The notes under the pieces were generated by a model. That model saw nothing but the letters and a program-made list of their open reading frames with translations. It ran no database searches and was not told the DNA's origin. Shown here piece after piece: positions 1 through 64,000 of a DNA stretch of 64,000 nt. Position 1 is the stretch's first letter. Each line of letters begins with the position of its first letter. The stretch spans positions 25,386 through 89,385 of the forward strand of contig BQJA01000002.1 in NCBI GenBank assembly GCA_021604405.1, in the 5' to 3' direction. The translations under genes and the position numbers were made by a program. The stretch comes from Nitrosomonas sp. (GTDB lineage Bacteria; Pseudomonadota; Gammaproteobacteria; Burkholderiales; Nitrosomonadaceae).

Positions 1-55
1 TGCTGTCAAAATGATGATTCTGGTAGATATGCGTACGTTGTGGTAGGTTCAGCAT
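1..55 (-). CDS. 5' end of a probable sulfotransferase-domain protein (runs off the window)
   Basis: Hand translation from ATG at 55 gives MLNLPQRTHIYQNHHFDS, which resembles the HNHHFDST N-terminal motif of bacterial sulfotransferase-domain proteins. Only 18 codons are visible. Confidence 0.5.
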   Translation of the reverse strand, partial: MLNLPQRTHIYQNHHFDS

Positions 56-172
56 TTTTTGCGGCCTGATATGAAATATTCGATTATAAATTTACAGAGG
101 CGCACCCGACTTGGCAATTGCATGCGACGGGCAATAATAGAATTAATAAAAGCGTTCAGTTTGTTGTCTAAC

Positions 173-184
173 AACCGATCGGTT
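173..184. promoter_or_regulatory. Perfect 12-bp palindrome AACCGATCGGTT, possible operator
   Basis: Seen directly, about 120 bp upstream of the partial CDS at 1-55. Confidence 0.3.
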
Positions 185-270
185 AAATTTTCTACAATTT
201 GTATTCCAACAGCAACAATTTTCACGATTTAAAGACAGATCCGGCGTTAGACCTTCATTGCGTTATGTCG

Positions 271-1227
271 TCAATCTGCAGATTCCCCCCATGCACGCAA
301 AAACGAATCATAAAATCCAGGTTCTGCAGGTATCGCACCCCGTACGCCACAAATTGCGGCCGCAAATGCATTGGCTCTGGACAAAATCTCCGCATTTGAC
401 CAGCCACGCAAAGTACCGGTTATAAAAACAGCTGTAAAAGCGTCTCCGGCTCCCACGGTATCTACCAGATCGATACTTCCACCCTGCTGCACTTGTTTGT
501 TGCCGTCTGCATCAAGTTGCCATACCCCCCGCTCCCCGCACGTTACCAGTAATTGCTGTAATGAAAACTGCCTGATCACCGCCCCCGCCTGCGCATACTC
601 ATCATTTCCTGAGATATTCAGCAATCCGGCGATAACTTTTAGCTCGTCCTCGCTCATTTTTACAACTTCCGCATGACTTAATGAATGCTGAATTCTTTCC
701 ACTGTATACCAGGGTTCACGCAAGTTGATATCCAGTATTCGGCGCGATTGCACCGTTTGAAAAATATTATTTAAGGCGTTGAATGAAAATTCATTTCTTT
801 GCGCCAGGGAACCAAAGTAAATTAACTCAGGTGCTGCTGATAACGCAATCTTGCGTGCGTCGTTTGCATCAATGAAATCATATGCCTGGTCCGGTGGAAT
901 CTCGAAACGGTGATCGCCATTCTCAATATGGACAATTACCTGACCTGTTGGATGCAGTGAATCTTGCTGCACGCCTTCCGTTGTCATACCCAGACGAGTC
1001 ATTGTCGCCATTAACTCCCGGCCTAGCGGATCATCGCCGATGCGCGTTATCAATAATGGAAACAAACCAAACGCCCGCAAATGACACGCCACATTAAATG
1101 GTGCGCCACCCAGTACTGAGCGGTCTGGAAAAACATCCGCCAGCACTTCTCCAAACAATACCACAACCCTTTCAGGGTGCCTCACTGACAAGGGTTCAGC
1201 TTTTTGAGTCTCCGGGTTTTTAATCAT
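271..1227 (-). CDS. PfkB-family carbohydrate kinase, fructokinase-like
   Basis: GEVLAD...GGAPFNVA N-terminal signature and DTVGAGDAF C-terminal PfkB signature. Confidence 0.88.
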   Translation of the reverse strand: MIKNPETQKAEPLSVRHPERVVVLFGEVLADVFPDRSVLGGAPFNVACHLRAFGLFPLLITRIGDDPLGRELMATMTRLGMTTEGVQQDSLHPTGQVIVHIENGDHRFEIPPDQAYDFIDANDARKIALSAAPELIYFGSLAQRNEFSFNALNNIFQTVQSRRILDINLREPWYTVERIQHSLSHAEVVKMSEDELKVIAGLLNISGNDEYAQAGAVIRQFSLQQLLVTCGERGVWQLDADGNKQVQQGGSIDLVDTVGAGDAFTAVFITGTLRGWSNAEILSRANAFAAAICGVRGAIPAEPGFYDSFLRAWGESAD

Positions 1228-1311
1228 CAGTTAAAAAACTCCTTTGTTTATTACACCAGCCCATTATGCTCAACTTACCATCAGCCTGAAAATTCAGCAA
1301 TATGGAAAATT

Positions 1312-1986
1312 CTAATCTCGTTTGTATCCTGTTGGATCGGGAATTCCGGCTTTATCGAATCCGGCGCGGCGAATACGACAAGCATCACAAACGCCACAGG
1401 CCAGTCCGGCTTCATCTGCCTGATAACAGGAGACCGTCAGACTATAATTAACCCCGAGAGACATCCCTTTTTGTATAATTTCCTGCTTGGACAAATTAAT
1501 GAGTGGCGCATGAACAACGACTTTATTACCCTCTATTGCTGCTTTAGTGGCCAGATTGGCCATTCTCTCAAACGCTTCAATATATTCCGGACGACAATCC
1601 GGATAACCCGAATAATCAATCGCATTTACGCCAATAAAAATATCATGACTGCCCAGCGTTTCTGCCCATGCCAGCGCAAGCGACAACATAACTGTATTCC
1701 GGGCGGGTACGTAAGTAACCGGAATCGCAGCTTTTTCACCTTTTATCGGGACAGCAACTGACGGATCCGTTAACGCCGATCCACCAAATGCAGCCAGATC
1801 AATTTTAATCACCTGATGCTGGCACACACCTAACGAATATGCAACGGCCTGCGCTGCCGTCAATTCTGATTCGTGACGTTGACCATAGTCAACGCTCAGC
1901 GCATAACATTCATATTGCTGGTAACGTGCTATAGCAAGCGTTGTAGCGGAATCCAGACCGCCAGATAAAAGAATTATTGCTTTCAC
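1312..1986 (-). CDS. queC: 7-cyano-7-deazaguanine synthase
   Basis: [27 protein letters not shown] and C-terminal Zn motif SCY...CGVCDAC. Confidence 0.97.
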
Positions 1987-2021
1987 GATATATGCGCAAC
2001 CGTATCAATAAGGAGCATTTG

Positions 2022-2684
2022 TCAACGTCCCGGCCCATCTTCCCATAAAAACTTATGCAACTGAACCTGCATCCGTACCGGCAAATGATCACGCAAAATC
2101 CATGCAGCCAATTTTTCCGGAGCAAGCTTGCCATGCACCGGTGAAAACAAAACGGGACAAATTAAATCCAAACGCTGTCCCAGTAACATTTCGGCAGCCC
2201 ACTGGTAATCTGTTTCATCACAAAGCACAAACTTCAGTTCATCCTGACCCGTTAAACAATCGAAATTGCTCCACAAATTTTTATCGGATTCACCTGAACC
2301 AGGCGTCTTGACATCCACAACTCTACAAACACGCTTATCCACGCTGGAGACATCCAGCGCACCACTCGTTTCGAGTGAAACTGAATAACCAGCATCGCAT
2401 AATTCCGAGAGAAGCTGCAAACACCCCCGCTGAGCCAATGGTTCCCCGCCCGTTACCGTCACAAATCGCGCCTGATAAGCCAGAATCTGTTCCAGAATTG
2501 TCGTAATTGCCATATTCTTGCCGCCAGAAAAGGCATAAGCTGTATCGCAATATCCACAGCGCAAAGGACAGCCTGTCAGGCGGATAAAAACAGTGGGCAA
2601 ACCAATGCGGCTCGTTTCACCCTGCAACGAAAAAAAAATTTCATTGATCCGCAAGAATACAGATTTAGAAGCTTGCACGATCAC
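2022..2684 (-). CDS. queE: 7-carboxy-7-deazaguanine synthase (radical SAM)
   Basis: EIFFSLQGE, RLTGCPLRCGYCDT (CxxxCxxC), VTGGEPL, QLHK; adjacent to queC. Confidence 0.95.
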   Translation of the reverse strand: MIVQASKSVFLRINEIFFSLQGETSRIGLPTVFIRLTGCPLRCGYCDTAYAFSGGKNMAITTILEQILAYQARFVTVTGGEPLAQRGCLQLLSELCDAGYSVSLETSGALDVSSVDKRVCRVVDVKTPGSGESDKNLWSNFDCLTGQDELKFVLCDETDYQWAAEMLLGQRLDLICPVLFSPVHGKLAPEKLAAWILRDHLPVRMQVQLHKFLWEDGPGR

Positions 2685-2767
2685 TTACAATACAAGGAAA
2701 CAAAAGCCATCTGAAGAAAATAGTTAGCAAATCTTATAAACATAGCCAATCAGGCCAAAAAACATTC

Positions 2768-3598
2768 TCAATTAGCCGACAACCGACGCTTGGCTTTATC
2801 AGCAGCATCGCTAAACGGATATCTTGCGATCAAATCCTGCAATGTTTTTTTGGCGGTCGCTTTGTCACCCATTTCCTGTTGACTGCTGGCAATGTTAAGC
2901 AGCGCATCCGGTATTTTTGCGCTATTCGGGTAAGTACGAATCAGCTTATTCTGAGCATCAATGGATTGTTGAAAATTACGCAGCGCATAATGTGCATTAC
3001 CAATCCAGTATGCCGCAGCAGGGGCAAGATTAGATTCAGGATATTTTGCAACAAAAACCTCAAACTGAGCAATGGCAGCCGAGTAATCACCATTTTTGAA
3101 CAAATTATTCGCCTGATCATAAGCGCTGTTTTCGTCAGGACCGGCTGGCTCTGTTTGTGTAATCGGTGCTGGTTCAGGTGAAGTAACTGGCGCGGGCATG
3201 ATAGCCGACGCTGGCGACGGTACTTCTTGAGCAAATGACATGTCCCGCGTTCCAGAACCAATAGGTGCATCCGGATCTTCAATTCGTCTTAACCGATTAT
3301 CAAGATCAATATAAAAATCCTTTTGTCGCTTCTGCAGCAATTCATTCTGATTGGCCAGGACTTCTATCTGTCCACGCAACTCACTCAAATCCTGCGCTAA
3401 TGTTTCAACCTGCGTGTAGATTTCCAACAGGCCCTGACTATCAAGCGTCTCCTCCATTTTGCCAGTACGCGCTTCCATTTGTTCTACCTGCTCACGCAAA
3501 ACACTAATCTGTTCACGTGCTTCGCTGTCGCCAAACAGTCCAGCATAACTGGCGTTGCAACCAATTAATAATAACAGCAATAAGACGCGTGCAAACAT
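2768..3598 (-). CDS. cpoB: Tol-Pal periplasmic protein CpoB/YbgF
   Basis: Signal peptide, coiled coil, TPR C-terminus (YWIGNAHY, KIPDALL); directly after pal. Start moved to the ATG at 3598, just past the pal stop. Confidence 0.93.
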   Translation of the reverse strand: MFARVLLLLLLIGCNASYAGLFGDSEAREQISVLREQVEQMEARTGKMEETLDSQGLLEIYTQVETLAQDLSELRGQIEVLANQNELLQKRQKDFYIDLDNRLRRIEDPDAPIGSGTRDMSFAQEVPSPASAIMPAPVTSPEPAPITQTEPAGPDENSAYDQANNLFKNGDYSAAIAQFEVFVAKYPESNLAPAAAYWIGNAHYALRNFQQSIDAQNKLIRTYPNSAKIPDALLNIASSQQEMGDKATAKKTLQDLIARYPFSDAADKAKRRLSAN

Positions 3599-3599
3599 A

Positions 3600-4118
3600 T
3601 TACTCACCATGATAAAGAATGTCGGTACGACGATTTTCGGCCCAAGAAGATTCATCATGACCTGTGGTACGTGGTTTTTCTTCACCCAAACTGACCGATT
3701 CAATTTGAGCATCACGCGCACCAGCCAATGTCATCATGTTTTTAACGCTGTCTGCACGACGTTGGCCCAAAGCAAGATTATATTCACGGCTACCGCGTTC
3801 ATCGGTATTTCCCTGCAGCAAGACATCGGCATTTGGATTATCACGCAGAAACCTGGCGTGTGCCAATACCAACTCCCGATATTCGTTTTTTACTGTATAA
3901 CTGTCATAATCATAATAGACACTGCGTTGTGACAAAATACTGTCCGGGTCCTGCAGTGCATGAAAAGTCGGCCCACCGGTCGCCAACCCGCTACCTTCAG
4001 CCGCGGCGCCTTCATCAGCGCCAATGGAACGCTCTACCACTTCTGCAGTCGGCTGCGTCTCCTGGCTAGCACAGGCCGATAATAAGCAAATCATAAAAAC
4101 ACTGCATATTTTTTTCAT
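3600..4118 (-). CDS. pal: Peptidoglycan-associated lipoprotein
   Basis: Lipobox LSAC, OmpA-like GNTDERGSREYNLALGQRRA and ENRR motifs. Confidence 0.97.
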   Translation of the reverse strand: MKKICSVFMICLLSACASQETQPTAEVVERSIGADEGAAAEGSGLATGGPTFHALQDPDSILSQRSVYYDYDSYTVKNEYRELVLAHARFLRDNPNADVLLQGNTDERGSREYNLALGQRRADSVKNMMTLAGARDAQIESVSLGEEKPRTTGHDESSWAENRRTDILYHGE

Positions 4119-4158
4119 ACATCACTCCTTAAGATTTAGCTAAAATGCAGAACCTGGC

Positions 4159-5457
4159 TTATTGTAATCCGGGTAACGGCCCCCACACCGGCTCTCTAAT
4201 ATCACCAATCTGTATCGTGAGTTGCTGCCTTGTCTGACCATCTCTTGAAACAGCCGACAATATACCACGCCCCCCTATTTCTGTGGCATACAAGATCATC
4301 ATATCGTTGGGCGCAAAACTGGGCGACTCATCAAACTGAGATTTTGTCAGTATTTGCATTTGGCGTGTTGCGATATCCTGAACCGCAACATTAAACTGAT
4401 TGTTATGGCGATGAATGAAGGTAAAACTTTTACCATCGCGGCTATAATCTGGGCTGACGTTATAGTTACCCTCGAAAGTAAGACGTTCCGCGACCCCTGA
4501 TGCGGTTTCGGTTATTGCCATACGATATATCTGCGGGCTTCCGCCCCGGTCAGAGGTAAAAATAATCGACCGGCCGTCTGGAGAAAAGCTGGGTTCAGTA
4601 TCAATACCTGCGCTTCTGGTAAGCCTTTGCAAACCGCCACCGTCCGCATTGATTAAAAAAATTTGCGAATTACCCTGCGTTGTCAGCACGACCGCAAGCT
4701 TTTCTCCATCAGGGGACCAGGCAGGCGCGCTATTGCTCCCTTTGAAATTCGCAACAATACGGCGCTCACCGGTTGCAACGGTCTGGACATACACGACAGG
4801 TTTTTTATTTGCAAACGATACATAAGCAATCTTACTGCCATCCGGAGACCAGGCAGGCGATATAATCGGCTCAGGATATTCAATCATCGACTGCGCGTTA
4901 AACCCATCCGCGTCTGCTACCTGCAATGCATAATTCTCACCCTGCTTCATCACGTAAGCGATACGGGAGCTGAATACCCCTTTGTTTCCGGTTAATGCTT
5001 CAAAAACTATATCGGCGATTCGATGCGCAACAGCGCGTAATTGTGCTGTGGAAACTGTCGTAATCAGGCTGGTTAACTGAATCCGCTTTGCCACATCCAT
5101 TAAGTAGAAACGTATTTCTATTTGTCCATCCGGCAACACATTTGTTTCACCGATCACCAACGCGCCAGCACCACGATTAGCCCAATCCGCATAAACAACA
5201 TCCACCGGATTATGCGGCGCCAATCCCGCCGAATCCACCATCCTGAATAACCCACTCCTTTGCAAATCAGCAGCCACGATTGAAGTAATACTTTGCGGCA
5301 GCCGGGACTCGGCGGCAAAAGGCGCAATGGCTATTGGAATTTGCGTCGCGCCTCCGCCAAATATTTCGATATCCAGCGCCGCATTAAGCGGTTTACATAA
5401 CCACCATACCAGCAAAAAAAACAACCAATGAGAGAAATGGCGTGAACAAATCAGCAT
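4159..5457 (-). CDS. tolB: TolB beta-propeller protein
   Basis: IPIAIAPF N-domain and PD40 repeats (SPAWSPDG, APAWSPDG, EPSFSPDG). Confidence 0.97.
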   Translation of the reverse strand: MLICSRHFSHWLFFLLVWWLCKPLNAALDIEIFGGGATQIPIAIAPFAAESRLPQSITSIVAADLQRSGLFRMVDSAGLAPHNPVDVVYADWANRGAGALVIGETNVLPDGQIEIRFYLMDVAKRIQLTSLITTVSTAQLRAVAHRIADIVFEALTGNKGVFSSRIAYVMKQGENYALQVADADGFNAQSMIEYPEPIISPAWSPDGSKIAYVSFANKKPVVYVQTVATGERRIVANFKGSNSAPAWSPDGEKLAVVLTTQGNSQIFLINADGGGLQRLTRSAGIDTEPSFSPDGRSIIFTSDRGGSPQIYRMAITETASGVAERLTFEGNYNVSPDYSRDGKSFTFIHRHNNQFNVAVQDIATRQMQILTKSQFDESPSFAPNDMMILYATEIGGRGILSAVSRDGQTRQQLTIQIGDIREPVWGPLPGLQ

Positions 5458-5643
5458 AAACAGGTTTTTAAGTCATTTAATTAATGCAACTGATTATAAC
5501 AATCATTGCAATGAGTCCGCATTATTTCGTCGCGATTCAGGTCACCGTTGATGACTTCAGAGCAAGAAAACCGTGCAGCCCAACCCGCAAAGCGCTTACA
5601 AAAAGCAACTATGGGTTATACAACAGCTAGATACCGTTAACAA

Positions 5644-6501
5644 TCATTCATGATAATGCACCGTAACATTCAAGTTACGAAATTCTTTGAATAAAGCAGG
5701 ATTAGATGGCAACGGAAGCGGTTCAGACAAGAAAACCGCACGCTCTACTGCACTGTCAAATGACGCATAGCCGCTGCTCCGGCGCAACTGTACATCGAGA
5801 ATATCGCCACCCGGCAACAATGTTACGTCAAATTCAGTCATTGGATTACCAGGCAAATCAGGTGGCATTACGATACGGCTCCTGACTTTAGCAAGAATCA
5901 TTGTCCTGTATTTAGCGATTTCGTCCATGATGCGAGCACGCTCCGCTGCTTGCTGCGCTTCACGCTGCGCCACCAACACTTCTTGTTCACGCTGCCGCTG
6001 CAATGTTTCTTCGCGTTGAAGCCGTTTCGCTTCGGCTATTACAGCTTCTTCTTTTTTTCTTTGCTTCTCCAGCTCACGTTCTTCCCGCTTCTCCAGTTCA
6101 TGTTTTCTTTGCGTTTCCTGAGGCGGTTCTTTTGCCGTCACCGGTTCGGGTTTTTCACTTTTTTCCTTACGGACAATGTCTGGTTTTTTGGGTGGTGGCG
6201 ACGACGCTATTTCGGGCAGTGGTGATTTTTCCTGTACGAATTGCTGTGTGGGTTTAGGTTGCTGAGCAGGCTCTGACGGCACAGGCTCTTTTTTTAACGG
6301 CGGTTGTTTTACTACTGGCTGAACAGGCTGAGACCAATCTTGCCACAAATCCACCACTAATCCTTCCGGCGGCAGGCTTTTCCAGTTCAAACCAAAGAAC
6401 ATAAATACAGCGAAAACAACATGAACCAGCAAAGCCAGCACGCCCGCCAAGAACAACCCTGGTTCATTGCGTGATGAATTTCGCAATACCATTACGCTCA
6501 T
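5644..6501 (-). CDS. tolA: TolA inner-membrane protein
   Basis: N-terminal TM helix, Pro-rich and E/K/Q-rich helical linker, TonB_C-like end (SSGYASFDSAVERAV); position in the tol operon. Confidence 0.9.
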   Translation of the reverse strand: MSVMVLRNSSRNEPGLFLAGVLALLVHVVFAVFMFFGLNWKSLPPEGLVVDLWQDWSQPVQPVVKQPPLKKEPVPSEPAQQPKPTQQFVQEKSPLPEIASSPPPKKPDIVRKEKSEKPEPVTAKEPPQETQRKHELEKREERELEKQRKKEEAVIAEAKRLQREETLQRQREQEVLVAQREAQQAAERARIMDEIAKYRTMILAKVRSRIVMPPDLPGNPMTEFDVTLLPGGDILDVQLRRSSGYASFDSAVERAVFLSEPLPLPSNPALFKEFRNLNVTVHYHE

Positions 6502-6517
6502 AACTGAATCGAATTAC

Positions 6518-6934
6518 TCATTTTGGTCTGGCGAGCAAACCAACCTTCTTCACCTGATGTTGCTGCAGAATATCCATCACAAGCATGACTTCTTCGTAAC
6601 GGACATTTTTATCAGCCGCTATCACAACAGGCTGATCATTGTTTTGTTCCTGGATTTGTTTTATCGCCGCAGCCAACTGACCCCGATCGATTGTCATTAC
6701 ACGCGCTGTTTTAGATCGATCAAGCAATTTCAAACGACCATTTGTTTCAATCATTATTTCCAATGGCGCAACCGGTGGCGTTAACGATTTGCCAATCTCC
6801 GGCAGTTCGATCTGACCTGGACTAATCATTGGCGCAGTAATCATAAAAATAATTAACAACACCAGCATTACATCAATGTATGGCACCACATTGATCTCAT
6901 TCATAAAACGGCGCCTGCCGCGGTGTCTAGTCAT
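6518..6934 (-). CDS. tolR: TolR
   Basis: EINVVPYIDVMLVLLIIFMITAP motif. Confidence 0.95.
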   Translation of the reverse strand: MTRHRGRRRFMNEINVVPYIDVMLVLLIIFMITAPMISPGQIELPEIGKSLTPPVAPLEIMIETNGRLKLLDRSKTARVMTIDRGQLAAAIKQIQEQNNDQPVVIAADKNVRYEEVMLVMDILQQHQVKKVGLLARPK

Positions 6935-6955
6935 ACAACGCTCGCTTCGCCCGTT

Positions 6956-7636
6956 TCATTCTGACGCCCGCCGCTGCAGCACATTGGACAACTCTTCCAT
7001 GAAACTTTCATATCGTGTCGCCAGTTGATCGGTGTCACTGGCATAGCGGTTATAAGCGATTACTGCGGGAATTGCTGCAAAAAGCCCCATGGCCGTTGCA
7101 ATCAACGCTTCCGCGATACCCGGTGCAACATGCGCAATGGTTGCCTGCGTCACATTGGACAGACCACGGAAAGAGTTCATAATTCCCCACACGGTACCAA
7201 ACAGCCCGATATACGGACTGACAGAACCCACGGTCGCCAGGAAAGATAAATGGGATTCCAGCCTGTCCATTTCCCGTTGAAAAGTGGCGCGCATCGCTCG
7301 CCGGGTACCATCCATCACGACGCTCAGATCTGCATTAGACTGATGCTTGGTAAACTCCCGAAAACCCGCTTCAAAAATACGCTCCATACTCCCACCCGGA
7401 TAATGCGCATTTCCCGCCCGTTGATACAATGCATTAAGATCAGCACCCCGCCAGAAATAATCTTCAAATTCATTGCATTGTCTGACCGCATGCTTGATGG
7501 CAAACATCTTGCGAAAAATAAACCACCATGATAACAGCGACGTGACGAGTAAAAGCAGCATCACAAACTGTACCGGCAAGCTGGCACTACTAATAAGATG
7601 CAGTAGCGACATATCCTGTGTAATGGTTGCATTCAT
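6956..7636 (-). CDS. tolQ: TolQ
   Basis: SPYIGLFGTVWGIM and PGIAEALIATAMGLFAAIPA motifs. Confidence 0.96.
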   Translation of the reverse strand: MNATITQDMSLLHLISSASLPVQFVMLLLLVTSLLSWWFIFRKMFAIKHAVRQCNEFEDYFWRGADLNALYQRAGNAHYPGGSMERIFEAGFREFTKHQSNADLSVVMDGTRRAMRATFQREMDRLESHLSFLATVGSVSPYIGLFGTVWGIMNSFRGLSNVTQATIAHVAPGIAEALIATAMGLFAAIPAVIAYNRYASDTDQLATRYESFMEELSNVLQRRASE

Positions 7637-8043
7637 GATGACGCACCAATTTTCTGGCGCAGCGGCACAGGAACTCTCACTGGTTTAAGACTATCCGCGC
7701 CCACACATACGACATGGACTGTGGCGTTAACCAGCTTAATTTGGCTGCGCAATATCTCCTGACAAATGGTTATGCGGCTTCCGCCTATTTTCTCAACTTG
7801 CACAGTTACTTGCAACAGGTCATCCAATACTGCCGGTTTAAAATATTCAATCTCAAGCGAACGCACCATAAACACCGTTTTATGAATTTGAATTAGCGCG
7901 TTCACATCAAATCCCATTTCCCTGAGCCACTCGTAGCGGGCACGTTCCATGAAATCCAAATGAGTTGAATGATAAACAACCCCGCCCGCGTCCGTATCCT
8001 GATAATAAACACGGATAGGAAATGAATAATTTTGATTTAACAT
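7633..8043 (-). CDS. ybgC: Tol-Pal-associated acyl-CoA thioesterase
   Basis: RVYYQDTDAGGVVYH hotdog-fold motif; 4-bp overlap with tolQ. The start could also be 8088. Confidence 0.92.
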   Translation of the reverse strand: MLNQNYSFPIRVYYQDTDAGGVVYHSTHLDFMERARYEWLREMGFDVNALIQIHKTVFMVRSLEIEYFKPAVLDDLLQVTVQVEKIGGSRITICQEILRSQIKLVNATVHVVCVGADSLKPVRVPVPLRQKIGASS

Positions 8044-8362
8044 TCTTGAGGATTGCACATATTGCGTAAGGTTTCTGTTGCAAGGCATTCTATAAAAAGA
8101 ACCATTAAAAATCCAGACACCTAAGAAAGGCCGGAACCCTCATAAATGTTATTCGCGACACAAAAAGGGGGGAAACAAGCCTTAATGTAAGACCCGATTA
8201 TTTTATTGTACAGGTCGGCTCATGTTTTTAAGCAAATAAGATACTAAAAGGCAGCAATTCACATTTTATGGTACTGTCTGTGCGTTGCTAAAGACGCTAA
8301 ACATGTAAATATTTCGGCATTAAAAACGCCGTTACTTTTTATCATATACGAAAAGCCAACCA

Positions 8363-9409
8363 TTAAGATTTAGATTTATTATTTGCCACCAAGCGCTGCA
8401 AATTTATCGCACTTGGCGTATTGTCTCCCAGCTTATCCACTGATTCTTCAATGGCAGCGCGTGCAGCATCAATTTCGTGAATCAAATAATTCAGTGCCGC
8501 GATCATAAATGCAACATCAAAGTGCCGATTTCCCTGGGCGTAACTCAGCTGATTATGATATTCATCGAGCAGCGTATCAATGCTGCTGCGCAGTGACGCA
8601 TCGATCTTCAAATAATGCAGCGAATCCGGATCAATTCTAAAAGCACCGCGCATGGCCCATGCAGCCTTGTTTAAATCACGCTGCATGGCTGCCGATAAAG
8701 CATAGCCCACTTTAAGAACGCCATCCTGTGGGTGTTGTCCCGCCTGAACGGCAAATACATCCAGCGCTTCTTTCGAGCTGTTTTGTGCCAACAAGCGCCA
8801 GCCTAAATCATTGGTCGAATAACTGTCTCCGTTTGCGATATCAGGGTAACGAACACTTGCAGAATTATAACGATAAGCGCTCCCTTTCTTACTATATTTT
8901 TGCGGCTGCCTATATTCGCCAACGTTAGGGATGGGCGATTCATATTGCGGTCTATATCGCGAATAAGAAGGATAGGAGTATGAATAGGCGCCCGGCGCGT
9001 AATAGCCCGGCAAATAGGTATAACTAAAACCGCGCAGATAACCACTATAATAACCGCCACCATCGTACCAATGACCACCGCTGAAATTCCCGGCTCTACT
9101 TCCAAAGGGGTTATGGCCAATGCCGCCAAAATGTCTGTATCCACCACCAAGAAACCGATGGCCGCCAGAATGCTTTTGACCACGTCCAATGTGGCTATGA
9201 CCGCTAAAGTTTCTGCTGCCGTGCCCTCCGCCGTAAATACCGGCGGAACCAGCATGAGTTCCTGCCTCACCGCCACGCGCTTTCACATCCGGCATCAAGA
9301 ACACCATCGTAACAATTGCGAGCAGTAGCTGACAAATTGATAATTTACTCGCTTTGGCGAATTTTTCAAAATGATCGTTGACACCCATCCCCGCCTCCCA
9401 GCCAATCAC
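8363..9409 (-). CDS. Hypothetical exported protein: Gly/His/Tyr-rich low-complexity region plus TPR-like helical C-domain
   Basis: 348-aa ORF; hydrophobic segment LLLAIVTMVFLMP, a long G/H/Y/S/R-rich tract, then helical repeats (LGWRLLA...GYALSAA...AFRIDP). Confidence 0.75.
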   Translation of the reverse strand: MIGWEAGMGVNDHFEKFAKASKLSICQLLLAIVTMVFLMPDVKARGGEAGTHAGSAGIYGGGHGSRNFSGHSHIGRGQKHSGGHRFLGGGYRHFGGIGHNPFGSRAGNFSGGHWYDGGGYYSGYLRGFSYTYLPGYYAPGAYSYSYPSYSRYRPQYESPIPNVGEYRQPQKYSKKGSAYRYNSASVRYPDIANGDSYSTNDLGWRLLAQNSSKEALDVFAVQAGQHPQDGVLKVGYALSAAMQRDLNKAAWAMRGAFRIDPDSLHYLKIDASLRSSIDTLLDEYHNQLSYAQGNRHFDVAFMIAALNYLIHEIDAARAAIEESVDKLGDNTPSAINLQRLVANNKSKS

Positions 9410-9513
9410 GCAGAAATCAAGTTATTATTTCTTACATAAATTATGGCTCGGCTGACACGGGTTTAGTTCCTAAGAACATCGTCAATAAAACTATCGGTTC
9501 TTAAAGGCCAAGC

Positions 9514-9696
9514 TTATTCGAAATTGAGCCAGGTAACAAACATCATTATGATGAATAAAAACAATGACAAACCAATACGCCATGATAGCGACTTAACCAT
9601 ACGCGTGCTCTTGCCTCCGTCTTTATACATATAATACAGTGCGGACCCTAGACTATAGAGTATTAATAGTAATAATATACCAGCAAAATAATTCAA
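9514..9696 (-). CDS. Twin transmembrane helix small protein (DUF2909-like)
   Basis: 60 aa, two TM helices, SLGSALYYM...RMVKSLSWRIGLS pattern. Confidence 0.8.
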   Translation of the reverse strand: MNYFAGILLLLILYSLGSALYYMYKDGGKSTRMVKSLSWRIGLSLFLFIIMMFVTWLNFE

Positions 9697-9825
9697 TGAA
9701 TAATTCCTGTAATTTTTATCGTTCAGAATAAGTTTAGCCGAGTTGCACGTAATTATTCAATGAATATTTAGAAAAAAATTTCCAGCCACCCTATTCACAT
9801 ATAAACCTCTGTACCGAATCTTTTA

Positions 9826-10851
9826 ATGGCACGAAATGACAAACCAAGCGACCATCAATCTGCGCATCTACCGCCTGTGATTTTGTTAATGGGTCCCACT
9901 GCCAGCGGAAAAAGCAATGTCGCCCTGGAAGTTGCCAAGCGCCTGCCGGTTGAAATTGTCAGCGTTGACTCTGCTCAAGTTTACCGGCATATGAATATAG
10001 GTACCGCCAAGCCTACGGCGGCAACATTAAAAACGGTGCCCCATCATCTGGTTAATTTAATTGATCCTAACCAGCGATATTCGGCTGCTGAATTCCGCAT
10101 GGATGCATTAAAAAAAATTGGCGAGATTACTGCACGACGCAAAATCCCATTACTCGTTGGCGGCACCATGCTTTATTTTCACGCGTTACAGCAAGGACTT
10201 TCCGAACTTCCGCCCGCTAATGAAGAAATACGCCTGACGATAGAAGAAATGGCGAAAAAGCTTGGCTGGTCCGCGATGCATACAACGCTCAGCACACTTG
10301 ATCCAACCATCGCGATCCGTATCAAACCAACCGATACCCAACGTATCCAACGCGCTCTGGAAGTCTGCTATGTTACCAACCAACCGATGTCTGAAATTCA
10401 ACAAAAAACCAAAGCACCCAATCTTCCATACCAAGGCATTAATATTGCGCTAATACCCAGCGATCGCAGCATACTGCATCAGCGCATCGTCCGGCGTTTT
10501 CGGGACATGATCAGAAATGGCTTAATTGATGAAGTCCATTCCATTCGTCAGCGATTCCACGTTAATGTCGCATCCCCAGCGATGCGTTGCGTCGGATATC
10601 GGCAAACCTGGCTTTACCTGGACAACAAAATTAATTTGACCCAATTAGAAGAGATGGGCGCTGCCGCGACCCGCCAATTGGCAAAAAGACAATTAACGTG
10701 GTTGCGAAAAATGCAAACTGATGAGTTGAATACATTTGACTGCCTGGCAGAGGATCTGTCAGATCGCGTTCTGGCGCTATTACAAACGATAAAGTTCGAT
10801 GTCGTTACAAACCATAATCACAAAACCAGCTCAGTCCAGCATAACCAATGA
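9826..10851 (+). CDS. miaA: tRNA dimethylallyltransferase
   Basis: GPTASGKS, SVDSAQVY, VGGTMLY, AKRQLTW motifs. Confidence 0.97.
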   Translation: MARNDKPSDHQSAHLPPVILLMGPTASGKSNVALEVAKRLPVEIVSVDSAQVYRHMNIGTAKPTAATLKTVPHHLVNLIDPNQRYSAAEFRMDALKKIGEITARRKIPLLVGGTMLYFHALQQGLSELPPANEEIRLTIEEMAKKLGWSAMHTTLSTLDPTIAIRIKPTDTQRIQRALEVCYVTNQPMSEIQQKTKAPNLPYQGINIALIPSDRSILHQRIVRRFRDMIRNGLIDEVHSIRQRFHVNVASPAMRCVGYRQTWLYLDNKINLTQLEEMGAAATRQLAKRQLTWLRKMQTDELNTFDCLAEDLSDRVLALLQTIKFDVVTNHNHKTSSVQHNQ

Positions 10852-10942
10852 AGCCGTACCCGCAAGCTGGATTAAAAAAAGCAACACCGCTTATTTATCG
10901 CTTATCCGAATAAATTTCGCGTTCATTCAGCTTTCAACCGAA

Positions 10943-11851
10943 TCAAACATGGCGATCCCAATAAGGTACGGCTCCAATCCGCTCCGCAAAAAAATCGATA
11001 AAAACCCGAATTTTTGCAGGCAAGTAGCGGCTAGGAAAGTAACTTGCATAAATATACCGGTCCACGGGGATATATTCAGACAATACTGCTTGTAATTTCC
11101 CCCTTTGCAGGTCCCTTCCAACGGTAAAGGTAGGCAGCAAAGCAACCCCCAGTCCACCGAGAACAGCCTGAGAAAGCGCATCATCATCATTAATACGCAA
11201 CGTCCCCGACACTGGAACCGAAATCTCACCTGCAGGCCCGATAAAGCGCCAATAACCTTGCTCGCCCGACAAGGTATAATCAAGACAATTATGCACAACC
11301 AAATCTTCCGGGGTTTTCGGCACCCCATGCTGCTGGAAATACTTTGGCGTCGCACACAATATACGACGTGCCGGCGCAAGCTTACGCGCCGCAAGGTTGA
11401 CGTCTGGTTCGTTAGTAACACGTATCAGCACATCATAGCCTTCTTCCACCAAATCCACATGATGGTCGGTAATCGTTAAATCAATGCGGATCTTAGGATA
11501 TTGCTCGAGAAAATCAGCAAGTGCCGGTGCAACATGAAGTGTACCAAAAGCAACTGATGCACTTACCTTTAACAGTCCTTGCGGTTCAGCTTGCAAACTG
11601 TTTACCACACGTTCAGCTTGTTCTGCCTCTTCCAGTATCCGCACCGAATATTCGGCGAACGCCGCACCCGCTTCAGTCAAGCTGAGATGTCGGGTGCTTC
11701 GGTTAAGTAGCCGCGTGCTTAAATCTTTTTCAAGCTTGGCAACGGCTTTACTTACAGCTGAGCGGGAGATATCCAAACGTCGTGCCGCTTCAGAGAAACT
11801 TCCCGCTTCTACGACACGAGCAAAAATTACAATATGATTTAAATCTTGCAT
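10943..11851 (-). CDS. LysR-type regulator, CrgA/DmlR-like
   Basis: HTH FARVVEAGSFSEAARRL, RLLNRSTR, CrgA-type PBP2 domain. Confidence 0.95.
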   Translation of the reverse strand: MQDLNHIVIFARVVEAGSFSEAARRLDISRSAVSKAVAKLEKDLSTRLLNRSTRHLSLTEAGAAFAEYSVRILEEAEQAERVVNSLQAEPQGLLKVSASVAFGTLHVAPALADFLEQYPKIRIDLTITDHHVDLVEEGYDVLIRVTNEPDVNLAARKLAPARRILCATPKYFQQHGVPKTPEDLVVHNCLDYTLSGEQGYWRFIGPAGEISVPVSGTLRINDDDALSQAVLGGLGVALLPTFTVGRDLQRGKLQAVLSEYIPVDRYIYASYFPSRYLPAKIRVFIDFFAERIGAVPYWDRHV

Positions 11852-11860
11852 AATCTTCGG

Positions 11861-11883
11861 ATTGTTTCCACAGAAGAAACAAT
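11861..11883. promoter_or_regulatory. LTTR operator ATTGTTTC-N7-GAAACAAT containing T-N11-A
   Basis: Perfect 8-bp inverted repeat 10 bp upstream of the LysR start codon. Confidence 0.7.
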
Positions 11884-12152
11884 GTTATTCGAATTTTAGT
11901 ACTTATCATTTATTTTGAAGTTGTATATTATTTCATCCCAATGAGTCGCATTAAACAATATTTACCAATTTTTATTAAGTTACGGACAGCATACAATTTA
12001 TATACCAAGGTAATTTTGTTACGCTTGACGCGATCAATTGATTAGGCATTGGATAATTCGTGCGGTTATTGTCAACCATGAAGAGCACACTAGCACAGCG
12101 CTATTTTGACTAAATTGTATTGCAAACCACTTTCTAATAGGAGCGAAAACTT

Positions 12153-12503
12153 ATGAAAACGAAGATAATGATACTTGCCGTTACCATTATGTTCACTTCA
12201 GCAAGTGCAATGGCTGACGGATATTGGCATAAGTTAAAAGTTCAAGCGGTCGCCCTGCAAGAATTAAACGATTGCAAATTAGTGGGCGAAGTCGTTGGAA
12301 GCTCAGGTTATGGCAAAACCACCAAATCAATTTGGAGAAATAAAGCGAAACACAAAGCCTTGAAACATGCGGCAGATCTGAATGCGACACATGTCGCGTG
12401 GGAAGACGATTCAACAGGATATGGTTCAGGCCGTTTTGTTTCCGGAAAGGCTTTTGTCTGTAACGATTCAAACACGATAGTTAAAGCATCCGCAGCGAAG
12501 TGA
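12153..12503 (+). CDS. Secreted DUF4156-like small protein (paralog A)
   Basis: AGGAG RBS, signal peptide, C-x-x-VG-x-V...LNATH...GKAFVC pattern; 55/83 identical to 14344-14664 over the mature region (hand count). Confidence 0.85.
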   Translation: MKTKIMILAVTIMFTSASAMADGYWHKLKVQAVALQELNDCKLVGEVVGSSGYGKTTKSIWRNKAKHKALKHAADLNATHVAWEDDSTGYGSGRFVSGKAFVCNDSNTIVKASAAK

Positions 12504-12529
12504 GTAATGTTTTGTTACTCCGAGGGGGA

Positions 12530-12556
12530 TGGGCAGAAAAACAGTTTTTCTGCCCA
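12530..12556. terminator. Hairpin between convergent genes, probable bidirectional terminator
   Basis: TGGGCAGAAAAA-CAG-TTTTTCTGCCCA, a perfect 12-bp stem. Confidence 0.7.
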
Positions 12557-12568
12557 GACACCTTTACC

Positions 12569-13795
12569 TTAAAACCGGAAAATGCCGCTGATGGACAGCA
12601 ACACTTGGCTATCTTTATTACCATCGTCAAACGCATTGCCGTTGCTATTACGATCGTATCTGACTTCAGGACGTATAGTGAAGCCAGCGATTGGCGTGTA
12701 ATTCACGCCACCCGTTACAGCCCAGAAGTTTTGTTTAAGGCCATTACCCAGCACCCTGACCCCATCATCGTCATGGAACCATTCTCCGCGAATACCAGCG
12801 CTTAAGTTATGAAGAATGTCATAAAATAGATACTGATTAACGCCGTACCATTGCGAAGAACCGGCAAAAGCCGTGCTTTCTTCAACACCTAGATCATGCT
12901 GCAGCACATAATGCAACCTGTCGGTAAAATCATGCTCCAATACTATGCTGTACATGGTGCGATTGTGGTCGTCTTTGACGCCAAGACCGTTGGTTCTTAC
13001 GTCACCTGTGATCAAGGAAGCAGTTACTGACGTTACCTCATCATCTGTGGAATAGGCGACACTACCCAGAAAATTGGCTGGCTGATCAAAGTTTGAATCC
13101 CAGCCGGTTACAACCCCGCCCGTCACCTCAATATTGTCATTAATTGCATAAGACAACAAAGCGCCCGTATGCGTAAATGGTTCACCATATTGCATAGTGT
13201 AGGCATGCGAGAAAAAGAAGTTACCCGTGGACGGAACCACTTCATAACCAATCAGGGTATAAAAATGACCAACCTTTGCAGTAATACCATTACCCCACGG
13301 CACGAAGATCTCCCCATATACCTGTGGGAAAGCTAAGTTTTTGTCGTTGGTGGTGCCCAGAACATTAGTATCGAAATTGTTTGCCGTTGTAAACCGGGCA
13401 TCAGTTCCGTACAACAGATCAGCACGAAAACCAAAACTGATCGTATCTGTCGTTCTGTCTGCTTCGCGCTCAATAAAGCCATAAACCTGATGCAGCCTGA
13501 AGTTATTTGGTTTTTCATTAAAGGTAACAGGCCCGTTGGTTCCAGCAGGATCTCTGGGATTGCCTGCAAAACCAATTTCAGTCCAGCCACCGAATTTAAC
13601 GCCCAGTGATTGCATGAAGTTTGTTTCGTTATAATTAAATCCCGTCAAGCTTTCAACCAGCCCCTTGTCGAGGGGCTCATACGTTTGATGCGTTTCATGC
13701 CCATATTCTGATTCCGCATAGGCATACGGGGAAAGTAAAAATGCGCCGCATAAAGCCAGCGACATTTTTTTCAGTTTCTTATGATGAGCTAGCAA
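12569..13795 (-). CDS. Outer-membrane beta-barrel porin, BBP2/DUF1597-like
   Basis: GHFYTLIGYEVV...FFSHAYTMQYGEPFTHTG family pattern, amphipathic strands, terminal Phe (GIFRF). Likely start is TTG at 13795 behind GGAGG; the ORF extends to 13963. Confidence 0.85.
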   Translation of the reverse strand: MLAHHKKLKKMSLALCGAFLLSPYAYAESEYGHETHQTYEPLDKGLVESLTGFNYNETNFMQSLGVKFGGWTEIGFAGNPRDPAGTNGPVTFNEKPNNFRLHQVYGFIEREADRTTDTISFGFRADLLYGTDARFTTANNFDTNVLGTTNDKNLAFPQVYGEIFVPWGNGITAKVGHFYTLIGYEVVPSTGNFFFSHAYTMQYGEPFTHTGALLSYAINDNIEVTGGVVTGWDSNFDQPANFLGSVAYSTDDEVTSVTASLITGDVRTNGLGVKDDHNRTMYSIVLEHDFTDRLHYVLQHDLGVEESTAFAGSSQWYGVNQYLFYDILHNLSAGIRGEWFHDDDGVRVLGNGLKQNFWAVTGGVNYTPIAGFTIRPEVRYDRNSNGNAFDDGNKDSQVLLSISGIFRF

Positions 13796-14050
13796 AACGT
13801 AAACCTCCATTCTATTGGTAATTTCTTGGAAACATAAACGATGTGCCAACGCACACCTCCCTAAAACTGATCTGAATGTACAAGGAAAAACCTTGCCATG
13901 CACGAGGTAAAGATTACTTAACGCTGGAACGACATGCAAACAGTTTAGTGCTTTTTGCGTCAATTGCTCAACATTTTAGACAATATTCGTCTCTTAAATG
14001 AGACAGTCATGACGTCGAAAGACTGTTTCTAACCTAACCTCACGATCCCA

Positions 14051-14072
14051 TCTTAACAAAACTGTCACAAAT
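14051..14072 (+). promoter_or_regulatory. Possible Pho-box-like (OmpR/PhoB family) 11-bp-spaced repeat
   Basis: TCTTAACAAAA-CTGTCACAAAT; the second half-site is a perfect CTGTCAC, the first is degenerate. Confidence 0.3.
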
Positions 14073-14290
14073 TTTTAGTAAGAAATTCACCGCAACCCGA
14101 ATGGTACGCGCGAGAAGCAATCGAACGGATACAGGCTCTAAAGGCTTTTTTCTGCGCAGACAGTATGAAAAAATCCACGAATCAAAATACTAACTCCGTA
14201 CGGCACAGGTGCCAGAATGAACAGGAAATACTGCAGAGGCGGCGTAAATATATTGCCAAAGCCGTTGCTTTAATTTAGCATATACATTAC

Positions 14291-14320
14291 TTTACCAAGT
14301 ACTCTACCAAGTTGACTACC
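14291..14320 (+). repeat. Three TACC-core direct repeats with 12-bp period
   Basis: TTTACCAAGTAC-TCTACCAAGTTG-ACTACC just upstream of the paralog B RBS. Confidence 0.4.
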
Positions 14321-14343
14321 TGAAAAGTAAAGGAGCAAAACTC

Positions 14344-14664
14344 ATGAAAACAAGGACCACCATAATTCTGGCCATTGTAACTTTGTTCACGTCAACAAAC
14401 ATTATTGCCGAGGGATATTGGCAGAAATTTAATATTCAAGAAGCCACGTTACAAGACGTTAAAGATTGCAGACTTGTGGGTGAAGTTGAGGGACATTCAA
14501 GCTACGGAAAAACCACCAAGCAAATCTGGAAAGAAAAAGCGAAACATGAAGCCATGAAGCACGCGGATGAGCTTAATGCAACGCATATTGTGTGGAGTGA
14601 TGACTCCACTGGATACGGATCAGGACGTTTTGTTTCCGGTAACGCCTATATCTGCAACAAGTGA
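14344..14664 (+). CDS. Secreted DUF4156-like small protein (paralog B)
   Basis: AAGGAG RBS, signal peptide, two Cys; paralog of 12153-12503. Confidence 0.85.
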   Translation: MKTRTTIILAIVTLFTSTNIIAEGYWQKFNIQEATLQDVKDCRLVGEVEGHSSYGKTTKQIWKEKAKHEAMKHADELNATHIVWSDDSTGYGSGRFVSGNAYICNK

Positions 14665-14811
14665 AATAACAAAAAAGTTTGCAGGCTGAAACTTTACGCA
14701 ATTAACAGGTCGGTTCGAATGAAACAAAAGTAACATCCATCGAAGACAAAGATTGCAGTCTGGTCGGATGCAGACAGAAAAAAGCATCAACCAGACGTAA
14801 GGTATAGATTA

Positions 14812-15924
14812 TCATTCAGAAAAAAATTCACGTGCTTTTTCCATCCACGATTTATGACGCGGACTGTGACGGGAATTATCTTTCTGACTCAACTCTTCCA
14901 GCTCCTGCAGCAATTCCTTTTGGCGCGCCGTCAATTTAACCGGCGTCTCAATTGCGACATGGCACAGGAGATCACCATTAGCATGACTGCGCACGCCTTT
15001 TATGCCCTTGCCGCGTAATCGAAAAATCTTACCCGTTTGCGTTTCCGGTGATATTTTTATTTTCGCATGGCCATCGAGCGTAGGGACTTCAATCTCTCCA
15101 CCGAGCGCAGCCGTACCGAAGCTTATCGGTATCTCACAATGCAAATCGTTACCATCGCGCTGAAATACTGAATGGCTGGCCAAATGAATCACGACATAAA
15201 GATCGCCGGGCGGGCCACCGTTAGTTCCTGCCTCACCTTCGCTAGACAAGCGGATGCGATCACCATCATCAACGCCAGCGGGTATTTTCACCGACAATGT
15301 TTTATGGTGCTTGACGCGTCCCGATCCACCGCAGGTTGCGCAAGGATTGGCGATAATTTTTCCGTTGCCGTGGCATTTTGGACAGGTTTGCTGAATTGAA
15401 AAAAAACCCTGCTGCATTCTTACCTGCCCATGGCCGTGGCATGTCGGACAAGTTTTGGGTGACGTCCCGGGTTTTGCGCCATCCCCATGACAATTTTCAC
15501 AGGTTTCCATCGCCGGTATACGGATTTTAGTCTCGGTTCCCCGCGCGGCTTGCTCTAACGAAATTTCCAGGTTATAACGTAAATCAGCGCCACGATGAAT
15601 ATTGGATCGTCCGGCGCGGCCGCCGAAGATATCACCAAAAATATCGCTAAAAGCATCGCCAAACCCATGATGCGAACCCCCTGCACCACCGCCACTCGCC
15701 TCGACACCTGCGTGACCATACTGGTCATACGCTGCCCGCTTATTTGGATCAGCCAGAACTTCGTAAGCTTCTTTGGCCTCCTTGAACAACTCTTCGGATT
15801 TGGTATTCCCTGAATTCCGATCCGGATGATGTTTCATCGCCAGTCTTCGGTAGGCCTTTTTTATTTCACTTTCATCGGCCCCACGATCCACACCGAGAAC
15901 CTCATAATAATCACGTTTACTCAT
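14812..15924 (-). CDS. dnaJ: Chaperone DnaJ
   Basis: J-domain HPD, G/F region, four CxxCxGxG repeats. Confidence 0.98.
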
Positions 15925-15998
15925 AACTGTTTCCTACTGCCATTGCATAAGAAGCCACTGATCTTAGAAGATTTTTTCATCATTGCGTGTTATACGTC

Positions 15999-16054
15999 AA
16001 AACGCAGAGAACTCGAAGAGCTGACACGGACTCCCTTCGGCGTCTCTGCGTTTT
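15999..16054 (-). terminator. Long hairpin between dnaK and dnaJ
   Basis: AAAACGCAGAGA (15999-16010) and TCTCTGCGTTTT (16043-16054) form a perfect 12-bp stem plus inner pairing, 16 bp after the dnaK stop. Confidence 0.65.
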
Positions 16055-16070
16055 AGCACAGATCAGAAAA

Positions 16071-18023
16071 TTATTTTTTGTTTTTTACTTCCTCAAATTC
16101 TGCATCAACCACCTCACCTTCGACTGTTTTTTCGCCTTTATCGGATGAAGACGAGGACGAAGATGACTCAGCACCCGCTGACTCATGCTGGGCTTGTTGT
16201 GCCTGATCCTGACTATACATTTTCTCAGCAAGCTTATGCGAAGCCTCGGTTAGCGCCTGAGTTTTTGCCTCAATGGTTTCTTTGTCATTGGACTTGATGG
16301 CTTCTTCAGCATCTTTCAAAGCAGTCTCAATCTTGGACTTTTCATCACCTTCCAATTTGTCGCCATGCTCCGCTAATGATTTCTTCACCGAATGGATCAT
16401 GGCATCGCACTGATTCCGGCTGGAAACCAACTCAAATGCTTTATGATCTTCCTCGGCATGCGCTTCCGCATCTTTAACCATACGTTCGACTTCATCATCT
16501 GACAAGCCAGAACTTGCCTGGATTTTTATTTTATTTTCTTTACCGGTCGCTTTGTCTTTAGCAGATACATGCAGAATGCCATTCGCGTCAATATCAAAAA
16601 TTACTTCAATTTGTGGCATACCGCGAGGCGCTGGCGGAATATCTGTCAAGTTGAACTGCCCCAGACTTTTATTGCCAGAAGCCATTTCGCGCTCACCCTG
16701 CAACACATGAATTGTGACCGCAGACTGATTATCATCAGCGGTTGAAAACACCTGGTTCGCTTTGGTTGGGATAGTCGTATTTTTCTGAATCAACTTTGTC
16801 ATCACGCCGCCCAAGGTTTCAATACCCAGCGACAGTGGTGTCACATCCAACAGCAACACATCCTTTACGTCACCCTGCAACACACCGCCTTGAATCGCTG
16901 CACCAACCGCGACCGCCTCATCCGGATTCACATCCTTGCGCGGCTCCTTATTAAAAATTTCTTTAACTTTCTCTTGCGCCATAGGCATGCGTGTCTGTCC
17001 ACCCACCAGAATGACATCATCAATATCTGATGCAGAAAGACCCGCATCTTTAAGCGCAACACGACAAGGCTCAACGGTACGTTCAATCAGGTCTTCAACC
17101 AAGCTTTCCAATTTGGCACGGGTAATTTTTACTGCCAAATGTTTTGGACCCGACGCATCGGCCGTAACATAAGGCAGGTTAACTTCAGTCTGCTGGCTGG
17201 ATGAAAGCTCGATTTTGGCTTTTTCCGCTGCATCCTTCAACCGCTGTAATGCAAGCATATCGCTTTTCAAGTCGATGCCATTGTCTTTCTTGAATTCATC
17301 AACGAGATATTCGATAACGCGAAGATCAAAATCCTCACCACCAAGAAATGTATCGCCATTGGTTGCCAAAACTTCAAATTGATGCTCACCTTCCACTTCA
17401 GCAATTTCAATAATCGAAATATCAAAAGTGCCGCCGCCAAGATCGTAAACCGCAATTTTTCGATCCCCTTGTTTTTTATCCATGCCAAAAGCCAATGCGG
17501 CGGCCGTAGGCTCATTAATAATGCGCTTAACTTCCAACCCGGCGATCCGCCCAGCATCTTTTGTCGCTTGACGCTGCGAATCATTAAAATAGGCTGGTAC
17601 AGTAATAACCGCTTCCTCCACAGACTCACCAAGATAATCCTCTGCGGTTTTTTTCATCTTCTTCAGTACTTGCGCTGAAACTTCAGGCGGCGCAATTTTT
17701 TTGCCTCGCACCTCAACCCACGCATCGTTATTGTCCGCTCTTATAATGCTATATGGCACCATTTTAATATCTTTTTGCACCACATCTTCGTCAAAGCGCC
17801 GCCCAATCAGACGTTTTATCGCAAACAACGTATTTTTCGGGTTCGTTACTGCCTGACGTTTCGCAGCAGCACCCACCAAAATCTCATTATCTTCTGTATA
17901 CGCAACAATGGAGGGCGTCGTACGCGTACCCTCAGCATTTTCAATGACTTTGGGTTTGCCATTCTCTATAACGGAAACACATGAGTTGGTGGTACCTAGA
18001 TCAATACCAATAATTTTTGCCAT
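16071..18023 (-). CDS. dnaK: Chaperone DnaK (Hsp70)
   Basis: [33 protein letters not shown]. Confidence 0.99.
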
Positions 18024-18070
18024 AATTGGATCCTTTTAAAGATTATTTTTGCCGATTAACCGATATCTAT

Positions 18071-18098
18071 AAATGGTGATAAATACCATAGTTTCAAG
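18071..18098 (-). promoter_or_regulatory. sigma32 (RpoH) promoter for dnaK
   Basis: CTTGAAA-N13-CACCATTT on the minus strand; the -35 overlaps the grpE stop codon. Confidence 0.7.
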
Positions 18099-18675
18099 TA
18101 TCTTTTGTTTTCGAGACCGATACCAACGCCGGACGAATAACGCGGTCATGCAACATGCAGCCTTTTTGCATGACTTGGGTTACGGTATTCGGTGCGAGAT
18201 CAGAATCCACCGTACATATCGCCTGGTGCTGGTGTGGATCAAATTTCTCACCAGCGGGATCAATCATTTTGATATTAAATTTTTCGAAAACAGTGGCAAG
18301 TTGCTTGCGCGTTAATTCCATACCGTTTTTGAAATTCTCCACCGTTGCATTTTCGACGGCCAGCGCCGCATCAAGACTGTCCATTACGGCCAGCAATTCA
18401 GCGGAAAAATTTTCTATCGCATATTTGTGCGCATTCGCCACGTCTGCCTGAGCCCGTCTGCGGATATTTTCTGCATCCGCTTTTGCGCGCAACCAAGCAT
18501 CATGGTGTTCAGCGGCTTTCAACTCCGCATTTTTCAGCAATTCTTCAAGATTAGCGTGCGTCTCATCGGCTGTCTCTGTAGTCTCATTCGTCGCGGTTTT
18601 CTGTGCGTCCACTGTATTCGAAGTCTCGCCAGATTCCGGTTGATTTGTTTGTAAATTTTGCGGGTCGTGCATCAT
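18094..18675 (-). CDS. grpE: Nucleotide exchange factor GrpE
   Basis: [31 protein letters not shown]. Confidence 0.97.
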
Positions 18676-18698
18676 GCCTCCTAATAACTATGCGTCGG

Positions 18699-18727
18699 AT
18701 ATTGGGGTGGTTTTTTTGGATTTCAAG
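18699..18727 (-). promoter_or_regulatory. sigma32 (RpoH) promoter for grpE
   Basis: CTTGAAA-N13-CCCCAATAT on the minus strand, 24 bp upstream of the start. Confidence 0.8.
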
Positions 18728-18858
18728 CGAAAAGAACAAAATTTGTTCGAATATGTAGCCGGCATTGCCAGTTAACCAACCATAACCCTTAGCAATATCA
18801 TATAAAATTTAATAAACACATCGTTGATGTTCTTCACCCGCGATGAAATTTATCGAAA

Positions 18859-20271
<1,413 letters not shown>

Positions 20272-20421
20272 TTATCACGGCAACCGCCTTGTATCACATC
20301 AACCGCAAGACAAAACTGCCAAATCAATTATCGCATCTACCCTATCAATCTAATATCAAGAAAAATTCAGCAAATTATGGAAATATGAAACATTAAACCG
20401 GAAAACTCATGAACGCCATCA

Positions 20422-21501
20422 TTATGCTGTAATCACGCCGCCACCCAAACAAACGTTGCTTTCATAAATTACTACCGACTGCCCTGGCGCCACCGCCCAT
20501 TGCGGCTGCGCAAAATTGACTTCACAGGATGCATCATGGAAACGCGCGATAGCACAGGGCGCATCAGATTGACGGTAACGAATTTTAGCCGCATATACCC
20601 AATTACAGTGTGGTCTCTTGCCACTGACCCAAGTAAGGTCAACAGCCGTAAGCTGCGGACGTAGCAAATCGTGATGATCGTGACCTTGCACGACAATCAA
20701 GATATTTTCCGCCATTTTCTTGCCCGCCACAAACCACGGCGCACCACTGCCTTGCCGGGTGCCGCCTATCCCCAGTCCCTGTCGCTGTCCGATGGTGTAA
20801 TACATCAAACCAAGATGCCTGCCGACAACCTTCCCCGAAGGTGTTTGGATCTCGCCCGGCTCGTGTGGCAAGTAACGATTGAGAAAATCACGAAAAGGAC
20901 GCTCGCCGATAAAACAAATACCCGTACTGTCTTTTTTAGAAAAATTAGGCAATCTCTGTGCCCTGGCAATTTCGCGCACCTCACGTTTGTAAAGGTGACC
21001 CACGGGAAACAGCGTGCTGGCCAATTGTTTTTGTTTTAAGCGATAAAGAAAATAACTCTGATCCTTGTTACCATCCTCACCTTTTAACAGTTGATAGTGC
21101 CCATCAACTTTCCGTGTCAGTGCGTAGTGACCGGTCGCGATATAATCGGCACCCAGCTTGTTGGCATGATCAAGAAATGCCTTGAACTTAATTTCGGCAT
21201 TACACAATACATCGGGATTTGGTGTCCGTCCGGCCTGATATTCGGCGAGAAAATGACCAAAAACGCGGTCTTTGTATTCCTTGGAGAAATTGACCACTTC
21301 CAATGGAACATCGATGACATCCGCAACAGACGCCGCATCCAGAAAATCCTGCCGGGAAGAACAATAAGCTTCTGTATCATCATCTTCCCAGTTCTTCATA
21401 AACAAACCGATGACTTCGTGCCCCTGCTGCTTCAACAGATAGGCAGCGACAGATGAGTCGACACCACCCGACATGCCGACAATTACACGTTTTTTTTTCA
21501 T
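20422..21501 (-). CDS. mnmA: tRNA 2-thiouridylase MnmA
   Basis: [36 protein letters not shown]. Confidence 0.98.
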
Positions 21502-21956
21502 TATTTTTCGTAGTGTGTAAGCAATTCCAGCGGATAACGTTTCCCTGCCTGGTCATCTTGTATGCATTGCATTACCAGTGGACTACGATGACGATGCAAA
21601 AGCTCTTGAATCTGATCGGCACTATACCAAACCGCCTGTATGATGCCATCATCAAGCGGCCGATTCGGATCATAATCGGAAGTATATCCGGAAAATGCAA
21701 AACGAAGATATGTCGTATCTTTGTCGCAACAATACCAGTGATAAATACCGACCAGAAACTGCGGAACAAAAGTATAGCCCGTTTCTTCCAATGTTTCCCG
21801 GATTGCGCCCTGGACAATGGATTCCCCTGGTTCCAGATGGCCTGCTGGCTGATTATAGACAGAATCCGGACCGGTAGATTGTACTTCTTCAACCAGCAGG
21901 TATTTCTCTTCTTGCTTAATAACTGCTGCAACCGTAACGTTTGGTTTCCAAATCAT
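21501..21956 (-). CDS. nudJ: Nudix hydrolase, NudJ/YmfB-like
   Basis: KPNVTVAAV, Nudix box [22 protein letters not shown]; TAATG overlap with mnmA. Confidence 0.85.
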
Positions 21957-22040
21957 TGTATATAATGCGAAAATTCTGGGAATAGACGAATATTAAGCAC
22001 CATTCATTAACGCCCTGATAGAAATAAAACCTGCCCAGAA

Positions 22041-22499
22041 TCAAGGGCGGTGCCGCACCTCTTTTCTTTGCTCATATTTAATCAGTTTGGATATATCAAG
22101 CAATTCCGCCGATAACAGTTCCAAAACATCATCCAGCGTAAGAATGCCTACCAAACCGCCCTCATCATTAACAACCGGCAAGCGTCTGACAGTCTTGCGA
22201 CGCATATATTGGATTGACTCAAAAACATCTGCGCTCTCTTTTACCGCAAACAAATCCGGTGCCATAATATCGCCAACTGTAATGGCCGACTGATCAAGTT
22301 CGGTCGCGACAATTTCCACGACAATATCACGATCGGTAACAATTCCTACGGGAATCCGGACGCCACTCCGGTCTTCAACAACGACAACATCCCCGACATG
22401 ATGTTGCCGCATAAGCTTGGCTGCTGCTTGCACCGTTTCATCACGATTCACAATAATAACTTCCCGATTACAATATTCACCAATAGACATAAAAATCAC
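22041..22499 (-). CDS. Tandem CBS-domain protein
   Basis: Two CBS repeats (GIVTDRDIV, RRLPVV, GILTLDD). Confidence 0.92.
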   Translation of the reverse strand: MIFMSIGEYCNREVIIVNRDETVQAAAKLMRQHHVGDVVVVEDRSGVRIPVGIVTDRDIVVEIVATELDQSAITVGDIMAPDLFAVKESADVFESIQYMRRKTVRRLPVVNDEGGLVGILTLDDVLELLSAELLDISKLIKYEQRKEVRHRP

Positions 22500-22584
22500 C
22501 TTTTATCTGAGTAATAAGAAAAATACGCCACCCATTCATTACAGGCAGACAATTATCCCGACCAATCATACCGGGCTTACTCCA

Positions 22585-23088
22585 CTAACGTATCCAGCTG
22601 ACACGTAACAAGTTTTCATCTTGGTTATAATGATATTCCAGCTCACCTTGGTAAGCACGGTATATGGCATCCCCCAAGCCGCGTGCAAGATGAATGTCGG
22701 TTGTTGTTATCAACGCTGTTTCATCCTTTTCGTCTATGGCCATAATGCGTTTCAGTGGATGCGTCTCCCGCTCGCGTTCTTCCATATTGTGCACAAGGTG
22801 CATGATTTCATCGCGATTAGCAACAAAAAAATCGCCCTGCAACGTTAAGAAACCGGCGGGATAATGATCTTTCATCCGATGACAAGCAGGACAAGTTACC
22901 TGTAGCGCCTCCGCAGCTGCCAGACGCCATTGCCAACGTCCCTGATGATATGTTGCGCCACACCGCTGACAAACCGCCGGCTCAGGCAACTTGCCTTTGA
23001 CTTTATAGGAATCATGAACATGCTCCTGAAAAATATTGTCCCGTCGAGTAATCTTTTGAAAACCAGGGAATGATATTTTCGTACCCAT
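22585..23088 (-). CDS. BCAM0308-family protein
   Basis: HDSYKVKGKLPEPAVCQRCGATYHQGRWQW...CPACHRMKDHYPAG...HPLKRIM. AGGAG RBS before the ATG at 23088. Confidence 0.85.
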   Translation of the reverse strand: MGTKISFPGFQKITRRDNIFQEHVHDSYKVKGKLPEPAVCQRCGATYHQGRWQWRLAAAEALQVTCPACHRMKDHYPAGFLTLQGDFFVANRDEIMHLVHNMEERERETHPLKRIMAIDEKDETALITTTDIHLARGLGDAIYRAYQGELEYHYNQDENLLRVSWIR

Positions 23089-23700
23089 TTTAGATCTCCT
23101 CTCGTGTTTTTCAGTATGCACACTGCTCTCATTGCCAGCAACCAGTGGTTATCCAATAAGCGGACAAATTGACTCTTATATGAAAATGCTTCAGGACTAA
23201 CAAATTTTTAGCGGCTGATTAATACGTTGCGACGCAGTTTTAATTACGACCGCTGGCGGCTTTATCCGGACGGTCGTGTAAATGTTAATCCAGCCAGTAC
23301 AACCACGCCACGCGATAAAATCACCAATCGTATGCCTGACAATACACCGATATTTTCTTAGAATTATTGCTTAAAAACAACTTCCAAGAGTCAATATGCC
23401 ACTTATGCAAATGAACAAACCGTATACCATGCAATGATGCCTAGCAAAATGCTTTATCAATTGCATCAGTTGATACAAACCCTACCGCCGCAAAACCCTT
23501 TAAATTGAATTTTTCTGAGGGGGTGCTTATTACAACAATAACAGACACAATCAAACAAATATTTTTGCATAACTAATATCACGACTAATATGAATCTTCT
23601 CAAGGTAATCAACAGCAAATACTGGATACATCAGAATTTCAGAGAATAACCATCCAGTCTGCTGTCGCGGTCGATAAAAAAATTTTCCGCGCGTGACTTT

Positions 23701-23721
23701 TGTCATCTAAGCAAGATGACA
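23701..23721. promoter_or_regulatory. Palindrome TGTCATCT-N5-AGATGACA
   Basis: Perfect 8-bp inverted repeat within a 1-kb divergent intergenic region. Confidence 0.35.
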
Positions 23722-23894
23722 CTTTCTTTCCCACGCTGTATGACTTAAACTTTGCGCTTTCTATTGGTTGCTTTTTCATCATTGATTCAACCTTAAGCGT
23801 TTCAATCTACGATGGTTTCTAGTAAATATCCCGGAATTGTCGAGCTTGGTTAGCCCACCAGCCAATCCGTTGGTTTAATTTTTGCAGTACCTGA

Positions 23895-23909
23895 TTTACA
23901 AAGATTTAC
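23895..23909 (-). promoter_or_regulatory. CpxR-consensus-type box GTAAA-N5-GTAAA
   Basis: Minus strand reads GTAAATCTTTGTAAA; on plus it is part of the tandem GATTTACAAA x2 at 23893-23912. Confidence 0.45.
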
Positions 23910-24171
23910 AAAATTTATCTGGATAATTCGCCGCCATTGACCCAGAATCTTGCTTTGCAATCCTGCCAGCACTTTATTGACCGAGTGACCGCAAATCGTA
24001 AAACAAGCGCTAACAATATAGAGATGCAGAGAAAACAGCCGCCTCTGCGTAAACAAAACAGGTGATAAAAAAATGATCAGTCGAAATACACTGCAATAGT
24101 CGCTTCTAATTTTAACATTGATGCAATCTGATAATCATATATTATAAGCGTCATTATCCCTTCTGAATCTA

Positions 24172-25476
24172 ATGATAATTTCCGAAATAATTCAAAGAGT
24201 TTTTGTGCAGATCTACCGACGTTGGCATTTAGCGCTCAGTTTGATTCTAATTTTTCCAGTCTCGCTCGTATCAGCAGAGGAATCTGCGCAGGGGCTTAAA
24301 ATTGATGAATTACAACAACTTGGATTGAAAGCTAATGGTCTGGTACATGCCGCGCGCTCCCAAATCAACATCGCTGAAGCAGATGTCGTCAGCGCATCGG
24401 CGTTTCCAAATCCAAATGTTGCTTTCCTGATTGGACCGCAAAGTAATCGGCTGCCTACTTCAGTTACCGGGCCATCCAACTTGCAGCACGAAGTGGTGGT
24501 CAGCCAGCCGATTGAAAACCCCTTCCTGCGTTCTGCACGCATCGGCTCTGCGGAAGCACTGGTAGATGCCCGAGAAGCAAATCTGGATCAGGTACGTGCT
24601 GATCTGGCAGCTCAACTGCGCGTGCGGGCATATGAACTGATCTTGCGCCAGGAGCAGGCGGAAATGGAAACCAGTATTTACGACCTGATGAAAGAAATTC
24701 AACGCCGCATCAAAGTAAGCGTTGATGCTGGAGAAACAGCCCGTTTTGAATTGATCCGAGCAGAAACTGAAGTACTGGGCGCCGAAAACCGCATGGAAGC
24801 GGCACGTTTAAATGCTGAACGTGCGCGCGTTGCATTAAGACAACTAACCGCTGGCGCCTTGCATAGCGGTTTTGAAATTGACGCATCGTTAAGCGACCCG
24901 GTTGAATTTCCAGCGCTGAAAACATTACACGAAGAAGTTGTTCGGACTAATCCGGATATCCAGCGCCTGGAAGCTGAGCAAAACAGCGCAGACCTGCGTA
25001 TTAATCAAGAAAAAGCATCGGTCTTACCTCGCGTGAATATTTTGTTCGAGAATTACCAGGATGAACAATTTTCCTCTAACACTGCAGGTATCAATCTGGA
25101 AATCCCACTGTTTTATCGCCGCCGCGGTCAAATCGACAATGCGATTTTTGATTCCGCCCGTATTCGTGACACATTGGAATACCGCCGCTTTGAAATCAGC
25201 CAGCTACTTGAATCAGCCTGGCAAGCCTTTCAAATCGCCCGGCGGCGGGTAGAAATGTTCGAAGGCGGTATTGTTACAGAAGCTGAACTGGCACTCACTG
25301 TTGCACAAACGGCTTACCGTCTTGGTGAGCGTGGTTTTATTGAAGTTCTGGATACGCAACGCGTATTACGCGGCGTACTTGCAGATCTGTTGCAGGCACG
25401 CTTTGAACTACAATCAGCTGCAGCAGAAATAGACCGATTACGCGCCAATTATCCCAAGGAGCAACCCATCGAATGA
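24172..25476 (+). CDS. Outer-membrane efflux protein, TolC/CzcC-like
   Basis: OEP repeats, INLEIPLF, YRLGERGFIEVLDTQR; first gene of the RND operon. Confidence 0.92.
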   Translation: MIISEIIQRVFVQIYRRWHLALSLILIFPVSLVSAEESAQGLKIDELQQLGLKANGLVHAARSQINIAEADVVSASAFPNPNVAFLIGPQSNRLPTSVTGPSNLQHEVVVSQPIENPFLRSARIGSAEALVDAREANLDQVRADLAAQLRVRAYELILRQEQAEMETSIYDLMKEIQRRIKVSVDAGETARFELIRAETEVLGAENRMEAARLNAERARVALRQLTAGALHSGFEIDASLSDPVEFPALKTLHEEVVRTNPDIQRLEAEQNSADLRINQEKASVLPRVNILFENYQDEQFSSNTAGINLEIPLFYRRRGQIDNAIFDSARIRDTLEYRRFEISQLLESAWQAFQIARRRVEMFEGGIVTEAELALTVAQTAYRLGERGFIEVLDTQRVLRGVLADLLQARFELQSAAAEIDRLRANYPKEQPIE

Positions 25477-26636
25477 AAGTTTCAACTCGTACTAACATTT
25501 TTTTGCTGATCATTGTTCTTTTTTCAGTGGCATGCGGTAGCAGTGAGGACCCCAGCGCTGACCCTGAAAAAACCGGATCAAAAGAAACGATTGATATCAA
25601 CAGGATCACGCTTATTCCCGAGATGACACAAGATATCAAAACGGACAAGATTGAGTTGACTAATCTGGCAGACAAGATTCAGGTACCCAGCCAGATCAAG
25701 GTTGACGAGCAAAAATTGATTCGAGTTGGCGCCAATGTGACTGGCCGCATTGTCGAAGTAACAGCTAAATTAGGTGACCATGTTAAAGCAGGCACCGCAT
25801 TAGCCAAAATTTCCAGTCCTGAATTAACCACGGCGCAGCTGGAATATCTTCGCGCGCATTCATTAACGGTACTCAACGAACGGGCCGCCAAACGGGCCCA
25901 ATTGCTCTTAGATGCAGATGTTATTGGCGCGGCTGAACTACAACGCCGTGAGGCCGAATTACAAGTGTCCCGTGCCGAGTTAAGCGCCGCCAAGGATCGT
26001 TTACGTTTGCTTGGTGTCTTCGACGCCGCAGTTAACGACCTGGTTAAGCGGGGACAAATTCTACCTTCGGTTGGCATTACCGCAACTATAAGCGGAATCG
26101 TTATTCGACGTAATGTGGTTACCGGTCAGGTTGTTGAACCAGCAGAAGTACTATTCAAAGTGGCGGACTTATCCACGGTATGGGCTGTCGGTGATGTACC
26201 GGAGCATATCGCCAGTAACGTCACTGTTGGCCAGCATGCGGAAATCGAAGTTCCGGCGCTGGGAAATATTACCCTTGACGGAGTGATTGTTTATGTTGCG
26301 GACACTGTTAATCCACAGACACGGACTGTAACGGTACGAACCGTGGTCGAAAATTCCGATCGCAAACTGAAACCGGACATGCTGGCTAGTATGCGCATCA
26401 CTGGAACACCCTTGCAGCAAATTGTCATACCGGAATCAGCAATCGTGCGTGAGAGCAATAAGGATTATGTCTATATTGATGAAGGCGAAAACACGTACCT
26501 TCGGGTACCCGTAGAACTGGGACCTGAAATCGGCAACCTGCGTCCTGTCATTGCAGGCCTGTCAATTGGGCAGCTTATCGTAATTGATGGTGCCTTTGAT
26601 ATTGATAACGAGCGCAAGCTCGATGAACTGGAATAA
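25473..26636 (+). CDS. RND periplasmic adaptor, CzcB-like lipoprotein
   Basis: Lipobox-like SVAC, VADLSTVW, TRTVTVR, LKPDM; 4-bp overlap with the upstream gene. Confidence 0.92.
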   Translation: MKVSTRTNIFLLIIVLFSVACGSSEDPSADPEKTGSKETIDINRITLIPEMTQDIKTDKIELTNLADKIQVPSQIKVDEQKLIRVGANVTGRIVEVTAKLGDHVKAGTALAKISSPELTTAQLEYLRAHSLTVLNERAAKRAQLLLDADVIGAAELQRREAELQVSRAELSAAKDRLRLLGVFDAAVNDLVKRGQILPSVGITATISGIVIRRNVVTGQVVEPAEVLFKVADLSTVWAVGDVPEHIASNVTVGQHAEIEVPALGNITLDGVIVYVADTVNPQTRTVTVRTVVENSDRKLKPDMLASMRITGTPLQQIVIPESAIVRESNKDYVYIDEGENTYLRVPVELGPEIGNLRPVIAGLSIGQLIVIDGAFDIDNERKLDELE

Positions 26637-26639
26637 ATA

Positions 26640-29600
26640 ATGCTGGCATCAATCGTACAAACCATGCTCAAACAACGGCTCATCGTCGTTGTAATTTCTC
26701 TAATTCTGGTTGCCTTTGGCCTGCGAGCCACCACCCAGCTTTCTGTCGATGCTTTTCCCGATGTCACCAATGTTCAAGTTCAGGTAGCCGCCAGAGCTAT
26801 AGGCCGTAGTCCGGAAGAAATAGAACGTCTGGTAACGGTACCAGTGGAAATCGCCATGACCGGTTTGCCTGGTCTGGTGGAAATGCGTTCACTTAATAAA
26901 AGCAGCTTAACCATCATCACGCTGGTTTTTACCGATCAAACAGATGTTTATTTCGCTCGGCAACTGGTGATGGAACGTTTCATCGGTGTCGCCAATCAAC
27001 TTCCTGTAGACGTGGAAGCTGAGCTTGGCCCGGTATCCACCGGACTGGGTGAAATTTATCAATACACCCTGGATCATCCTGATGACGGCACACGTGAACT
27101 GTCGGTGGAAGAATTAACTGAACGACGCACCATTCAGGACTGGGTCGTGCGGCCGATGCTCCGTTCCATACAAGGCGTTGCTGAAATAAATTCTTTAGGC
27201 GGTTATGAAAAACAATACCAGGTTCTCATTAATCCGGAACGTCTGCGCCACTACGACCTGACCTTGTCACAGGTCGATCGCGCGCTGGCGAACAATAATG
27301 CGAATGCCAGCGGCAATATTCTATCTCTTCACGCAGAACAGTATCTCATCCGGAGCAACGGCCTTATTGCGACGCTGGATGACATCCGGAACGTTGTGTT
27401 GAAAGAAATAAACGGCGTCCCTGTTTTTGTTCGTGATGTCGCCGAAGTAAAATTTGGCGCACAGGTACGCCAGGGCGCATTGATTAAAGGTGGATACACA
27501 GAATCGGCCGGTGGTATTGTCATGATGCTGATGGGCGGCAATGCCAAGGATATTGTTACACGTGTACAGGAAAAAGTTGCAGAAATCAATGAACGGAAAC
27601 TGTTACCCGGCGGTTTACAGATCGTTCCTTTTTATGACCGCTCCGATCTGGTGGACGCCGCGCTGTGGACCGTGATCAAAGTGCTGATAGAAGGCGTCAT
27701 TCTGGTCGTCATCATCCTTTTCATTTTTTTGGGGGATGTACGCTCCAGCCTGATTGTTGTGGCCACATTGATCATCGCGCCGCTCGTCACTTTTATGATT
27801 ATGAATCATCTGGGAATTTCAGCTAATCTGATGTCATTGGGCGGATTGGCCATTGCCATTGGCCTGATGGTCGACTCGACAGTTGTCGTGGTAGAAAATG
27901 TTTATCACCGCTTGGGGCATGTCGGCGACACATTAAAAGAAAAACTACAGGTCATACTTGATGCAGTTGTTGAAATCGGTACGCCCCTCATTTTCGGTAT
28001 TTCGGTGATTATTCTTGTGTTCCTGCCTTTGATGACACTGGAGGGGATGGAAGGTAAAACATTCAGCCCGTTAGCCTACACCATCGCGATTGCACTGGCT
28101 GTTTCACTAACTGTGTCATTAACGCTATCCCCGGTACTCTGCGCCTACGTTTTGAAAGGCGGTGCTGATCACGATACACCCGTCATCGCATTTCTTAAGT
28201 CAAAGTACCGCAACCTGCTTAACCGGGCATTAGCCAATGAAAAAACCACCATCCTGGTAGCTTCTGCCCTGCTGGGCCTATCATTTATACTTTTTCCGCT
28301 TCTCGGCAAATCTTTTATCCCTACCATGAAAGAAGGGGCGCTCACGCCTGTCCTGATCCGCGCCCCTTCTGTCTCATTAGAGAAATCTATCGAAATAGAG
28401 ACCAAAGCCCTGGAACTGATCGCGGCTGTTCCCGGGGTAGAAAGTGTTGTCTCCAGGCTCGGCCGCGGGGAATCACCAGCCGATCCGGCAGGACCTCACG
28501 AATCGGACCCCATTGTTACTTTGGACCCGGAATCTGGCAGAACGCAGGATGAAGTGGATGCGGATATCCGCGAAGCACTGTCAGTGTTGCCGGGTGTCAG
28601 CATTGTGATCTCACAACCCATTGCCCAGCGGGTGGATGAAATGGTTACGGGCGTCCGGTCAGAAGTTGCCGTCAAAATTTTTGGCGATGACCTGGAAACG
28701 CTGCGTGTATTATCCGAACAGTTGGCGCGCATCATAAAATCTGTTCGAGGCGCCAGGGATATTCGTATTCAACGCTTATCCGGGCAACAATCCTTAGTCA
28801 TCGATATCAACCGCGATGCGATTGCGCGCTACGGTATTAATGTTGCCGATGTCAATGAATTGATCAGAACGGCCGTTGGCGGCAAGGAAATTTCCACTAT
28901 TTTTGAAAACGATCGTCGTTTCTCACTGGTTCTCCGCTTCCCGCTTGAATTTCGCGACAACGTAGACAGTATTCGCGATCTATTACTACGCACACCGGAA
29001 AAATTACCCGGCGGTGGCCTCGTCCCAGGTGGCGTGTTGATTCCTTTGGAATCTGTTGCCGATGTTCAGGTAATCGATGGCCCGGCGCAAATAAATCGCG
29101 AATTTGCAAAACGCCGTGTTGTCGTCGGCGCCAACGTCCATGAACGCGATATGGGTGGATTTGTAGAAGAAATACAAGAACGGGTTGCAAAAGAAATGAA
29201 TCTTCCAGATGGGTATTACTTTGAATGGGGCGGACAATTTGAAAATATGGAACGCGCCATGGCGACGCTTTCCATCATTGTTCCCATTACGATCGCAGCT
29301 ATTTTCTTTTTGCTGTTTATGCTGTTTAACTCGGTCAAACTCGCGGCATTGATTATCCTTGTACTTCCGTTCGCCTCAATCGGCGGCATCATGGGTCTAT
29401 TCATTACTGGAGAATATTTGTCGGTACCGGCTTCAGTTGGTTTTATCGCATTATGGGGGATTGCGGTATTAAACGGTGTGGTATTGATATCCTATGTCCG
29501 GGGACAGCGGGAGAAAGGCGTCAGCGTAGCTATCTCGGTTATACGCGGCTGTGAACAACGTTTTCGTCCGGTTTTAATGACTGCGACAGTGGCAATGCTG

Positions 29601-29867
29601 GCACTGATTCCTTTTCTATTTGCAACAGGCCCAGGTTCAGAAGTTCAACGGCCGTTGGCTGTCGTTGTAATCGGCGGTCTGATTACGTCAACACTGCTGA
29701 CACTGGTTGTATTACCGACGCTATACCGCTGGTTTGACGTGGAACCTCGAAAAAGTCCCTCAAGCGATGACGACCCGGAAGAAAAACCGCAAACAGAAAA
29801 CAGTTCGTTATCAACTGTTGATGAGCCCGCAACGGCAACCGGGCAGAAAACAACGGAAACTTCCTGA
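26640..29867 (+). CDS. Heavy-metal efflux RND transporter, CusA/CzcA family
   Basis: VDAFPDVTNVQVQV, SLGGLAIAIGLMVDSTVVVVEN, RFRPVLMTA, EVQRPLAVVVIGGL. Confidence 0.95.
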   Translation: MLASIVQTMLKQRLIVVVISLILVAFGLRATTQLSVDAFPDVTNVQVQVAARAIGRSPEEIERLVTVPVEIAMTGLPGLVEMRSLNKSSLTIITLVFTDQTDVYFARQLVMERFIGVANQLPVDVEAELGPVSTGLGEIYQYTLDHPDDGTRELSVEELTERRTIQDWVVRPMLRSIQGVAEINSLGGYEKQYQVLINPERLRHYDLTLSQVDRALANNNANASGNILSLHAEQYLIRSNGLIATLDDIRNVVLKEINGVPVFVRDVAEVKFGAQVRQGALIKGGYTESAGGIVMMLMGGNAKDIVTRVQEKVAEINERKLLPGGLQIVPFYDRSDLVDAALWTVIKVLIEGVILVVIILFIFLGDVRSSLIVVATLIIAPLVTFMIMNHLGISANLMSLGGLAIAIGLMVDSTVVVVENVYHRLGHVGDTLKEKLQVILDAVVEIGTPLIFGISVIILVFLPLMTLEGMEGKTFSPLAYTIAIALAVSLTVSLTLSPVLCAYVLKGGADHDTPVIAFLKSKYRNLLNRALANEKTTILVASALLGLSFILFPLLGKSFIPTMKEGALTPVLIRAPSVSLEKSIEIETKALELIAAVPGVESVVSRLGRGESPADPAGPHESDPIVTLDPESGRTQDEVDADIREALSVLPGVSIVISQPIAQRVDEMVTGVRSEVAVKIFGDDLETLRVLSEQLARIIKSVRGARDIRIQRLSGQQSLVIDINRDAIARYGINVADVNELIRTAVGGKEISTIFENDRRFSLVLRFPLEFRDNVDSIRDLLLRTPEKLPGGGLVPGGVLIPLESVADVQVIDGPAQINREFAKRRVVVGANVHERDMGGFVEEIQERVAKEMNLPDGYYFEWGGQFENMERAMATLSIIVPITIAAIFFLLFMLFNSVKLAALIILVLPFASIGGIMGLFITGEYLSVPASVGFIALWGIAVLNGVVLISYVRGQREKGVSVAISVIRGCEQRFRPVLMTATVAMLALIPFLFATGPGSEVQRPLAVVVIGGLITSTLLTLVVLPTLYRWFDVEPRKSPSSDDDPEEKPQTENSSLSTVDEPATATGQKTTETS

Positions 29868-29928
29868 CGGCTTTCACTGCCTTGACAAGATCGCAACAAT
29901 TGAAGATCCGTCATTACGTGAAAGCCGT
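29867..29928. terminator. Long hairpin immediately after the RND operon
   Basis: ACGGCTTTCAC (29867-29877) and GTGAAAGCCGT (29918-29928), 11-bp perfect stem with inner pairing; no U-tract. Confidence 0.45.
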
Positions 29929-30350
29929 TCAATCTGGATATGAGGCATCTAGTGGGTATCTTGATATGGAATTATCCAGGGAATAACGGCGCGACCACCG
30001 CGTATAGAGGCGATATTAAGCAACCATGTGGAGCGAATTAATCTGTTGAAGCAGCATCGCTCAGTTTACAATTACTGGTCAATTATGTACCAAACTTCAC
30101 CCGGCCTTACCGTTGTTTAAGTATCCTGTCATTTTGCAGATCATACAGTTTGCGCGGTGATTTACGGAACAGCAATTTAACAATCTAACTTACTTTTCCA
30201 CAATGAGGCTTGCTGACGAATTTGACAACAGATGGGATTTTCGATAAATTTCTGCAGTGCCGAAGCAGCGAGATGGCATTTCAATTTCAATCACTAAAGA
30301 CCCTGATTCCTTGTCGGCGTTTCGTCCTCATTTTACTCAGTTAAGCTTAT

Positions 30351-31076
30351 ATGAAATTCTCTATTATAACGATAACGACATTGTTTCTTGTTTTCAGCTT
30401 AGCAAACACAGCACAATCAACATCAATCAAAGTACCCGACAGCTTAGAGCAGCGCGTGAAACCCTGCACGATCTGCCATGAAGATGTCGACAAGACAAGT
30501 CTGGATGCCTATTTTCCACGCATAGCGGGTAAACCAGCCGGTTATCTTTATAATCAACTGCGTAATTTTCGCGACGGTCGACGCTATTACCAGCCGATGG
30601 CCATATTACTCGAAAATATGTCGGATGAGTATATACTGGAAATTGCGCGTTATTTTTCTTCCATGCACTATACCTATCCACAGCCCGATCCTCACGGTTT
30701 GCCCCCCAATGAAATTAACATGGTCGAGAAACTCATTAACAGCGGTGATCCAGCACGTAACATACCAGCGTGCAACACCTGCCATGGAGAAAGCTTAATG
30801 GGCATCGAGCCGTACATACCCGGTTTGCTCGGCCTGCCGCATGCGTATCTGGCTGCCCAGTTCGGCGGCTGGCGTAATGGCGGCATCATGCGCGGCCAAA
30901 CACCTGACTGCATGTCAGAAATAGCCAAAAAACTAACGCAGGAAGAAGTCTATGCCCTGGCGAGATGGTTACCAGCGCAACCGGTATCAGGAGAAACGGC
31001 TAAGTCAGAGACACTCGACCCGGCACTGGTTCAGCGGTGTGAAGATATTTTCTCTGAAAGGAAGCATTTTAAATGA
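30351..31076 (+). CDS. Di-heme cytochrome c4-like protein
   Basis: Signal peptide, CTICH and CNTCH, FPRIAGKPAGYLYNQL. Confidence 0.92.
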   Translation: MKFSIITITTLFLVFSLANTAQSTSIKVPDSLEQRVKPCTICHEDVDKTSLDAYFPRIAGKPAGYLYNQLRNFRDGRRYYQPMAILLENMSDEYILEIARYFSSMHYTYPQPDPHGLPPNEINMVEKLINSGDPARNIPACNTCHGESLMGIEPYIPGLLGLPHAYLAAQFGGWRNGGIMRGQTPDCMSEIAKKLTQEEVYALARWLPAQPVSGETAKSETLDPALVQRCEDIFSERKHFK

Positions 31077-32347
31077 AGCGCTTATTTTTACGATTTATTG
31101 GAAGCCGGCAAACTTTTCTATTCATTGCCTGCAGTCTTCTGCTCACATTGCTAACGACAAACCTGGCACTGGCTGATTTTACCGAGCCACAATCGCAACA
31201 GGGCGAATATCTTGCACTCGCAGGTAACTGCAAGGGATGTCATACCACCCTGGGTGGCAAACCTTATGCAGGTGGACGCAAGCTGCAGACCCCTTTTGGT
31301 GAATTTGTTACGCCAAACATAACACCCGATATCGAAACCGGCATCGGTCAATGGAGCAAAGAAGATTTCTGGCAAGCAATGCACCATGGAAAAGCAAAAG
31401 ATGGCCGCTATTTATACCCTGTTTTTCCATATATTGAATATACCAAGGTCACACGACAAGATTCGGACAAAATTTTTGACTATCTGCGGTCACTGCCTCC
31501 CGTTGCACAAGCTAACCCGCCGCACAAAATAGACCCACCTTATGATAACCAGTTTTTGTTGTTTCTCTGGCGCACGTGGTATTTCGAGGAAGGTGTTTAT
31601 AAACCGGACAGTTCAAAAAGTGAGGAATGGAATCGTGGCGCCTACTTGGTTCAAGGGCTTGGGCACTGTACTGCATGCCATACTTCACGCAATGTTTGGG
31701 GCGCAAGCCAGGACGGTGAACTACAAGGTGGAGAAATCATGGGAACCTTCTGGTACGCGCCTTCCCTGATATCCCCATTGGAAGCCGGGATGGGGGACTG
31801 GCCGATAGAGACTGTCGTTGAGTTGCTATCAACAGGCATCACCAACCATGCCGTAACCTCAGGTCCAATGGCTACAATCGTTCGGGAAAGTCTGCAACAC
31901 CTGTCAGCGGCTGATATGCGCGCAATGGCAGTCTATCTTCAGTCGATAGGTAAGAAAGAAATTGATATTAAAAAAACCAGGAAAATTCCTCCCATGCCAG
32001 AAGCCGTACGCCAATATCTGGCAAAAGGCGAGCTAATTTATGAGAAACACTGCCAGGATTGCCATGGCGAATCCGGTCAGGGCGTATCGAACATTTATCC
32101 ACCATTGGCAGGTAATCGCAGTGTGACACTGACTTCTCCGTTAAATACCATTCGTAGCGTATTATATGGCGGATATCCACCGTCTACAGCCGGAAATAAG
32201 CGACCATACGGTATGCCACCCTACCAACATATCATTCATGATACAGAAATCGCCCAAGTGGTCTCTTATATCAGAAATGCATGGGGAAATTTGGGTAGTT
32301 TGGTGAATCAATTCGATGTCGATGACAGCCGGGGATACGAGTATTAG
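31073..32347 (+). CDS. Tri-heme cytochrome c, gluconate/alcohol dehydrogenase cytochrome-subunit type
   Basis: CKGCH, CTACH, CQDCH; PNITPD..TGIG.W, LYPVFPY, RGAYLVQGLGHC; ATGA overlap with the upstream gene. Confidence 0.92.
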   Translation: MKRLFLRFIGSRQTFLFIACSLLLTLLTTNLALADFTEPQSQQGEYLALAGNCKGCHTTLGGKPYAGGRKLQTPFGEFVTPNITPDIETGIGQWSKEDFWQAMHHGKAKDGRYLYPVFPYIEYTKVTRQDSDKIFDYLRSLPPVAQANPPHKIDPPYDNQFLLFLWRTWYFEEGVYKPDSSKSEEWNRGAYLVQGLGHCTACHTSRNVWGASQDGELQGGEIMGTFWYAPSLISPLEAGMGDWPIETVVELLSTGITNHAVTSGPMATIVRESLQHLSAADMRAMAVYLQSIGKKEIDIKKTRKIPPMPEAVRQYLAKGELIYEKHCQDCHGESGQGVSNIYPPLAGNRSVTLTSPLNTIRSVLYGGYPPSTAGNKRPYGMPPYQHIIHDTEIAQVVSYIRNAWGNLGSLVNQFDVDDSRGYEY

Positions 32348-32452
32348 TTTTGGAGCGTTTCCGGGCTTATTGATTAGATGCGGATTTTCCACCTTGTCAT
32401 CAAGTGCTTACTCAGTTCTCGTTTACGCAAAAACCTTGCCGTAACTTCGCCT

Positions 32453-32500
32453 GACAAGATCCGATTTCTTGCGATCACACTTTACGGAAATCGGGTTGTC
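32453..32500. terminator. Hairpin between convergent genes
   Basis: CCGATTTC (32461-32468) and GAAATCGG (32487-32494), extended by GACAA/TTGTC. Confidence 0.4.
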
Positions 32501-32509
32501 TCTCAGAAG

Positions 32510-32932
32510 CTATTCAATAGCAAGACCCTGTTCTTGCCAATGCGGAATTCCTGTCCGGTAATAGGCAACCTGCTTCCATCCCCACTTAACGGCTTTTTCG
32601 CTCGCAATCGAACTACCCATACAGGTAATTCCGTTGCAATAAAAAACCACGAGCTGATCTTTTTCAGCGACCTTGCGCAAATTTTTAGCGGTAAATTCTT
32701 CACTATGAATAGCCAGATGGATGGCACCAGGGATATGGCCGTTACCGAAGTGTTTCATACCTCGCACATCGACAAATGGATATCCTTTGTTATGGAGCAG
32801 TCTGGCTGTTTCGGTGCCAATCGTAATAGCGCCCGGCACCTTTAAAGGCGCCGTATCTTCAGCGCAAACCAAGGATATATTCAGTAACATCACAAGCAAT
32901 AAAGACAGAGTTTGCAATCTATGACGTGTCAT
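32510..32932 (-). CDS. Exported rhodanese-like protein
   Basis: Signal peptide, VDVR, GHIPGA, active-site loop FYCNGITC. Confidence 0.9.
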   Translation of the reverse strand: MTRHRLQTLSLLLVMLLNISLVCAEDTAPLKVPGAITIGTETARLLHNKGYPFVDVRGMKHFGNGHIPGAIHLAIHSEEFTAKNLRKVAEKDQLVVFYCNGITCMGSSIASEKAVKWGWKQVAYYRTGIPHWQEQGLAIE

Positions 32933-32972
32933 TTCATTATTTAACAGAATGTATTTTAAAATATATCTCTAC

Positions 32973-34022
32973 TCAAGCAACAGTCACGGCCTCAGACGAG
33001 TAAACATCTTGAATTGCGTTTAGCAGTTTTATACCTTCTGCGAACGGTTTCTGAAATGCTTTGCGTCCAGAAATTAATCCCATGCCACCGGCACGTTTAT
33101 TAATAACCGCGGTGCGAATCGCCTGGTGCAAATCATCGCTACCTGATTCACCGCCTGAGTTAATCATGCCGACGCGCCCCATGTAGCAATTCGCCACCTG
33201 ATAACGCACCAGATCAATCGGATGATCTGTAGTAAGTTCGCTATAAACCTTTCGATTGGTTTTACCAAATTTGATCGCATTGTAACCGCCGTTATTAATC
33301 GCCATTTTCTGTTTGACGATATCAGCGCCAATAGTGACTGCCAGATGATTGGCTTGACCAGTTAGATCAGCGCTCACGTGATAATCTTTGTCGGCGGTCT
33401 TGAATGCTGTATTACGCGCATAAGCCCAGAGAATAGTCACCATGCCCAGGCTATGCGCATGTTCGAATGCTTCTGACACTTCCAGTATCTGCCGACGTGA
33501 TTCTTCGGAACCATAGAAAACCGTTGCACCAACAGCGCAGGCGCCCATATCAAAAGCTTGATCAACACTTGCAAAAAGTGTCTGGTCGAATTTATTGGGA
33601 TAAGTCAGCAATTCATTATGATTAATTTTAAGAATCATCGGAATTTTATGTGCATAACGCCGTGATATGCTACTTAACACACCCAATGTCGACGCAACAC
33701 CATTGCAACCCCCCTCGATAGCAAGCTCGACAATATTATTTGGATCAAAATACATCGGATTGGGTGCAAATGAAGCGCCTGCGGAATGTTCCACACCCTG
33801 GTCGACCGGCAGCAGGGAAAGGTAGCCGCTTCCGGCTAACCGCCCATGATTGTAAAGAGACTGAAGATTACGCAGCACGCTGGGTTTGCGGTTACTCGCC
33901 GCCATTACCCGGTCAATAAAATCCGGTCCCGGGACATATAATCCTTCCTTAGGTATCCCAGTGCAGACATGATTAAGAATCCGCTCGCTCTCGTCGCCCA
34001 AAATAGCAGTAATATCTGTCAT
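32973..34022 (-). CDS. fbaB: Class I fructose-bisphosphate aldolase
   Basis: ILPVDQG-type motif ([16 protein letters not shown]), [25 protein letters not shown]; AGGAG RBS before the ATG at 34022. Confidence 0.95.
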
Positions 34023-34080
34023 TTTCACTCCTGTTAGCAAGTTTATTGACATATTTCATTGCGTTTTACTTATGCATCAT

Positions 34081-34122
34081 ACCCTAGCTTACGCACATTT
34101 AGCCATCATTGATCTGCATCAA
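34081..34122 (-). promoter_or_regulatory. FNR/CRP-family box with class II-spaced -10 element upstream of fbaB
   Basis: TTGAT-CTGC-ATCAA at 34109-34122 (perfect consensus). The minus-strand hexamer TAGGGT begins 29.5 bp from the box centre, which places the box at -41.5. Confidence 0.6.
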
Positions 34123-34943
34123 TTTTTCTTCTGCATTGAGCGAGGTCGAAAATAAAGACGGTTATCGTAGTAGCTTTGCTCCGCATTACCTGAAGACCAG
34201 CCGGGATAGCCCAGTACAGGTACTGGCGTCAAGTCTGTTGTGGCAGTCAAATGCTGGCGTATATAAACACTCAGCATCGTATCAATAAATTCTAATTGAG
34301 AAGATAATGTTTGACTGAAGAATTCCTCAGCAACAGGAAGGACAATTCCTTTACCGGTCATGCCAACATATGGACTTAACGCTTTTTCGTAAAGACCATG
34401 ACCAAATATAAAAAATTTCATGTGTGCAAGCAACCTTGTCCTTTGTGTCCAGAACAATTCTTTCCATTCAAAGTCTTTTAATAACTGCGCTAAATTGTCA
34501 TCACTGCAAACGACGACGACACCCGATTCATCAAAGCATGTGGCTGCATCCCGCAGCAAGCCACGCTGTTTTTTTCCGCCCTGCCATTCCTGCATCATCG
34601 CCTGATAGTGCAACTGGTTCAATTCCGCCTTGGTTTTGGAGAAAACTATCCACACCAATGCATTGAAAAGATCATGCCAATTGCATAATCGGGTCTGCAC
34701 TTCTCCCTTTTGATAAATTCGAACTTCATATTGTTCCTCAAAACCGCATACTGACTTTTGCTGTGGAACAAAGTGAACGGACTTCCCTGACCGGGTGGCA
34801 ATTCGCCCGGATGATTGATGGATTAAATATGCGATGTCTCTGAAATTGGGCCAATCACTGAGTTTTTCAAGGCTACTGCCAATAGGATGTAACGGCTCAA
34901 ATATTGGGGAAGTATTTAAAAAATCCGGTTTCCAGCCTGGCAC
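34119..34943 (-). CDS. DUF3025-family protein
   Basis: YEVRIYQKGEVQTR..NWHDLFNALVW, RDAATCFDESGV, FGHGLYEKALSPY. Confidence 0.88.
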   Translation of the reverse strand: MPGWKPDFLNTSPIFEPLHPIGSSLEKLSDWPNFRDIAYLIHQSSGRIATRSGKSVHFVPQQKSVCGFEEQYEVRIYQKGEVQTRLCNWHDLFNALVWIVFSKTKAELNQLHYQAMMQEWQGGKKQRGLLRDAATCFDESGVVVVCSDDNLAQLLKDFEWKELFWTQRTRLLAHMKFFIFGHGLYEKALSPYVGMTGKGIVLPVAEEFFSQTLSSQLEFIDTMLSVYIRQHLTATTDLTPVPVLGYPGWSSGNAEQSYYDNRLYFRPRSMQKKN

Positions 34944-34944
34944 G

Positions 34945-36222
34945 TCACTTCCCGATATTTTCTTCTACTGATTTTAATTTGTTTGCCAGAAAAATACATA
35001 CGACAGTTGCTAACACGGCAATCAGTCCCACTGTATCATAATTTGTCATTTCTCCGCTCGCGGATACGCCAATGATGGCGCCAGCTAACAGAGAAGCGAG
35101 GCCAGCAGATAATTGTTGCACGGAAGAATTAAAACTCATAAAACTGCCACGCAAATGGGGCGCAACACTGGTCGTTATCAACGCCATTGCTGGGATGAAC
35201 CTTCCAGTAACCATAACCATGAATAGCGTAGTAACAACAAGAATTAGCGGCAAAGACGTCTCCGACAATTGCGTCACCAGCATAATCGGGAGAATAGAAA
35301 CAATGGCTACAATCGTAAATAATCGGCGCTTGCCATGGCGATCAGCGAGACGGCCAATCAGGCGCGCAGTGAAAAAAGTAGATAAACCACCAAAAAAATA
35401 AAGATAAGGAAGCTCGGCTTCTCGCATACCGGCATTTGAAACCACATACGCACTAATAAAAGGAATTACGGTAAAACCAGCAAACATAAGCATGGCAATT
35501 AAAGAAAACGCAACCAAATGATTGGGATTAGAGAAAATAACCTGCAATTGCCGGAATGGATTCTTTTCGCGTTGATGCAACAGATGCCCGCGTACTGGCG
35601 GCAATAGGCGCAGTACAGCAAAAATGATCAGCAAGGCCAATATAGCGAGAAAAAAGTAGGGTGCACGCCAGTCCAGCAACTCGGCAAGAAACAGGCCTGT
35701 TGGGACGCCGATGACCGAAGCCAATGGAAATGACGATAATATAGTACCCGTTGCTCTTCCCCGTCGGTGCTCAGGGATAATGTCAGCAACAATAGAAAAA
35801 ACAACTGCGCTCATCACGCCACCGAAGGCACCAGCCACTGCCCTTGCCGCCAGCAATGTCTGATAGTCCTTTGACAGGGCGCATAGCAAGACAGCTAGGC
35901 TAAAGCCGCCACAAACAACAATGACAGACTTTTTACGATCAAAGTGATCAATAATGAATGCCGCAAAAAACCCACAAATACCGGCGCTAAACGTATAAAC
36001 CGTTATCAACAGACCAAACTGCTGCGGCGAGATTTCATATAACCGCATGAATTGCGGCGCCAATGGCATAATTATGGTGAAGTCCATAATATGCAGAAAC
36101 TGCACGCTGACTAAAACAGCGAGTATTTGCCATTCTCTTGGTGATGCAGCGTGTGGAACAACACCACAGTCGACGAGCTCGGAACTGCTGCCGGCCTGGA
36201 GCATTTCTTCGGTTTTTGGCAT
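34945..36222 (-). CDS. MFS transporter
   Basis: About 12 TM segments; DHFDRKK and GRLADRHGKRR motif A; ARAVAGAFGG. Confidence 0.93.
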   Translation of the reverse strand: MPKTEEMLQAGSSSELVDCGVVPHAASPREWQILAVLVSVQFLHIMDFTIIMPLAPQFMRLYEISPQQFGLLITVYTFSAGICGFFAAFIIDHFDRKKSVIVVCGGFSLAVLLCALSKDYQTLLAARAVAGAFGGVMSAVVFSIVADIIPEHRRGRATGTILSSFPLASVIGVPTGLFLAELLDWRAPYFFLAILALLIIFAVLRLLPPVRGHLLHQREKNPFRQLQVIFSNPNHLVAFSLIAMLMFAGFTVIPFISAYVVSNAGMREAELPYLYFFGGLSTFFTARLIGRLADRHGKRRLFTIVAIVSILPIMLVTQLSETSLPLILVVTTLFMVMVTGRFIPAMALITTSVAPHLRGSFMSFNSSVQQLSAGLASLLAGAIIGVSASGEMTNYDTVGLIAVLATVVCIFLANKLKSVEENIGK

Positions 36223-36338
36223 TAAAAGTGGAGTAAATGCGAATAGTTCAACTGGAACAAACCATCATTTTGGACAACATGATTTCCATTTTCATAAAAA
36301 AATCATGTATGCTGCAGCAGCCAATGGCAGTTTTGATA

Positions 36339-36689
36339 CTATATGACACCCAGTAGGATAATATTAAATAAGATCATAATCGCCCCAACTATCAACCAGT
36401 TTTTACCTGCTTTTTTGGCTGAAGGGTGATCTTTCCGCATATAGGTAAAACCCATGATTATACCAATAATCGGAAAAATTACGGTGGCAATCATAATGCC
36501 TATATAGAGCCCATTCGAAACGCCAGATTTTTCAGGTGCTTTTGGCTTAAGATCGATACCGACGATGCGTTGATGAACCGCAGGCTCCGGTTGCGGCGTT
36601 TCTTCGCCGTCTTTCACCAACCGCGCTCCACATTTTATACAAAGTATTGCTTCGTCAGAATTTTCAGTTTCACATTTAGGGCACAGCAT
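36339..36689 (-). CDS. Zinc-ribbon membrane protein
   Basis: CPKC-x12-CIKC N-terminus, Pro-rich linker, two C-terminal TM helices. Confidence 0.8.
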   Translation of the reverse strand: MLCPKCETENSDEAILCIKCGARLVKDGEETPQPEPAVHQRIVGIDLKPKAPEKSGVSNGLYIGIMIATVIFPIIGIIMGFTYMRKDHPSAKKAGKNWLIVGAIMILFNIILLGVI

Positions 36690-36768
36690 GACAATAACCT
36701 CTATTGTTATCAGTATTTGACAGAAAGTATTTTCTTAACAATATGATCCGTAACCAGTTTTAAAAAGT

Positions 36769-36783
36769 ATCAATGCAATTGAT
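36769..36783. promoter_or_regulatory. Palindrome ATCAAT-N3-ATTGAT (ATC-N9-GAT, T-N11-A)
   Basis: Seen directly, 80 bp upstream of the zinc-ribbon gene. Confidence 0.3.
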
Positions 36784-36923
36784 TTACTATAAATCATACA
36801 AGAGCCATGTTTCTTTGGCTACCTGTCTTAATATTTTGCAATTTAATCATACATTCATCCTTAACGCTTAATTTTTGCCATCAATCAGATTTATAAATCC
36901 GCCCGAATTCTATTGGCATTACA

Positions 36924-38351
36924 TTATGGGATTATCGTTATCGCGACGGAATCCTTGAACGTACCATCAACAACACCATCCATATTGTCATCTATTGCAA
37001 AAGTAAACGTATAAGTACCGGGAATCAAATCATTTGTCGAACCATTAAAAATAGTAAAAGCAGACAGCTTATCCATGGATCCACCAAACAATCGAATCGC
37101 CGTAACGGTATGTATGAACTGCAATTGTGCGTCAAGCCAGAAAGTACCCAGCGGTGTAATTGCCCACACCCAATAATCGGCTTGGTTGCCGGCGTGAGCG
37201 CCCGGGTTCAGCATCACAGCGAGCGATAACAGCTCCCCCTGCTTGAGCGTAACTGCATCAGTGATGTCGTTGGCGAGGATAGTCACGACGGGGTTAGTAT
37301 GTTCTGGCGGAATTAGGGGCGACGATTCATTATTGAAAAACCATGAAAACGCCGTATTAAAAGAAATGTGCGCACCGCTGTTAACATGCAGATGGTTTGG
37401 ACTGATATAGGCGCCGGTCATACTGCAGGCTGCAAATGAGGCCATATCATCAAAATTAAAAACGATATCGGCAACATCGGTAAACCCTTCAAAACGTAAG
37501 GTTAAGGTATAGTCATCAGCCGTCCCGGCAATCATATCCAGCCCACTCATTCCTAAAGACAAGGTTGCCACATCGTCGGCCGACAAAGTACGCCGTGTCT
37601 CGCCGGCAAACATTCCCTGCTGCATCACTGACTCAGTATTGGCCACGCCCAGTGAAGCAGCGACATCCCGATCGCCATTGGCAGCAAAAAGATGGGTAGC
37701 GGGAAGGTCGGACAAATTCCGGCTGTAAGTTGTTTTATCCACCACCCCATCAAGCACGAAAGGATTATTGTCTTTCTTGCGGAACCAGTGAAGGTTGATA
37801 TCATCCCCCCGCATATCATCCTTGGAACCGATAATACCGTCAGCGCCCATATTAATATCAAAAACATTATTCGTACTCGGGATTGTGCTTGTGAAATTTT
37901 TATTGATGCCTGTCAATCCAGATTCCGACGCCAGATTAGGATGCGCCAAGCCAATACAATGCCCTAGCTCATGTAGTGCAACGGACTCAAAATCGAACTG
38001 ATTCCGGGGAATACTGTTATCCAGATTTGTTATGGTCGGCTGCAAACGATTCCAGGTATTGACAGCATTTTGAATTGGCGTCACCATTTCAGCTGCATGG
38101 GGGGATGCGGGTGAAATGCCAACGGTGACGATCAAGTTCCCACCGCTACCCTGGTACCCCGCTGGATGCGTGATGATATCCACACCCTCTGTATTTGCAA
38201 ACGCAAAAACACCCGCAAACACCTGCGTCCCACCCAACCCCGTCATGAACAGGAAACCGTATTTTATAATCTTAAGAAACGGTAATCGAATATCCTGCTT
38301 TTTCGTCCAGCCGCTAAACTTTGTCATATCTGACCATGAAGCCACTGTCAT
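36924..38351 (-). CDS. Secreted metzincin (M10/matrixin-like) metalloprotease with C-terminal beta-rich domain
   Basis: HELGHCIGLAH (HExxHxxGxxH), Met-turn candidate ESVMQ, N-terminal hydrophobic segment. Confidence 0.85.
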   Translation of the reverse strand: MTVASWSDMTKFSGWTKKQDIRLPFLKIIKYGFLFMTGLGGTQVFAGVFAFANTEGVDIITHPAGYQGSGGNLIVTVGISPASPHAAEMVTPIQNAVNTWNRLQPTITNLDNSIPRNQFDFESVALHELGHCIGLAHPNLASESGLTGINKNFTSTIPSTNNVFDINMGADGIIGSKDDMRGDDINLHWFRKKDNNPFVLDGVVDKTTYSRNLSDLPATHLFAANGDRDVAASLGVANTESVMQQGMFAGETRRTLSADDVATLSLGMSGLDMIAGTADDYTLTLRFEGFTDVADIVFNFDDMASFAACSMTGAYISPNHLHVNSGAHISFNTAFSWFFNNESSPLIPPEHTNPVVTILANDITDAVTLKQGELLSLAVMLNPGAHAGNQADYWVWAITPLGTFWLDAQLQFIHTVTAIRLFGGSMDKLSAFTIFNGSTNDLIPGTYTFTFAIDDNMDGVVDGTFKDSVAITIIP

Positions 38352-38989
38352 TCAATTTTCTGAAGATCAGGCCGGTGCATTATCGCCGATAATTCCTGCT
38401 GAATTACAGCGAGATCCTGTATTTCATCAATATCTGGATATTTGCTGGCATCCCATTTCAGCCCATGCCAGGAAATTTCTTTCATTGCCTTCCGGCTTCC
38501 GTCTCCAAAATCTGTTGACTTATAACGATTTGGATAAAACTCAATGAGCGTGGTTGAGGCATTCGCGACAGTAGACGGCGTGCGTGATAATTCATCTTGT
38601 GACGGATCCTTCACATCAAGACGCTGACGAAGCGTTTCTCTACTGAGTTCCAGTATATGTTTCTGGCTCAGCAGCGCCCATAATCGTTCCATATCGCTTG
38701 GCGCCAGGTGTGTGCCATATGTGCCAGCACGCCGCATATAAGGTGGATAATAAACCACAACATAACCGTCTATATAGATGTGCAAGGAGGCGCCGCCTTC
38801 GACTTCTCTTAGTGAATTCTGTTTTTCCGTATAGTGCAGTAAAACTGTCTCTGAATGATGTTGATGGTTATTGCTTGCAGCGGAAAAAGCGGATAATTCC
38901 TCCATATCCTGAAAGGAAAAGGCGTGAAAAGGATGTAAAAAGAGCAATATAGTAAGCAAATATAAGCTTAACTGTAATTTGGCTGACAT
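38348..38989 (-). CDS. Hypothetical secreted protein coupled to the protease
   Basis: 213 aa, signal peptide, short His cluster NNHQHH; ATGA overlap with the protease start. Confidence 0.75.
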   Translation of the reverse strand: MSAKLQLSLYLLTILLFLHPFHAFSFQDMEELSAFSAASNNHQHHSETVLLHYTEKQNSLREVEGGASLHIYIDGYVVVYYPPYMRRAGTYGTHLAPSDMERLWALLSQKHILELSRETLRQRLDVKDPSQDELSRTPSTVANASTTLIEFYPNRYKSTDFGDGSRKAMKEISWHGLKWDASKYPDIDEIQDLAVIQQELSAIMHRPDLQKIE

Positions 38990-39164
38990 ATTTTTTCTAC
39001 AAATTAATTGTAGTAATTATTCAGATTGGCATTAAAAATTGCCAGATAAAGGGCAATAGTTCCTCTCATCTTAGTCCGCTTGAAATACCACCTCAATTCA
39101 GTAATCACCTGATAAATCAGGAAACCAATGATTATGTTGCAAATTCTTAATGAAACGTAATATC

Positions 39165-39404
39165 CTAGCTTAAAGGTCGCTGGTCGTACGCTTTAAACCT
39201 TGCCGCATCAATAATACACCAAAGATGAAAAATACCGCCGATAATGGCAGGAATGATCAATACTGCAAAAAAATAATTAGCGCCCACTATTACAAAAAAC
39301 AACAATGCAGCCAATACGCGTCCTTGGACCAGTTGGCCCAGGCCGGGAATAAAGAAACTGCAAATCGCTGCTAGCACGTTTCCGCCAGAGCCCTGTCCTG
39401 ACAT
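39165..39404 (-). CDS. Small membrane protein with TM2-like FFIPGLGQ motif
   Basis: MSGQGSGGNVLAAICSFFIPGLGQLVQGR..., GGAG RBS before the ATG at 39404. Confidence 0.8.
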   Translation of the reverse strand: MSGQGSGGNVLAAICSFFIPGLGQLVQGRVLAALLFFVIVGANYFFAVLIIPAIIGGIFHLWCIIDAARFKAYDQRPLS

Positions 39405-39558
39405 AGAGATTCTCCCAGTTACTTGATATGAATATAATAACAGGTGTTTGTGGTCAAGATGCACATATGCCAATATGGCAATAACAAACAGTCGTAAAAT
39501 CAATAATAAAACAAAAATCCGACTGAGACATCATTTTGCAGTAAACAGCTTTCTCTCA

Positions 39559-40470
39559 TCAATATGTCTCTGGCATGAGTCCAGGCGCTTCTTTCAGCAA
39601 GAAATCTTTAAACGCCTTCGCCACCCCTGACAAACGCTTGTTCTTGCGGTAAACAATATGCCAGTACCGCATAATTGGAAAGCCCTGTACATCCAGTATT
39701 TTTAAACGGTTCGTGGCAATTTCCAGTTCTGCAGTATGCATTGATATGATACCCAGCCCCATTCCTGCCTGCACAGCCTGTTTGATCGCTTCGGTGGTAT
39801 CCGTTTCCATTCCACTGTTAATGGTGATTTTATGCTTGGCAAAGAAACGCTCCATGGCGCTGCGTGTGCCTGAGCCAGTCTCACGCAGCAAAAATATTTC
39901 CTGTGACAGCCGCTTAACGGGAATTCTGCTAATCTCGCAAAGGGGATGATCAGGTGGTGCGATCACCACCAGTGGATTCTCCATAAATGTTTCACTGACA
40001 ATGTCCAGATTTTTTGGTGGCTGTCCTATGATCGCAAGATCAGTTAGGTTATCCGCCAGTTGTTTCAAGACTGCCTCACGGTTTGAAACATTCAAACTGA
40101 CAGTCACGCCACTGTATCGCTGGCAGAATTTAGCCAATAAATGCGGGGCAAAATAATTGGCGGTACTCACCACTGAGATATTGAGTTTGCCACGTTCCAG
40201 TCCTTTTAACTCATCCAGCGCCACTTCCATATCGGACAACTGCCGTGAAATCGCGCGGCTGTACTGATACAATTCAAGCCCCGCTTCAGTCAAATAAATT
40301 TGCTTTCCGACCTGTTCAAGCAACGGCAACTCAATGTTTCCTTCAAGCTGCTTTATCTGCATGGAAACAGCCGGCTGGGTTAAATGCAACTCTGCCGCCG
40401 CACGTGAATAACTCAAATTACGGGCTACACATTCAAACACTTCCAATTGTCGCAGGGTAAGATGCATCAT
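39559..40470 (-). CDS. cbbR: RuBisCO operon LysR regulator
   Basis: HLTLRQLEVF, AAELHLTQPAVSMQ, RETGSGTR; divergent from cbbL. Confidence 0.93.
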   Translation of the reverse strand: MMHLTLRQLEVFECVARNLSYSRAAAELHLTQPAVSMQIKQLEGNIELPLLEQVGKQIYLTEAGLELYQYSRAISRQLSDMEVALDELKGLERGKLNISVVSTANYFAPHLLAKFCQRYSGVTVSLNVSNREAVLKQLADNLTDLAIIGQPPKNLDIVSETFMENPLVVIAPPDHPLCEISRIPVKRLSQEIFLLRETGSGTRSAMERFFAKHKITINSGMETDTTEAIKQAVQAGMGLGIISMHTAELEIATNRLKILDVQGFPIMRYWHIVYRKNKRLSGVAKAFKDFLLKEAPGLMPETY

Positions 40471-40499
40471 CAGTCAGTCATTACAGTAGTAATAGTAAT

Positions 40500-40515
40500 A
40501 TAAGGTAAACCTTAT
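40500..40515. promoter_or_regulatory. Palindrome ATAAGGT-AA-ACCTTAT, likely CbbR site
   Basis: Perfect 7-bp inverted repeat in the cbbR-cbbL divergent promoter. Confidence 0.5.
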
Positions 40516-40662
40516 CACATTTATTAGAATTTTTGATTTGTCCTTATAGTTAATATTCGCTATAGTTCATTTTGAGTTGAGTAATCTTGTTTGTTAATTC
40601 ACCCCCCTGCTCATTTCTGTAGCAGCAGAAAAATTGAACGGGATTTAATTGGAGAAAATGTT

Positions 40663-42081
40663 ATGGCAAAGACCTATAGTGCAGGCGTTAAAGAATACCG
40701 GCAAACCTACTGGATGCCCGAATATACCCCACTTGACACAGACATTCTGGCATGCTTCAAAATCACACCGCAGCCAGGCGTTGATCGCGAAGAGGCTGCC
40801 GCTGCAGTAGCAGCAGAATCTTCTACGGGTACGTGGACCACCGTTTGGACCGATCTCTTGACCGACCTTGACTATTATAAAGGCCGCGCCTATCTTATTG
40901 AAGATGTCCCTGGCGATGACACTTGTTTTTATGCGTTTATCGCATATCCGATCGATTTGTTCGAAGAAGGTTCCGTTGTCAACGTATTTACCTCTTTAGT
41001 CGGCAATGTATTCGGTTTCAAGGCGATCCGGGCCTTACGTCTGGAAGATGTCCGCTTCCCGATTGCTTTTGTTAAAACCTGTGGCGGCCCACCGCACGGT
41101 ATTCAGGTTGAACGTGATATTCTTAATAAATATGGTCGTGCACTGCTGGGTTGCACTATCAAACCTAAACTGGGCCTGTCCGCCAAGAACTATGGTCGCG
41201 CGGTATATGAATGCCTGCGTGGTGGCTTAGACCTGACCAAGGATGATGAAAACATTAACAGTCAGCCTTTCATGCGTTGGCGCCAACGTTTTGATTTTGT
41301 AATGGAAGCGATCCATAAAGCAGAACGTGAAACGGGTGAACGTAAAGGCCATTACCTGAATGTAACCGCACCAACGCCAGAAGAAATGTATAAGCGCGCT
41401 GAACACGCGAAAGAAATTGGTGCGCCGATTATCATGCATGACTACCTCACCGGCGGATTTACCGCGAATACGGGTTTGGCTAACTGGTGCCGTGACAACG
41501 GCATTCTGCTGCATATTCATCGCGCCATGCACGCTGTGATTGACCGCAACCCACATCATGGTATCCACTTCCGTGTATTGGCCAAGGCATTGCGCCTGTC
41601 CGGTGGTGATCACCTCCACTCAGGTACTGTAGTCGGCAAGCTGGAAGGTGACCGTGGCGCCACATTAGGGTGGATTGACCTGATGCGCGACAGTTTCATT
41701 AAGGAAGATCGGGCTCGCGGCATTATGTTTGACCAAGATTGGGGTTCCATGCCTGGCGTATTCCCAGTAGCTTCAGGTGGAATTCACGTTTGGCATATGC
41801 CTGCACTGGTTGCAATTTTTGGTGATGACGCCTGTCTGCAATTTGGTGGTGGCACACTGGGGCATCCATGGGGTAATGCAGCAGGTGCTGCAGCCAATCG
41901 TGTTGCACTTGAAGCCTGTGTTGAGGCACGCAACAGTGGCGTGGAAATTGAAAAAGAAGGCAAGGCCATCTTAACCAAAGCCGCTAAAGGCAGCCCAGAA
42001 CTTAAGATTGCCATGGAAACCTGGAAAGAAATCAAGTTTGAATTCGATACCGTCGACAAACTGGATGTTGCTCACAAGTAA
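40663..42081 (+). CDS. cbbL: RuBisCO large subunit, form IA
   Basis: [10 protein letters not shown] catalytic motif, [24 protein letters not shown]; GGAG RBS before the ATG at 40663. Confidence 0.99.
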
Positions 42082-42143
42082 TAAACCCATCTCAGCAGAG
42101 ATCGTGTGTGCGGAATATTAATTAATTAGGAGTAAAGTAAACA

Positions 42144-42500
42144 ATGTCTGAAATGCTAGATTACAAAAGCCGTTTGAGTGACCCGGGCAGTCGTAAGTTT
42201 GAAACATTTTCTTATCTGCCTGAATTGGACAAGAAACAGATTAAGAAACAAGTTGAGTATATTGTAAAAAAAGGCTGGAATCCCGCGATTGAGCATACTG
42301 AGCCAGAACACTTGATGGATAATTACTGGTATATGTGGAAGTTACCAATGTTTGGCGAAACTGAAGTAGAAAGCATTCTTGCTGAAGCGGAAGCCTGCCA
42401 CAAAGCCAATCCAGACAACCATGTGCGTTTGATCGGATACGATAATTTTGCACAAAGTCAAGGAACATCCATGGTGATCTATCGCGGCAAAACTGTCTAG
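42144..42500 (+). CDS. cbbS: RuBisCO small subunit
   Basis: [28 protein letters not shown]. Confidence 0.98.
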
Positions 42501-42519
42501 AATTTCATTACATGGCCAC

Positions 42520-42555
42520 AGCCCCCATATCCCGTAAGGGCCGGGGGCTTTTTTT
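42520..42555 (+). terminator. Intrinsic terminator after cbbS
   Basis: AGCCCCC...CCC-GTAA-GGG...GGGGGCT followed by a T run. Confidence 0.8.
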
Positions 42556-42607
42556 GAGCCTCTTTGACAAAGAAATAGAAATTTTAAAGCTAGTATAGGA
42601 GCTTTTC

Positions 42608-43411
42608 ATGAGCAAGATAATTGATCAATATCGCATCGCGACAGAACCTTACTACCACCCCGTAGGTGATGAAGTGGACTTATACAAAGCCGCTTACTCA
42701 GTACGTATGCCGATGATGCTGAAAGGTCCGACCGGTTGCGGAAAAACCCGCTTTGTTGAGCACATGGCCTGGAAATTGAAGAAACCGCTGATTACTGTTG
42801 CTTGTAACGAAGATATGACAGCCTCTGACCTGGTGGGCCGTTATCTGCTTGATGCAGAGGGGACGCGGTGGCAAGACGGTCCACTCTCTATAGCTGCACG
42901 TTATGGCGCCATCTGCTATCTGGATGAAGTGGTAGAAGCCCGGCAAGATACCACGGTTGTCATTCACCCCCTCACAGATAACCGGCGTGTATTACCGCTG
43001 GAAAAAAAAGGTGAATTAATTAAGGCACACGCCGATTTCCAAATTGTTATCTCCTACAATCCGGGCTACCAGAGCTTAATGAAGGATTTAAAACAATCTA
43101 CTAAACAAAGGTTTGGCGGTCTTGATTTTAATTACCCAGACCATGATATTGAGAGTGAAATCGTTGCGCATGAATCTGGGGTGTCACTTGACATTGCAGA
43201 AAAACTGGTCTCTATTGCTGAACGTGCGCGCAATTTGAAAGGACACGGGCTGGATGAAGGCATCTCAACCCGTATGCTGATTTATGCAGGCAGTCTGATC
43301 GTCAAGAATGTCGATGCGCATGCGGCATGCCGCGTTGCGTTAGTCCGGCCAATAACGGATGATCCCGATATGCGCGATGCCCTGGACGCAGCCGTTGCAA
43401 CTTTTTTCTAA
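42608..43411 (+). CDS. cbbQ: RuBisCO activase AAA+ ATPase
   Basis: [34 protein letters not shown]. Confidence 0.97.
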
Positions 43412-43477
43412 TTAACGATTACTTGTATCGTTTATTTATAACTCACTATCTTAATAGCGCAAACAGGTGGATAGCGT

Positions 43478-45802
43478 ATGAGCAGCCTCGATGACTACAA
43501 AGAACTACTGGAAAACCTGGAACCTGAATCAATTGCATTATTAAAAAATGCGTGGCCTGATGCCACTAAGGTTTTTTCTCCTCGCGGACTGGATAATTAT
43601 GTAAAAGGTGCCTCTGCATTGCGTAATCTGGGGCGCGGTCGCGGACTGGTGGACACCTGGATTGATGAAACACCACAAGTAGCTAGAGAAGTTGGCGAAG
43701 ATGTAATCAGTGATCTCGCCACAGCTTCATTATCACTCACGTCAAAAACTTCAAGTGCCGTCATCGAATTGATACTGGCCACTGCTCCGACCGCGGCTAA
43801 ACGGCTCGGTGATGCGCAACTATTCCAAAATTATCTGCAATTTCTGAATTCGCTGATTGCACAGGCACCGCGTGGTATCCGCCCCATGCTCGACAAGTTG
43901 GATGTGTTATTTGGACAGCTCACATTGGGTGGCCTGCGCCGCTGGGCAATGTGGGGGGCACATGCGCATCGTACTAATTATGAAGAACAAGCCAAATATT
44001 TTGGCCTGGAATCGAAAGAATCGCTGGCGATATTACAGAAAGAACGCAAAGGCACTTTGTTTGTTGATGTGCAGCGCCGCATTAACATGTATCTACGTGC
44101 TTTATGGGCGCGTGATTTTTTCATGAAACCAACCTCTGGCGACTTCGAGACACGTGAAGGCTATAAACCTTTTATCGAAAATTATCTGATACACTTACCA
44201 GATGCTTTCGACAATTATGGTGATATACCGGGCAGCGAAATTTATCGTGCAGCAGCAGCCCATGCAGCTGCCCATCTGGTTGAAACAAAGCAGCCGATTT
44301 CTGCGGAAGGTCTGAATCCGATGCAAATGGCGGTTATCTCGGTTATTGAGGATGCACGTGTTGAAGCGCTTACTATGCGCCGTTTCCCAGGTTTGCGTCA
44401 AGTCTGGGCAGCGCTACATAATGCCACGCCCGAAATGGATACCAGTATTGGTGATTATTTAAATCGTCTGGCGCGCGCTTTGCTTGATCCTGATTATCAG
44501 GATGATGATCCTTGGGTCGAAAAAGGTCGGCATCTATTTGCTCAAGCATCGGACACATTAAGCAACCATCAAATCTCATGGGAAATAGGCGTCCAACTGG
44601 CGCACAACATAAGAAACAAAAATATTCCCTTTAACCCAAGAACGGATCAACTGAACGCTCCCTACCTTGACGACAACCGCTATTTCTGGGAATTTGAGGA
44701 ATTTGACCTGAACAAATCATTGACTGCTGGCTATGAGGCACCCAAACAGGTCCGCAAGTATGTCAGCGTCATGGAACTTGCCAATGAAGTGGAAGTTGAA
44801 ACCGCGGGCGATGACGCACAGGAAATCTGGGTCATGGGAACTGAATTTTTTCCCTATGAGGATAATGGTGTTTCCTACAATGAAAAGGAAGGAAAAGAGC
44901 CTGTTTCGCCCCCTTTCCACTATGCCGAATGGGACTATCAAATTCAACTTGAACGACCTACTTGGGTGACGGTACAGGAGAAGCGCGCCAAACTCGGCGA
45001 TATACAATGTATTGATGAGATTGCCACACAATATAAACGTGAAATCTCACGCATGAAGTTTCTGTTGGACGCCATGCAGCCTCAGGGGGTGCGTCGCATC
45101 CGCAAATTGGAAGACGGCGACGAAATTGATACCAATGCTGCCATCCATGCTATGATCGATATCCGTATGGGTCTGCAACCCGATCCACGCATTATGATGC
45201 GTTCTGTCAGGAAGGTTCGCGATATCTCAGTGCTGGTATTGCTTGATTTATCCGAATCAACCAATGATAAAGTCGCCGGCCAGAAATTTACAGTGCTCGA
45301 TTTAACCCGCGAAGCCACTGTTTTATTGGCGAATGCAATTGATAAAATTGGTGACCCTTTTGCCATTCACGGTTTCTGTTCGGACGGCCGGCATGATGTG
45401 GAATATTATCGCTACAAGGACTTTGAGCAGCCCTATACCGAAATTCCCAAAGGACGGCTGGCAGGCATGACCGGGCAGCTCTCCACCCGCATGGGCGCAG
45501 CCGTCCGCCATGCCAGTCATTACCTCAAAATACAGAAATCTTCCAAAAAACTTTTATTGGTCATTACTGACGGCGAACCGGCGGATGTCGATGTCCGCGA
45601 CCCGCAGTATCTGCGTCATGATACGAAAAAAGCGGTAGAAGAAGCGACACGCAGCGGCGTTATCACCTATTGCATGAGCCTGGACCCTCGTGCTGATCAG
45701 TATGTCTCACGTATTTTTGGTGCACGCAACTACATGGTCGTTGACCATGTAGAACGATTGCCTGAAAAATTACCGGCTCTTTACGCAGGACTGACACGCT
45801 AG
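43478..45802 (+). CDS. cbbO: RuBisCO activase adaptor, VWA domain
   Basis: MIDAS DLSES, TRMGAAVRHA, ITDGEPADVD; follows cbbQ. Confidence 0.96.
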   Translation: MSSLDDYKELLENLEPESIALLKNAWPDATKVFSPRGLDNYVKGASALRNLGRGRGLVDTWIDETPQVAREVGEDVISDLATASLSLTSKTSSAVIELILATAPTAAKRLGDAQLFQNYLQFLNSLIAQAPRGIRPMLDKLDVLFGQLTLGGLRRWAMWGAHAHRTNYEEQAKYFGLESKESLAILQKERKGTLFVDVQRRINMYLRALWARDFFMKPTSGDFETREGYKPFIENYLIHLPDAFDNYGDIPGSEIYRAAAAHAAAHLVETKQPISAEGLNPMQMAVISVIEDARVEALTMRRFPGLRQVWAALHNATPEMDTSIGDYLNRLARALLDPDYQDDDPWVEKGRHLFAQASDTLSNHQISWEIGVQLAHNIRNKNIPFNPRTDQLNAPYLDDNRYFWEFEEFDLNKSLTAGYEAPKQVRKYVSVMELANEVEVETAGDDAQEIWVMGTEFFPYEDNGVSYNEKEGKEPVSPPFHYAEWDYQIQLERPTWVTVQEKRAKLGDIQCIDEIATQYKREISRMKFLLDAMQPQGVRRIRKLEDGDEIDTNAAIHAMIDIRMGLQPDPRIMMRSVRKVRDISVLVLLDLSESTNDKVAGQKFTVLDLTREATVLLANAIDKIGDPFAIHGFCSDGRHDVEYYRYKDFEQPYTEIPKGRLAGMTGQLSTRMGAAVRHASHYLKIQKSSKKLLLVITDGEPADVDVRDPQYLRHDTKKAVEEATRSGVITYCMSLDPRADQYVSRIFGARNYMVVDHVERLPEKLPALYAGLTR

Positions 45803-45987
45803 CCCGGGCACTGCTCTCCAAATTGACCGGGTAAATGATAAAATCTTATACTTTTACACGGAGTAATCGCATCCGGACAAAAACACATATCCGGTTTTTA
45901 GAAATTTTCAATTACCCAACGTGATTCGCAAAACGTTACACCACGTTACCCTGTTCAATAGAAAGAATATTTGATAGTTAAAAATAG

Positions 45988-46024
45988 AGAGAAAGAGATA
46001 TGGTTAAAACTTATCTCTTTCTCT
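45988..46024. terminator. Hairpin between convergent genes
   Basis: AGAGAAAGAGATA-N11-TATCTCTTTCTCT, a perfect 13-bp stem. Confidence 0.6.
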
Positions 46025-46124
46025 TCTGTATGAATCATCATGCCTGTCTTTGCTCAGAATTGGTTATTTAACGCTATAGCAATATGATGATAAGGGATTA
46101 TTATTTCTATTAGGTGCTACAAAA

Positions 46125-46313
46125 TTAATGTCCAGGTTTACTCGTACCGCCATATGGACGTGGATCTGCACCTTCTGCAAGGCAATTACCATTGCCATCA
46201 ATACCGAATTCACAATCCTCAATAACCATATCAGGATCACCCATATCAGCACTTCCGCAACCAGTTAAAAATAATACCAAGAGCGCCGCAGCAAAAACTG
46301 AAGATTTCATCAT
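46125..46313 (-). CDS. Small lipoprotein
   Basis: AAAGGA RBS, MMKSS plus hydrophobic core plus lipobox LTGC; 62 aa. Confidence 0.75.
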   Translation of the reverse strand: MMKSSVFAAALLVLFLTGCGSADMGDPDMVIEDCEFGIDGNGNCLAEGADPRPYGGTSKPGH

Positions 46314-46591
46314 TTTCCTTTACCAATAAAATTAAAAGATATCATTACTGAAGTTTCGCGCTTCGATTGCGTGGGTATATTTCGCATACTCTATCTCATT
46401 GAAAAACGGTATATTCATCATTAAGGTAATTCCTGCGTACAGAAGTCAATTTATAAGTGGGTGCTATTATTAATAAAAAAAACAAACCCACACAATATTA
46501 ACCTCAACTTATAGCCACTGCCTATCTTGACAATCTTAAGATAGTGAAACTTCATCTCCATTATATAACGGAATAAATCATACACTCAAGG

Positions 46592-47071
46592 TTAGCTCAG
46601 CTTAATCCAACTTAATACGCATGTGAATATTTTGCGCACAGGGTACAATTGACGCATTTTTATGATCTCAATGCTATCAAGAAGGATAGCCAGCATCTTT
46701 TCAGGATCTTATTTATTAAAGCTGCTTACGACTTCTTCTGCACACTGATCCGCTATGGCAATAAAACCTTAGTCATTGACTTTATTTCTCTTCGATAAAT
46801 AGCCCTCATCGACAGATAACAACCTATTCGTACCCTCAGCAATCACTCTTTCTGGCGTTTCCTCTGCGATATGAATCATTACAGCCTGCCGGAAAATTCA
46901 TCCATAACGGCGCGCGCCATTAAACATCTTTCATTTACTCAATTCGTGATATTCTCAGCAACAAACAGCATCCTTACACTGGACTGCGGCAGCTGCTTTT
47001 ATAAGTGTTTGCAGCATATGCGGAGAAGTCAGACTATTTTCCCAGTTAATTCTCACTGTAGCATCAGACAT
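46592..47071 (-). pseudogene. Possible decayed gene
   Basis: GGAG RBS plus ATG at 47071, then protein-like fragments interrupted by in-frame stops at 46955, 46931, 46898, 46769, 46709 and 46592. Confidence 0.3.
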
Positions 47072-47148
47072 CTCCTCTTCTCTCCGTGGTATTGATACTT
47101 TATAGTAGTCATCGAGTATTGACGTCCACAAATTATTAGCAACTATAA

Positions 47149-48609
47149 ATGAGCAACTTATTATTTGGCGCCTATGTGTTTTGCGTAATAACGTTATGTG
47201 CCTATGGCATCAACTGCTATTTCATGGTCTGGTGTTTCTGGAGAACTTATCGCAAGGAATCCGGCCGTATCCGCCAATTGATTGATACAGCTCAACCTGT
47301 ATTTGATGATACTGTTACCTTGCCACAAGTAACCACACAAATCCCGTTATATAACGAAGCAAATGTGGCGGAACGTGTGATTCGGTCTGTCGCCGCTATT
47401 GACTATCCTGCAACCAAGCATGAAATTCAAATACTCGACGATTCGACTGATGAAACCTGTGCCATTGTTGATCGAATAGTGGCATCTCTGCGTCGACACG
47501 GAAAAGATATCCATGTGCTTCGACGCGCTGAACGTCATGGCTATAAAGCCGGTGCCTTGGCTGAAGGCATGAAAGTGTGCAAAGGAAAGTTTATTGCAAT
47601 TTTTGATAGTGACTTTGTTCCGGACCCGAATTATTTACGGCAAATGCTGCCGCCACTGTTGGCTGATGAAAAATTAGCCTTTGTACAAGCACGCTGGGGT
47701 CATTTAAACAAGACATACTCTGCACTGACGCAAGCACAATGCATTGGCATTGATGGACACTTCATGATTGAACAAAGTGTGCGCGCCTTTAATGGCTTTT
47801 TCATGAATTTCAATGGCACTGCTGGTGTTTGGCGTAAACAGGCCATACGTGATGCCGGGGGTTGGCAAGCAGACACACTTACAGAAGATATGGATTTATC
47901 CTATCGCTGTCAACTGGTCGGGTGGCGCGCGAATTATTTAGTGGATGTCGTGGTTCCTGCAGAATTGCCGGAAACCTACACTGCTTTTAAAAGTCAGCAA
48001 TTTCGCTGGGCCAAGGGTTCTATTCAAACCGCGATCAAAATATATCCCAGGGTGCTTCGTTCAAATGCTGGTGTGCTGGCAAAAATCCAGGCTTTTCTAC
48101 ACTTGACCCATTACATCATCCATCCGATCATGGTCATGCTGTCAATACTGACATTACCAGTCTTATTCACGTTGGATGTCACCATACCATGGCCTTTAAT
48201 GGTATTCTGCATGCTTTGCATTCTACTCGCCATATGCGGTCCTAGTTCTCTCTATTTAACCAGTCAAATCGCAGCAAATTCAAGTATTAAACGAATATTA
48301 TTTTTACCTTTTTTAACCTGCGTCGGCGTTGGAATTGCCTTATCCAATACGCGCGCGGTTGCTGAAGCGGTGTTGAAAATAAAAAGCGGCTTTGTTCGCA
48401 CGCCTAAATATGGCTATTTAAAAAAAAACCAATATCGGGTCAACACACCTGTATTACCCCTATTTGAAATTCTGCTAGGACTCTACTGTCTGTTTAGTTT
48501 GCACTATTATTTTGCAGCAGAGAAATATCTAGTGGGACCGTTTTTGTTGATTTATGCTTGCGGTTTTTTGCTGGTGGGAATCCGCTCATTGAAAGAAAGT
48601 TTTCAATAA
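47149..48609 (+). CDS. Processive GT2, cellulose-synthase-like (CESA_CaSu_A2/CslA-like)
   Basis: QIPLYNE, DDSTD, GYKAGAL, FDSDF, FNGTAGVW, TED, QQFRW (QxxRW); N- and C-terminal TM helices. Confidence 0.93.
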   Translation: MSNLLFGAYVFCVITLCAYGINCYFMVWCFWRTYRKESGRIRQLIDTAQPVFDDTVTLPQVTTQIPLYNEANVAERVIRSVAAIDYPATKHEIQILDDSTDETCAIVDRIVASLRRHGKDIHVLRRAERHGYKAGALAEGMKVCKGKFIAIFDSDFVPDPNYLRQMLPPLLADEKLAFVQARWGHLNKTYSALTQAQCIGIDGHFMIEQSVRAFNGFFMNFNGTAGVWRKQAIRDAGGWQADTLTEDMDLSYRCQLVGWRANYLVDVVVPAELPETYTAFKSQQFRWAKGSIQTAIKIYPRVLRSNAGVLAKIQAFLHLTHYIIHPIMVMLSILTLPVLFTLDVTIPWPLMVFCMLCILLAICGPSSLYLTSQIAANSSIKRILFLPFLTCVGVGIALSNTRAVAEAVLKIKSGFVRTPKYGYLKKNQYRVNTPVLPLFEILLGLYCLFSLHYYFAAEKYLVGPFLLIYACGFLLVGIRSLKESFQ

Positions 48610-48690
48610 TGTGCTAATACAGGATAGCGCTAATTCTATATGAAAGATGCGGTAAATTGACATATCGCTGCAATCAATACTTTCCAGGCA

Positions 48691-50715
48691 ATGCTCAATT
48701 CACGACAGTTATTTTTTATATTCTCACTGGCTTTAATATTTCTTACTGGCGCTATTCATTGGACGCAATGGGCAATAGATTTTAAAGCTGTTGTCATGTT
48801 GACATCTTATGCCATCTTGTTTTTCGGCTTCATTGGTGCCTGGTTAAGCTTTCCAAACGGATTAAGTGCGGGGCAGAAAATAGGCCTCATCCTTCTTATC
48901 TCTTTACTAGCACGGATTTTAATAATGGGAATGCCGGTTTCAGATGACGTATACCGCTATCTTTGGGAAGGAAAAATCATCGCTGCCGGTGAGAATCCCT
49001 ATCAATATCCGGCGAATCATGCGCATCATGTAACATATCGTGATTCTTACTGGGAGGAAATGAACCATAAAGACAAACTAACCGCCTATCCGCCATTAGC
49101 CGAGCTTGTATTTGCTGGTGTGAGCAGCATTACCTACTCCCCTTGGGCATTTAAATTTCTATTTATCCTGGCTGACCTCTGTGTCATATGGATAATAATA
49201 AACATTTTATCGCTGCGCGGGTCCGATATACGCACTTCAATATTGTACGCATTGAACCCACTCACATTGTTCGCAATCGCCGGCGAAGCACATTTTGACG
49301 TTCTGCTGATCCTGGCAATAATGTTGTCATTACTTTGTATCGAAAAAAAAGCTTTTGCCTGGGCCTGGATCTGGCTGGGCATTGCGGTACAGATAAAATT
49401 CATTGCCGTTGTCCTTATCCCACTTTTTCTCTGGCGATGTCACTGGCGGTACGCGTGGTTCATATTTATCCCCCTGACACTTCCGTCGCTATACTTTCTG
49501 GATTCACTCCCGGGACTATTTAAAGGGCTGTGGACTTTCGGCGTAATGAACGCTTTTAATGGGCCAATACACGGACCCATTACTTATTTACTCAATGGCA
49601 ATATCGCCGTGGCTTCGTTAGTAATTTTCACGTTATTTGGATTCATCACACTTTGGACAATATGGGCCATCAAAACGCCCGCTAGAGCCGCCTATATATT
49701 GATTGCATCCCTAGTATTGTTATCACCGGTTGTGCATTACTGGTATATTTTATGGGTAATTCCCTTCGTCGCGCTTTATCCTAGCATGTCCTGGCTAGTA
49801 CTGACGCTAACCAGTGGCGCTTACTTTACCTCGATTTTCAGTGTAGAAAACGGCGCAGACTGGTTTTTGCCTTTTTGGGCAATGTGCTTAATGTGGTTAC
49901 CATTTTTATTCGTGCTGGCCTATGAGCTTAGAATGATTTTTCTGCGCAGATTCAAGTCAACCACCCTATGGAGCAAACCTGAAACGCTTGCCATCGTCGT
50001 GCCGACGCTGAACGAATATACGCACATAAAATCTTGTCTGCTTGCTTTGGCTTCGCTGGATCGACCGCCCGATGAAATCATCATCAGTGACGGCAGCTCA
50101 ATCGACCATACCGCAACAGTAGCTCGGACAATGGGTTTTCGAGTGATTGTCAGCAAACGCGGGCGGGGCGCTCAAATCAAAGCAGGCGTTGATGCGGCTC
50201 GCTCAGATGTGGTGCTGGTTATTCATGCTGATTGCACTTGCGCGAATGATGTCAGCCGGCGGGTAATGACCATCTTGGCTAAAAATCCCGATGTGGTTGG
50301 CGGTGCGATTGGACAGCGTTTCAAGACTGCTAATCCACGTATGTTAATCATTGAAATGCTCAATGATGCACGTGCAACACTGAGTGGCATCACCTTTGGT
50401 GACCAAGGTCAATTTTTTAGAACTGCTGCCGCACGAAACTGGGGCGGTTACCCAGATTATCCACTAATGGAAGATATTGAACTGAGCCTGCGAATGATGC
50501 AGACGGGGCGCGTAGTATTACTGGGCGAAGGTATCCAGAACTCTGCTCGGCAGTGGCGCGATGATTTCATTAAACGCGTGCTGCTAATTCTAAAATTTGT
50601 CATTGTTTTCAGGTTGAGTCGCTTGTTTAATCGCAATGTGACCGAGAAGCTGAGCGCGATGTATTACAAAAATAACAGAACGAATAAACATAAAACCATC
50701 CGCCACCATAATTAA
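48691..50715 (+). CDS. Apparent fusion of a GT-C (GT87/DUF2029-like) polytopic glycosyltransferase and a GT-A TIGR04283-like domain
   Basis: N-part: SDDVYRYLWEG...NPY...NH...TAYPP, YALNPL, HFD and many TMs. C-part: VVPTLNE, DGSSIDHT, GRGAQ, IHAD, FGDQGQF, GGYPDYPLMED. No stop between the two parts. Confidence 0.85.
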   Translation: MLNSRQLFFIFSLALIFLTGAIHWTQWAIDFKAVVMLTSYAILFFGFIGAWLSFPNGLSAGQKIGLILLISLLARILIMGMPVSDDVYRYLWEGKIIAAGENPYQYPANHAHHVTYRDSYWEEMNHKDKLTAYPPLAELVFAGVSSITYSPWAFKFLFILADLCVIWIIINILSLRGSDIRTSILYALNPLTLFAIAGEAHFDVLLILAIMLSLLCIEKKAFAWAWIWLGIAVQIKFIAVVLIPLFLWRCHWRYAWFIFIPLTLPSLYFLDSLPGLFKGLWTFGVMNAFNGPIHGPITYLLNGNIAVASLVIFTLFGFITLWTIWAIKTPARAAYILIASLVLLSPVVHYWYILWVIPFVALYPSMSWLVLTLTSGAYFTSIFSVENGADWFLPFWAMCLMWLPFLFVLAYELRMIFLRRFKSTTLWSKPETLAIVVPTLNEYTHIKSCLLALASLDRPPDEIIISDGSSIDHTATVARTMGFRVIVSKRGRGAQIKAGVDAARSDVVLVIHADCTCANDVSRRVMTILAKNPDVVGGAIGQRFKTANPRMLIIEMLNDARATLSGITFGDQGQFFRTAAARNWGGYPDYPLMEDIELSLRMMQTGRVVLLGEGIQNSARQWRDDFIKRVLLILKFVIVFRLSRLFNRNVTEKLSAMYYKNNRTNKHKTIRHHN

Positions 50716-50722
50716 CGTTTCC

Positions 50723-51127
50723 CTATTGAGTTTTAACAGGCGCTACGGGCGGTTTACAATAGACTCTGGCGGTAAACTCTTCATTGCGGCGTGCGTTTCT
50801 GATTACATCTCCACCTTCTCTGATACAAACCATGGTTGCCTGATCAAGGCTGGCAAAGTATTCATTTGACCCAGGCAGGTCGGATATCGGCGGAACGCTT
50901 TCCCTTATGCGCGCGCATACATCTGATTCATCGGGTTTAATAGGTTCGTCCACCATTGGGGGTAACGGACACAATCCACAGGGGTCGCCCGGACACAAGC
51001 ATCCTTTACACGCAGCCTGGACCGGTGCGGCAATGATACATAACCATAGCCCCATAGCAAATGGACCTATTATTTTCATCAATCCAATTAACCTAAATTT
51101 AATCATCCTCATCCTTAAAAATTCCAT
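50723..51127 (-). CDS. Secreted Cys-rich small protein
   Basis: Signal peptide ending PVQA, then CKGCLCPGDPCGLCP and three more Cys. The start may be 51106 (AAGGA upstream). Confidence 0.72.
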   Translation of the reverse strand: MEFLRMRMIKFRLIGLMKIIGPFAMGLWLCIIAAPVQAACKGCLCPGDPCGLCPLPPMVDEPIKPDESDVCARIRESVPPISDLPGSNEYFASLDQATMVCIREGGDVIRNARRNEEFTARVYCKPPVAPVKTQ

Positions 51128-51220
51128 CGAATTACGCTATTTATTTAATGTTTGTCAATTAAACACCAAAAAACTTGGACTAAATTCGCATAATCCTAAA
51201 AACCAAAACCGGACAGCGTA

Positions 51221-51244
51221 ACACTAAATGGCATTATTTAGTGT
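51221..51244. promoter_or_regulatory. Palindrome ACACTAAAT-N6-ATTTAGTGT
   Basis: Perfect 9-bp inverted repeat in a divergent promoter region. Confidence 0.35.
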
Positions 51245-51390
51245 CTAAGCTGCATGTGATTTTAACAATCAGTCGCGGCCATAGGGCAACACGCGTCAGA
51301 TCAATTCTTCAGGACTACCTAAATTCGCTACATATTATAAAACCATATAAAATGAGAACTTATGAAAATATTTTTGTCAGGAAATAAAAT

Positions 51391-52995
51391 TTGATAACGA
51401 CCGCCAATATCACGATGCAATTCGGGATAAAACCCTTATTCGAAAACGTCTCTATTAAACTTGGTAACGGCAACCGTTATGGCCTGATTGGTGGAAATGG
51501 CTGCGGGAAGTCTACGTTTATGAAGATTCTTGGCAACGATCTTGAACCGACATCCGGTAATATCAATGTTGGTAGTGGTGAGCGGGTTGGCAAGCTGCGT
51601 CAAGATCAATTCGCATTTGAAAATAATCTGGTCATTGATACCGTTATGATGGGCCATGAAGCACTATGGCATATCAAAGAGGAACGGGATGCGATTTATG
51701 CCAATCCAGATGCCTCGGAAGCGGATTATATGCATGCTGCTGAATTGGAGTCACGTTTTGCCGAATTAGACGGCTATTCCGCTGAAGCACGCGCAGGCGA
51801 ATTGTTATTGGGTGTTGGCATTCCTTTATCTCAGCATAAGAGCTCCATGCGTTCGGTAGCACCCGGCTACAAACTACGCGTATTACTCGCTCAAGCATTA
51901 TTTTCTGATCCGGATATTTTGCTAATGGATGAACCCACCAATAATCTTGACATTAATACAATACGATGGCTGGAAAATGTAATTAATGCCAGCAGCAGCA
52001 CGATTGTCATTATTTCCCATGATCGCCACTTCTTGAACAGCGTCTGCACCCATATGGCTGATCTGGATTATGGCGAAATTCGTATTTGTCCTGGCAATTA
52101 TGATGAATATATGACTTTGTCCACACAAGCTCGAGCGCGTCTGTTAGCGAACAACACCAAAAAGAAAGCCCAGATAGCCGAATTGCAAGCCTTTGTCAGC
52201 CGTTTTTCCGCCAATGCATCCAAAGCCCGGCAAGCGACCAGCCGGGCCCGACAGATTGAAAAAATAAAATTGGAAGACGTTAAGCCGTCCAGCCGTCAGT
52301 ATCCCTACATCCGCTTTGAAGTAGATGACAAGGAAAAACTGCATCGCTTGGCGGTTTCAGCTGATAATGTTAAAAAGCATTACCCTGATATGGCGCAGCC
52401 AATACTGAATAAATTTAATATCGATATCGAAGCGGGAGAAAAAGTAGCTATAATCGGCCCAAACGGTATCGGAAAAACAACGTTACTACGCTGCCTTGCA
52501 GGTGATCTGGAATTAGACATGGGTACAGTGAAATGGGCAGAGAAAGCGCGTTTAGGATATTTCCCGCAGGACCACGCAAGCGAATTTGAAACAGAACTAT
52601 CCTTGGCCGACTGGATAGCGCAATGGCGGCAAGAAAAAGATGACGATCAGGCGGTGCGCAGTACGCTTGGCAGGCTACTTTTTTCTGGTGACGAAGTCAA
52701 AAAATCAGCTCGCGTAATTTCCGGCGGCGAACAAAGACGCATGCTTTTTGGCAAACTTATTTTACAAAAACCCAATGTCTTGCTTATGGATGAACCGACC
52801 AACCATCTTGATATGGAATCGATTGAATCACTCAACAGCGCATTGGAAAAATATACCGGCACATTAATCTTTGTTTCTCATGACCGGGAATTTGTATCTT
52901 CACTCGCCAGCCGTATATTGGAAATCAATTCCAACGGAATAACTGATTTCAAAGGAAACTACGAAGATTATCTCCAAACACAGTATGCTGAATAA
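51391..52995 (+). CDS. ybiT: ABC-F family ATPase, YbiT-like
   Basis: Two ABC domains ([18 protein letters not shown]), DEPTNNLD and DEPTNHLD, no TM; ANITMQFG N-terminus. Confidence 0.9.
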
Positions 52996-53031
52996 TTTTC
53001 GTTTTCCAACTAACATGAACAATCAATCGCT

Positions 53032-53391
53032 ATGAAAATCAAATATATAAAAAACATACCCCTTTTTTCTATTTTTTTTCTGTGTAATATCCTCAACTCA
53101 TCCATTGTAATGGCCGAAGGAAGCATTGAGGCGCTTCAACAACGCGCGAATTTAGCATATGAGCAAATGATGAAGGCAAAATATAAAGCTGAAATGGCTG
53201 AAATGGAAAAGACGGATGCCGAAAAAGCGCTGCAACGCGTCAAAAAATCACTTGAGAGAGCTGAGCAGGAATCAGAAACTGTCCGAAAAAAATCAGAAGC
53301 GGCCGATTCTGCACTGAAACAAGCAGAGCAAAAATGGAACGAGGCATCTGACGCCCTTGCACATGAATGGAAAAGAAGCAGAAATAAATAA
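53032..53391 (+). CDS. Exported coiled-coil protein
   Basis: Signal-like N-terminus, continuous A/E/K/Q heptad helix. Confidence 0.72.
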   Translation: MKIKYIKNIPLFSIFFLCNILNSSIVMAEGSIEALQQRANLAYEQMMKAKYKAEMAEMEKTDAEKALQRVKKSLERAEQESETVRKKSEAADSALKQAEQKWNEASDALAHEWKRSRNK

Positions 53392-53579
53392 CCCGCATAA
53401 TCTCGATTTATGGTTTGGCACCAATCGGCCCAACGTAATGCCTAAGATAGATTTACTTCTATAAGCAGTTCTTCCACATTGACATACTAAACTTTAAAGG
53501 AAACCCGGACAAGCGCTTTGTCGTTGCAATGAATAACCGCACAGCAGCTATTCCGCGTACAGAATCATCTATATATTAA

Positions 53580-54005
53580 CTAGATCCCCCGTACCATCTT
53601 CACATGAGGAATCCCGGCGTCTAGAAAATCTTCTCCTGTCACCTGGAATCCAAATTTTTTATAAAAACCAACGGCAACAGTTTGCGCATTAAGCACTACC
53701 TGTGGAAGATGCTGTTTTTTTGCTTCGTCAAGTAGCCGACGCAGCATAGCACCACCGACACCTTTACCACGCGATTCTTTCAATACTGCCATACGTCCGA
53801 TATGCCCGTCTGGTAATAGTCTGGCCGCACCAATCGGCCATCCACACTGATCAATGGCGAGTAAATGCAAACAACCGCTGTCAAATTCATCCCATTCCAG
53901 CTCAACAGGAATATTCTGTTCTTTAATAAAAACAGTTTCTCGTACAATACGCAAATAATGACCATCATCTTGCCAGTTAGCAGTACGAATTGTATAAGTA
54001 ACCAT
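53580..54005 (-). CDS. GNAT acetyltransferase, ElaA/YjcF-like
   Basis: RETVFIKEQNIP..LEWDE.D, IGRMAVL, RGKGVG, FLDAGIPH. Confidence 0.92.
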   Translation of the reverse strand: MVTYTIRTANWQDDGHYLRIVRETVFIKEQNIPVELEWDEFDSGCLHLLAIDQCGWPIGAARLLPDGHIGRMAVLKESRGKGVGGAMLRRLLDEAKKQHLPQVVLNAQTVAVGFYKKFGFQVTGEDFLDAGIPHVKMVRGI

Positions 54006-54099
54006 GCATTTTATTTATATTTTACCCGGATCCTATTTCGCTACGTGCTTTTTTATTTCTATGCATCCTCCGACAAATTTTCGTACTTATACTGGATTG

Positions 54100-55404
<1,305 letters not shown>

Positions 55405-55453
55405 CTAAAGTCTCTGTATTCCATGTCTTGGTGAGAGTACGACAACATCCTGC

Positions 55454-56629
55454 TTACAATTCTCGAATTACCCAATCCCCACTCTGCCAGACAAGTTGTC
55501 TGTCGCAATTTGATGCGAATTGATCACTTTGTTGTCCAGGCAATTCAACGATAACAATTTCACCTGCTTGCCGAAGTTTTTTAATCTTATCTTCAAGCAC
55601 CCGATTATTTTTTTCAGATGGCGCCATAATCCCCTTGGCACAGGGTTCTGGCTTGATAAGGCGGGCTAATTCGCGCAAATCGGCACTAAATCCTGTCGCC
55701 GGCCGCGACCGACCAAATGCCTTACCGATTTCATCGTAGCGCCCACCAAGTGCAATAGCATTTGAACAACCTTTTGCATAAGCGGCAAAAACCATCCCAC
55801 TGTGATAGTGATATCCGCGCAAGTCGGCAAAATCAAACGCAATCGTGTCGACCAATGATTTCAACTCTTTTTCAACAGCCTCAAGCGCCGCCAGCGCCAT
55901 TCTTATTTCAGGCAAGTCAGGTAAAAATCGATATGCCTGGGCTAATATTTTCTTATCGCCATATAGTTCCGGTAGCAACATTAATGCTTGTTTTGTTGGC
56001 TCATCCACATACTTGCTTAAATCTGAGCACAGCGCTTTTAATGCAGCAATATCTTTCGCCTGTAAGATACGGTATAACTCGGTTTCTAATTCAGCAGGAA
56101 TAGCTGCAGTTTTAATCAATCCTCGAAAAACTGCGACATGACCAAGATCAAGATGAATTTGGCCTATTCCGGAGATAGCCAGACATTCCAGCATAAGCCG
56201 CTGTATTTCAATATCACTTTCTAGGCCAGCATGGCCAAAAAGCTCCGCACCGATTTGGAGTGGTTCACGAGTACGGGTTAATCCTGATGGCACGGTATGC
56301 AACACACTGCTTGCATAGCAAAGTCGTGTCACACCCTCACAATTCAACAAGTGTGCATCAATACGCGCGACTTGTGGCGTCATGTCGGCACGCAGACCCA
56401 TCATTCGTCCGCTCAGTTGATCAATTACTTTGAACATGTGCAATTCCATATCACTGCCCGATCCCGACAGTAAAGATTCAACATATTCCAGTAGAGGTGG
56501 ATTAACTAATTGATAGCCATGCACTAACAAAAAGTCAACAATTCGGCGACGCATTGTCTCGATATGCATTGCTTCTTCAGGCAAGATATCTTCGACATAT
56601 TCTGGAAGGAGCCAATTACGCATGCTCAA
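55454..56629 (-). CDS. hisZ: ATP phosphoribosyltransferase regulatory subunit
   Basis: WLLPEYVEDILP, LRADMTPQVARID, YHYHSG, GGRYD. Confidence 0.96.
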   Translation of the reverse strand: MSMRNWLLPEYVEDILPEEAMHIETMRRRIVDFLLVHGYQLVNPPLLEYVESLLSGSGSDMELHMFKVIDQLSGRMMGLRADMTPQVARIDAHLLNCEGVTRLCYASSVLHTVPSGLTRTREPLQIGAELFGHAGLESDIEIQRLMLECLAISGIGQIHLDLGHVAVFRGLIKTAAIPAELETELYRILQAKDIAALKALCSDLSKYVDEPTKQALMLLPELYGDKKILAQAYRFLPDLPEIRMALAALEAVEKELKSLVDTIAFDFADLRGYHYHSGMVFAAYAKGCSNAIALGGRYDEIGKAFGRSRPATGFSADLRELARLIKPEPCAKGIMAPSEKNNRVLEDKIKKLRQAGEIVIVELPGQQSDQFASNCDRQLVWQSGDWVIREL

Positions 56630-56789
56630 GACTTATAATCTGAAAAAACACGAGAAAATGATTCAGCAATACCACCGCTTGGTTGGCAACAAGACAAGCT
56701 AAATATCGCAGAAGTGAATAGTTATTTTTGAACCAATGATATGACCAAGAATAGCAGATTTAGCAACTATCTATTTATTTTAGATAGCA

Positions 56790-56975
56790 TCAACTCAGCA
56801 GCATTAGTAATAATAAGCCAACCATCATAGCACTTAGGCCTATAAAACGAATCTGACCATCTCCCATTTCAATCAATTTTTTGAATGCTTCACGCCAAGT
56901 CCGCGGAGATAGGAAAGGCATCATCCCTTCTAATATCAACATTAATGCGATCGCAATCAGAAAAGTATCCCACAT
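56790..56975 (-). CDS. DUF2065 (YjeT-like) membrane protein
   Basis: ALMLILEGMMPFLSP..WR...IRFIG; conserved position between hflC and hisZ/purA. Confidence 0.9.
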   Translation of the reverse strand: MWDTFLIAIALMLILEGMMPFLSPRTWREAFKKLIEMGDGQIRFIGLSAMMVGLLLLMLLS

Positions 56976-57141
56976 ATCGCCACAACTCCAAAAAGATAAG
57001 AAACTTCTGACATTTCAACACAACACCGCACAAGCAACGATGTAATTTTCCACCAAAAGTATGGTAGAAATAATTCGTTAACAATAAGTCACCCTTAGAA
57101 GCGGATTTAAAAGATGCGCTAGCACAATTATCGCCACAAGG

Positions 57142-57237
57142 AAAAATAAACAAACCTGTCTCCAAACATACGAAACAGGTTTATCGAACGGATAGCTTGA
57201 TCTTGCTTTCTCAAAACTATCCCGCTTCGACAAACCT
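57142..57237 (-). terminator. Intrinsic terminator overlapped by an upstream competing hairpin
   Basis: Terminator AAACCTGTTTC-N9-GAGACAGGTTT plus GTTTATTTTT. An upstream arm starting AGGTTTGTCGAA can pair with TTCGATAAACCT and capture the 5' arm of the terminator. Confidence 0.6.
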
Positions 57238-57261
57238 TTTCAATTTAGCAAACGTAAGATT

Positions 57262-58140
57262 TTAATTTGATTCTGATTCTGGTTCTTTCAGGTATTTGAA
57301 GAAATCCGACGAAGGATCAAGTACCATCAGATCCCCTTTGGACTTAAAAGCCTGCTGATACGCTTCCATACTACGATAGAATGAATAAAATTCAGCGTTT
57401 TTATCAAATGCCGTTGCATAAATCGCTGCGGCCTGGCTATCACCCTCACCCATCGTTTTCTGAGCATCACGATAAGCCTCCGCCATGATCACCTCACGTT
57501 GCCGGTCCGCATCCGCACGAATCTTTTCTGATTCTGCTGCACCGGTTGAACGCAATTCATTCGCCACACGTTTCCGCTCTGCTTCCATCCGGCGGTACAC
57601 TGACTCACTGACTTCACGAGGCAAATCGACGCGTTTCAAACGCACATCAACAACCTCCACACCAATTTTGCGTGCATCTTCATCTGCTTTCTGGCGCATA
57701 ATCTCCATAATGAGATCCCGTTCTCCAGAAATTACGTCGTGTACGGTGCGATTACCAAATTCGTCACGCATACTTGAGTTGATGGTCTGAGCCAAACGTG
57801 TTTGTGCTAACGATTCATCGCCACGCACACTAATGAAGTATTGCGTCAGATCAACAATACGCCATTTGACAAAAAGATCCACCAACACATTCTTTTTCTC
57901 AGAAGTAATAAAACGCTCCGGTTCTTCAGCATCCATTGTCAAGATTCGTTTTTCAAAAAAACGTACATTCTGTGCAATAGGAATTTTAAAATACAAACCG
58001 GGCTCGGTCTTCACAGAAACAACTTCACCCAATTGGAATAACAGGGCTTGCTGCCGTTCATCTACAATATAGATAACCTGGCTCCCCACCAAAACGAGTA
58101 CGATAACTATTCCTGCCAATACTGATGTAAAATTTTTCAT
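57262..58140 (-). CDS. hflC: FtsH modulator HflC
   Basis: SPFH domain, ITSEKKNVLVD, RMEAERKRVA. Confidence 0.97.
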   Translation of the reverse strand: MKNFTSVLAGIVIVLVLVGSQVIYIVDERQQALLFQLGEVVSVKTEPGLYFKIPIAQNVRFFEKRILTMDAEEPERFITSEKKNVLVDLFVKWRIVDLTQYFISVRGDESLAQTRLAQTINSSMRDEFGNRTVHDVISGERDLIMEIMRQKADEDARKIGVEVVDVRLKRVDLPREVSESVYRRMEAERKRVANELRSTGAAESEKIRADADRQREVIMAEAYRDAQKTMGEGDSQAAAIYATAFDKNAEFYSFYRSMEAYQQAFKSKGDLMVLDPSSDFFKYLKEPESESN

Positions 58141-59340
58141 TTATCTTGTCTCCCTTTCGCGGTCACGAAATGACTCGCGTCCACGTACGGTGCTATTCGG
58201 CGCCACTTCCTGGACAACTGGTGATTGCTGTTGCTGCATGCCGGACAAAGGCGCTGGTGTTGCTGATGAAGACTCACTCATTTGCACTAACCTGTCCAAA
58301 GGTAAATACAGCAAATTATTTCCACCTTCCTGGTCGATCATTATTTTGCTGGCATTTGAAAGCACTTGCTGCATCATATCCAGATATAAACGCTCACGCG
58401 TCACATCTGGCGCCTTACTGTATTCAACCAGTATTTGTTCAAAACGGCTGGCATCACCTTCGGAGCGTGCTATCACACGGTCCTTGTGTCCCTCTGCCTG
58501 TTCGAGCAAGCGCGCGGCGTTACCTCTGGCACGCGGGATCACATCATTCGCATAGGCTTCACCTTCATTTTTCTGCCGTTCCCGATCCTGACCCGCTTTT
58601 ACAGCATCATCAAATGCAGCCTGGACTTGCTCCGGTGGCTGCGCATTCTGCATATTAACGCGGCTGATCGCAATTCCGATTTCATAGCGGTCCAGAATTA
58701 TTTGCATTAACTGTAATGCTTGAGCTGCCACATCTTCACGTCCTTCATAAAGCACATAATCCATTTCACTTTTACCGATAATCTCCCGAATCGCTGTTTC
58801 GGCAGCCTGCAATACCGCATCGTCAGGGTCACGGTTATTAAACAGATATTTTTCCGGATCGTTCAGGATATATTGCACCGCAAACTGGATATCAACGATA
58901 TTTTCATCGTCCGTAATCATGAGCGCTTCTTTTAAAACCTTGCTCCTAACATTATTACGATAGCCAATTTCAACAGTTCTGACCTGACTCACATTAACAA
59001 GCTCTACTTGTTCTATGGGAAAAGGAAAATGCCAGCGCAAGCCGGCAGGCGTCGTAGCAACATATTGACCAAATCTTAACACTACGCCACGGTGGCCTTC
59101 GTTAACGATATAAAATCCACTCGCTACCCATGCGACCAGCAGTATCCCAATTAATAACAAGACACCACCGGTACTGTACTGCTTAGGGTTTTTACCGCGA
59201 GAACCGCCATCACCCCCATCACCACCTTTCTTTCCAAATATATCACTGATTTTCTTGTTTACATTACGTAACACATCATCCAAATCAGGCGGGTTATCAG
59301 CGCCTTTCTTTTTTCCCCATTGAGGGTCGTTTAATCCCAT
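58141..59340 (-). CDS. hflK: FtsH modulator HflK
   Basis: NDPQWG...PPDLDD, MITDDENIVD, QPPEQVQAAFDDAVKA, YLPLD. Confidence 0.97.
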   Translation of the reverse strand: MGLNDPQWGKKKGADNPPDLDDVLRNVNKKISDIFGKKGGDGGDGGSRGKNPKQYSTGGVLLLIGILLVAWVASGFYIVNEGHRGVVLRFGQYVATTPAGLRWHFPFPIEQVELVNVSQVRTVEIGYRNNVRSKVLKEALMITDDENIVDIQFAVQYILNDPEKYLFNNRDPDDAVLQAAETAIREIIGKSEMDYVLYEGREDVAAQALQLMQIILDRYEIGIAISRVNMQNAQPPEQVQAAFDDAVKAGQDRERQKNEGEAYANDVIPRARGNAARLLEQAEGHKDRVIARSEGDASRFEQILVEYSKAPDVTRERLYLDMMQQVLSNASKIMIDQEGGNNLLYLPLDRLVQMSESSSATPAPLSGMQQQQSPVVQEVAPNSTVRGRESFRDRERETR

Positions 59341-59360
59341 AATTATTCCCGCTTTGTTTA

Positions 59361-60548
59361 TTAAAAATAAGCTGTCGTGCAGCCACTCGTTACTTTTTCA
59401 TCAACCAAAGATTCTCTGCACAGTCCCCTTGAATCCTTTGCCATTGCTTCAGCCAGCGCCAGCTTGACAAAAGACATTCCCTCACCTGTTTTTGCACTTG
59501 TGCGAATTCGCGCTATTCTACCATACTCATCACGCTTATACCCTGCTGCGGCACCTGCAGAATGATTATCCAGATCAATCTTATTTAGCACAAGAATTTG
59601 TGGAATCGTATCCGCATTTATCTCTTTTAATAAGTTATTTACAGCCTCAATCTGCTCATCTTGATTAGTGCTGCTTGCATCGACGACGTGCAATAGGATA
59701 TCAGCCTGAACAGTCTCTTCAAGCGTCGCACGAAACGAAGCCACAAGCGTATGCGGCAAATCACGAATAAAACCAACTGTATCAGAAACAACCACAAAAT
59801 CCCGCTCCGAAATAAATAATTTCCGTGTCGTTGTATCTAATGTAGCAAATAATTGATCCGCAGCATATGTCTGTGCACGGGTTAATTTGTTAAACAAGGT
59901 AGATTTGCCGGCGTTGGTATAACCCACAATGGAAACAGACATGACGTTAGTCCGCTGCCTAGAACGCCGCTGCACGTTACGTTGACGCTGCAGCGCAGCT
60001 AGTCTCTTTTTCAATAACTTCATCCGTTTTCCGATCAGTCGCCGATCGGTTTCTAACTGCGTTTCCCCGGGACCACGCAAGCCAATGCCACCTTTCTGCC
60101 GTTCCAGATGCGTCCAGCCCCGAATCAACCGAGTCGACAAGTGTTCAAGCTGCGCCAATTCTACCTGCAGCTTTCCTTCATGACTCTGTGCACGCTGTGC
60201 GAAAATGTCTAAAATAAGACTGGTTCGGTCTATAACCTGGCACTGAAATCGTTGCGACAAATTACGCTGCTGACCAGGAGACAGTTCATGATTAAAGATC
60301 ACCAGCGAGGCATCACATTGCACCCGTGCCGTATTAATTTCATCCAATTTACCACTGCCTACGAATGTGGCAGGATTAGGCCGCATGCATTTTCCTGTCA
60401 CAACTGCACCGATTGTTATCTTATCACTGGTGACAAGTTGCTGTAACTCTTCGACACGTTCTGTATGGTTGCCCTGACCAAAATCCAAACTAACCAGAAC
60501 TGCGTTATTTGTATGATTGGCAGCCGTCTTACCAGGATAATCAAGCAT
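59361..60548 (-). CDS. hflX: Ribosome-splitting GTPase HflX
   Basis: [31 protein letters not shown]; the start overlaps the hfq stop. Confidence 0.97.
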
Positions 60549-60786
60549 CAATTTTATCAGATGGTTCGATTGGAATCGTAACTGCTCTTGCAGGAACCAC
60601 AGTGGAAATTGCGTGTTTATATACCATTTGCGTAACAGAATTTTTCAGCAGCACGACATATTGATCAAACGATTCAATATACCCCTGCAATTTAATACCG
60701 TTGACCAAATAAATCGAAACCTGAATATGCTCCTTTCGCAGAGAATTTAAAAATGGATCTTGCAATAATTGCCCTTTGGTTCCCAT
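60541..60786 (-). CDS. hfq: RNA chaperone Hfq
   Basis: [27 protein letters not shown]. Confidence 0.99.
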
Positions 60787-61079
60787 GAGTGACTCCCTAT
60801 TTTAATTATTGGAAGAGTAACTTTACGCTATTTTCAAACCTTAAACCACATTATCAATATTGGCAATAAAAATTATCAGGCCAGCAGTCGTTATCAGAGA
60901 AGGATTTCTACTGCTGGCGACAATTTTGTCACCATAAATTTCTACACCCTTTACTTAAAAATTATGTGATGCCAGGATGTTATTGATATCTACCAACACA
61001 TTGTTTTGCATTAAGCTAAAACCAAACGACGGCATAAAAATAATTAAAACGAAGTTTATCTATCGACGAACAACGCACT

Positions 61080-61107
61080 CCCCAAGCTGCAGCTATACAG
61101 CTTGGGG
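61080..61107. terminator. Hairpin downstream of the peroxidase gene
   Basis: CCCCAAGCTG-N8-CAGCTTGGGG, perfect 10-bp stem with no clear U-tract. Confidence 0.4.
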
Positions 61108-61178
61108 CCATGACCGATAAAAATCCGCTTCATAAAAAAATACTGCAAAACGGATATTATGATGCGTTATATTGTAAT

Positions 61179-62177
61179 TTAAAAGGGTTCAGGCCGTGGT
61201 GTTTTATTGTTGGAAGGCGGCAATATAGGCAGCTTAATATCCGGCTGCTCACCAGTTAAGGTTTTCAGGAAAGCAACAATGCTGGCAATTTCCTTCTCAT
61301 TGAAATCGATGTCCAATTGCACCTTACCCATAATTTTGACAGCTTCTTCCAATGTCCAAACTGCACCATCATGAAAGTAAGGATAGGTCAATTCAACATT
61401 ACGCAAGGTTGGCACTTTGAAAAAATGCAAATCGCTATCTTTGCCTGTTACGGATTTCCTTCCTTCTATTTTACTTTCTGTTTCATACGTATGATAGACG
61501 CCAAATTTTTGATAGATTGTACCACCAGCAGCTGGGCCATTATGGCAGCTTGTACAACCACTGCTTTTAAATAATTTATATCCTTCCAACTCTTGTTTAT
61601 TCAGCGCTTTTTTATCCCCTTCCAGCCATTTATCGAAGCGCGAACCAGGCGTTACCAACGTTTCTTCAAATTCCGCAATGGCCGTCGTCGCTCGGTCTAT
61701 ATCTACTTTATCAGACCCGAACGCTTTTTCAAAAAGCGCGCGATATTGCGGAATAGAACTCACAATCTCTATTGCCAAATTGTGACTTGAAGCCATTTCA
61801 CCTGGATTAGCAATTGGACCACCTGCCTGCTCTTTAAGATCCGCAGCGCGCCCATCCCAGAATTGCGCCAAATTCATATTGGCGTTTAACACCGTTGGCG
61901 CATTAATCGGTCCTTGTTGCCATGAATGACCAATAGAGGTCGGGATATTGTCGGTTCCTCCCATACTAAGATTGTGACATGAATTACAAGATATAAAACC
62001 GGATTTAGATAAACGCGGATCAAAAAATAACATTTTACCCAACTCGACCAAATCAGGATTCTCTGGCTTGACAGCTTTAATTGGCTGTATGGGCTCGTTG
62101 GCTGATGCTGTCACATTAACCGTAGTGACAATAGCGCCAATTGAAAACAACGACACAAACAGTCTACGTACCATCAT
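61179..62177 (-). CDS. ccpA: Di-heme cytochrome c peroxidase
   Basis: LFFDPRLS, CNSCH and CTSCH, QFWDGRA, FKVPTLRN, YFHDG. Start moved to the ATG at 62177. Confidence 0.95.
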   Translation of the reverse strand: MMVRRLFVSLFSIGAIVTTVNVTASANEPIQPIKAVKPENPDLVELGKMLFFDPRLSKSGFISCNSCHNLSMGGTDNIPTSIGHSWQQGPINAPTVLNANMNLAQFWDGRAADLKEQAGGPIANPGEMASSHNLAIEIVSSIPQYRALFEKAFGSDKVDIDRATTAIAEFEETLVTPGSRFDKWLEGDKKALNKQELEGYKLFKSSGCTSCHNGPAAGGTIYQKFGVYHTYETESKIEGRKSVTGKDSDLHFFKVPTLRNVELTYPYFHDGAVWTLEEAVKIMGKVQLDIDFNEKEIASIVAFLKTLTGEQPDIKLPILPPSNNKTPRPEPF

Positions 62178-62327
62178 AGGTAATTCCCTTAAAATACGGC
62201 TGTAATGGCGCAGCCGGTTACGCCTGTAGCAGCTCAAACTTTCTTCTACTACTAACTAATGAACCGATATGTATTAAATCATTCAAGAATGCTTCAACCA
62301 TGGCCAGATTGATTTATTATTTCTGAG

Positions 62328-62867
62328 TCACGTTTCAGCAATTTTTTTCTCCGTGTAATCATCATGGGTTTTATGACCATGGACATTACTGCGAGGTATA
62401 TTGAGTAATCTTGATAATTCTGTGAGTGCCTGCTGATAAACCTTCCGTTTAAATTCAACAACTGATTCCAGTTCTACCCAGTATTGATTCCAGCGCCATG
62501 CGTCGAATTCAGGATTCGCGCTGGTACGCAAGGAAACATCACTGTCCCGGCCAATTAACCGCAACAGATACCAAATCTGCTTTTGTCCTTTGTAATTTCC
62601 GCGCCATTCACGTCTGATCCAGCGATCCGGCACTTCATACCGCAACCAGTCCTTAGTCCGCCCGACAATCTCAACATGATTCGAAAGAAGTCCAATCTCC
62701 TCGGTTAATTCACGGTACATTGCCTGTTTTGGACTCTCTCCCGCCTTAATTCCGCCTTGAGGAAATTGCCAGGCATTTTGTTTTATACGTTTCCCCCAAA
62801 AAACCTCGTTCCTGGAATTAAGCAGGATAATGCCGACATTGGGACGATATCCATTACGGTCTATCAT
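62328..62867 (-). CDS. rppH: RNA pyrophosphohydrolase
   Basis: [32 protein letters not shown]. Start at ATG 62867. Confidence 0.96.
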
Positions 62868-63089
62868 GTGGTCACCCGTTTGCCCCATTAAATAGCCTAG
62901 ATTTTTTCATATTTTGCTTAAGATTGAAAGTGATCAACAAACAAAAATCCCTACTTATAACACCGATTATAATTACTTTCTTTTTAAGTGTTAATTCTTA
63001 ACCAGCCACTCACAGACTAAACCACACCTTGCTCAGTCTTTCAAGGTAAAATTGCTCCCTACTTATTATCATCACATTGGAATCTAGCT

Positions 63090-64000
63090 ATGCGCGTTTC
63101 GCAATTTTTCATTTCTACACTTAAAGAAGCCCCAACTGAAGCAGAACTGATCAGCCACAAACTGATGTTGCGTGCAGGACTGATAAAACGTCTAGGCAGT
63201 GGACTTTATACCTGGATGCCTTTGGGTTTGAAGGTGCTGCGCAAGATCGAGAATACGGTCCGCGAAGAAATGAACAGAAGTGGCGCAGTTGAACTTTTAA
63301 TGCCAGCGGTACAGCCTGCCGAGCTATGGCAGGAAACAGAAAGATGGGAAGTTTTTGGTCCACAAATGCTGAAAATAAAAGACCGTCATGATCATGATTA
63401 CTGCTTTGGTCCAACGCATGAAGAAGTTATCACGGATATTGCACGCCGGGAAATCAAAAGCTATCGCCAATTACCTGTCAATTTTTACCAAATTCAAACA
63501 AAATTCCGAGATGAAATCCGTCCACGTTTCGGTGTTATGCGGGCACGTGAATTTATCATGAAAGACGCCTATTCATTTCATGCCAACTTTGCCAGCCTAC
63601 AGCAAACCTACCAGACAATGTACCAAACCTATCAACGGATTTTTACCCGGCTTGGGCTGAATTTTCGTGCTGTAACAGCAGACACAGGCGCGATGGGTGG
63701 CAGTAGCTCGCACGAATTCCATGTATTGGCAGATTCAGGTGAAGATGCGATTGCATTTTGCCCTGATTCTGATTACGCCGCTAATATTGAACTGGCCGAA
63801 GCCTTACCACCCCAGAAATCACAGGATGCACCGCCTGATGAGTGCATGAAAAAAATTGCCACACCCAATCAAAAAACTTGCTCAGATGTCGCAAATTTCC
63901 TAAATCATCCTATACAAGATACCGTTAAAACAATAGCCGTGACAGCCAATGAGAAATTCTTTCTTTTATTATTGCGAGGTGATCATCAGTTAAACGAGTT
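63090..64000 (+). CDS. proS: Prolyl-tRNA synthetase (partial, runs off the window)
   Basis: Hand translation [30 protein letters not shown]...GPTHEE...[15 protein letters not shown]. It is missing from the ORF track because there is no stop in the window. Confidence 0.97.

Follow-up and report, generated by a model that had tools for sequence, protein, structure and literature searches.

A LysR-Linked Gene for a Small Exported Protein of the YjeI/DUF4156 Superfamily and Its Local Duplicate beside a BBP2 Porin Gene in Nitrosomonas

RESULTS

Two genes for small exported proteins, here called paralogs A and B, enclose a porin gene in the Nitrosomonas sp. DNA that we analyzed (a stretch of 64 kb, referred to below as the window). 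Paralog A (positions 12153 to 12503, plus strand, 116 aa) was assigned from its open reading frame, its paralogy, and a profile match; paralog B (14344 to 14664, plus strand, 106 aa) was assigned from its open reading frame and paralogy. PF07642 and the translation identify the gene between them (12569 to 13795, minus strand) as encoding a BBP2/OmpL-like beta-barrel porin of approximately 408 aa. This layout of A(+), porin(-), and B(+) is present as described in an earlier reading of the same sequence (the original prediction), and so is a LysR gene divergent from A (10943 to 11851, minus strand, 302 aa), from which A is separated by 301 bp. Beyond B lie dnaJ (14812 to 15924, minus strand), recognized from its translation and from Pfam marks on the neighboring genes of a second Nitrosomonas lineage, L054, and then dnaK (16071 to 18023), both of which are context genes outside the unit. 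The genome contains exactly two copies of the A/B family and one BBP2 porin. An Rfam scan of positions 11700 to 14900 returned nothing near threshold.

A and B are identical at 65 of 105 positions (62%; BLASTP E value, 3e-53) and, by our recount, at 55 of 84 positions of the mature region, where 55 of 83 had been given; "near-identical," as they had been called, overstates an identity of 62 to 66%. The segment DDSTGYGSGRFVSG, the two cysteines, and the similar ribosome-binding-site (RBS) strings ascribed to both genes are all in the sequence. At the DNA level the two share a repeat of about 71% identity that is confined to positions 12146 to 12467 and 14337 to 14661, so that only the RBS and coding sequence were duplicated. 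Both N termini are of the Sec type, with signal peptides of about residues 1 to 21 in A and 1 to 22 in B; the likely cleavage sites, judged by eye, fall between TSASAMA and DGYW in A and between TSTNIIA and EGYW in B. The cysteines are Cys41 and Cys103 in A and Cys42 and Cys104 in B. Neither protein has a lipobox (L-x-[GA]-C), there being no cysteine in either signal region, as had been noted. From the signal peptide, the absence of a lipobox, and the conserved cysteine pair, both products are probably soluble and exported, in agreement with the original prediction.

Both genes are under purifying selection, with dN/dS values relative to L054 of 0.18 (A) and 0.20 (B). In the family tree B is nested inside the A-type clade. 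B occupies the same position in L054 as in the window, and the A-porin-B order is kept in these two lineages, which are about 0.6 to 0.9 apart in dS, a pattern that would fit selection for this gene order.

Judged from profiles and motifs, A and B form part of a divergent Nitrosomonas clade, one without a lipobox, within the uncharacterized YjeI/DUF4156 lipoprotein superfamily. Taken as single sequences, they support the earlier label "DUF4156-like" weakly, as B stays below the PF13698 gathering threshold of 28.9 bits (14.6 bits; E value, 0.043) and A gives no match; 15 of 20 Nitrosomonas members have subthreshold matches (best E value, 7.5e-4). At the profile level the label holds, as a 46-sequence profile aligned by hhalign with Escherichia coli YjeI at 96.2% probability (E value, 2.5e-9) over 97 columns that include both cysteines. 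An HMM search started from the family gathered 708 representatives of 50%-identity clusters at an E value of ≤1e-3, and PF13698 was matched by 34 of 46 sampled relatives (best E value, 2.6e-8). The sampled distant relatives are mostly lipoproteins, with GCAT or ACVT at the end of the signal. In the 46-sequence alignment C42 is invariant and C104 nearly so, and the Nitrosomonas set has no exception at either position. A and B have in common with the YjeI/DUF4156 (PF13698) lipoproteins, such as E. coli YjeI (b4144), a size of about 100 to 120 aa, an identical order of secondary-structure elements, cysteines at equivalent positions (before strand 2 and in a C-terminal AY.C), and the motif A..LGA(T/N)..V. 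The differences are that the lipobox L-x-[GA]-C is found in DUF4156 relatives and not in A and B, that GYW at the mature N terminus and STGYGSGRFVSG are specific to the A/B clade, and that this clade is paired with a LysR regulator whereas nine distant DUF4156 loci are not. A literature search for DUF4156/YjeI, and for BBP2 in Nitrosomonas, yielded no functional study.

The AlphaFold2 model of B has a beta-alpha-beta-beta core with pLDDT values of 85 to 95. Its best fold match in the PDB is RcsF (2y1b), a weak one in Foldseek (E value, 7.4e-3; TM scores, 0.50 and 0.59), and a comparison of profiles with RcsF by hhalign reached a nonsignificant 4% probability; the likeness to RcsF is limited to this weak fold match, there being no significant similarity in sequence or profile. 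RcsF, the outer membrane sensor lipoprotein of the Rcs envelope stress system, contains two disulfides and is threaded through the OmpA, OmpC, and OmpF barrels, acting through outer membrane barrels. It resembles A and B in being a small disulfide-containing envelope protein, if A and B do form the disulfide that their cysteines suggest; A and B differ from it in the lack of a lipobox, in having a single cysteine pair, and in the absence of an Rcs phosphorelay context. Weak Foldseek matches were also obtained to proteins of the DUF1471 type (4evu, 2jna, 2m2j, 2ma8 [SrfN], and 2ma4 [YahO]; TM scores of 0.4 to 0.68 on the target). The stress-induced DUF1471/YdgH-BhsA-McbA proteins are small, Sec-exported, and soluble in the periplasm, as A and B are predicted to be. 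They generally lack a cysteine pair, and scans of 20 and of 46 members of the A/B family gave no Pfam match to DUF1471. Neither a sequence search of the PDB with the family profile nor a search of a viral structure library gave a meaningful match.

The regulator carries HTH_1 (PF00126; E value, 1.3e-21) and LysR_substrate (PF03466; E value, 1.9e-40) domains, which together with its divergence from A mark it as LysR type; it reaches no NCBIfam equivalog cutoff, scoring 227 bits against the 470 needed for YafC. Its ortholog is 79 to 90% identical across Nitrosomonas (90% for the copy in L055), and where family genes adjoin the ortholog in the genomes G012, G017, G023, and G024, identity is 79 to 81%, compared with 30 to 40% for the next-best LysR protein there. 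Ten nucleotides upstream of the LysR start codon, an interrupted dyad, ATTGTTTC-N7-GAAACAAT (positions 11861 to 11883), can be read directly in the sequence. Each of the 18 LysR upstream regions compared has an equivalent dyad at this position, and in genomes that lack A it reads ATTGTCAACC-N5-GAAACAAT. This dyad is probably the auto-operator of the LysR gene.

A family-specific box, ATTGTCAACCATGAAGAGCAC (12068 to 12088, plus strand), lies 85 nt before the start codon of A. Of 17 family genes, 15 are preceded by a box of the general form A[CT]TGTnnA[CT]-N5-AGnnC, among them 4 copies that do not adjoin LysR. The 5' half of the box, ATTGTCAAC, matches exactly the half-site of the dyad next to LysR in genomes lacking A. 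When a matrix built from the other genomes only was run over both strands of the window, the site upstream of A ranked first and nothing was found near B or the porin; upstream of B, the box is absent in both lineages. The box is probably either a site for activation by LysR or part of a promoter. In copy 1 of G012 and G069, about 6 nt fewer separate the box from the TTATT that follows it. A genome-wide regulon search with a degenerate pattern gave three matches, about the number that we estimated by hand from its degeneracy, and of the two other matches the one inspected lies inside a long open reading frame. The only other match in the window at up to five mismatches is a 21-nt look-alike with five mismatches upstream of the porin (13965 to 13985). 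Considered as a site shared with A, it was rejected as chance, being conserved in none of 17 other porin upstream regions, that of L054 included.

B is preceded by a predicted sigma70-like promoter, TTGCCA-N17-TAGCAT (14253 to 14281, plus strand), that came from a consensus scan and has 9 of 12 consensus matches. The block ATATATTGCCAA...TTTAG[CT]A upstream of B is kept in L054 and its flanks are not, and we infer that positions 14253 to 14281 act as the promoter of B. The separate regulation that had been proposed for the two copies is borne out to the extent that their upstream regions differ, A having the family-specific box beside LysR and B a separate sigma70-like promoter that is conserved in the second lineage.

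The porin matches PF07642 (BBP2) with an E value of 8.7e-90 and 301.8 bits, against a cutoff of 26.2 bits, over profile positions 2 to 339 of 339, and its translation has a signal with a break between LLSPYAYA and E and a C terminus of GIFRF, so the assignment to the BBP2 type stands. Its start is a TTG preceded by GGAGG (13795), the layout being also given as 12569 to 13768. Between the window and L054, the porin leader and promoter region (13796 to 14015, minus strand) is much better conserved than the porin-distal part, which is poorly conserved and contains indels; the sequence scan lists a small hairpin at 13988 to 14005 in this leader. A sigma54 reading of TGGCAC-N5-TTAT in the leader was rejected, since L054 does not keep the GG. 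No conserved block is common to the promoter regions of the porin and B. The hairpin that had been predicted (12523 to 12563) is present where the 3' ends of A and the porin gene converge, its 20-nt arms being 85% complementary around a perfect 12-bp core (dG, -30.3 kcal/mol; z, -5.6 relative to shuffled sequences). It has no U-tract on either strand and was not called by a simple terminator scan; it may serve as a bidirectional terminator or transcript stabilizer.

Context could be read for 22 family genes, of which 12 have the orthologous LysR gene as a neighbor and 7 the porin. The LysR-linked genes occur in two settings on the chromosome, miaA...dnaJ and lpdA/proA...fur. LysR-A-porin is found again in L054, L055/56, G012, and G069; seven lineages have LysR-A without a porin, as in the N. 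communis group, where a family gene lies beside the orthologous LysR. Eight family copies have neither neighbor, and extra copies in other lineages as well as B-type relatives are found in unrelated contexts. All seven porin-adjacent genes belong to one Nitrosomonas sub-clade in which LysR and the porin are neighbors even where A is missing: in at least seven species LysR adjoins the orthologous porin across a noncoding gap. A six-frame HMM search of the gaps in seven such A-less genomes found no significant remnant of A; two of the seven contain a possible fossil signal peptide open reading frame. Orthologous porins were found in all 61 Nitrosomonas genomes searched and the family in 8 of them, and no BBP2 porin lies within 5 kb of any of the nine distant DUF4156 loci. 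One genome, G008, has the LysR ortholog and lacks the family.

DISCUSSION

Our results lead us to consider it probable that this locus comprises a LysR-controlled gene for a small periplasmic protein, A, and a rewired local duplicate, B, and that the porin is not their dedicated partner. Since the conserved partner of the family is LysR and not the porin, the locus would be an ordinary regulator-target pair with a local duplicate. A would be the divergently transcribed target of this strongly conserved regulator, which may bind ATTGT-containing boxes at two places, at its own start for autocontrol and some 85 nt before A, and which would switch A on in response to a signal. The A protein would be exported via Sec and cleaved by signal peptidase I, its conserved cysteine pair would probably form a disulfide, its fold would be beta-alpha-beta-beta, and with the lipid anchor having apparently been lost in the Nitrosomonas clade, it would probably be free in the periplasm. 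B would have arisen when only the RBS and coding sequence were duplicated locally, after the G012/G069 lineage split off and before the L054 lineage did; having lost the family box and running from its own sigma70-like promoter, it may now be a rewired, perhaps constitutive, copy. The porin would be a single BBP2 general porin whose position reflects an older LysR-porin neighborhood.

Classical divergent LysR-target pairs offer a close comparison, as they are likewise divergently transcribed, here across about 300 bp, and likewise have a dyad at the start of the regulator gene and a related second box upstream of the target. The present case differs from them in that the box also precedes unlinked paralogs and in that the regulator persists in genomes without the target, where, as in G008, it must either act on other targets or be confined to autoregulation. 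The last two features are also what one would expect if the box were a promoter for an alternative sigma factor of the ECF/sigmaE type and not a LysR site, the family being part of an envelope stress regulon and its adjacency to LysR historical. ECF promoters follow a GAAC-N16-17 pattern, which is resembled by the AGAAC of the box and the conserved TTAT(T)/TCTAA-like element about 16 to 19 nt further on. We nevertheless think this reading rather unlikely, given that the 5' half of the box equals the LysR-proximal half-site of A-less genomes, that the spacing to the -10-like element is 1 to 3 nt longer than in classical sigmaE promoters and is variable (as in the first copy of G012), that there is no sigma or anti-sigma gene nearby, and that chance would hardly place family genes beside one and the same LysR ortholog in two different settings on the chromosome.

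The original prediction was that A and B are periplasmic partners, plugs, or ligand delivery proteins of the BBP2 porin, the three genes forming a module for uptake or sensing in which the two copies are regulated differently. We judge this unlikely, even though A-porin-B is kept in L054, LysR-A-porin is found in five lineages, A and the porin converge on a single strong hairpin, B lies within the upstream intergenic region of the porin, the genome pairs its single BBP2 porin with exactly two family copies, and RcsF, which works through barrels, is the top (though weak) fold match of the B model. The idea is weakened by the restriction of porin linkage to one sub-clade whose LysR and porin genes are adjacent with or without A, so that the co-occurrence expected of dedicated partners was not seen among the 22 family genes or the nine distant loci; by the lineages and copies that have no porin beside them; by the presence of the porin in every genome searched and of the family in so few; by promoter regions of the porin and B that have no block in common and a porin-upstream look-alike that other genomes do not conserve; and by the nonsignificant RcsF profile comparison. 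Shared ancestry of the neighborhood is the best account of the link to the porin, and on present evidence the locus reveals no new uptake or sensing machine. A bolder version, in which the whole YjeI/DUF4156 superfamily is RcsF-like and acts on barrels while the anchorless A and B dock onto the genome's single BBP2 porin or thread themselves into it, strikes us as quite improbable; if true, it would place a LysR-tuned gate or sensor on the main diffusion channel of the cell. That B, or both copies, are a functionless and decaying by-product of local duplication is to be expected least. The patchy occurrence of the family, a frameshifted or truncated relative (P0010 in L057), and the possible fossil signal peptides where A is missing would fit such decay, but neither open reading frame is disrupted, each retaining an RBS, a signal peptide, and the two cysteines, the dN/dS values between lineages are low, and the promoter block of B is conserved.

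Under the preferred reading of a LysR-controlled protein and its rewired duplicate, our best guess for A and B is a role in stress or sensing at the envelope, as suggested by small periplasmic proteins that resemble them in fold (DUF1471/BhsA type and RcsF). The locus gives a first contextual handle on DUF4156/YjeI, a widespread, uncharacterized envelope protein family that includes an E. coli gene, and the ties of the anchorless Nitrosomonas clade to one specific LysR regulator and a recognizable upstream box make its regulation experimentally approachable. B may furthermore serve as an example of a local duplicate escaping the parental regulon, and the family tree contains three independent lineage-specific duplications.

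Organization of the locus

ORF listing and direct reading confirmed the predicted order of A (12153-12503, plus strand, 116 aa), the porin (12569-13768 or further, minus strand) and B (14344-14664, plus strand, 106 aa), which is flanked by a LysR-type regulator gene (10943-11851, minus strand) on one side and by dnaJ (14812-15924, minus strand) and dnaK (16071-18023, minus strand) on the other. While the original prediction was accurate in what it observed, its interpretation is supported only in part, and its sole overstatement of observation was to call A and B near-identical: they are paralogs (E 3e-53), but share 65 of 105 residues (62%) overall and 55 of 84 in their mature parts. The underlying DNA repeat (12146-12467 and 14337-14661, ~71% identity) spans the ribosome binding site and coding sequence only, and the upstream regions are unrelated at the DNA level. 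A and B are the only members of the small family in the genome (3.74 Mb in 199 contigs), which has a single BBP2 gene. Purifying selection acts on A and on B, with dN/dS values of 0.18 and 0.20, respectively, against L054, a second lineage with the same A-porin-B order.

The 12-bp hairpin described between the convergent ends of A and the porin is present at 12523-12563 (12-pair stem, -30.3 kcal/mol, z -5.6). Just ahead of it, one base past the A stop codon, begins a further hairpin, this one small (GAGUAAC-N5-GUUACUC, 12501-12521).

The porin is a full-length BBP2 protein (PF07642, E 8.7e-90), most likely initiated at a TTG (13795) that follows a GGAGG by seven bases; translated from there, its N terminus reads MLAHHKKLKKMSLALCGAFLLSPYAYA followed by ESE and its C terminus ends in GIFRF. 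The leader of about 220 nt (13796-14015) is well conserved in L054 and contains a small hairpin at 13988-14005, with neither an Rfam match nor a recognizable sigma70 promoter. B and the porin had been thought to share a divergent promoter region; they do physically share the intergenic DNA, but no common operator is visible, and poorly conserved DNA with indels separates the leader from the B promoter.

A and B belong to an anchor-less branch of the YjeI/DUF4156 superfamily

As single sequences, A has no DUF4156 match in Pfam and B only a subthreshold one (E 0.043, 14.6 bits against a cutoff of 28.9), as do 15 of the 20 Nitrosomonas members. A profile HMM built from these 20 Nitrosomonas-type sequences and searched against 1.84 billion representatives recovered 708 proteins at E<=1e-3, of which 185 reached E<=1e-10, and a sample of 44 consisted mostly of ~100-aa lipoproteins with an L-x-[GA]-C lipobox. 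PF13698 was matched by 34 of 46 aligned sequences (best E 2.6e-8), and the 46-sequence profile matched E. coli YjeI, annotated as a "DUF4156 domain-containing lipoprotein," over the whole domain including both cysteines (96.2% probability, E 2.5e-9). The predicted DUF4156 likeness thus holds at the profile level, placing A and B in a divergent, anchor-less clade of this superfamily. Our literature search found no published functional studies on DUF4156 or YjeI.

An AlphaFold2 model of B from a 20-sequence alignment has a beta-alpha-beta-beta core (pLDDT 85 to 95 in the core, 74.9 overall). Foldseek against the PDB returned weak matches only: RcsF (E 7e-3, TM 0.5 to 0.6), YbjQ-like proteins, and the DUF1471 proteins YdgH, STM0082, SrfN, and YahO. 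Since a profile comparison of RcsF with the family was not significant (4% probability), the RcsF likeness is fold-level at most.

A canonical DUF4156-type lipoprotein (lipobox LSGCSA) is encoded at L075:5001-5360 (minus strand) in G008, a genome without the anchor-less clade. Weak family matches in five further genomes (G005, G054, G066, G067, and G075) contain in-frame stops within the six-frame match.

The LysR gene is the conserved partner of the family

The genomes searched were drawn samples, and absences apply to those searched. The 22 clear family genes with readable neighbors fall into four groups. The order LysR-A-porin occurs in the window genome, L054, L055/56, G012, and G069, and B lies between the porin and dnaJ in the window genome and L054 only. 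Seven N. communis-group lineages (including Nm132, Nm33, Nm34, and an N. communis MAG) have the LysR gene divergent from the family gene between lpdA/proA and fur, without a porin. The remaining eight genes adjoin neither: the second copies of G012 and G069 (near guaA/rimK), two extra G049 copies, P0006, P0008, the broken P0010, and one gammaproteobacterial relative. Judged by sequence identity, the adjoining LysR is a true ortholog in both chromosomal settings (79 to 81%, against 30 to 40% for the runner-up LysR of the respective genome). The interval from the family gene to fur in the N. communis-group loci encodes a conserved exported protein of ~165 to 190 aa that has no Pfam match (L016:6460-6963, minus strand, and equivalents in L017 to L022).

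The small family was found in 8 of the 61 genomes searched, compared with BBP2 homologs in all 61. At least seven species (G003, G008, G050, G052, G055, G058, and G071) have the orthologous LysR (76 to 83% identical) directly beside the orthologous porin (63 to 65%), and their 520- to 770-bp gaps contain no family gene or detectable remnant of one. The superfamily is sparse outside Nitrosomonas (present in 4 of 301 genomes at the order level and in 12 of 401 at the phylum level); none of nine distant loci has a BBP2 porin or LysR relative within 5 kb, and three are in a YjeI-like position, beside groL or pgi and epmB/efp. Linkage to BBP2 porins is therefore limited to one clade, in which LysR and the porin adjoin regardless, and this comparison identifies the LysR gene as the conserved partner.

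Regulatory signals

An interrupted dyad, ATTGTTTC-N7-GAAACAAT (11861-11883), lies ten bases ahead of the LysR start and is kept in every one of the 18 such regions compared, taking the form ATTGTCAACC-N5-GAAACAAT in genomes that lack A. Of 17 family genes, 15, including four copies far from LysR, have a family-specific box, A[CT]TGTnnA[CT]-N5-AGnnC, at 60 to 110 nt upstream; the box is usually followed ~16 nt downstream by TTAT(T), and its 5' half matches the putative LysR operator half-site. With a weight matrix from other genomes only, the site upstream of A (12068-12088) ranked first among all positions on the two strands of the 64-kb window, and no site was found close to either B or the porin. 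In neither lineage does B have the box; it has its own conserved TTGCCA-N17-TAG[CT]AT block (14253-14281), so that, as predicted, the two copies appear to be under different upstream control. An A-box look-alike upstream of the porin was rejected as a shared site, as it is not conserved elsewhere.

A putative LysR regulon and its duplicated target

The locus is best read as a LysR-type regulator gene with A as its divergently transcribed target, where LysR would bind the boxes and switch A on in response to a signal. The box could alternatively be an ECF-type promoter, which would be compatible with regulation of A by LysR. A would encode a small protein that is exported and probably stays soluble in the periplasm, has one likely disulfide, and derives from a lipoprotein family through loss of the anchor; by eye, cleavage would fall between AMA and D in A and between IIA and E in B. 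The second copy, B, is an ordinary local duplicate that would have left the regulon and gained a housekeeping-type promoter.

The main rival is the original prediction, which made A and B soluble partners of the porin in an undescribed uptake or sensing module. A weak fold resemblance to RcsF and the retention of the order A-porin-B by two lineages speak for such a partnership, but the comparative data point against a dedicated module, and we consider it improbable. What is new at the locus is an anchor-less variant of the uncharacterized DUF4156/YjeI family that is linked with one specific LysR regulator. Both proteins may have a role in the envelope, and domain fusions in other taxa fit an envelope-located binding or targeting module. 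In P0024, P0036, P0047, P0089, and P0137, the DUF4156-like domain sits at the N terminus and is joined to trypsin-like peptidases, a caspase-family (C14) peptidase, or CsgG/DUF3280-like domains, and P0022 and P0048 carry tandem copies.

History of the copies

In a maximum-likelihood tree, A-type and B-type sequences form one clade (support 98/100), with the B-type nested as a subclade (100/97) that includes P0006, P0008, and P0010 from outside the porin/dnaJ context. Independent duplications occurred in the G012/G069 and G049 lineages; each duplication leaves one copy beside LysR and places the other at a different site, which lies across the porin only in the lineage of the window genome. The B-type P0010 (L057:1930-2200) is split into two frames (residues 1 to 70 and 87 to 105) and is flanked by an AMP-binding/PP-binding gene and an mscK-like gene, and the intact B-type P0006 (L092) adjoins the same kind of AMP-binding gene.

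Two A-less LysR-porin gaps contain related hydrophobic ORFs of 40 to 47 aa after the box (G055, L028:3013-3156, minus strand; G050, L034:1171-1293, plus strand), whose products align with the G012 family protein over its signal peptide. These ORFs may be relics of A or may encode a small membrane peptide, and they give a thin hint that A was lost in these lineages as opposed to gained in that of the window.

Follow-up and report, generated by a model that had tools for sequence, protein, structure and literature searches.

The closest described counterparts of the locus studied here are the three-component periplasmic glycosylation systems, which comprise a GtrB-like polyprenyl-phosphate GT2 enzyme, a GtrA-like flippase and a GT-C glycosyltransferase and for which pentofuranose examples have been described by Kelly et al. 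2024 (PMC11127046); further systems of this kind are the O-antigen glucosylation of Shigella and Salmonella, ArnC/ArnT and CsbB/GtcA/YfhO. A mycobacterial GT-C enzyme uses decaprenyl-phosphate-linked 5-methylthio-pentofuranose (PMC11127046), and the product of ArsS, the radical SAM enzyme of arsenosugar synthesis, is 5'-deoxy-5'-dimethylarsinoyl-adenosine (PMC13598754). The GT-C enzyme PimE has 12 transmembrane helices, both termini in the cytoplasm and a periplasmic Asp, D58. The window analysed here, a stretch of 64,000 nucleotides from Nitrosomonas sp. (contig BQJA01000002.1, assembly GCA_021604405.1), encodes a GT-C and a GT-A domain in one polypeptide, next to the gene of a membrane GT2 enzyme that we call SYN (Table 1), and we regard this module as a variant of three-component periplasmic glycosylation without the GtrA flippase.

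Table 1. Features of the fusion and its partner gene, with positions in the window
Feature	Position	Strand	Evidence
SYN, 486-aa CslA/BcsA-type membrane GT2	47149..48609	+	Pfam, BcsA similarity
GT-C::GT-A fusion ORF, 674 aa	48691..50715	+	ATG start, no internal stops
GT-C domain, residues 1-412, 14 transmembrane helices	48691..49926	+	structure models, Foldseek
S84-D85-D86...Y90, candidate catalytic acidic motif, start of first periplasmic loop	48940..48960	+	conservation
K236, candidate phosphate ligand, periplasmic turn between two short helices	49396..49398	+	invariant lysine
H349-Y-W351-Y352, candidate counterpart of PimE W319/H321/H322	49735..49746	+	motif order
Basic cytoplasmic linker, residues 413-432	49927..49986	+	K+R content
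GT-A (GT2) domain, residues 433-662, TIGR04283-like paralogue	49987..50676	+	Pfam, NCBIfam, tree
GT-A motifs: PTLNE 438-442, GRG 491-493, GQRF 541-544, LMED 592-595, W622, YY 658-659			
Two C-terminal helices, residues 620-673	50548..50709	+	model secondary structure, composition

The original prediction, of a single uninterrupted reading frame uniting GT-C and GT-A enzymes, holds on each of these points: the frame opens with ATG and is free of internal stops, the motifs named for the N-terminal part (SDD, 84-86; YRYLWEG, 88-94; NPY, 102-104; YPP, 133-135) and for the C-terminal part (HAD, 512-514; FGDQ, 569-572; PLMED, 591-595) are all present, and Pfam and NCBIfam scans together with fold matches agree with the two-domain architecture. 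In 64 fused homologues with identities of 31-84%, the motifs of either domain show little or no variation, and the pattern is therefore not due to chance. An assembly or annotation artefact, or a gene in decay, might be suspected from one relative (G108) with a TAA inside the matched stretch and from two MAG loci (L077 and L089) in which the domains lie in different frames. Fused loci nevertheless number 59 among the 80 closest species genomes, across several phyla, with two triple fusions besides. The fusion is intact in 57 of 80 loci from independent assemblies, among them complete genomes and strains in culture (N. marina Nm71, Nitrosomonas sp. Nm51 and Luteolibacter sp. AS25), and this contradicts an assembly artefact; the invariant catalytic motifs of both domains and the confident AlphaFold2 model of the whole chain (pLDDT 94.1, pTM 0.93) point the same way, and we regard this explanation as extremely improbable. 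The 674-residue reading frame is genuine and conserved, and with moderate confidence we describe its product as a bifunctional inner-membrane glycosyltransferase of predicted function. An Rfam search of positions 40000-56000 returned no match, and promoter and terminator scans gave no signal above chance.

In the structure models the GT-C domain (pLDDT 95.1 for the isolated domain) consists of two N-terminal helices followed by a 12-helix PimE-like core, and a large periplasmic domain is absent. Queried with the full-length model, Foldseek returned nothing but GT-A matches; a separate model of the N-terminal domain gave the GT-C matches, namely PimE (9dm7, E 6e-4, TM-score 0.52/0.58), GPI mannosyltransferase I (9wno, TM-score 0.58/0.61) and further ALG6, PIG-U, PglB, EmbB and ALG9/12, the highest TM-score being 0.63. 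The Pfam GT87 match (PF09594, residues 133-346) is marginal at 26.5 bits versus a cut-off of 25, PF26314 (MptA_B_family) is precomputed on the fusion's cluster and its homologues and absent from the local Pfam scan, and the score for TIGR03459 (MptA), 28.5 bits versus 439.4, lies far below that family's cut-off. The modelled fold places residues ~1-420 in the GT-C superfamily (GT-C_A fold). Within this domain D86, R89, Y90 and K236 do not vary among either the fused or the stand-alone relatives, S84 and D85 are kept in at least 90% of sequences, and the spacing of D86 and Y90 resembles that of D58 and Y62 in PimE; K236 would be the counterpart of the PimE phosphate ligand K195. W351 and Y352 are likewise invariant and H349 is found in at least 90% of sequences; judged from motif order rather than superposition, the H349-Y-W351-Y352 stretch would correspond to W319/H321/H322 of PimE. 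The GT-C donor may be a polyprenyl-phosphate-linked sugar, and the conserved lysine and the His/Trp cluster resemble the phosphate ligands of PimE. By analogy with PimE, GPI mannosyltransferase I and ALG6, the nearest folds, which use lipid-linked acceptors, and given the absence of a large periplasmic domain, the acceptor would be lipid-anchored.

The C-terminal ~240 residues are a GT2/GT-A domain, as judged from the fold and from the match of residues 435-556 to Glycos_transf_2 (PF00535) at 69.7 bits versus a cut-off of 23.3. In its DxD-type H512-A-D514 motif H512 never varies and at least 90% of sequences keep D514, and the domain retains the MED motif, which marks the catalytic-base position of processive or oligosaccharide-directed GT2 enzymes. 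Its scores against TIGR04283, 164.2 bits for the whole protein (residues 433-637) and 167.8 bits for the domain alone, stay below the cut-off of 182 bits, and the fused domains cluster together in the GT-A tree, as sister to the true TIGR04283 proteins. It also falls outside the DPM1/GtrB/ArnC family, with E values of 8.6e-7 for Dol-P hexose transferase, 7.7e-6 for PpgS and 3.9e-3 for ArnC, all well short of the respective cut-offs. The top Foldseek ranks of the full model are held by WrtF, 6p61, PcManGT and BcsA, and DPMS, GtrB and ArnC were not found among its 50 best matches; fold neighbours of the GT-A domain such as WrtF, TarS, K4CP and GpgS use sugar or other acceptors. The first of the two C-terminal helices is hydrophobic and basic (FIKRVLLILKFVIVFRLSRL) and probably lies against either the membrane or the transmembrane domain; W622, Y658 and Y659 are invariant.

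An SDD loop in the periplasm and a GT-A domain in the cytoplasm had been predicted, and the positive-inside rule applied to 64 sequences, together with the PimE fold match, yields this topology. The short loops on the 'in' side carry a mean of 10.6 Lys and Arg per 45 residues and those on the 'out' side 1.5 per 28.5 residues, 1.0 of which is K236, the sole conserved positive charge on that side; the linker between the domains has a mean of 4.8 over ~21 residues. The two catalytic domains are predicted on opposite membrane faces and not on the same one.

SYN ends 81 nt upstream of the fusion start. Its best Pfam match is Glyco_tranf_2_3 (104.9 bits), with Glyco_trans_2_3 and Glyco_transf_21 also found, TED and QQFRW motifs are visible in its sequence, and among solved structures BcsA is the nearest in sequence (E 2.5e-22, residues 57-341); no named close relative occurs among its 120 best homologues. 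Of the 52 fused loci with sufficient flank, 44 have SYN immediately upstream in the same orientation, SYN and the fusion gene overlap in Verrucomicrobiota, and in the triple fusions P0295 (1159 aa) and P0299 (1147 aa) SYN, GT-C and GT-A are joined in frame. SYN and the fusion form a predicted operon with conserved linkage. Enzymes that share the architecture of SYN include lipid glucosyltransferases, and SYN may be either a polymer synthase or a lipid glucosyltransferase.

The family comprises 302 clusters at 50% identity (E <= 1e-30), the closest of which are mostly fused, and the trio of SYN, GT-C and GT-A is a widespread module across several phyla for which we found no published characterisation. 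The literature searched for the GT-C::GT-A fusion, for TIGR04283 and for glycosyltransferases of arsenosugar synthesis returned general background (GT-C enzymes, PimE, three-component systems, ArsS), and no paper establishing the biochemical function of TIGR04283 was found there. The Nitrosomonas copy, which consists of two genes, was acquired horizontally and belongs to a clade detached from arsenosugar-type genes and with three Opitutales genomes as its sisters. The stand-alone GT-C proteins of Chthoniobacterales, which lack the GT-A domain, nest among the fused ones, and at loci L040, L052 and L056 of this order a DPM1/AglJ-like GT2 gene adjoins SYN; these assignments are weak, at 38-45 bits, and virtually confined to a single lineage. 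At L062 and L079, which have SYN and GT-C, no DPM1-like gene was found in the flank, and none of 57 fused loci has one within 6 kb. A true TIGR04283 protein coexists with the fused GT-A in L071 and with the DPM1-like gene and stand-alone GT-C in L052/L101; it is thus present alongside either arrangement, so that it is the fused GT-A and the DPM1-like gene that replace each other. In the split locus L020 a GT2 is followed by GT-C and then by a 245-aa GT2 that resembles AglJ, Dol-P-hexose and PpgS enzymes at 120, 81 and 62 bits, respectively. Chthoniobacterales reading frames of 670-726 aa were considered as a second type of fusion and rejected, their Arg-rich N-terminal 420 residues being spurious read-through and the real gene coding for ~250 aa.

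The window has no TIGR04282, TIGR04283 or ArsS homologues, as the original prediction states for TIGR04282 and the radical SAM gene, and the context of TIGR04283 genes (beside TIGR04282 and ArsS) is missing from the window and from every Nitrosomonas-lineage locus, none of the 11 having an ars-type gene near the module. A role unrelated to arsenosugars, also proposed, is doubtful and finds no support as a general claim. Of the 48 fused loci outside Nitrosomonas, 19 carry ArsM, TIGR04282, ArsS or a variant radical SAM gene at a distance of at most 6 kb, a count that rises to 31 when DUF547 and flavoprotein-polyferredoxin genes are included, and many fused homologues in other phyla do lie beside TIGR04282 and ArsS. 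The present genome itself carries, on another contig (C14), a cluster of ArsM-like, radical SAM, TIGR04283 and TIGR04282-like genes, in which the true TIGR04283 member scores 198.9 bits. The radical SAM protein of this cluster was considered as ArsS and rejected (46 bits versus a 300-bit cut-off); it is closest to the Rv1681 family (96.6 bits). True ArsS occurs in 13 of 121 Nitrosomonadaceae genomes and in none of the 7 that have the fusion, and both ArsS and ArsM are absent from the three sister Opitutales genomes. It is possible that the detached Nitrosomonas and Opitutales clade is independent of arsenic chemistry.

Our working model comprises four steps. SYN would convert a nucleotide sugar into a membrane-anchored glycolipid or into a lipid-linked or translocated beta-glycan; the cytoplasmic GT-A domain (residues 433-662), through its HAD and MED motifs, would use an NDP-sugar to glycosylate polyprenyl phosphate on the inner face; the lipid-linked sugar would be flipped by the transmembrane domain of the fusion, by SYN or by a general flippase; and the 14-helix GT-C domain would pass the sugar to the SYN product at the periplasmic face, with D86 as the base and K236 and H349 holding the phosphate. 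We infer polyprenyl phosphate as the GT-A acceptor, the identity of the sugar and the GT-C acceptor, and judge the model as a whole about as apt to be right as wrong. The flippase family GtrA (PF04138) gave no match anywhere in the genome, whose completeness is 100% as judged from marker genes, and the same search gave matches in 8 of 14 control genomes; with a GtrA-type protein absent, flipping is left to the three candidates named. That one chain both makes the donor and transfers the sugar, as first proposed, receives indirect support: where Chthoniobacterales lack the GT-A domain a DPM1/AglJ-like operon gene appears, which favours a donor-making role. The position of the GT-A domain outside the DPM1 family, its fold neighbours, its MED motif, the weakness of the Chthoniobacterales assignments, the loci L062 and L079 and the missing flippase match speak against it. 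The fused GT-A as the sole possible donor synthase of the genome was rejected, since two other DPM1-like GT2 genes are present, in a cluster of their own that also encodes an EpsG polymerase and a GT-C of the PMT_2 type.

These two genes also bear on a rather unlikely alternative, in which the GT-A domain glycosylates a lipid or glycan acceptor directly on the cytoplasmic face, perhaps with a sugar activated by a CofC-like TIGR04282 enzyme, and the GT-C domain, after export, adds a different sugar, taken from a polyprenyl-phosphate donor made by a housekeeping DPM1-like GT2 here and by the dedicated DPM1-like gene in Chthoniobacterales. The two further DPM1-like enzymes could provide such donors, the GT-A lineage is that of TIGR04283 and not of DPM1, and its fold neighbours work on sugar acceptors; moreover, two of the three sister Opitutales genomes encode no TIGR04283-like protein besides the fused GT-A and retain a true TIGR04282, which fits a fused GT-A doing the ordinary TIGR04283 job. 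However, L071 and the present genome have a true TIGR04283 besides the fused GT-A, so that the fused domain is not simply a TIGR04283 enzyme, and the fused domains group apart from the true TIGR04283 proteins. The DPM1-like operon gene, furthermore, occurs exactly where the GT-A domain is absent, and the DPM1-like genes of this genome belong to another glycan cluster with its own GT-C, observations that speak against this alternative.

A late organoarsenical (arsenosugar-type) step in this genome too is less probable still. Here, a 5-deoxy-5-substituted pentofuranose derived from the product of the C14 ArsM-like and radical SAM proteins would be activated by the TIGR04282-like enzyme, loaded by the fusion on a lipid carrier and then placed on the SYN product in the envelope. 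The neighbourhood counts outside Nitrosomonas (19 of 48 loci, or 31 of 48 with the wider gene set), the TIGR04282 retained in the sister Opitutales genomes, the nature of the ArsS product (PMC13598754) and the precedent of a mycobacterial GT-C with a decaprenyl-phosphate-linked 5-methylthio-pentofuranose (PMC11127046) are consistent with such a step. The C14-type radical SAM, moreover, occurs in 7 of 7 fusion-bearing genomes versus 33 of 52 overall in the genus sample, but this co-occurrence has p ~0.03 with shared ancestry uncorrected. The C14 protein, with its score of 46 against 300 bits, is not ArsS, which none of the seven fusion-bearing Nitrosomonadaceae genomes encodes; the three Opitutales genomes are without ArsS and ArsM, and an ars-type gene beside the module is lacking in all 11 Nitrosomonas-lineage loci. 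For the module in general, we consider it improbable that it represents an envelope-directed late arsenosugar-type stage, a Gram-negative analogue of the methylthioxylose capping of mycobacterial lipoarabinomannan. In this case a radical-SAM 5'-deoxyadenosyl adduct would give a 5-deoxy-5-substituted ribofuranose, activated by CofC-like TIGR04282, which the GT-A domain would load on polyprenyl phosphate and the GT-C domain would transfer outside onto the product of the CslA-like synthase, with the supply in Nitrosomonas coming from the variant ArsM-like and radical SAM cluster on the other contig. A fusion that itself hands the lipid-linked donor across the membrane would explain the missing GtrA flippase.

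If the four-step working model is true, one chain produces a lipid-linked sugar at one membrane face and spends it at the other, and the module offers a compact system for studying donor hand-over across a bilayer without a GtrA flippase, with Luteolibacter and Nitrosomonas marina as cultivable carriers. Its frequent position among ArsS, ArsM and TIGR04282 genes makes it a candidate for late arsenosugar or arsenolipid steps, and the version detached from them, in Nitrosomonas and Opitutales, serves as a natural experiment for the question whether the module needs arsenic-sugar chemistry. The module's presence in Nitrosomonas suggests that one sub-lineage of the genus, and no other, has an envelope glycolipid or glycan that has gone unrecognised.

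Set beside known systems, the fused GT-A domain aligns along its full length with TIGR04283 (1-204 of the 221 model positions), with HAD, GDQ and ED motifs in common, and like TIGR04283 and TIGR04282 genes the fused protein clusters in other phyla with ArsS, ArsM and TIGR04282; it differs in its 164-168 bits versus the 182-bit cut-off, in its separate tree group and in having no partner in the window. SYN has, like plant CslA and bacterial BcsA, the D, D, D, TED and QxxRW motifs and N- and C-terminal transmembrane helices, but at 486 aa it is without the PilZ domain and the BcsB-like partner of BcsA. With the three-component systems the module shares a cytoplasmic GT2, an outer-face GT-C and a location of its genes beside acceptor-glycan genes. 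Unlike in those systems, its two enzymes are a single polypeptide, its GT2 is of the TIGR04283 and not the DPM1/GtrB lineage, its polyprenyl-phosphate step is presumptive, the genome lacks any GtrA-family protein, and the partner is a CslA/BcsA-like synthase instead of an O-antigen or teichoic acid pathway. PimE (GT87) is the best structural match of the fusion's GT-C domain, at a sequence identity of 16-17%, and the two follow a similar motif logic, with an Asp at the apex of periplasmic loop 1, a Tyr at the fourth position after it, and a Lys and a His/Trp cluster for the phosphate. PimE has 12 core helices, cytoplasmic ends and a glycolipid acceptor; the fusion's GT-C core likewise has 12 helices, to which, unlike in PimE, two extra N-terminal helices are added. 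Polyprenyl-phosphate-mannose synthase of M. tuberculosis, Ppm1, is itself reportedly fused to a membrane enzyme. In contrast to the set formed by PimE, MptA, MptB and Ppm1, the presumed donor synthase of the module is fused to the consumer of its product and not to Lnt, and whereas PimE, MptA and MptB are mycobacterial, the host of the fusion is a Gram-negative nitrifier.

The proposed single uninterrupted ORF, hereafter the GT-C::GT-A fusion, proved to be one open frame of 674 codons carrying all the motifs ascribed to it: SDD (84–86), YRYLWEG, NPY and YPP, and HAD (512–514), FGDQ (569–572) and PLMED (591–595). Pfam gives a clear Glycos_transf_2 match (residues 435–556, 69.7 bits) and a marginal GT87 match (residues 133–346, 26.5 bits at a cutoff of 25); in NCBIfam, TIGR04283 spans residues 433–637 at 164.2 bits, under its cutoff of 182, and DPM1-type models (Dol-P hexose transferase, PpgS, ArnC) reach just E 1e-6 to 4e-3. 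The fusion falls outside the TIGR04283, MptA and DPM1-type families and within only broad GT-C, GT87 (marginally) and GT2, and its name in public records is “glycosyltransferase” or “rSAM/selenodomain-associated transferase 2”. Numerous assemblies of Nitrosomonas and Verrucomicrobiota contain full-length homologues (33–88% identity), and an alignment of 64 of these shows invariant or near-invariant motifs in both halves. Judged by the open frame, the full-length homologues and the conserved motifs, the fusion is genuine, with both halves under selection.

Coordinates of the module, its surroundings and related features (plain numbers, window; C, contigs of the same Nitrosomonas genome; L, surveyed loci)
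Feature	Location	Strand	Remarks
VWA-domain gene	43478-45802
Low-G+C stretch, ~1.3 kb	45803-47148		Between VWA-domain gene and SYN; 0.377 in 46000-46999 bin; no ORF of at least 80 aa, no Rfam match
62-aa ORF	46125-46313	-	Inside low-G+C stretch; lipoprotein-like signal (…LFLTGC)
SYN, 486-aa membrane GT2	47149..48609	+	TED and QQFRW motifs; 81 nt upstream of fusion
GT-C::GT-A fusion, 674 aa	48691..50715	+
134-aa ORF	50723-51127	-	Converges on fusion, stop 8 nt past fusion's stop; hydrophobic N-terminal segment, rich in Cys and Pro; no match in Pfam and NCBIfam scans
Third TIGR04283-like GT2, 241 aa	C2:103818-104543		About 14 kb past window's end; 98 bits, under cutoff; very long branch in GT-A tree
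Variant “arsenosugar-type” cluster	C14:26443-32022		Outside window; also holds a 714-aa membrane-domain/pyridine-nucleotide-disulfide-oxidoreductase protein, read from sequence by eye
Separate glycan cluster	C113:382-8910		Also holds a 401-aa ORF, GT4-like by eye only, and a 586-aa polytopic protein without family match
~770-aa redox protein	L036:1937-4270		Also in 25 other loci
TIGR04282::TIGR04283 single chain	L071:7869-9170; L101:2378-3664		Desulfobacterales, Chthoniobacterales
ArsM-like methyltransferase::radical SAM fusion	L047:7892-9901; L099:7535-10078		Fibrobacterota, Scalinduaceae

The whole-chain AlphaFold2 model (64-sequence alignment) has a pLDDT of 94.1 and a pTM of 0.93, values implying a defined mutual arrangement of the two modeled domains. 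Its Foldseek matches are GT-A enzymes only (WrtF fucosyltransferase, Leptospira GT 6p61, PcManGT, BcsA, K4CP, TarS and GpgS), with DPMS, GtrB and ArnC absent among the best 50. Residues 1–425, modeled separately (pLDDT 95.1), retrieve PimE (E 6e-4), ALG6, GPI mannosyltransferase I, PIG-U, PglB, EmbB and ALG9/12, and the N-terminal half is a GT-C_A-type enzyme. With helices read from the AlphaFold2 model, the GT-C is predicted to have 14, two N-terminal ones and a PimE-like core of twelve, with the N-terminus and the GT-A inside and the SDD loop outside. Counted over 64 sequences, cytoplasm-assigned loops carry 10.6 K+R per 45 residues, the linker from GT-C to GT-A 4.8 K+R, and the short periplasm-assigned loops 1.5 per 28.5 residues, with invariant K236 contributing 1.0 of the 1.5. 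By these charges the SDD loop and the GT-A domain are placed on opposite sides of the membrane, as the original prediction (periplasmic and cytoplasmic, respectively) had it, and not on the same side. PimE has 12 helices and cytoplasmic N- and C-termini; its D58 tips the first periplasmic helix and is bonded to Y62, and K195, W319, H321 and H322 lie at the donor phosphate (PimE structure paper). D86 and Y90 of the fusion are spaced like D58 and Y62, K236 and H349-Y-W351-Y352 are invariant or near-invariant in fused and stand-alone relatives, and from motif order we infer that the two active sites may match residue by residue.

A pattern scan with each species represented by one genome returned at least 580 GT-C-domain relatives, of which the 80 closest loci were retrieved and their ORFs scored with HMMs from our own alignments. 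The survey of fused and split homologues that had been proposed as a check finds 57 fused forms among these 80 retrieved loci, out of at least 580, with GT-C and GT-A in different frames in two further loci, counts that are not independent across related genomes. Fused types occur in Nitrosomonas, Verrucomicrobiota, Thermodesulfobacteriota, Fibrobacterota, Acidobacteriota and Kiritimatiellota, and stand-alone GT-C forms in Planctomycetota, Latescibacterota and others. A search of 1.84 billion representatives with the GT-C domain yields 302 clusters at E ≤ 1e-30; 96 of the best 150 carry the GT-A, and these best 150 include triple fusions in the order SYN::GT-C::GT-A (P0295, 1159 aa; P0299, 1147 aa). 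SYN, the CslA/BcsA-like upstream partner whose closest solved relative by sequence is BcsA, lies directly upstream on the same strand in 44 of the 52 fused loci with sufficient flank and overlaps the fusion start in two Verrucomicrobiota loci where the remaining neighbors differ. SYN is better conserved than the fusion, with 52–60% identity when Nitrosomonas is compared with Verrucomicrobiota or Desulfococcus. Given the triple fusions and the SYN linkage, the three catalytic domains are therefore part of one process.

In the GT-C domain tree, the Nitrosomonas sequences group as a single clade (100/100) whose sister is a set of four Opitutales sequences (96/89), and both are nested in a Verrucomicrobiota-dominated clade (100/100). 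Of 52 genomes sampled from the window's genus (Nitrosomonadaceae), seven contain the full-length fusion, against none of 69 genomes from three other Nitrosomonadaceae genera; this patchy presence, together with the nesting, points to horizontal acquisition. The GT-A domains of the fusions group together (support 82), with true TIGR04283 proteins as their sister group, and they branch in the same pattern as the GT-C domains, as would be expected from one old fusion.

Clustering of all flanking ORFs of the surveyed loci revealed as recurrent neighbors ArsS (TIGR04167, 436 bits) or a radical SAM protein of another type, sometimes with a fused ArsM-like methyltransferase, as well as ArsM-like methyltransferases, TIGR04282, DUF547 and a flavoprotein/NapH-like polyferredoxin of roughly 770 aa, L038 showing the typical order ArsS, DUF547, redox protein, SYN, GT-C::GT-A, ArsM, TIGR04282. 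The redox protein, a thioredoxin-reductase-like flavoprotein joined to a NapH-like membrane polyferredoxin, lies directly upstream of SYN in 26 loci, often alongside the DUF547 protein. Outside Nitrosomonas, 31 of 48 fused loci have at least one recurrent neighbor within 6 kb, and 19 of 48 an ars-type gene; within this distance there is none in the 11 Nitrosomonas-lineage and four sister Opitutales loci. The three sister Opitutales genomes lack both ArsS and ArsM, each has a true TIGR04282 elsewhere beside unrelated genes, and two of them have no TIGR04283-like protein other than the fused GT-A. In the Nitrosomonas genome the module parts are dispersed, with SYN and the fusion on C2 and DUF547 on C37, and no homologue of the redox protein was found there. 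The C14 cluster contains a true TIGR04283 (198.9 bits), an ArsM-like methyltransferase (181 bits) and a TIGR04282-like protein (105 bits), the latter two under their cutoffs, and a radical SAM protein closest to the Rv1681 family (96.6 bits), rejected as ArsS at 46 bits. Orthologues of this radical SAM protein occur in 60 of 121 Nitrosomonadaceae genomes. True ArsS is found in 13 of 121 genomes of the family and in none of the seven fusion-bearing Nitrosomonas genomes; the C14-type radical SAM is present in 7/7 of these versus 33/52 of the genus, which is weak evidence, shared ancestry being uncorrected. That the module moves an arsenosugar-type sugar in this genome is improbable; the proposal concerns which sugar moves and is compatible with either mechanism considered below.

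GT-C enzymes require a lipid-phosphate-linked donor, and the cytoplasmic fused GT-A would make this sugar donor for its GT-C, a proposition to which we give roughly even credence. Speaking for it, stand-alone GT-Cs of Chthoniobacterales and Prosthecobacter form a clade that branches within the fused ones, and in three of its loci SYN is adjoined by a ~250-aa GT2 most like AglJ/Dol-P hexose transferase. In the split metagenomic locus L020, a GT2 and a GT-C are followed by a GT2 of more clearly DPM1 type, L098 carries an ArnC-like gene 3 kb downstream, and no surveyed fused locus has a DPM1-like gene within 6 kb. A true TIGR04283, in these cases in one chain with TIGR04282, is found both alongside the fused type (L071) and where a DPM1-like gene goes with a stand-alone GT-C (L052 with L101); the two parts that change places are therefore the fused GT-A and the DPM1-like enzyme. 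The other DPM1-like genes of the Nitrosomonas genome, two DPM1/AglJ-like GT2s, reside in the separate C113 cluster with an EpsG-family polymerase, a PMT_2-type GT-C (26.6 bits) and a methyltransferase. However, neither sequence nor fold ranking makes the GT-A DPM1-like, the DPM1-like assignments are weak and mainly from one lineage, and no third gene is seen in some SYN plus GT-C loci. The GT-A also retains the ED motif, typical of hydroxyl-acceptor GT2 enzymes, as would suit direct glycosylation of an acceptor by the fused GT-A; set against the exchange with DPM1-like enzymes, we hold this alternative to be rather unlikely. The GT-C acceptor is probably lipid-anchored, because the closest folds all use lipid-linked acceptors and the modeled GT-C periplasmic loops are short.

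A literature search found no paper on this GT-C::GT-A fusion. Among known schemes, the three-component periplasmic glycosylation system (PMC11127046) comes closest; the present module differs from it in several respects: GtrA (PF04138) was not detected in the whole Nitrosomonas genome despite its at least two GT-C and two DPM1-like GT2 enzymes, the GT2 of the module comes from another lineage and is fused to the GT-C, and the partner is a CslA-like synthase.
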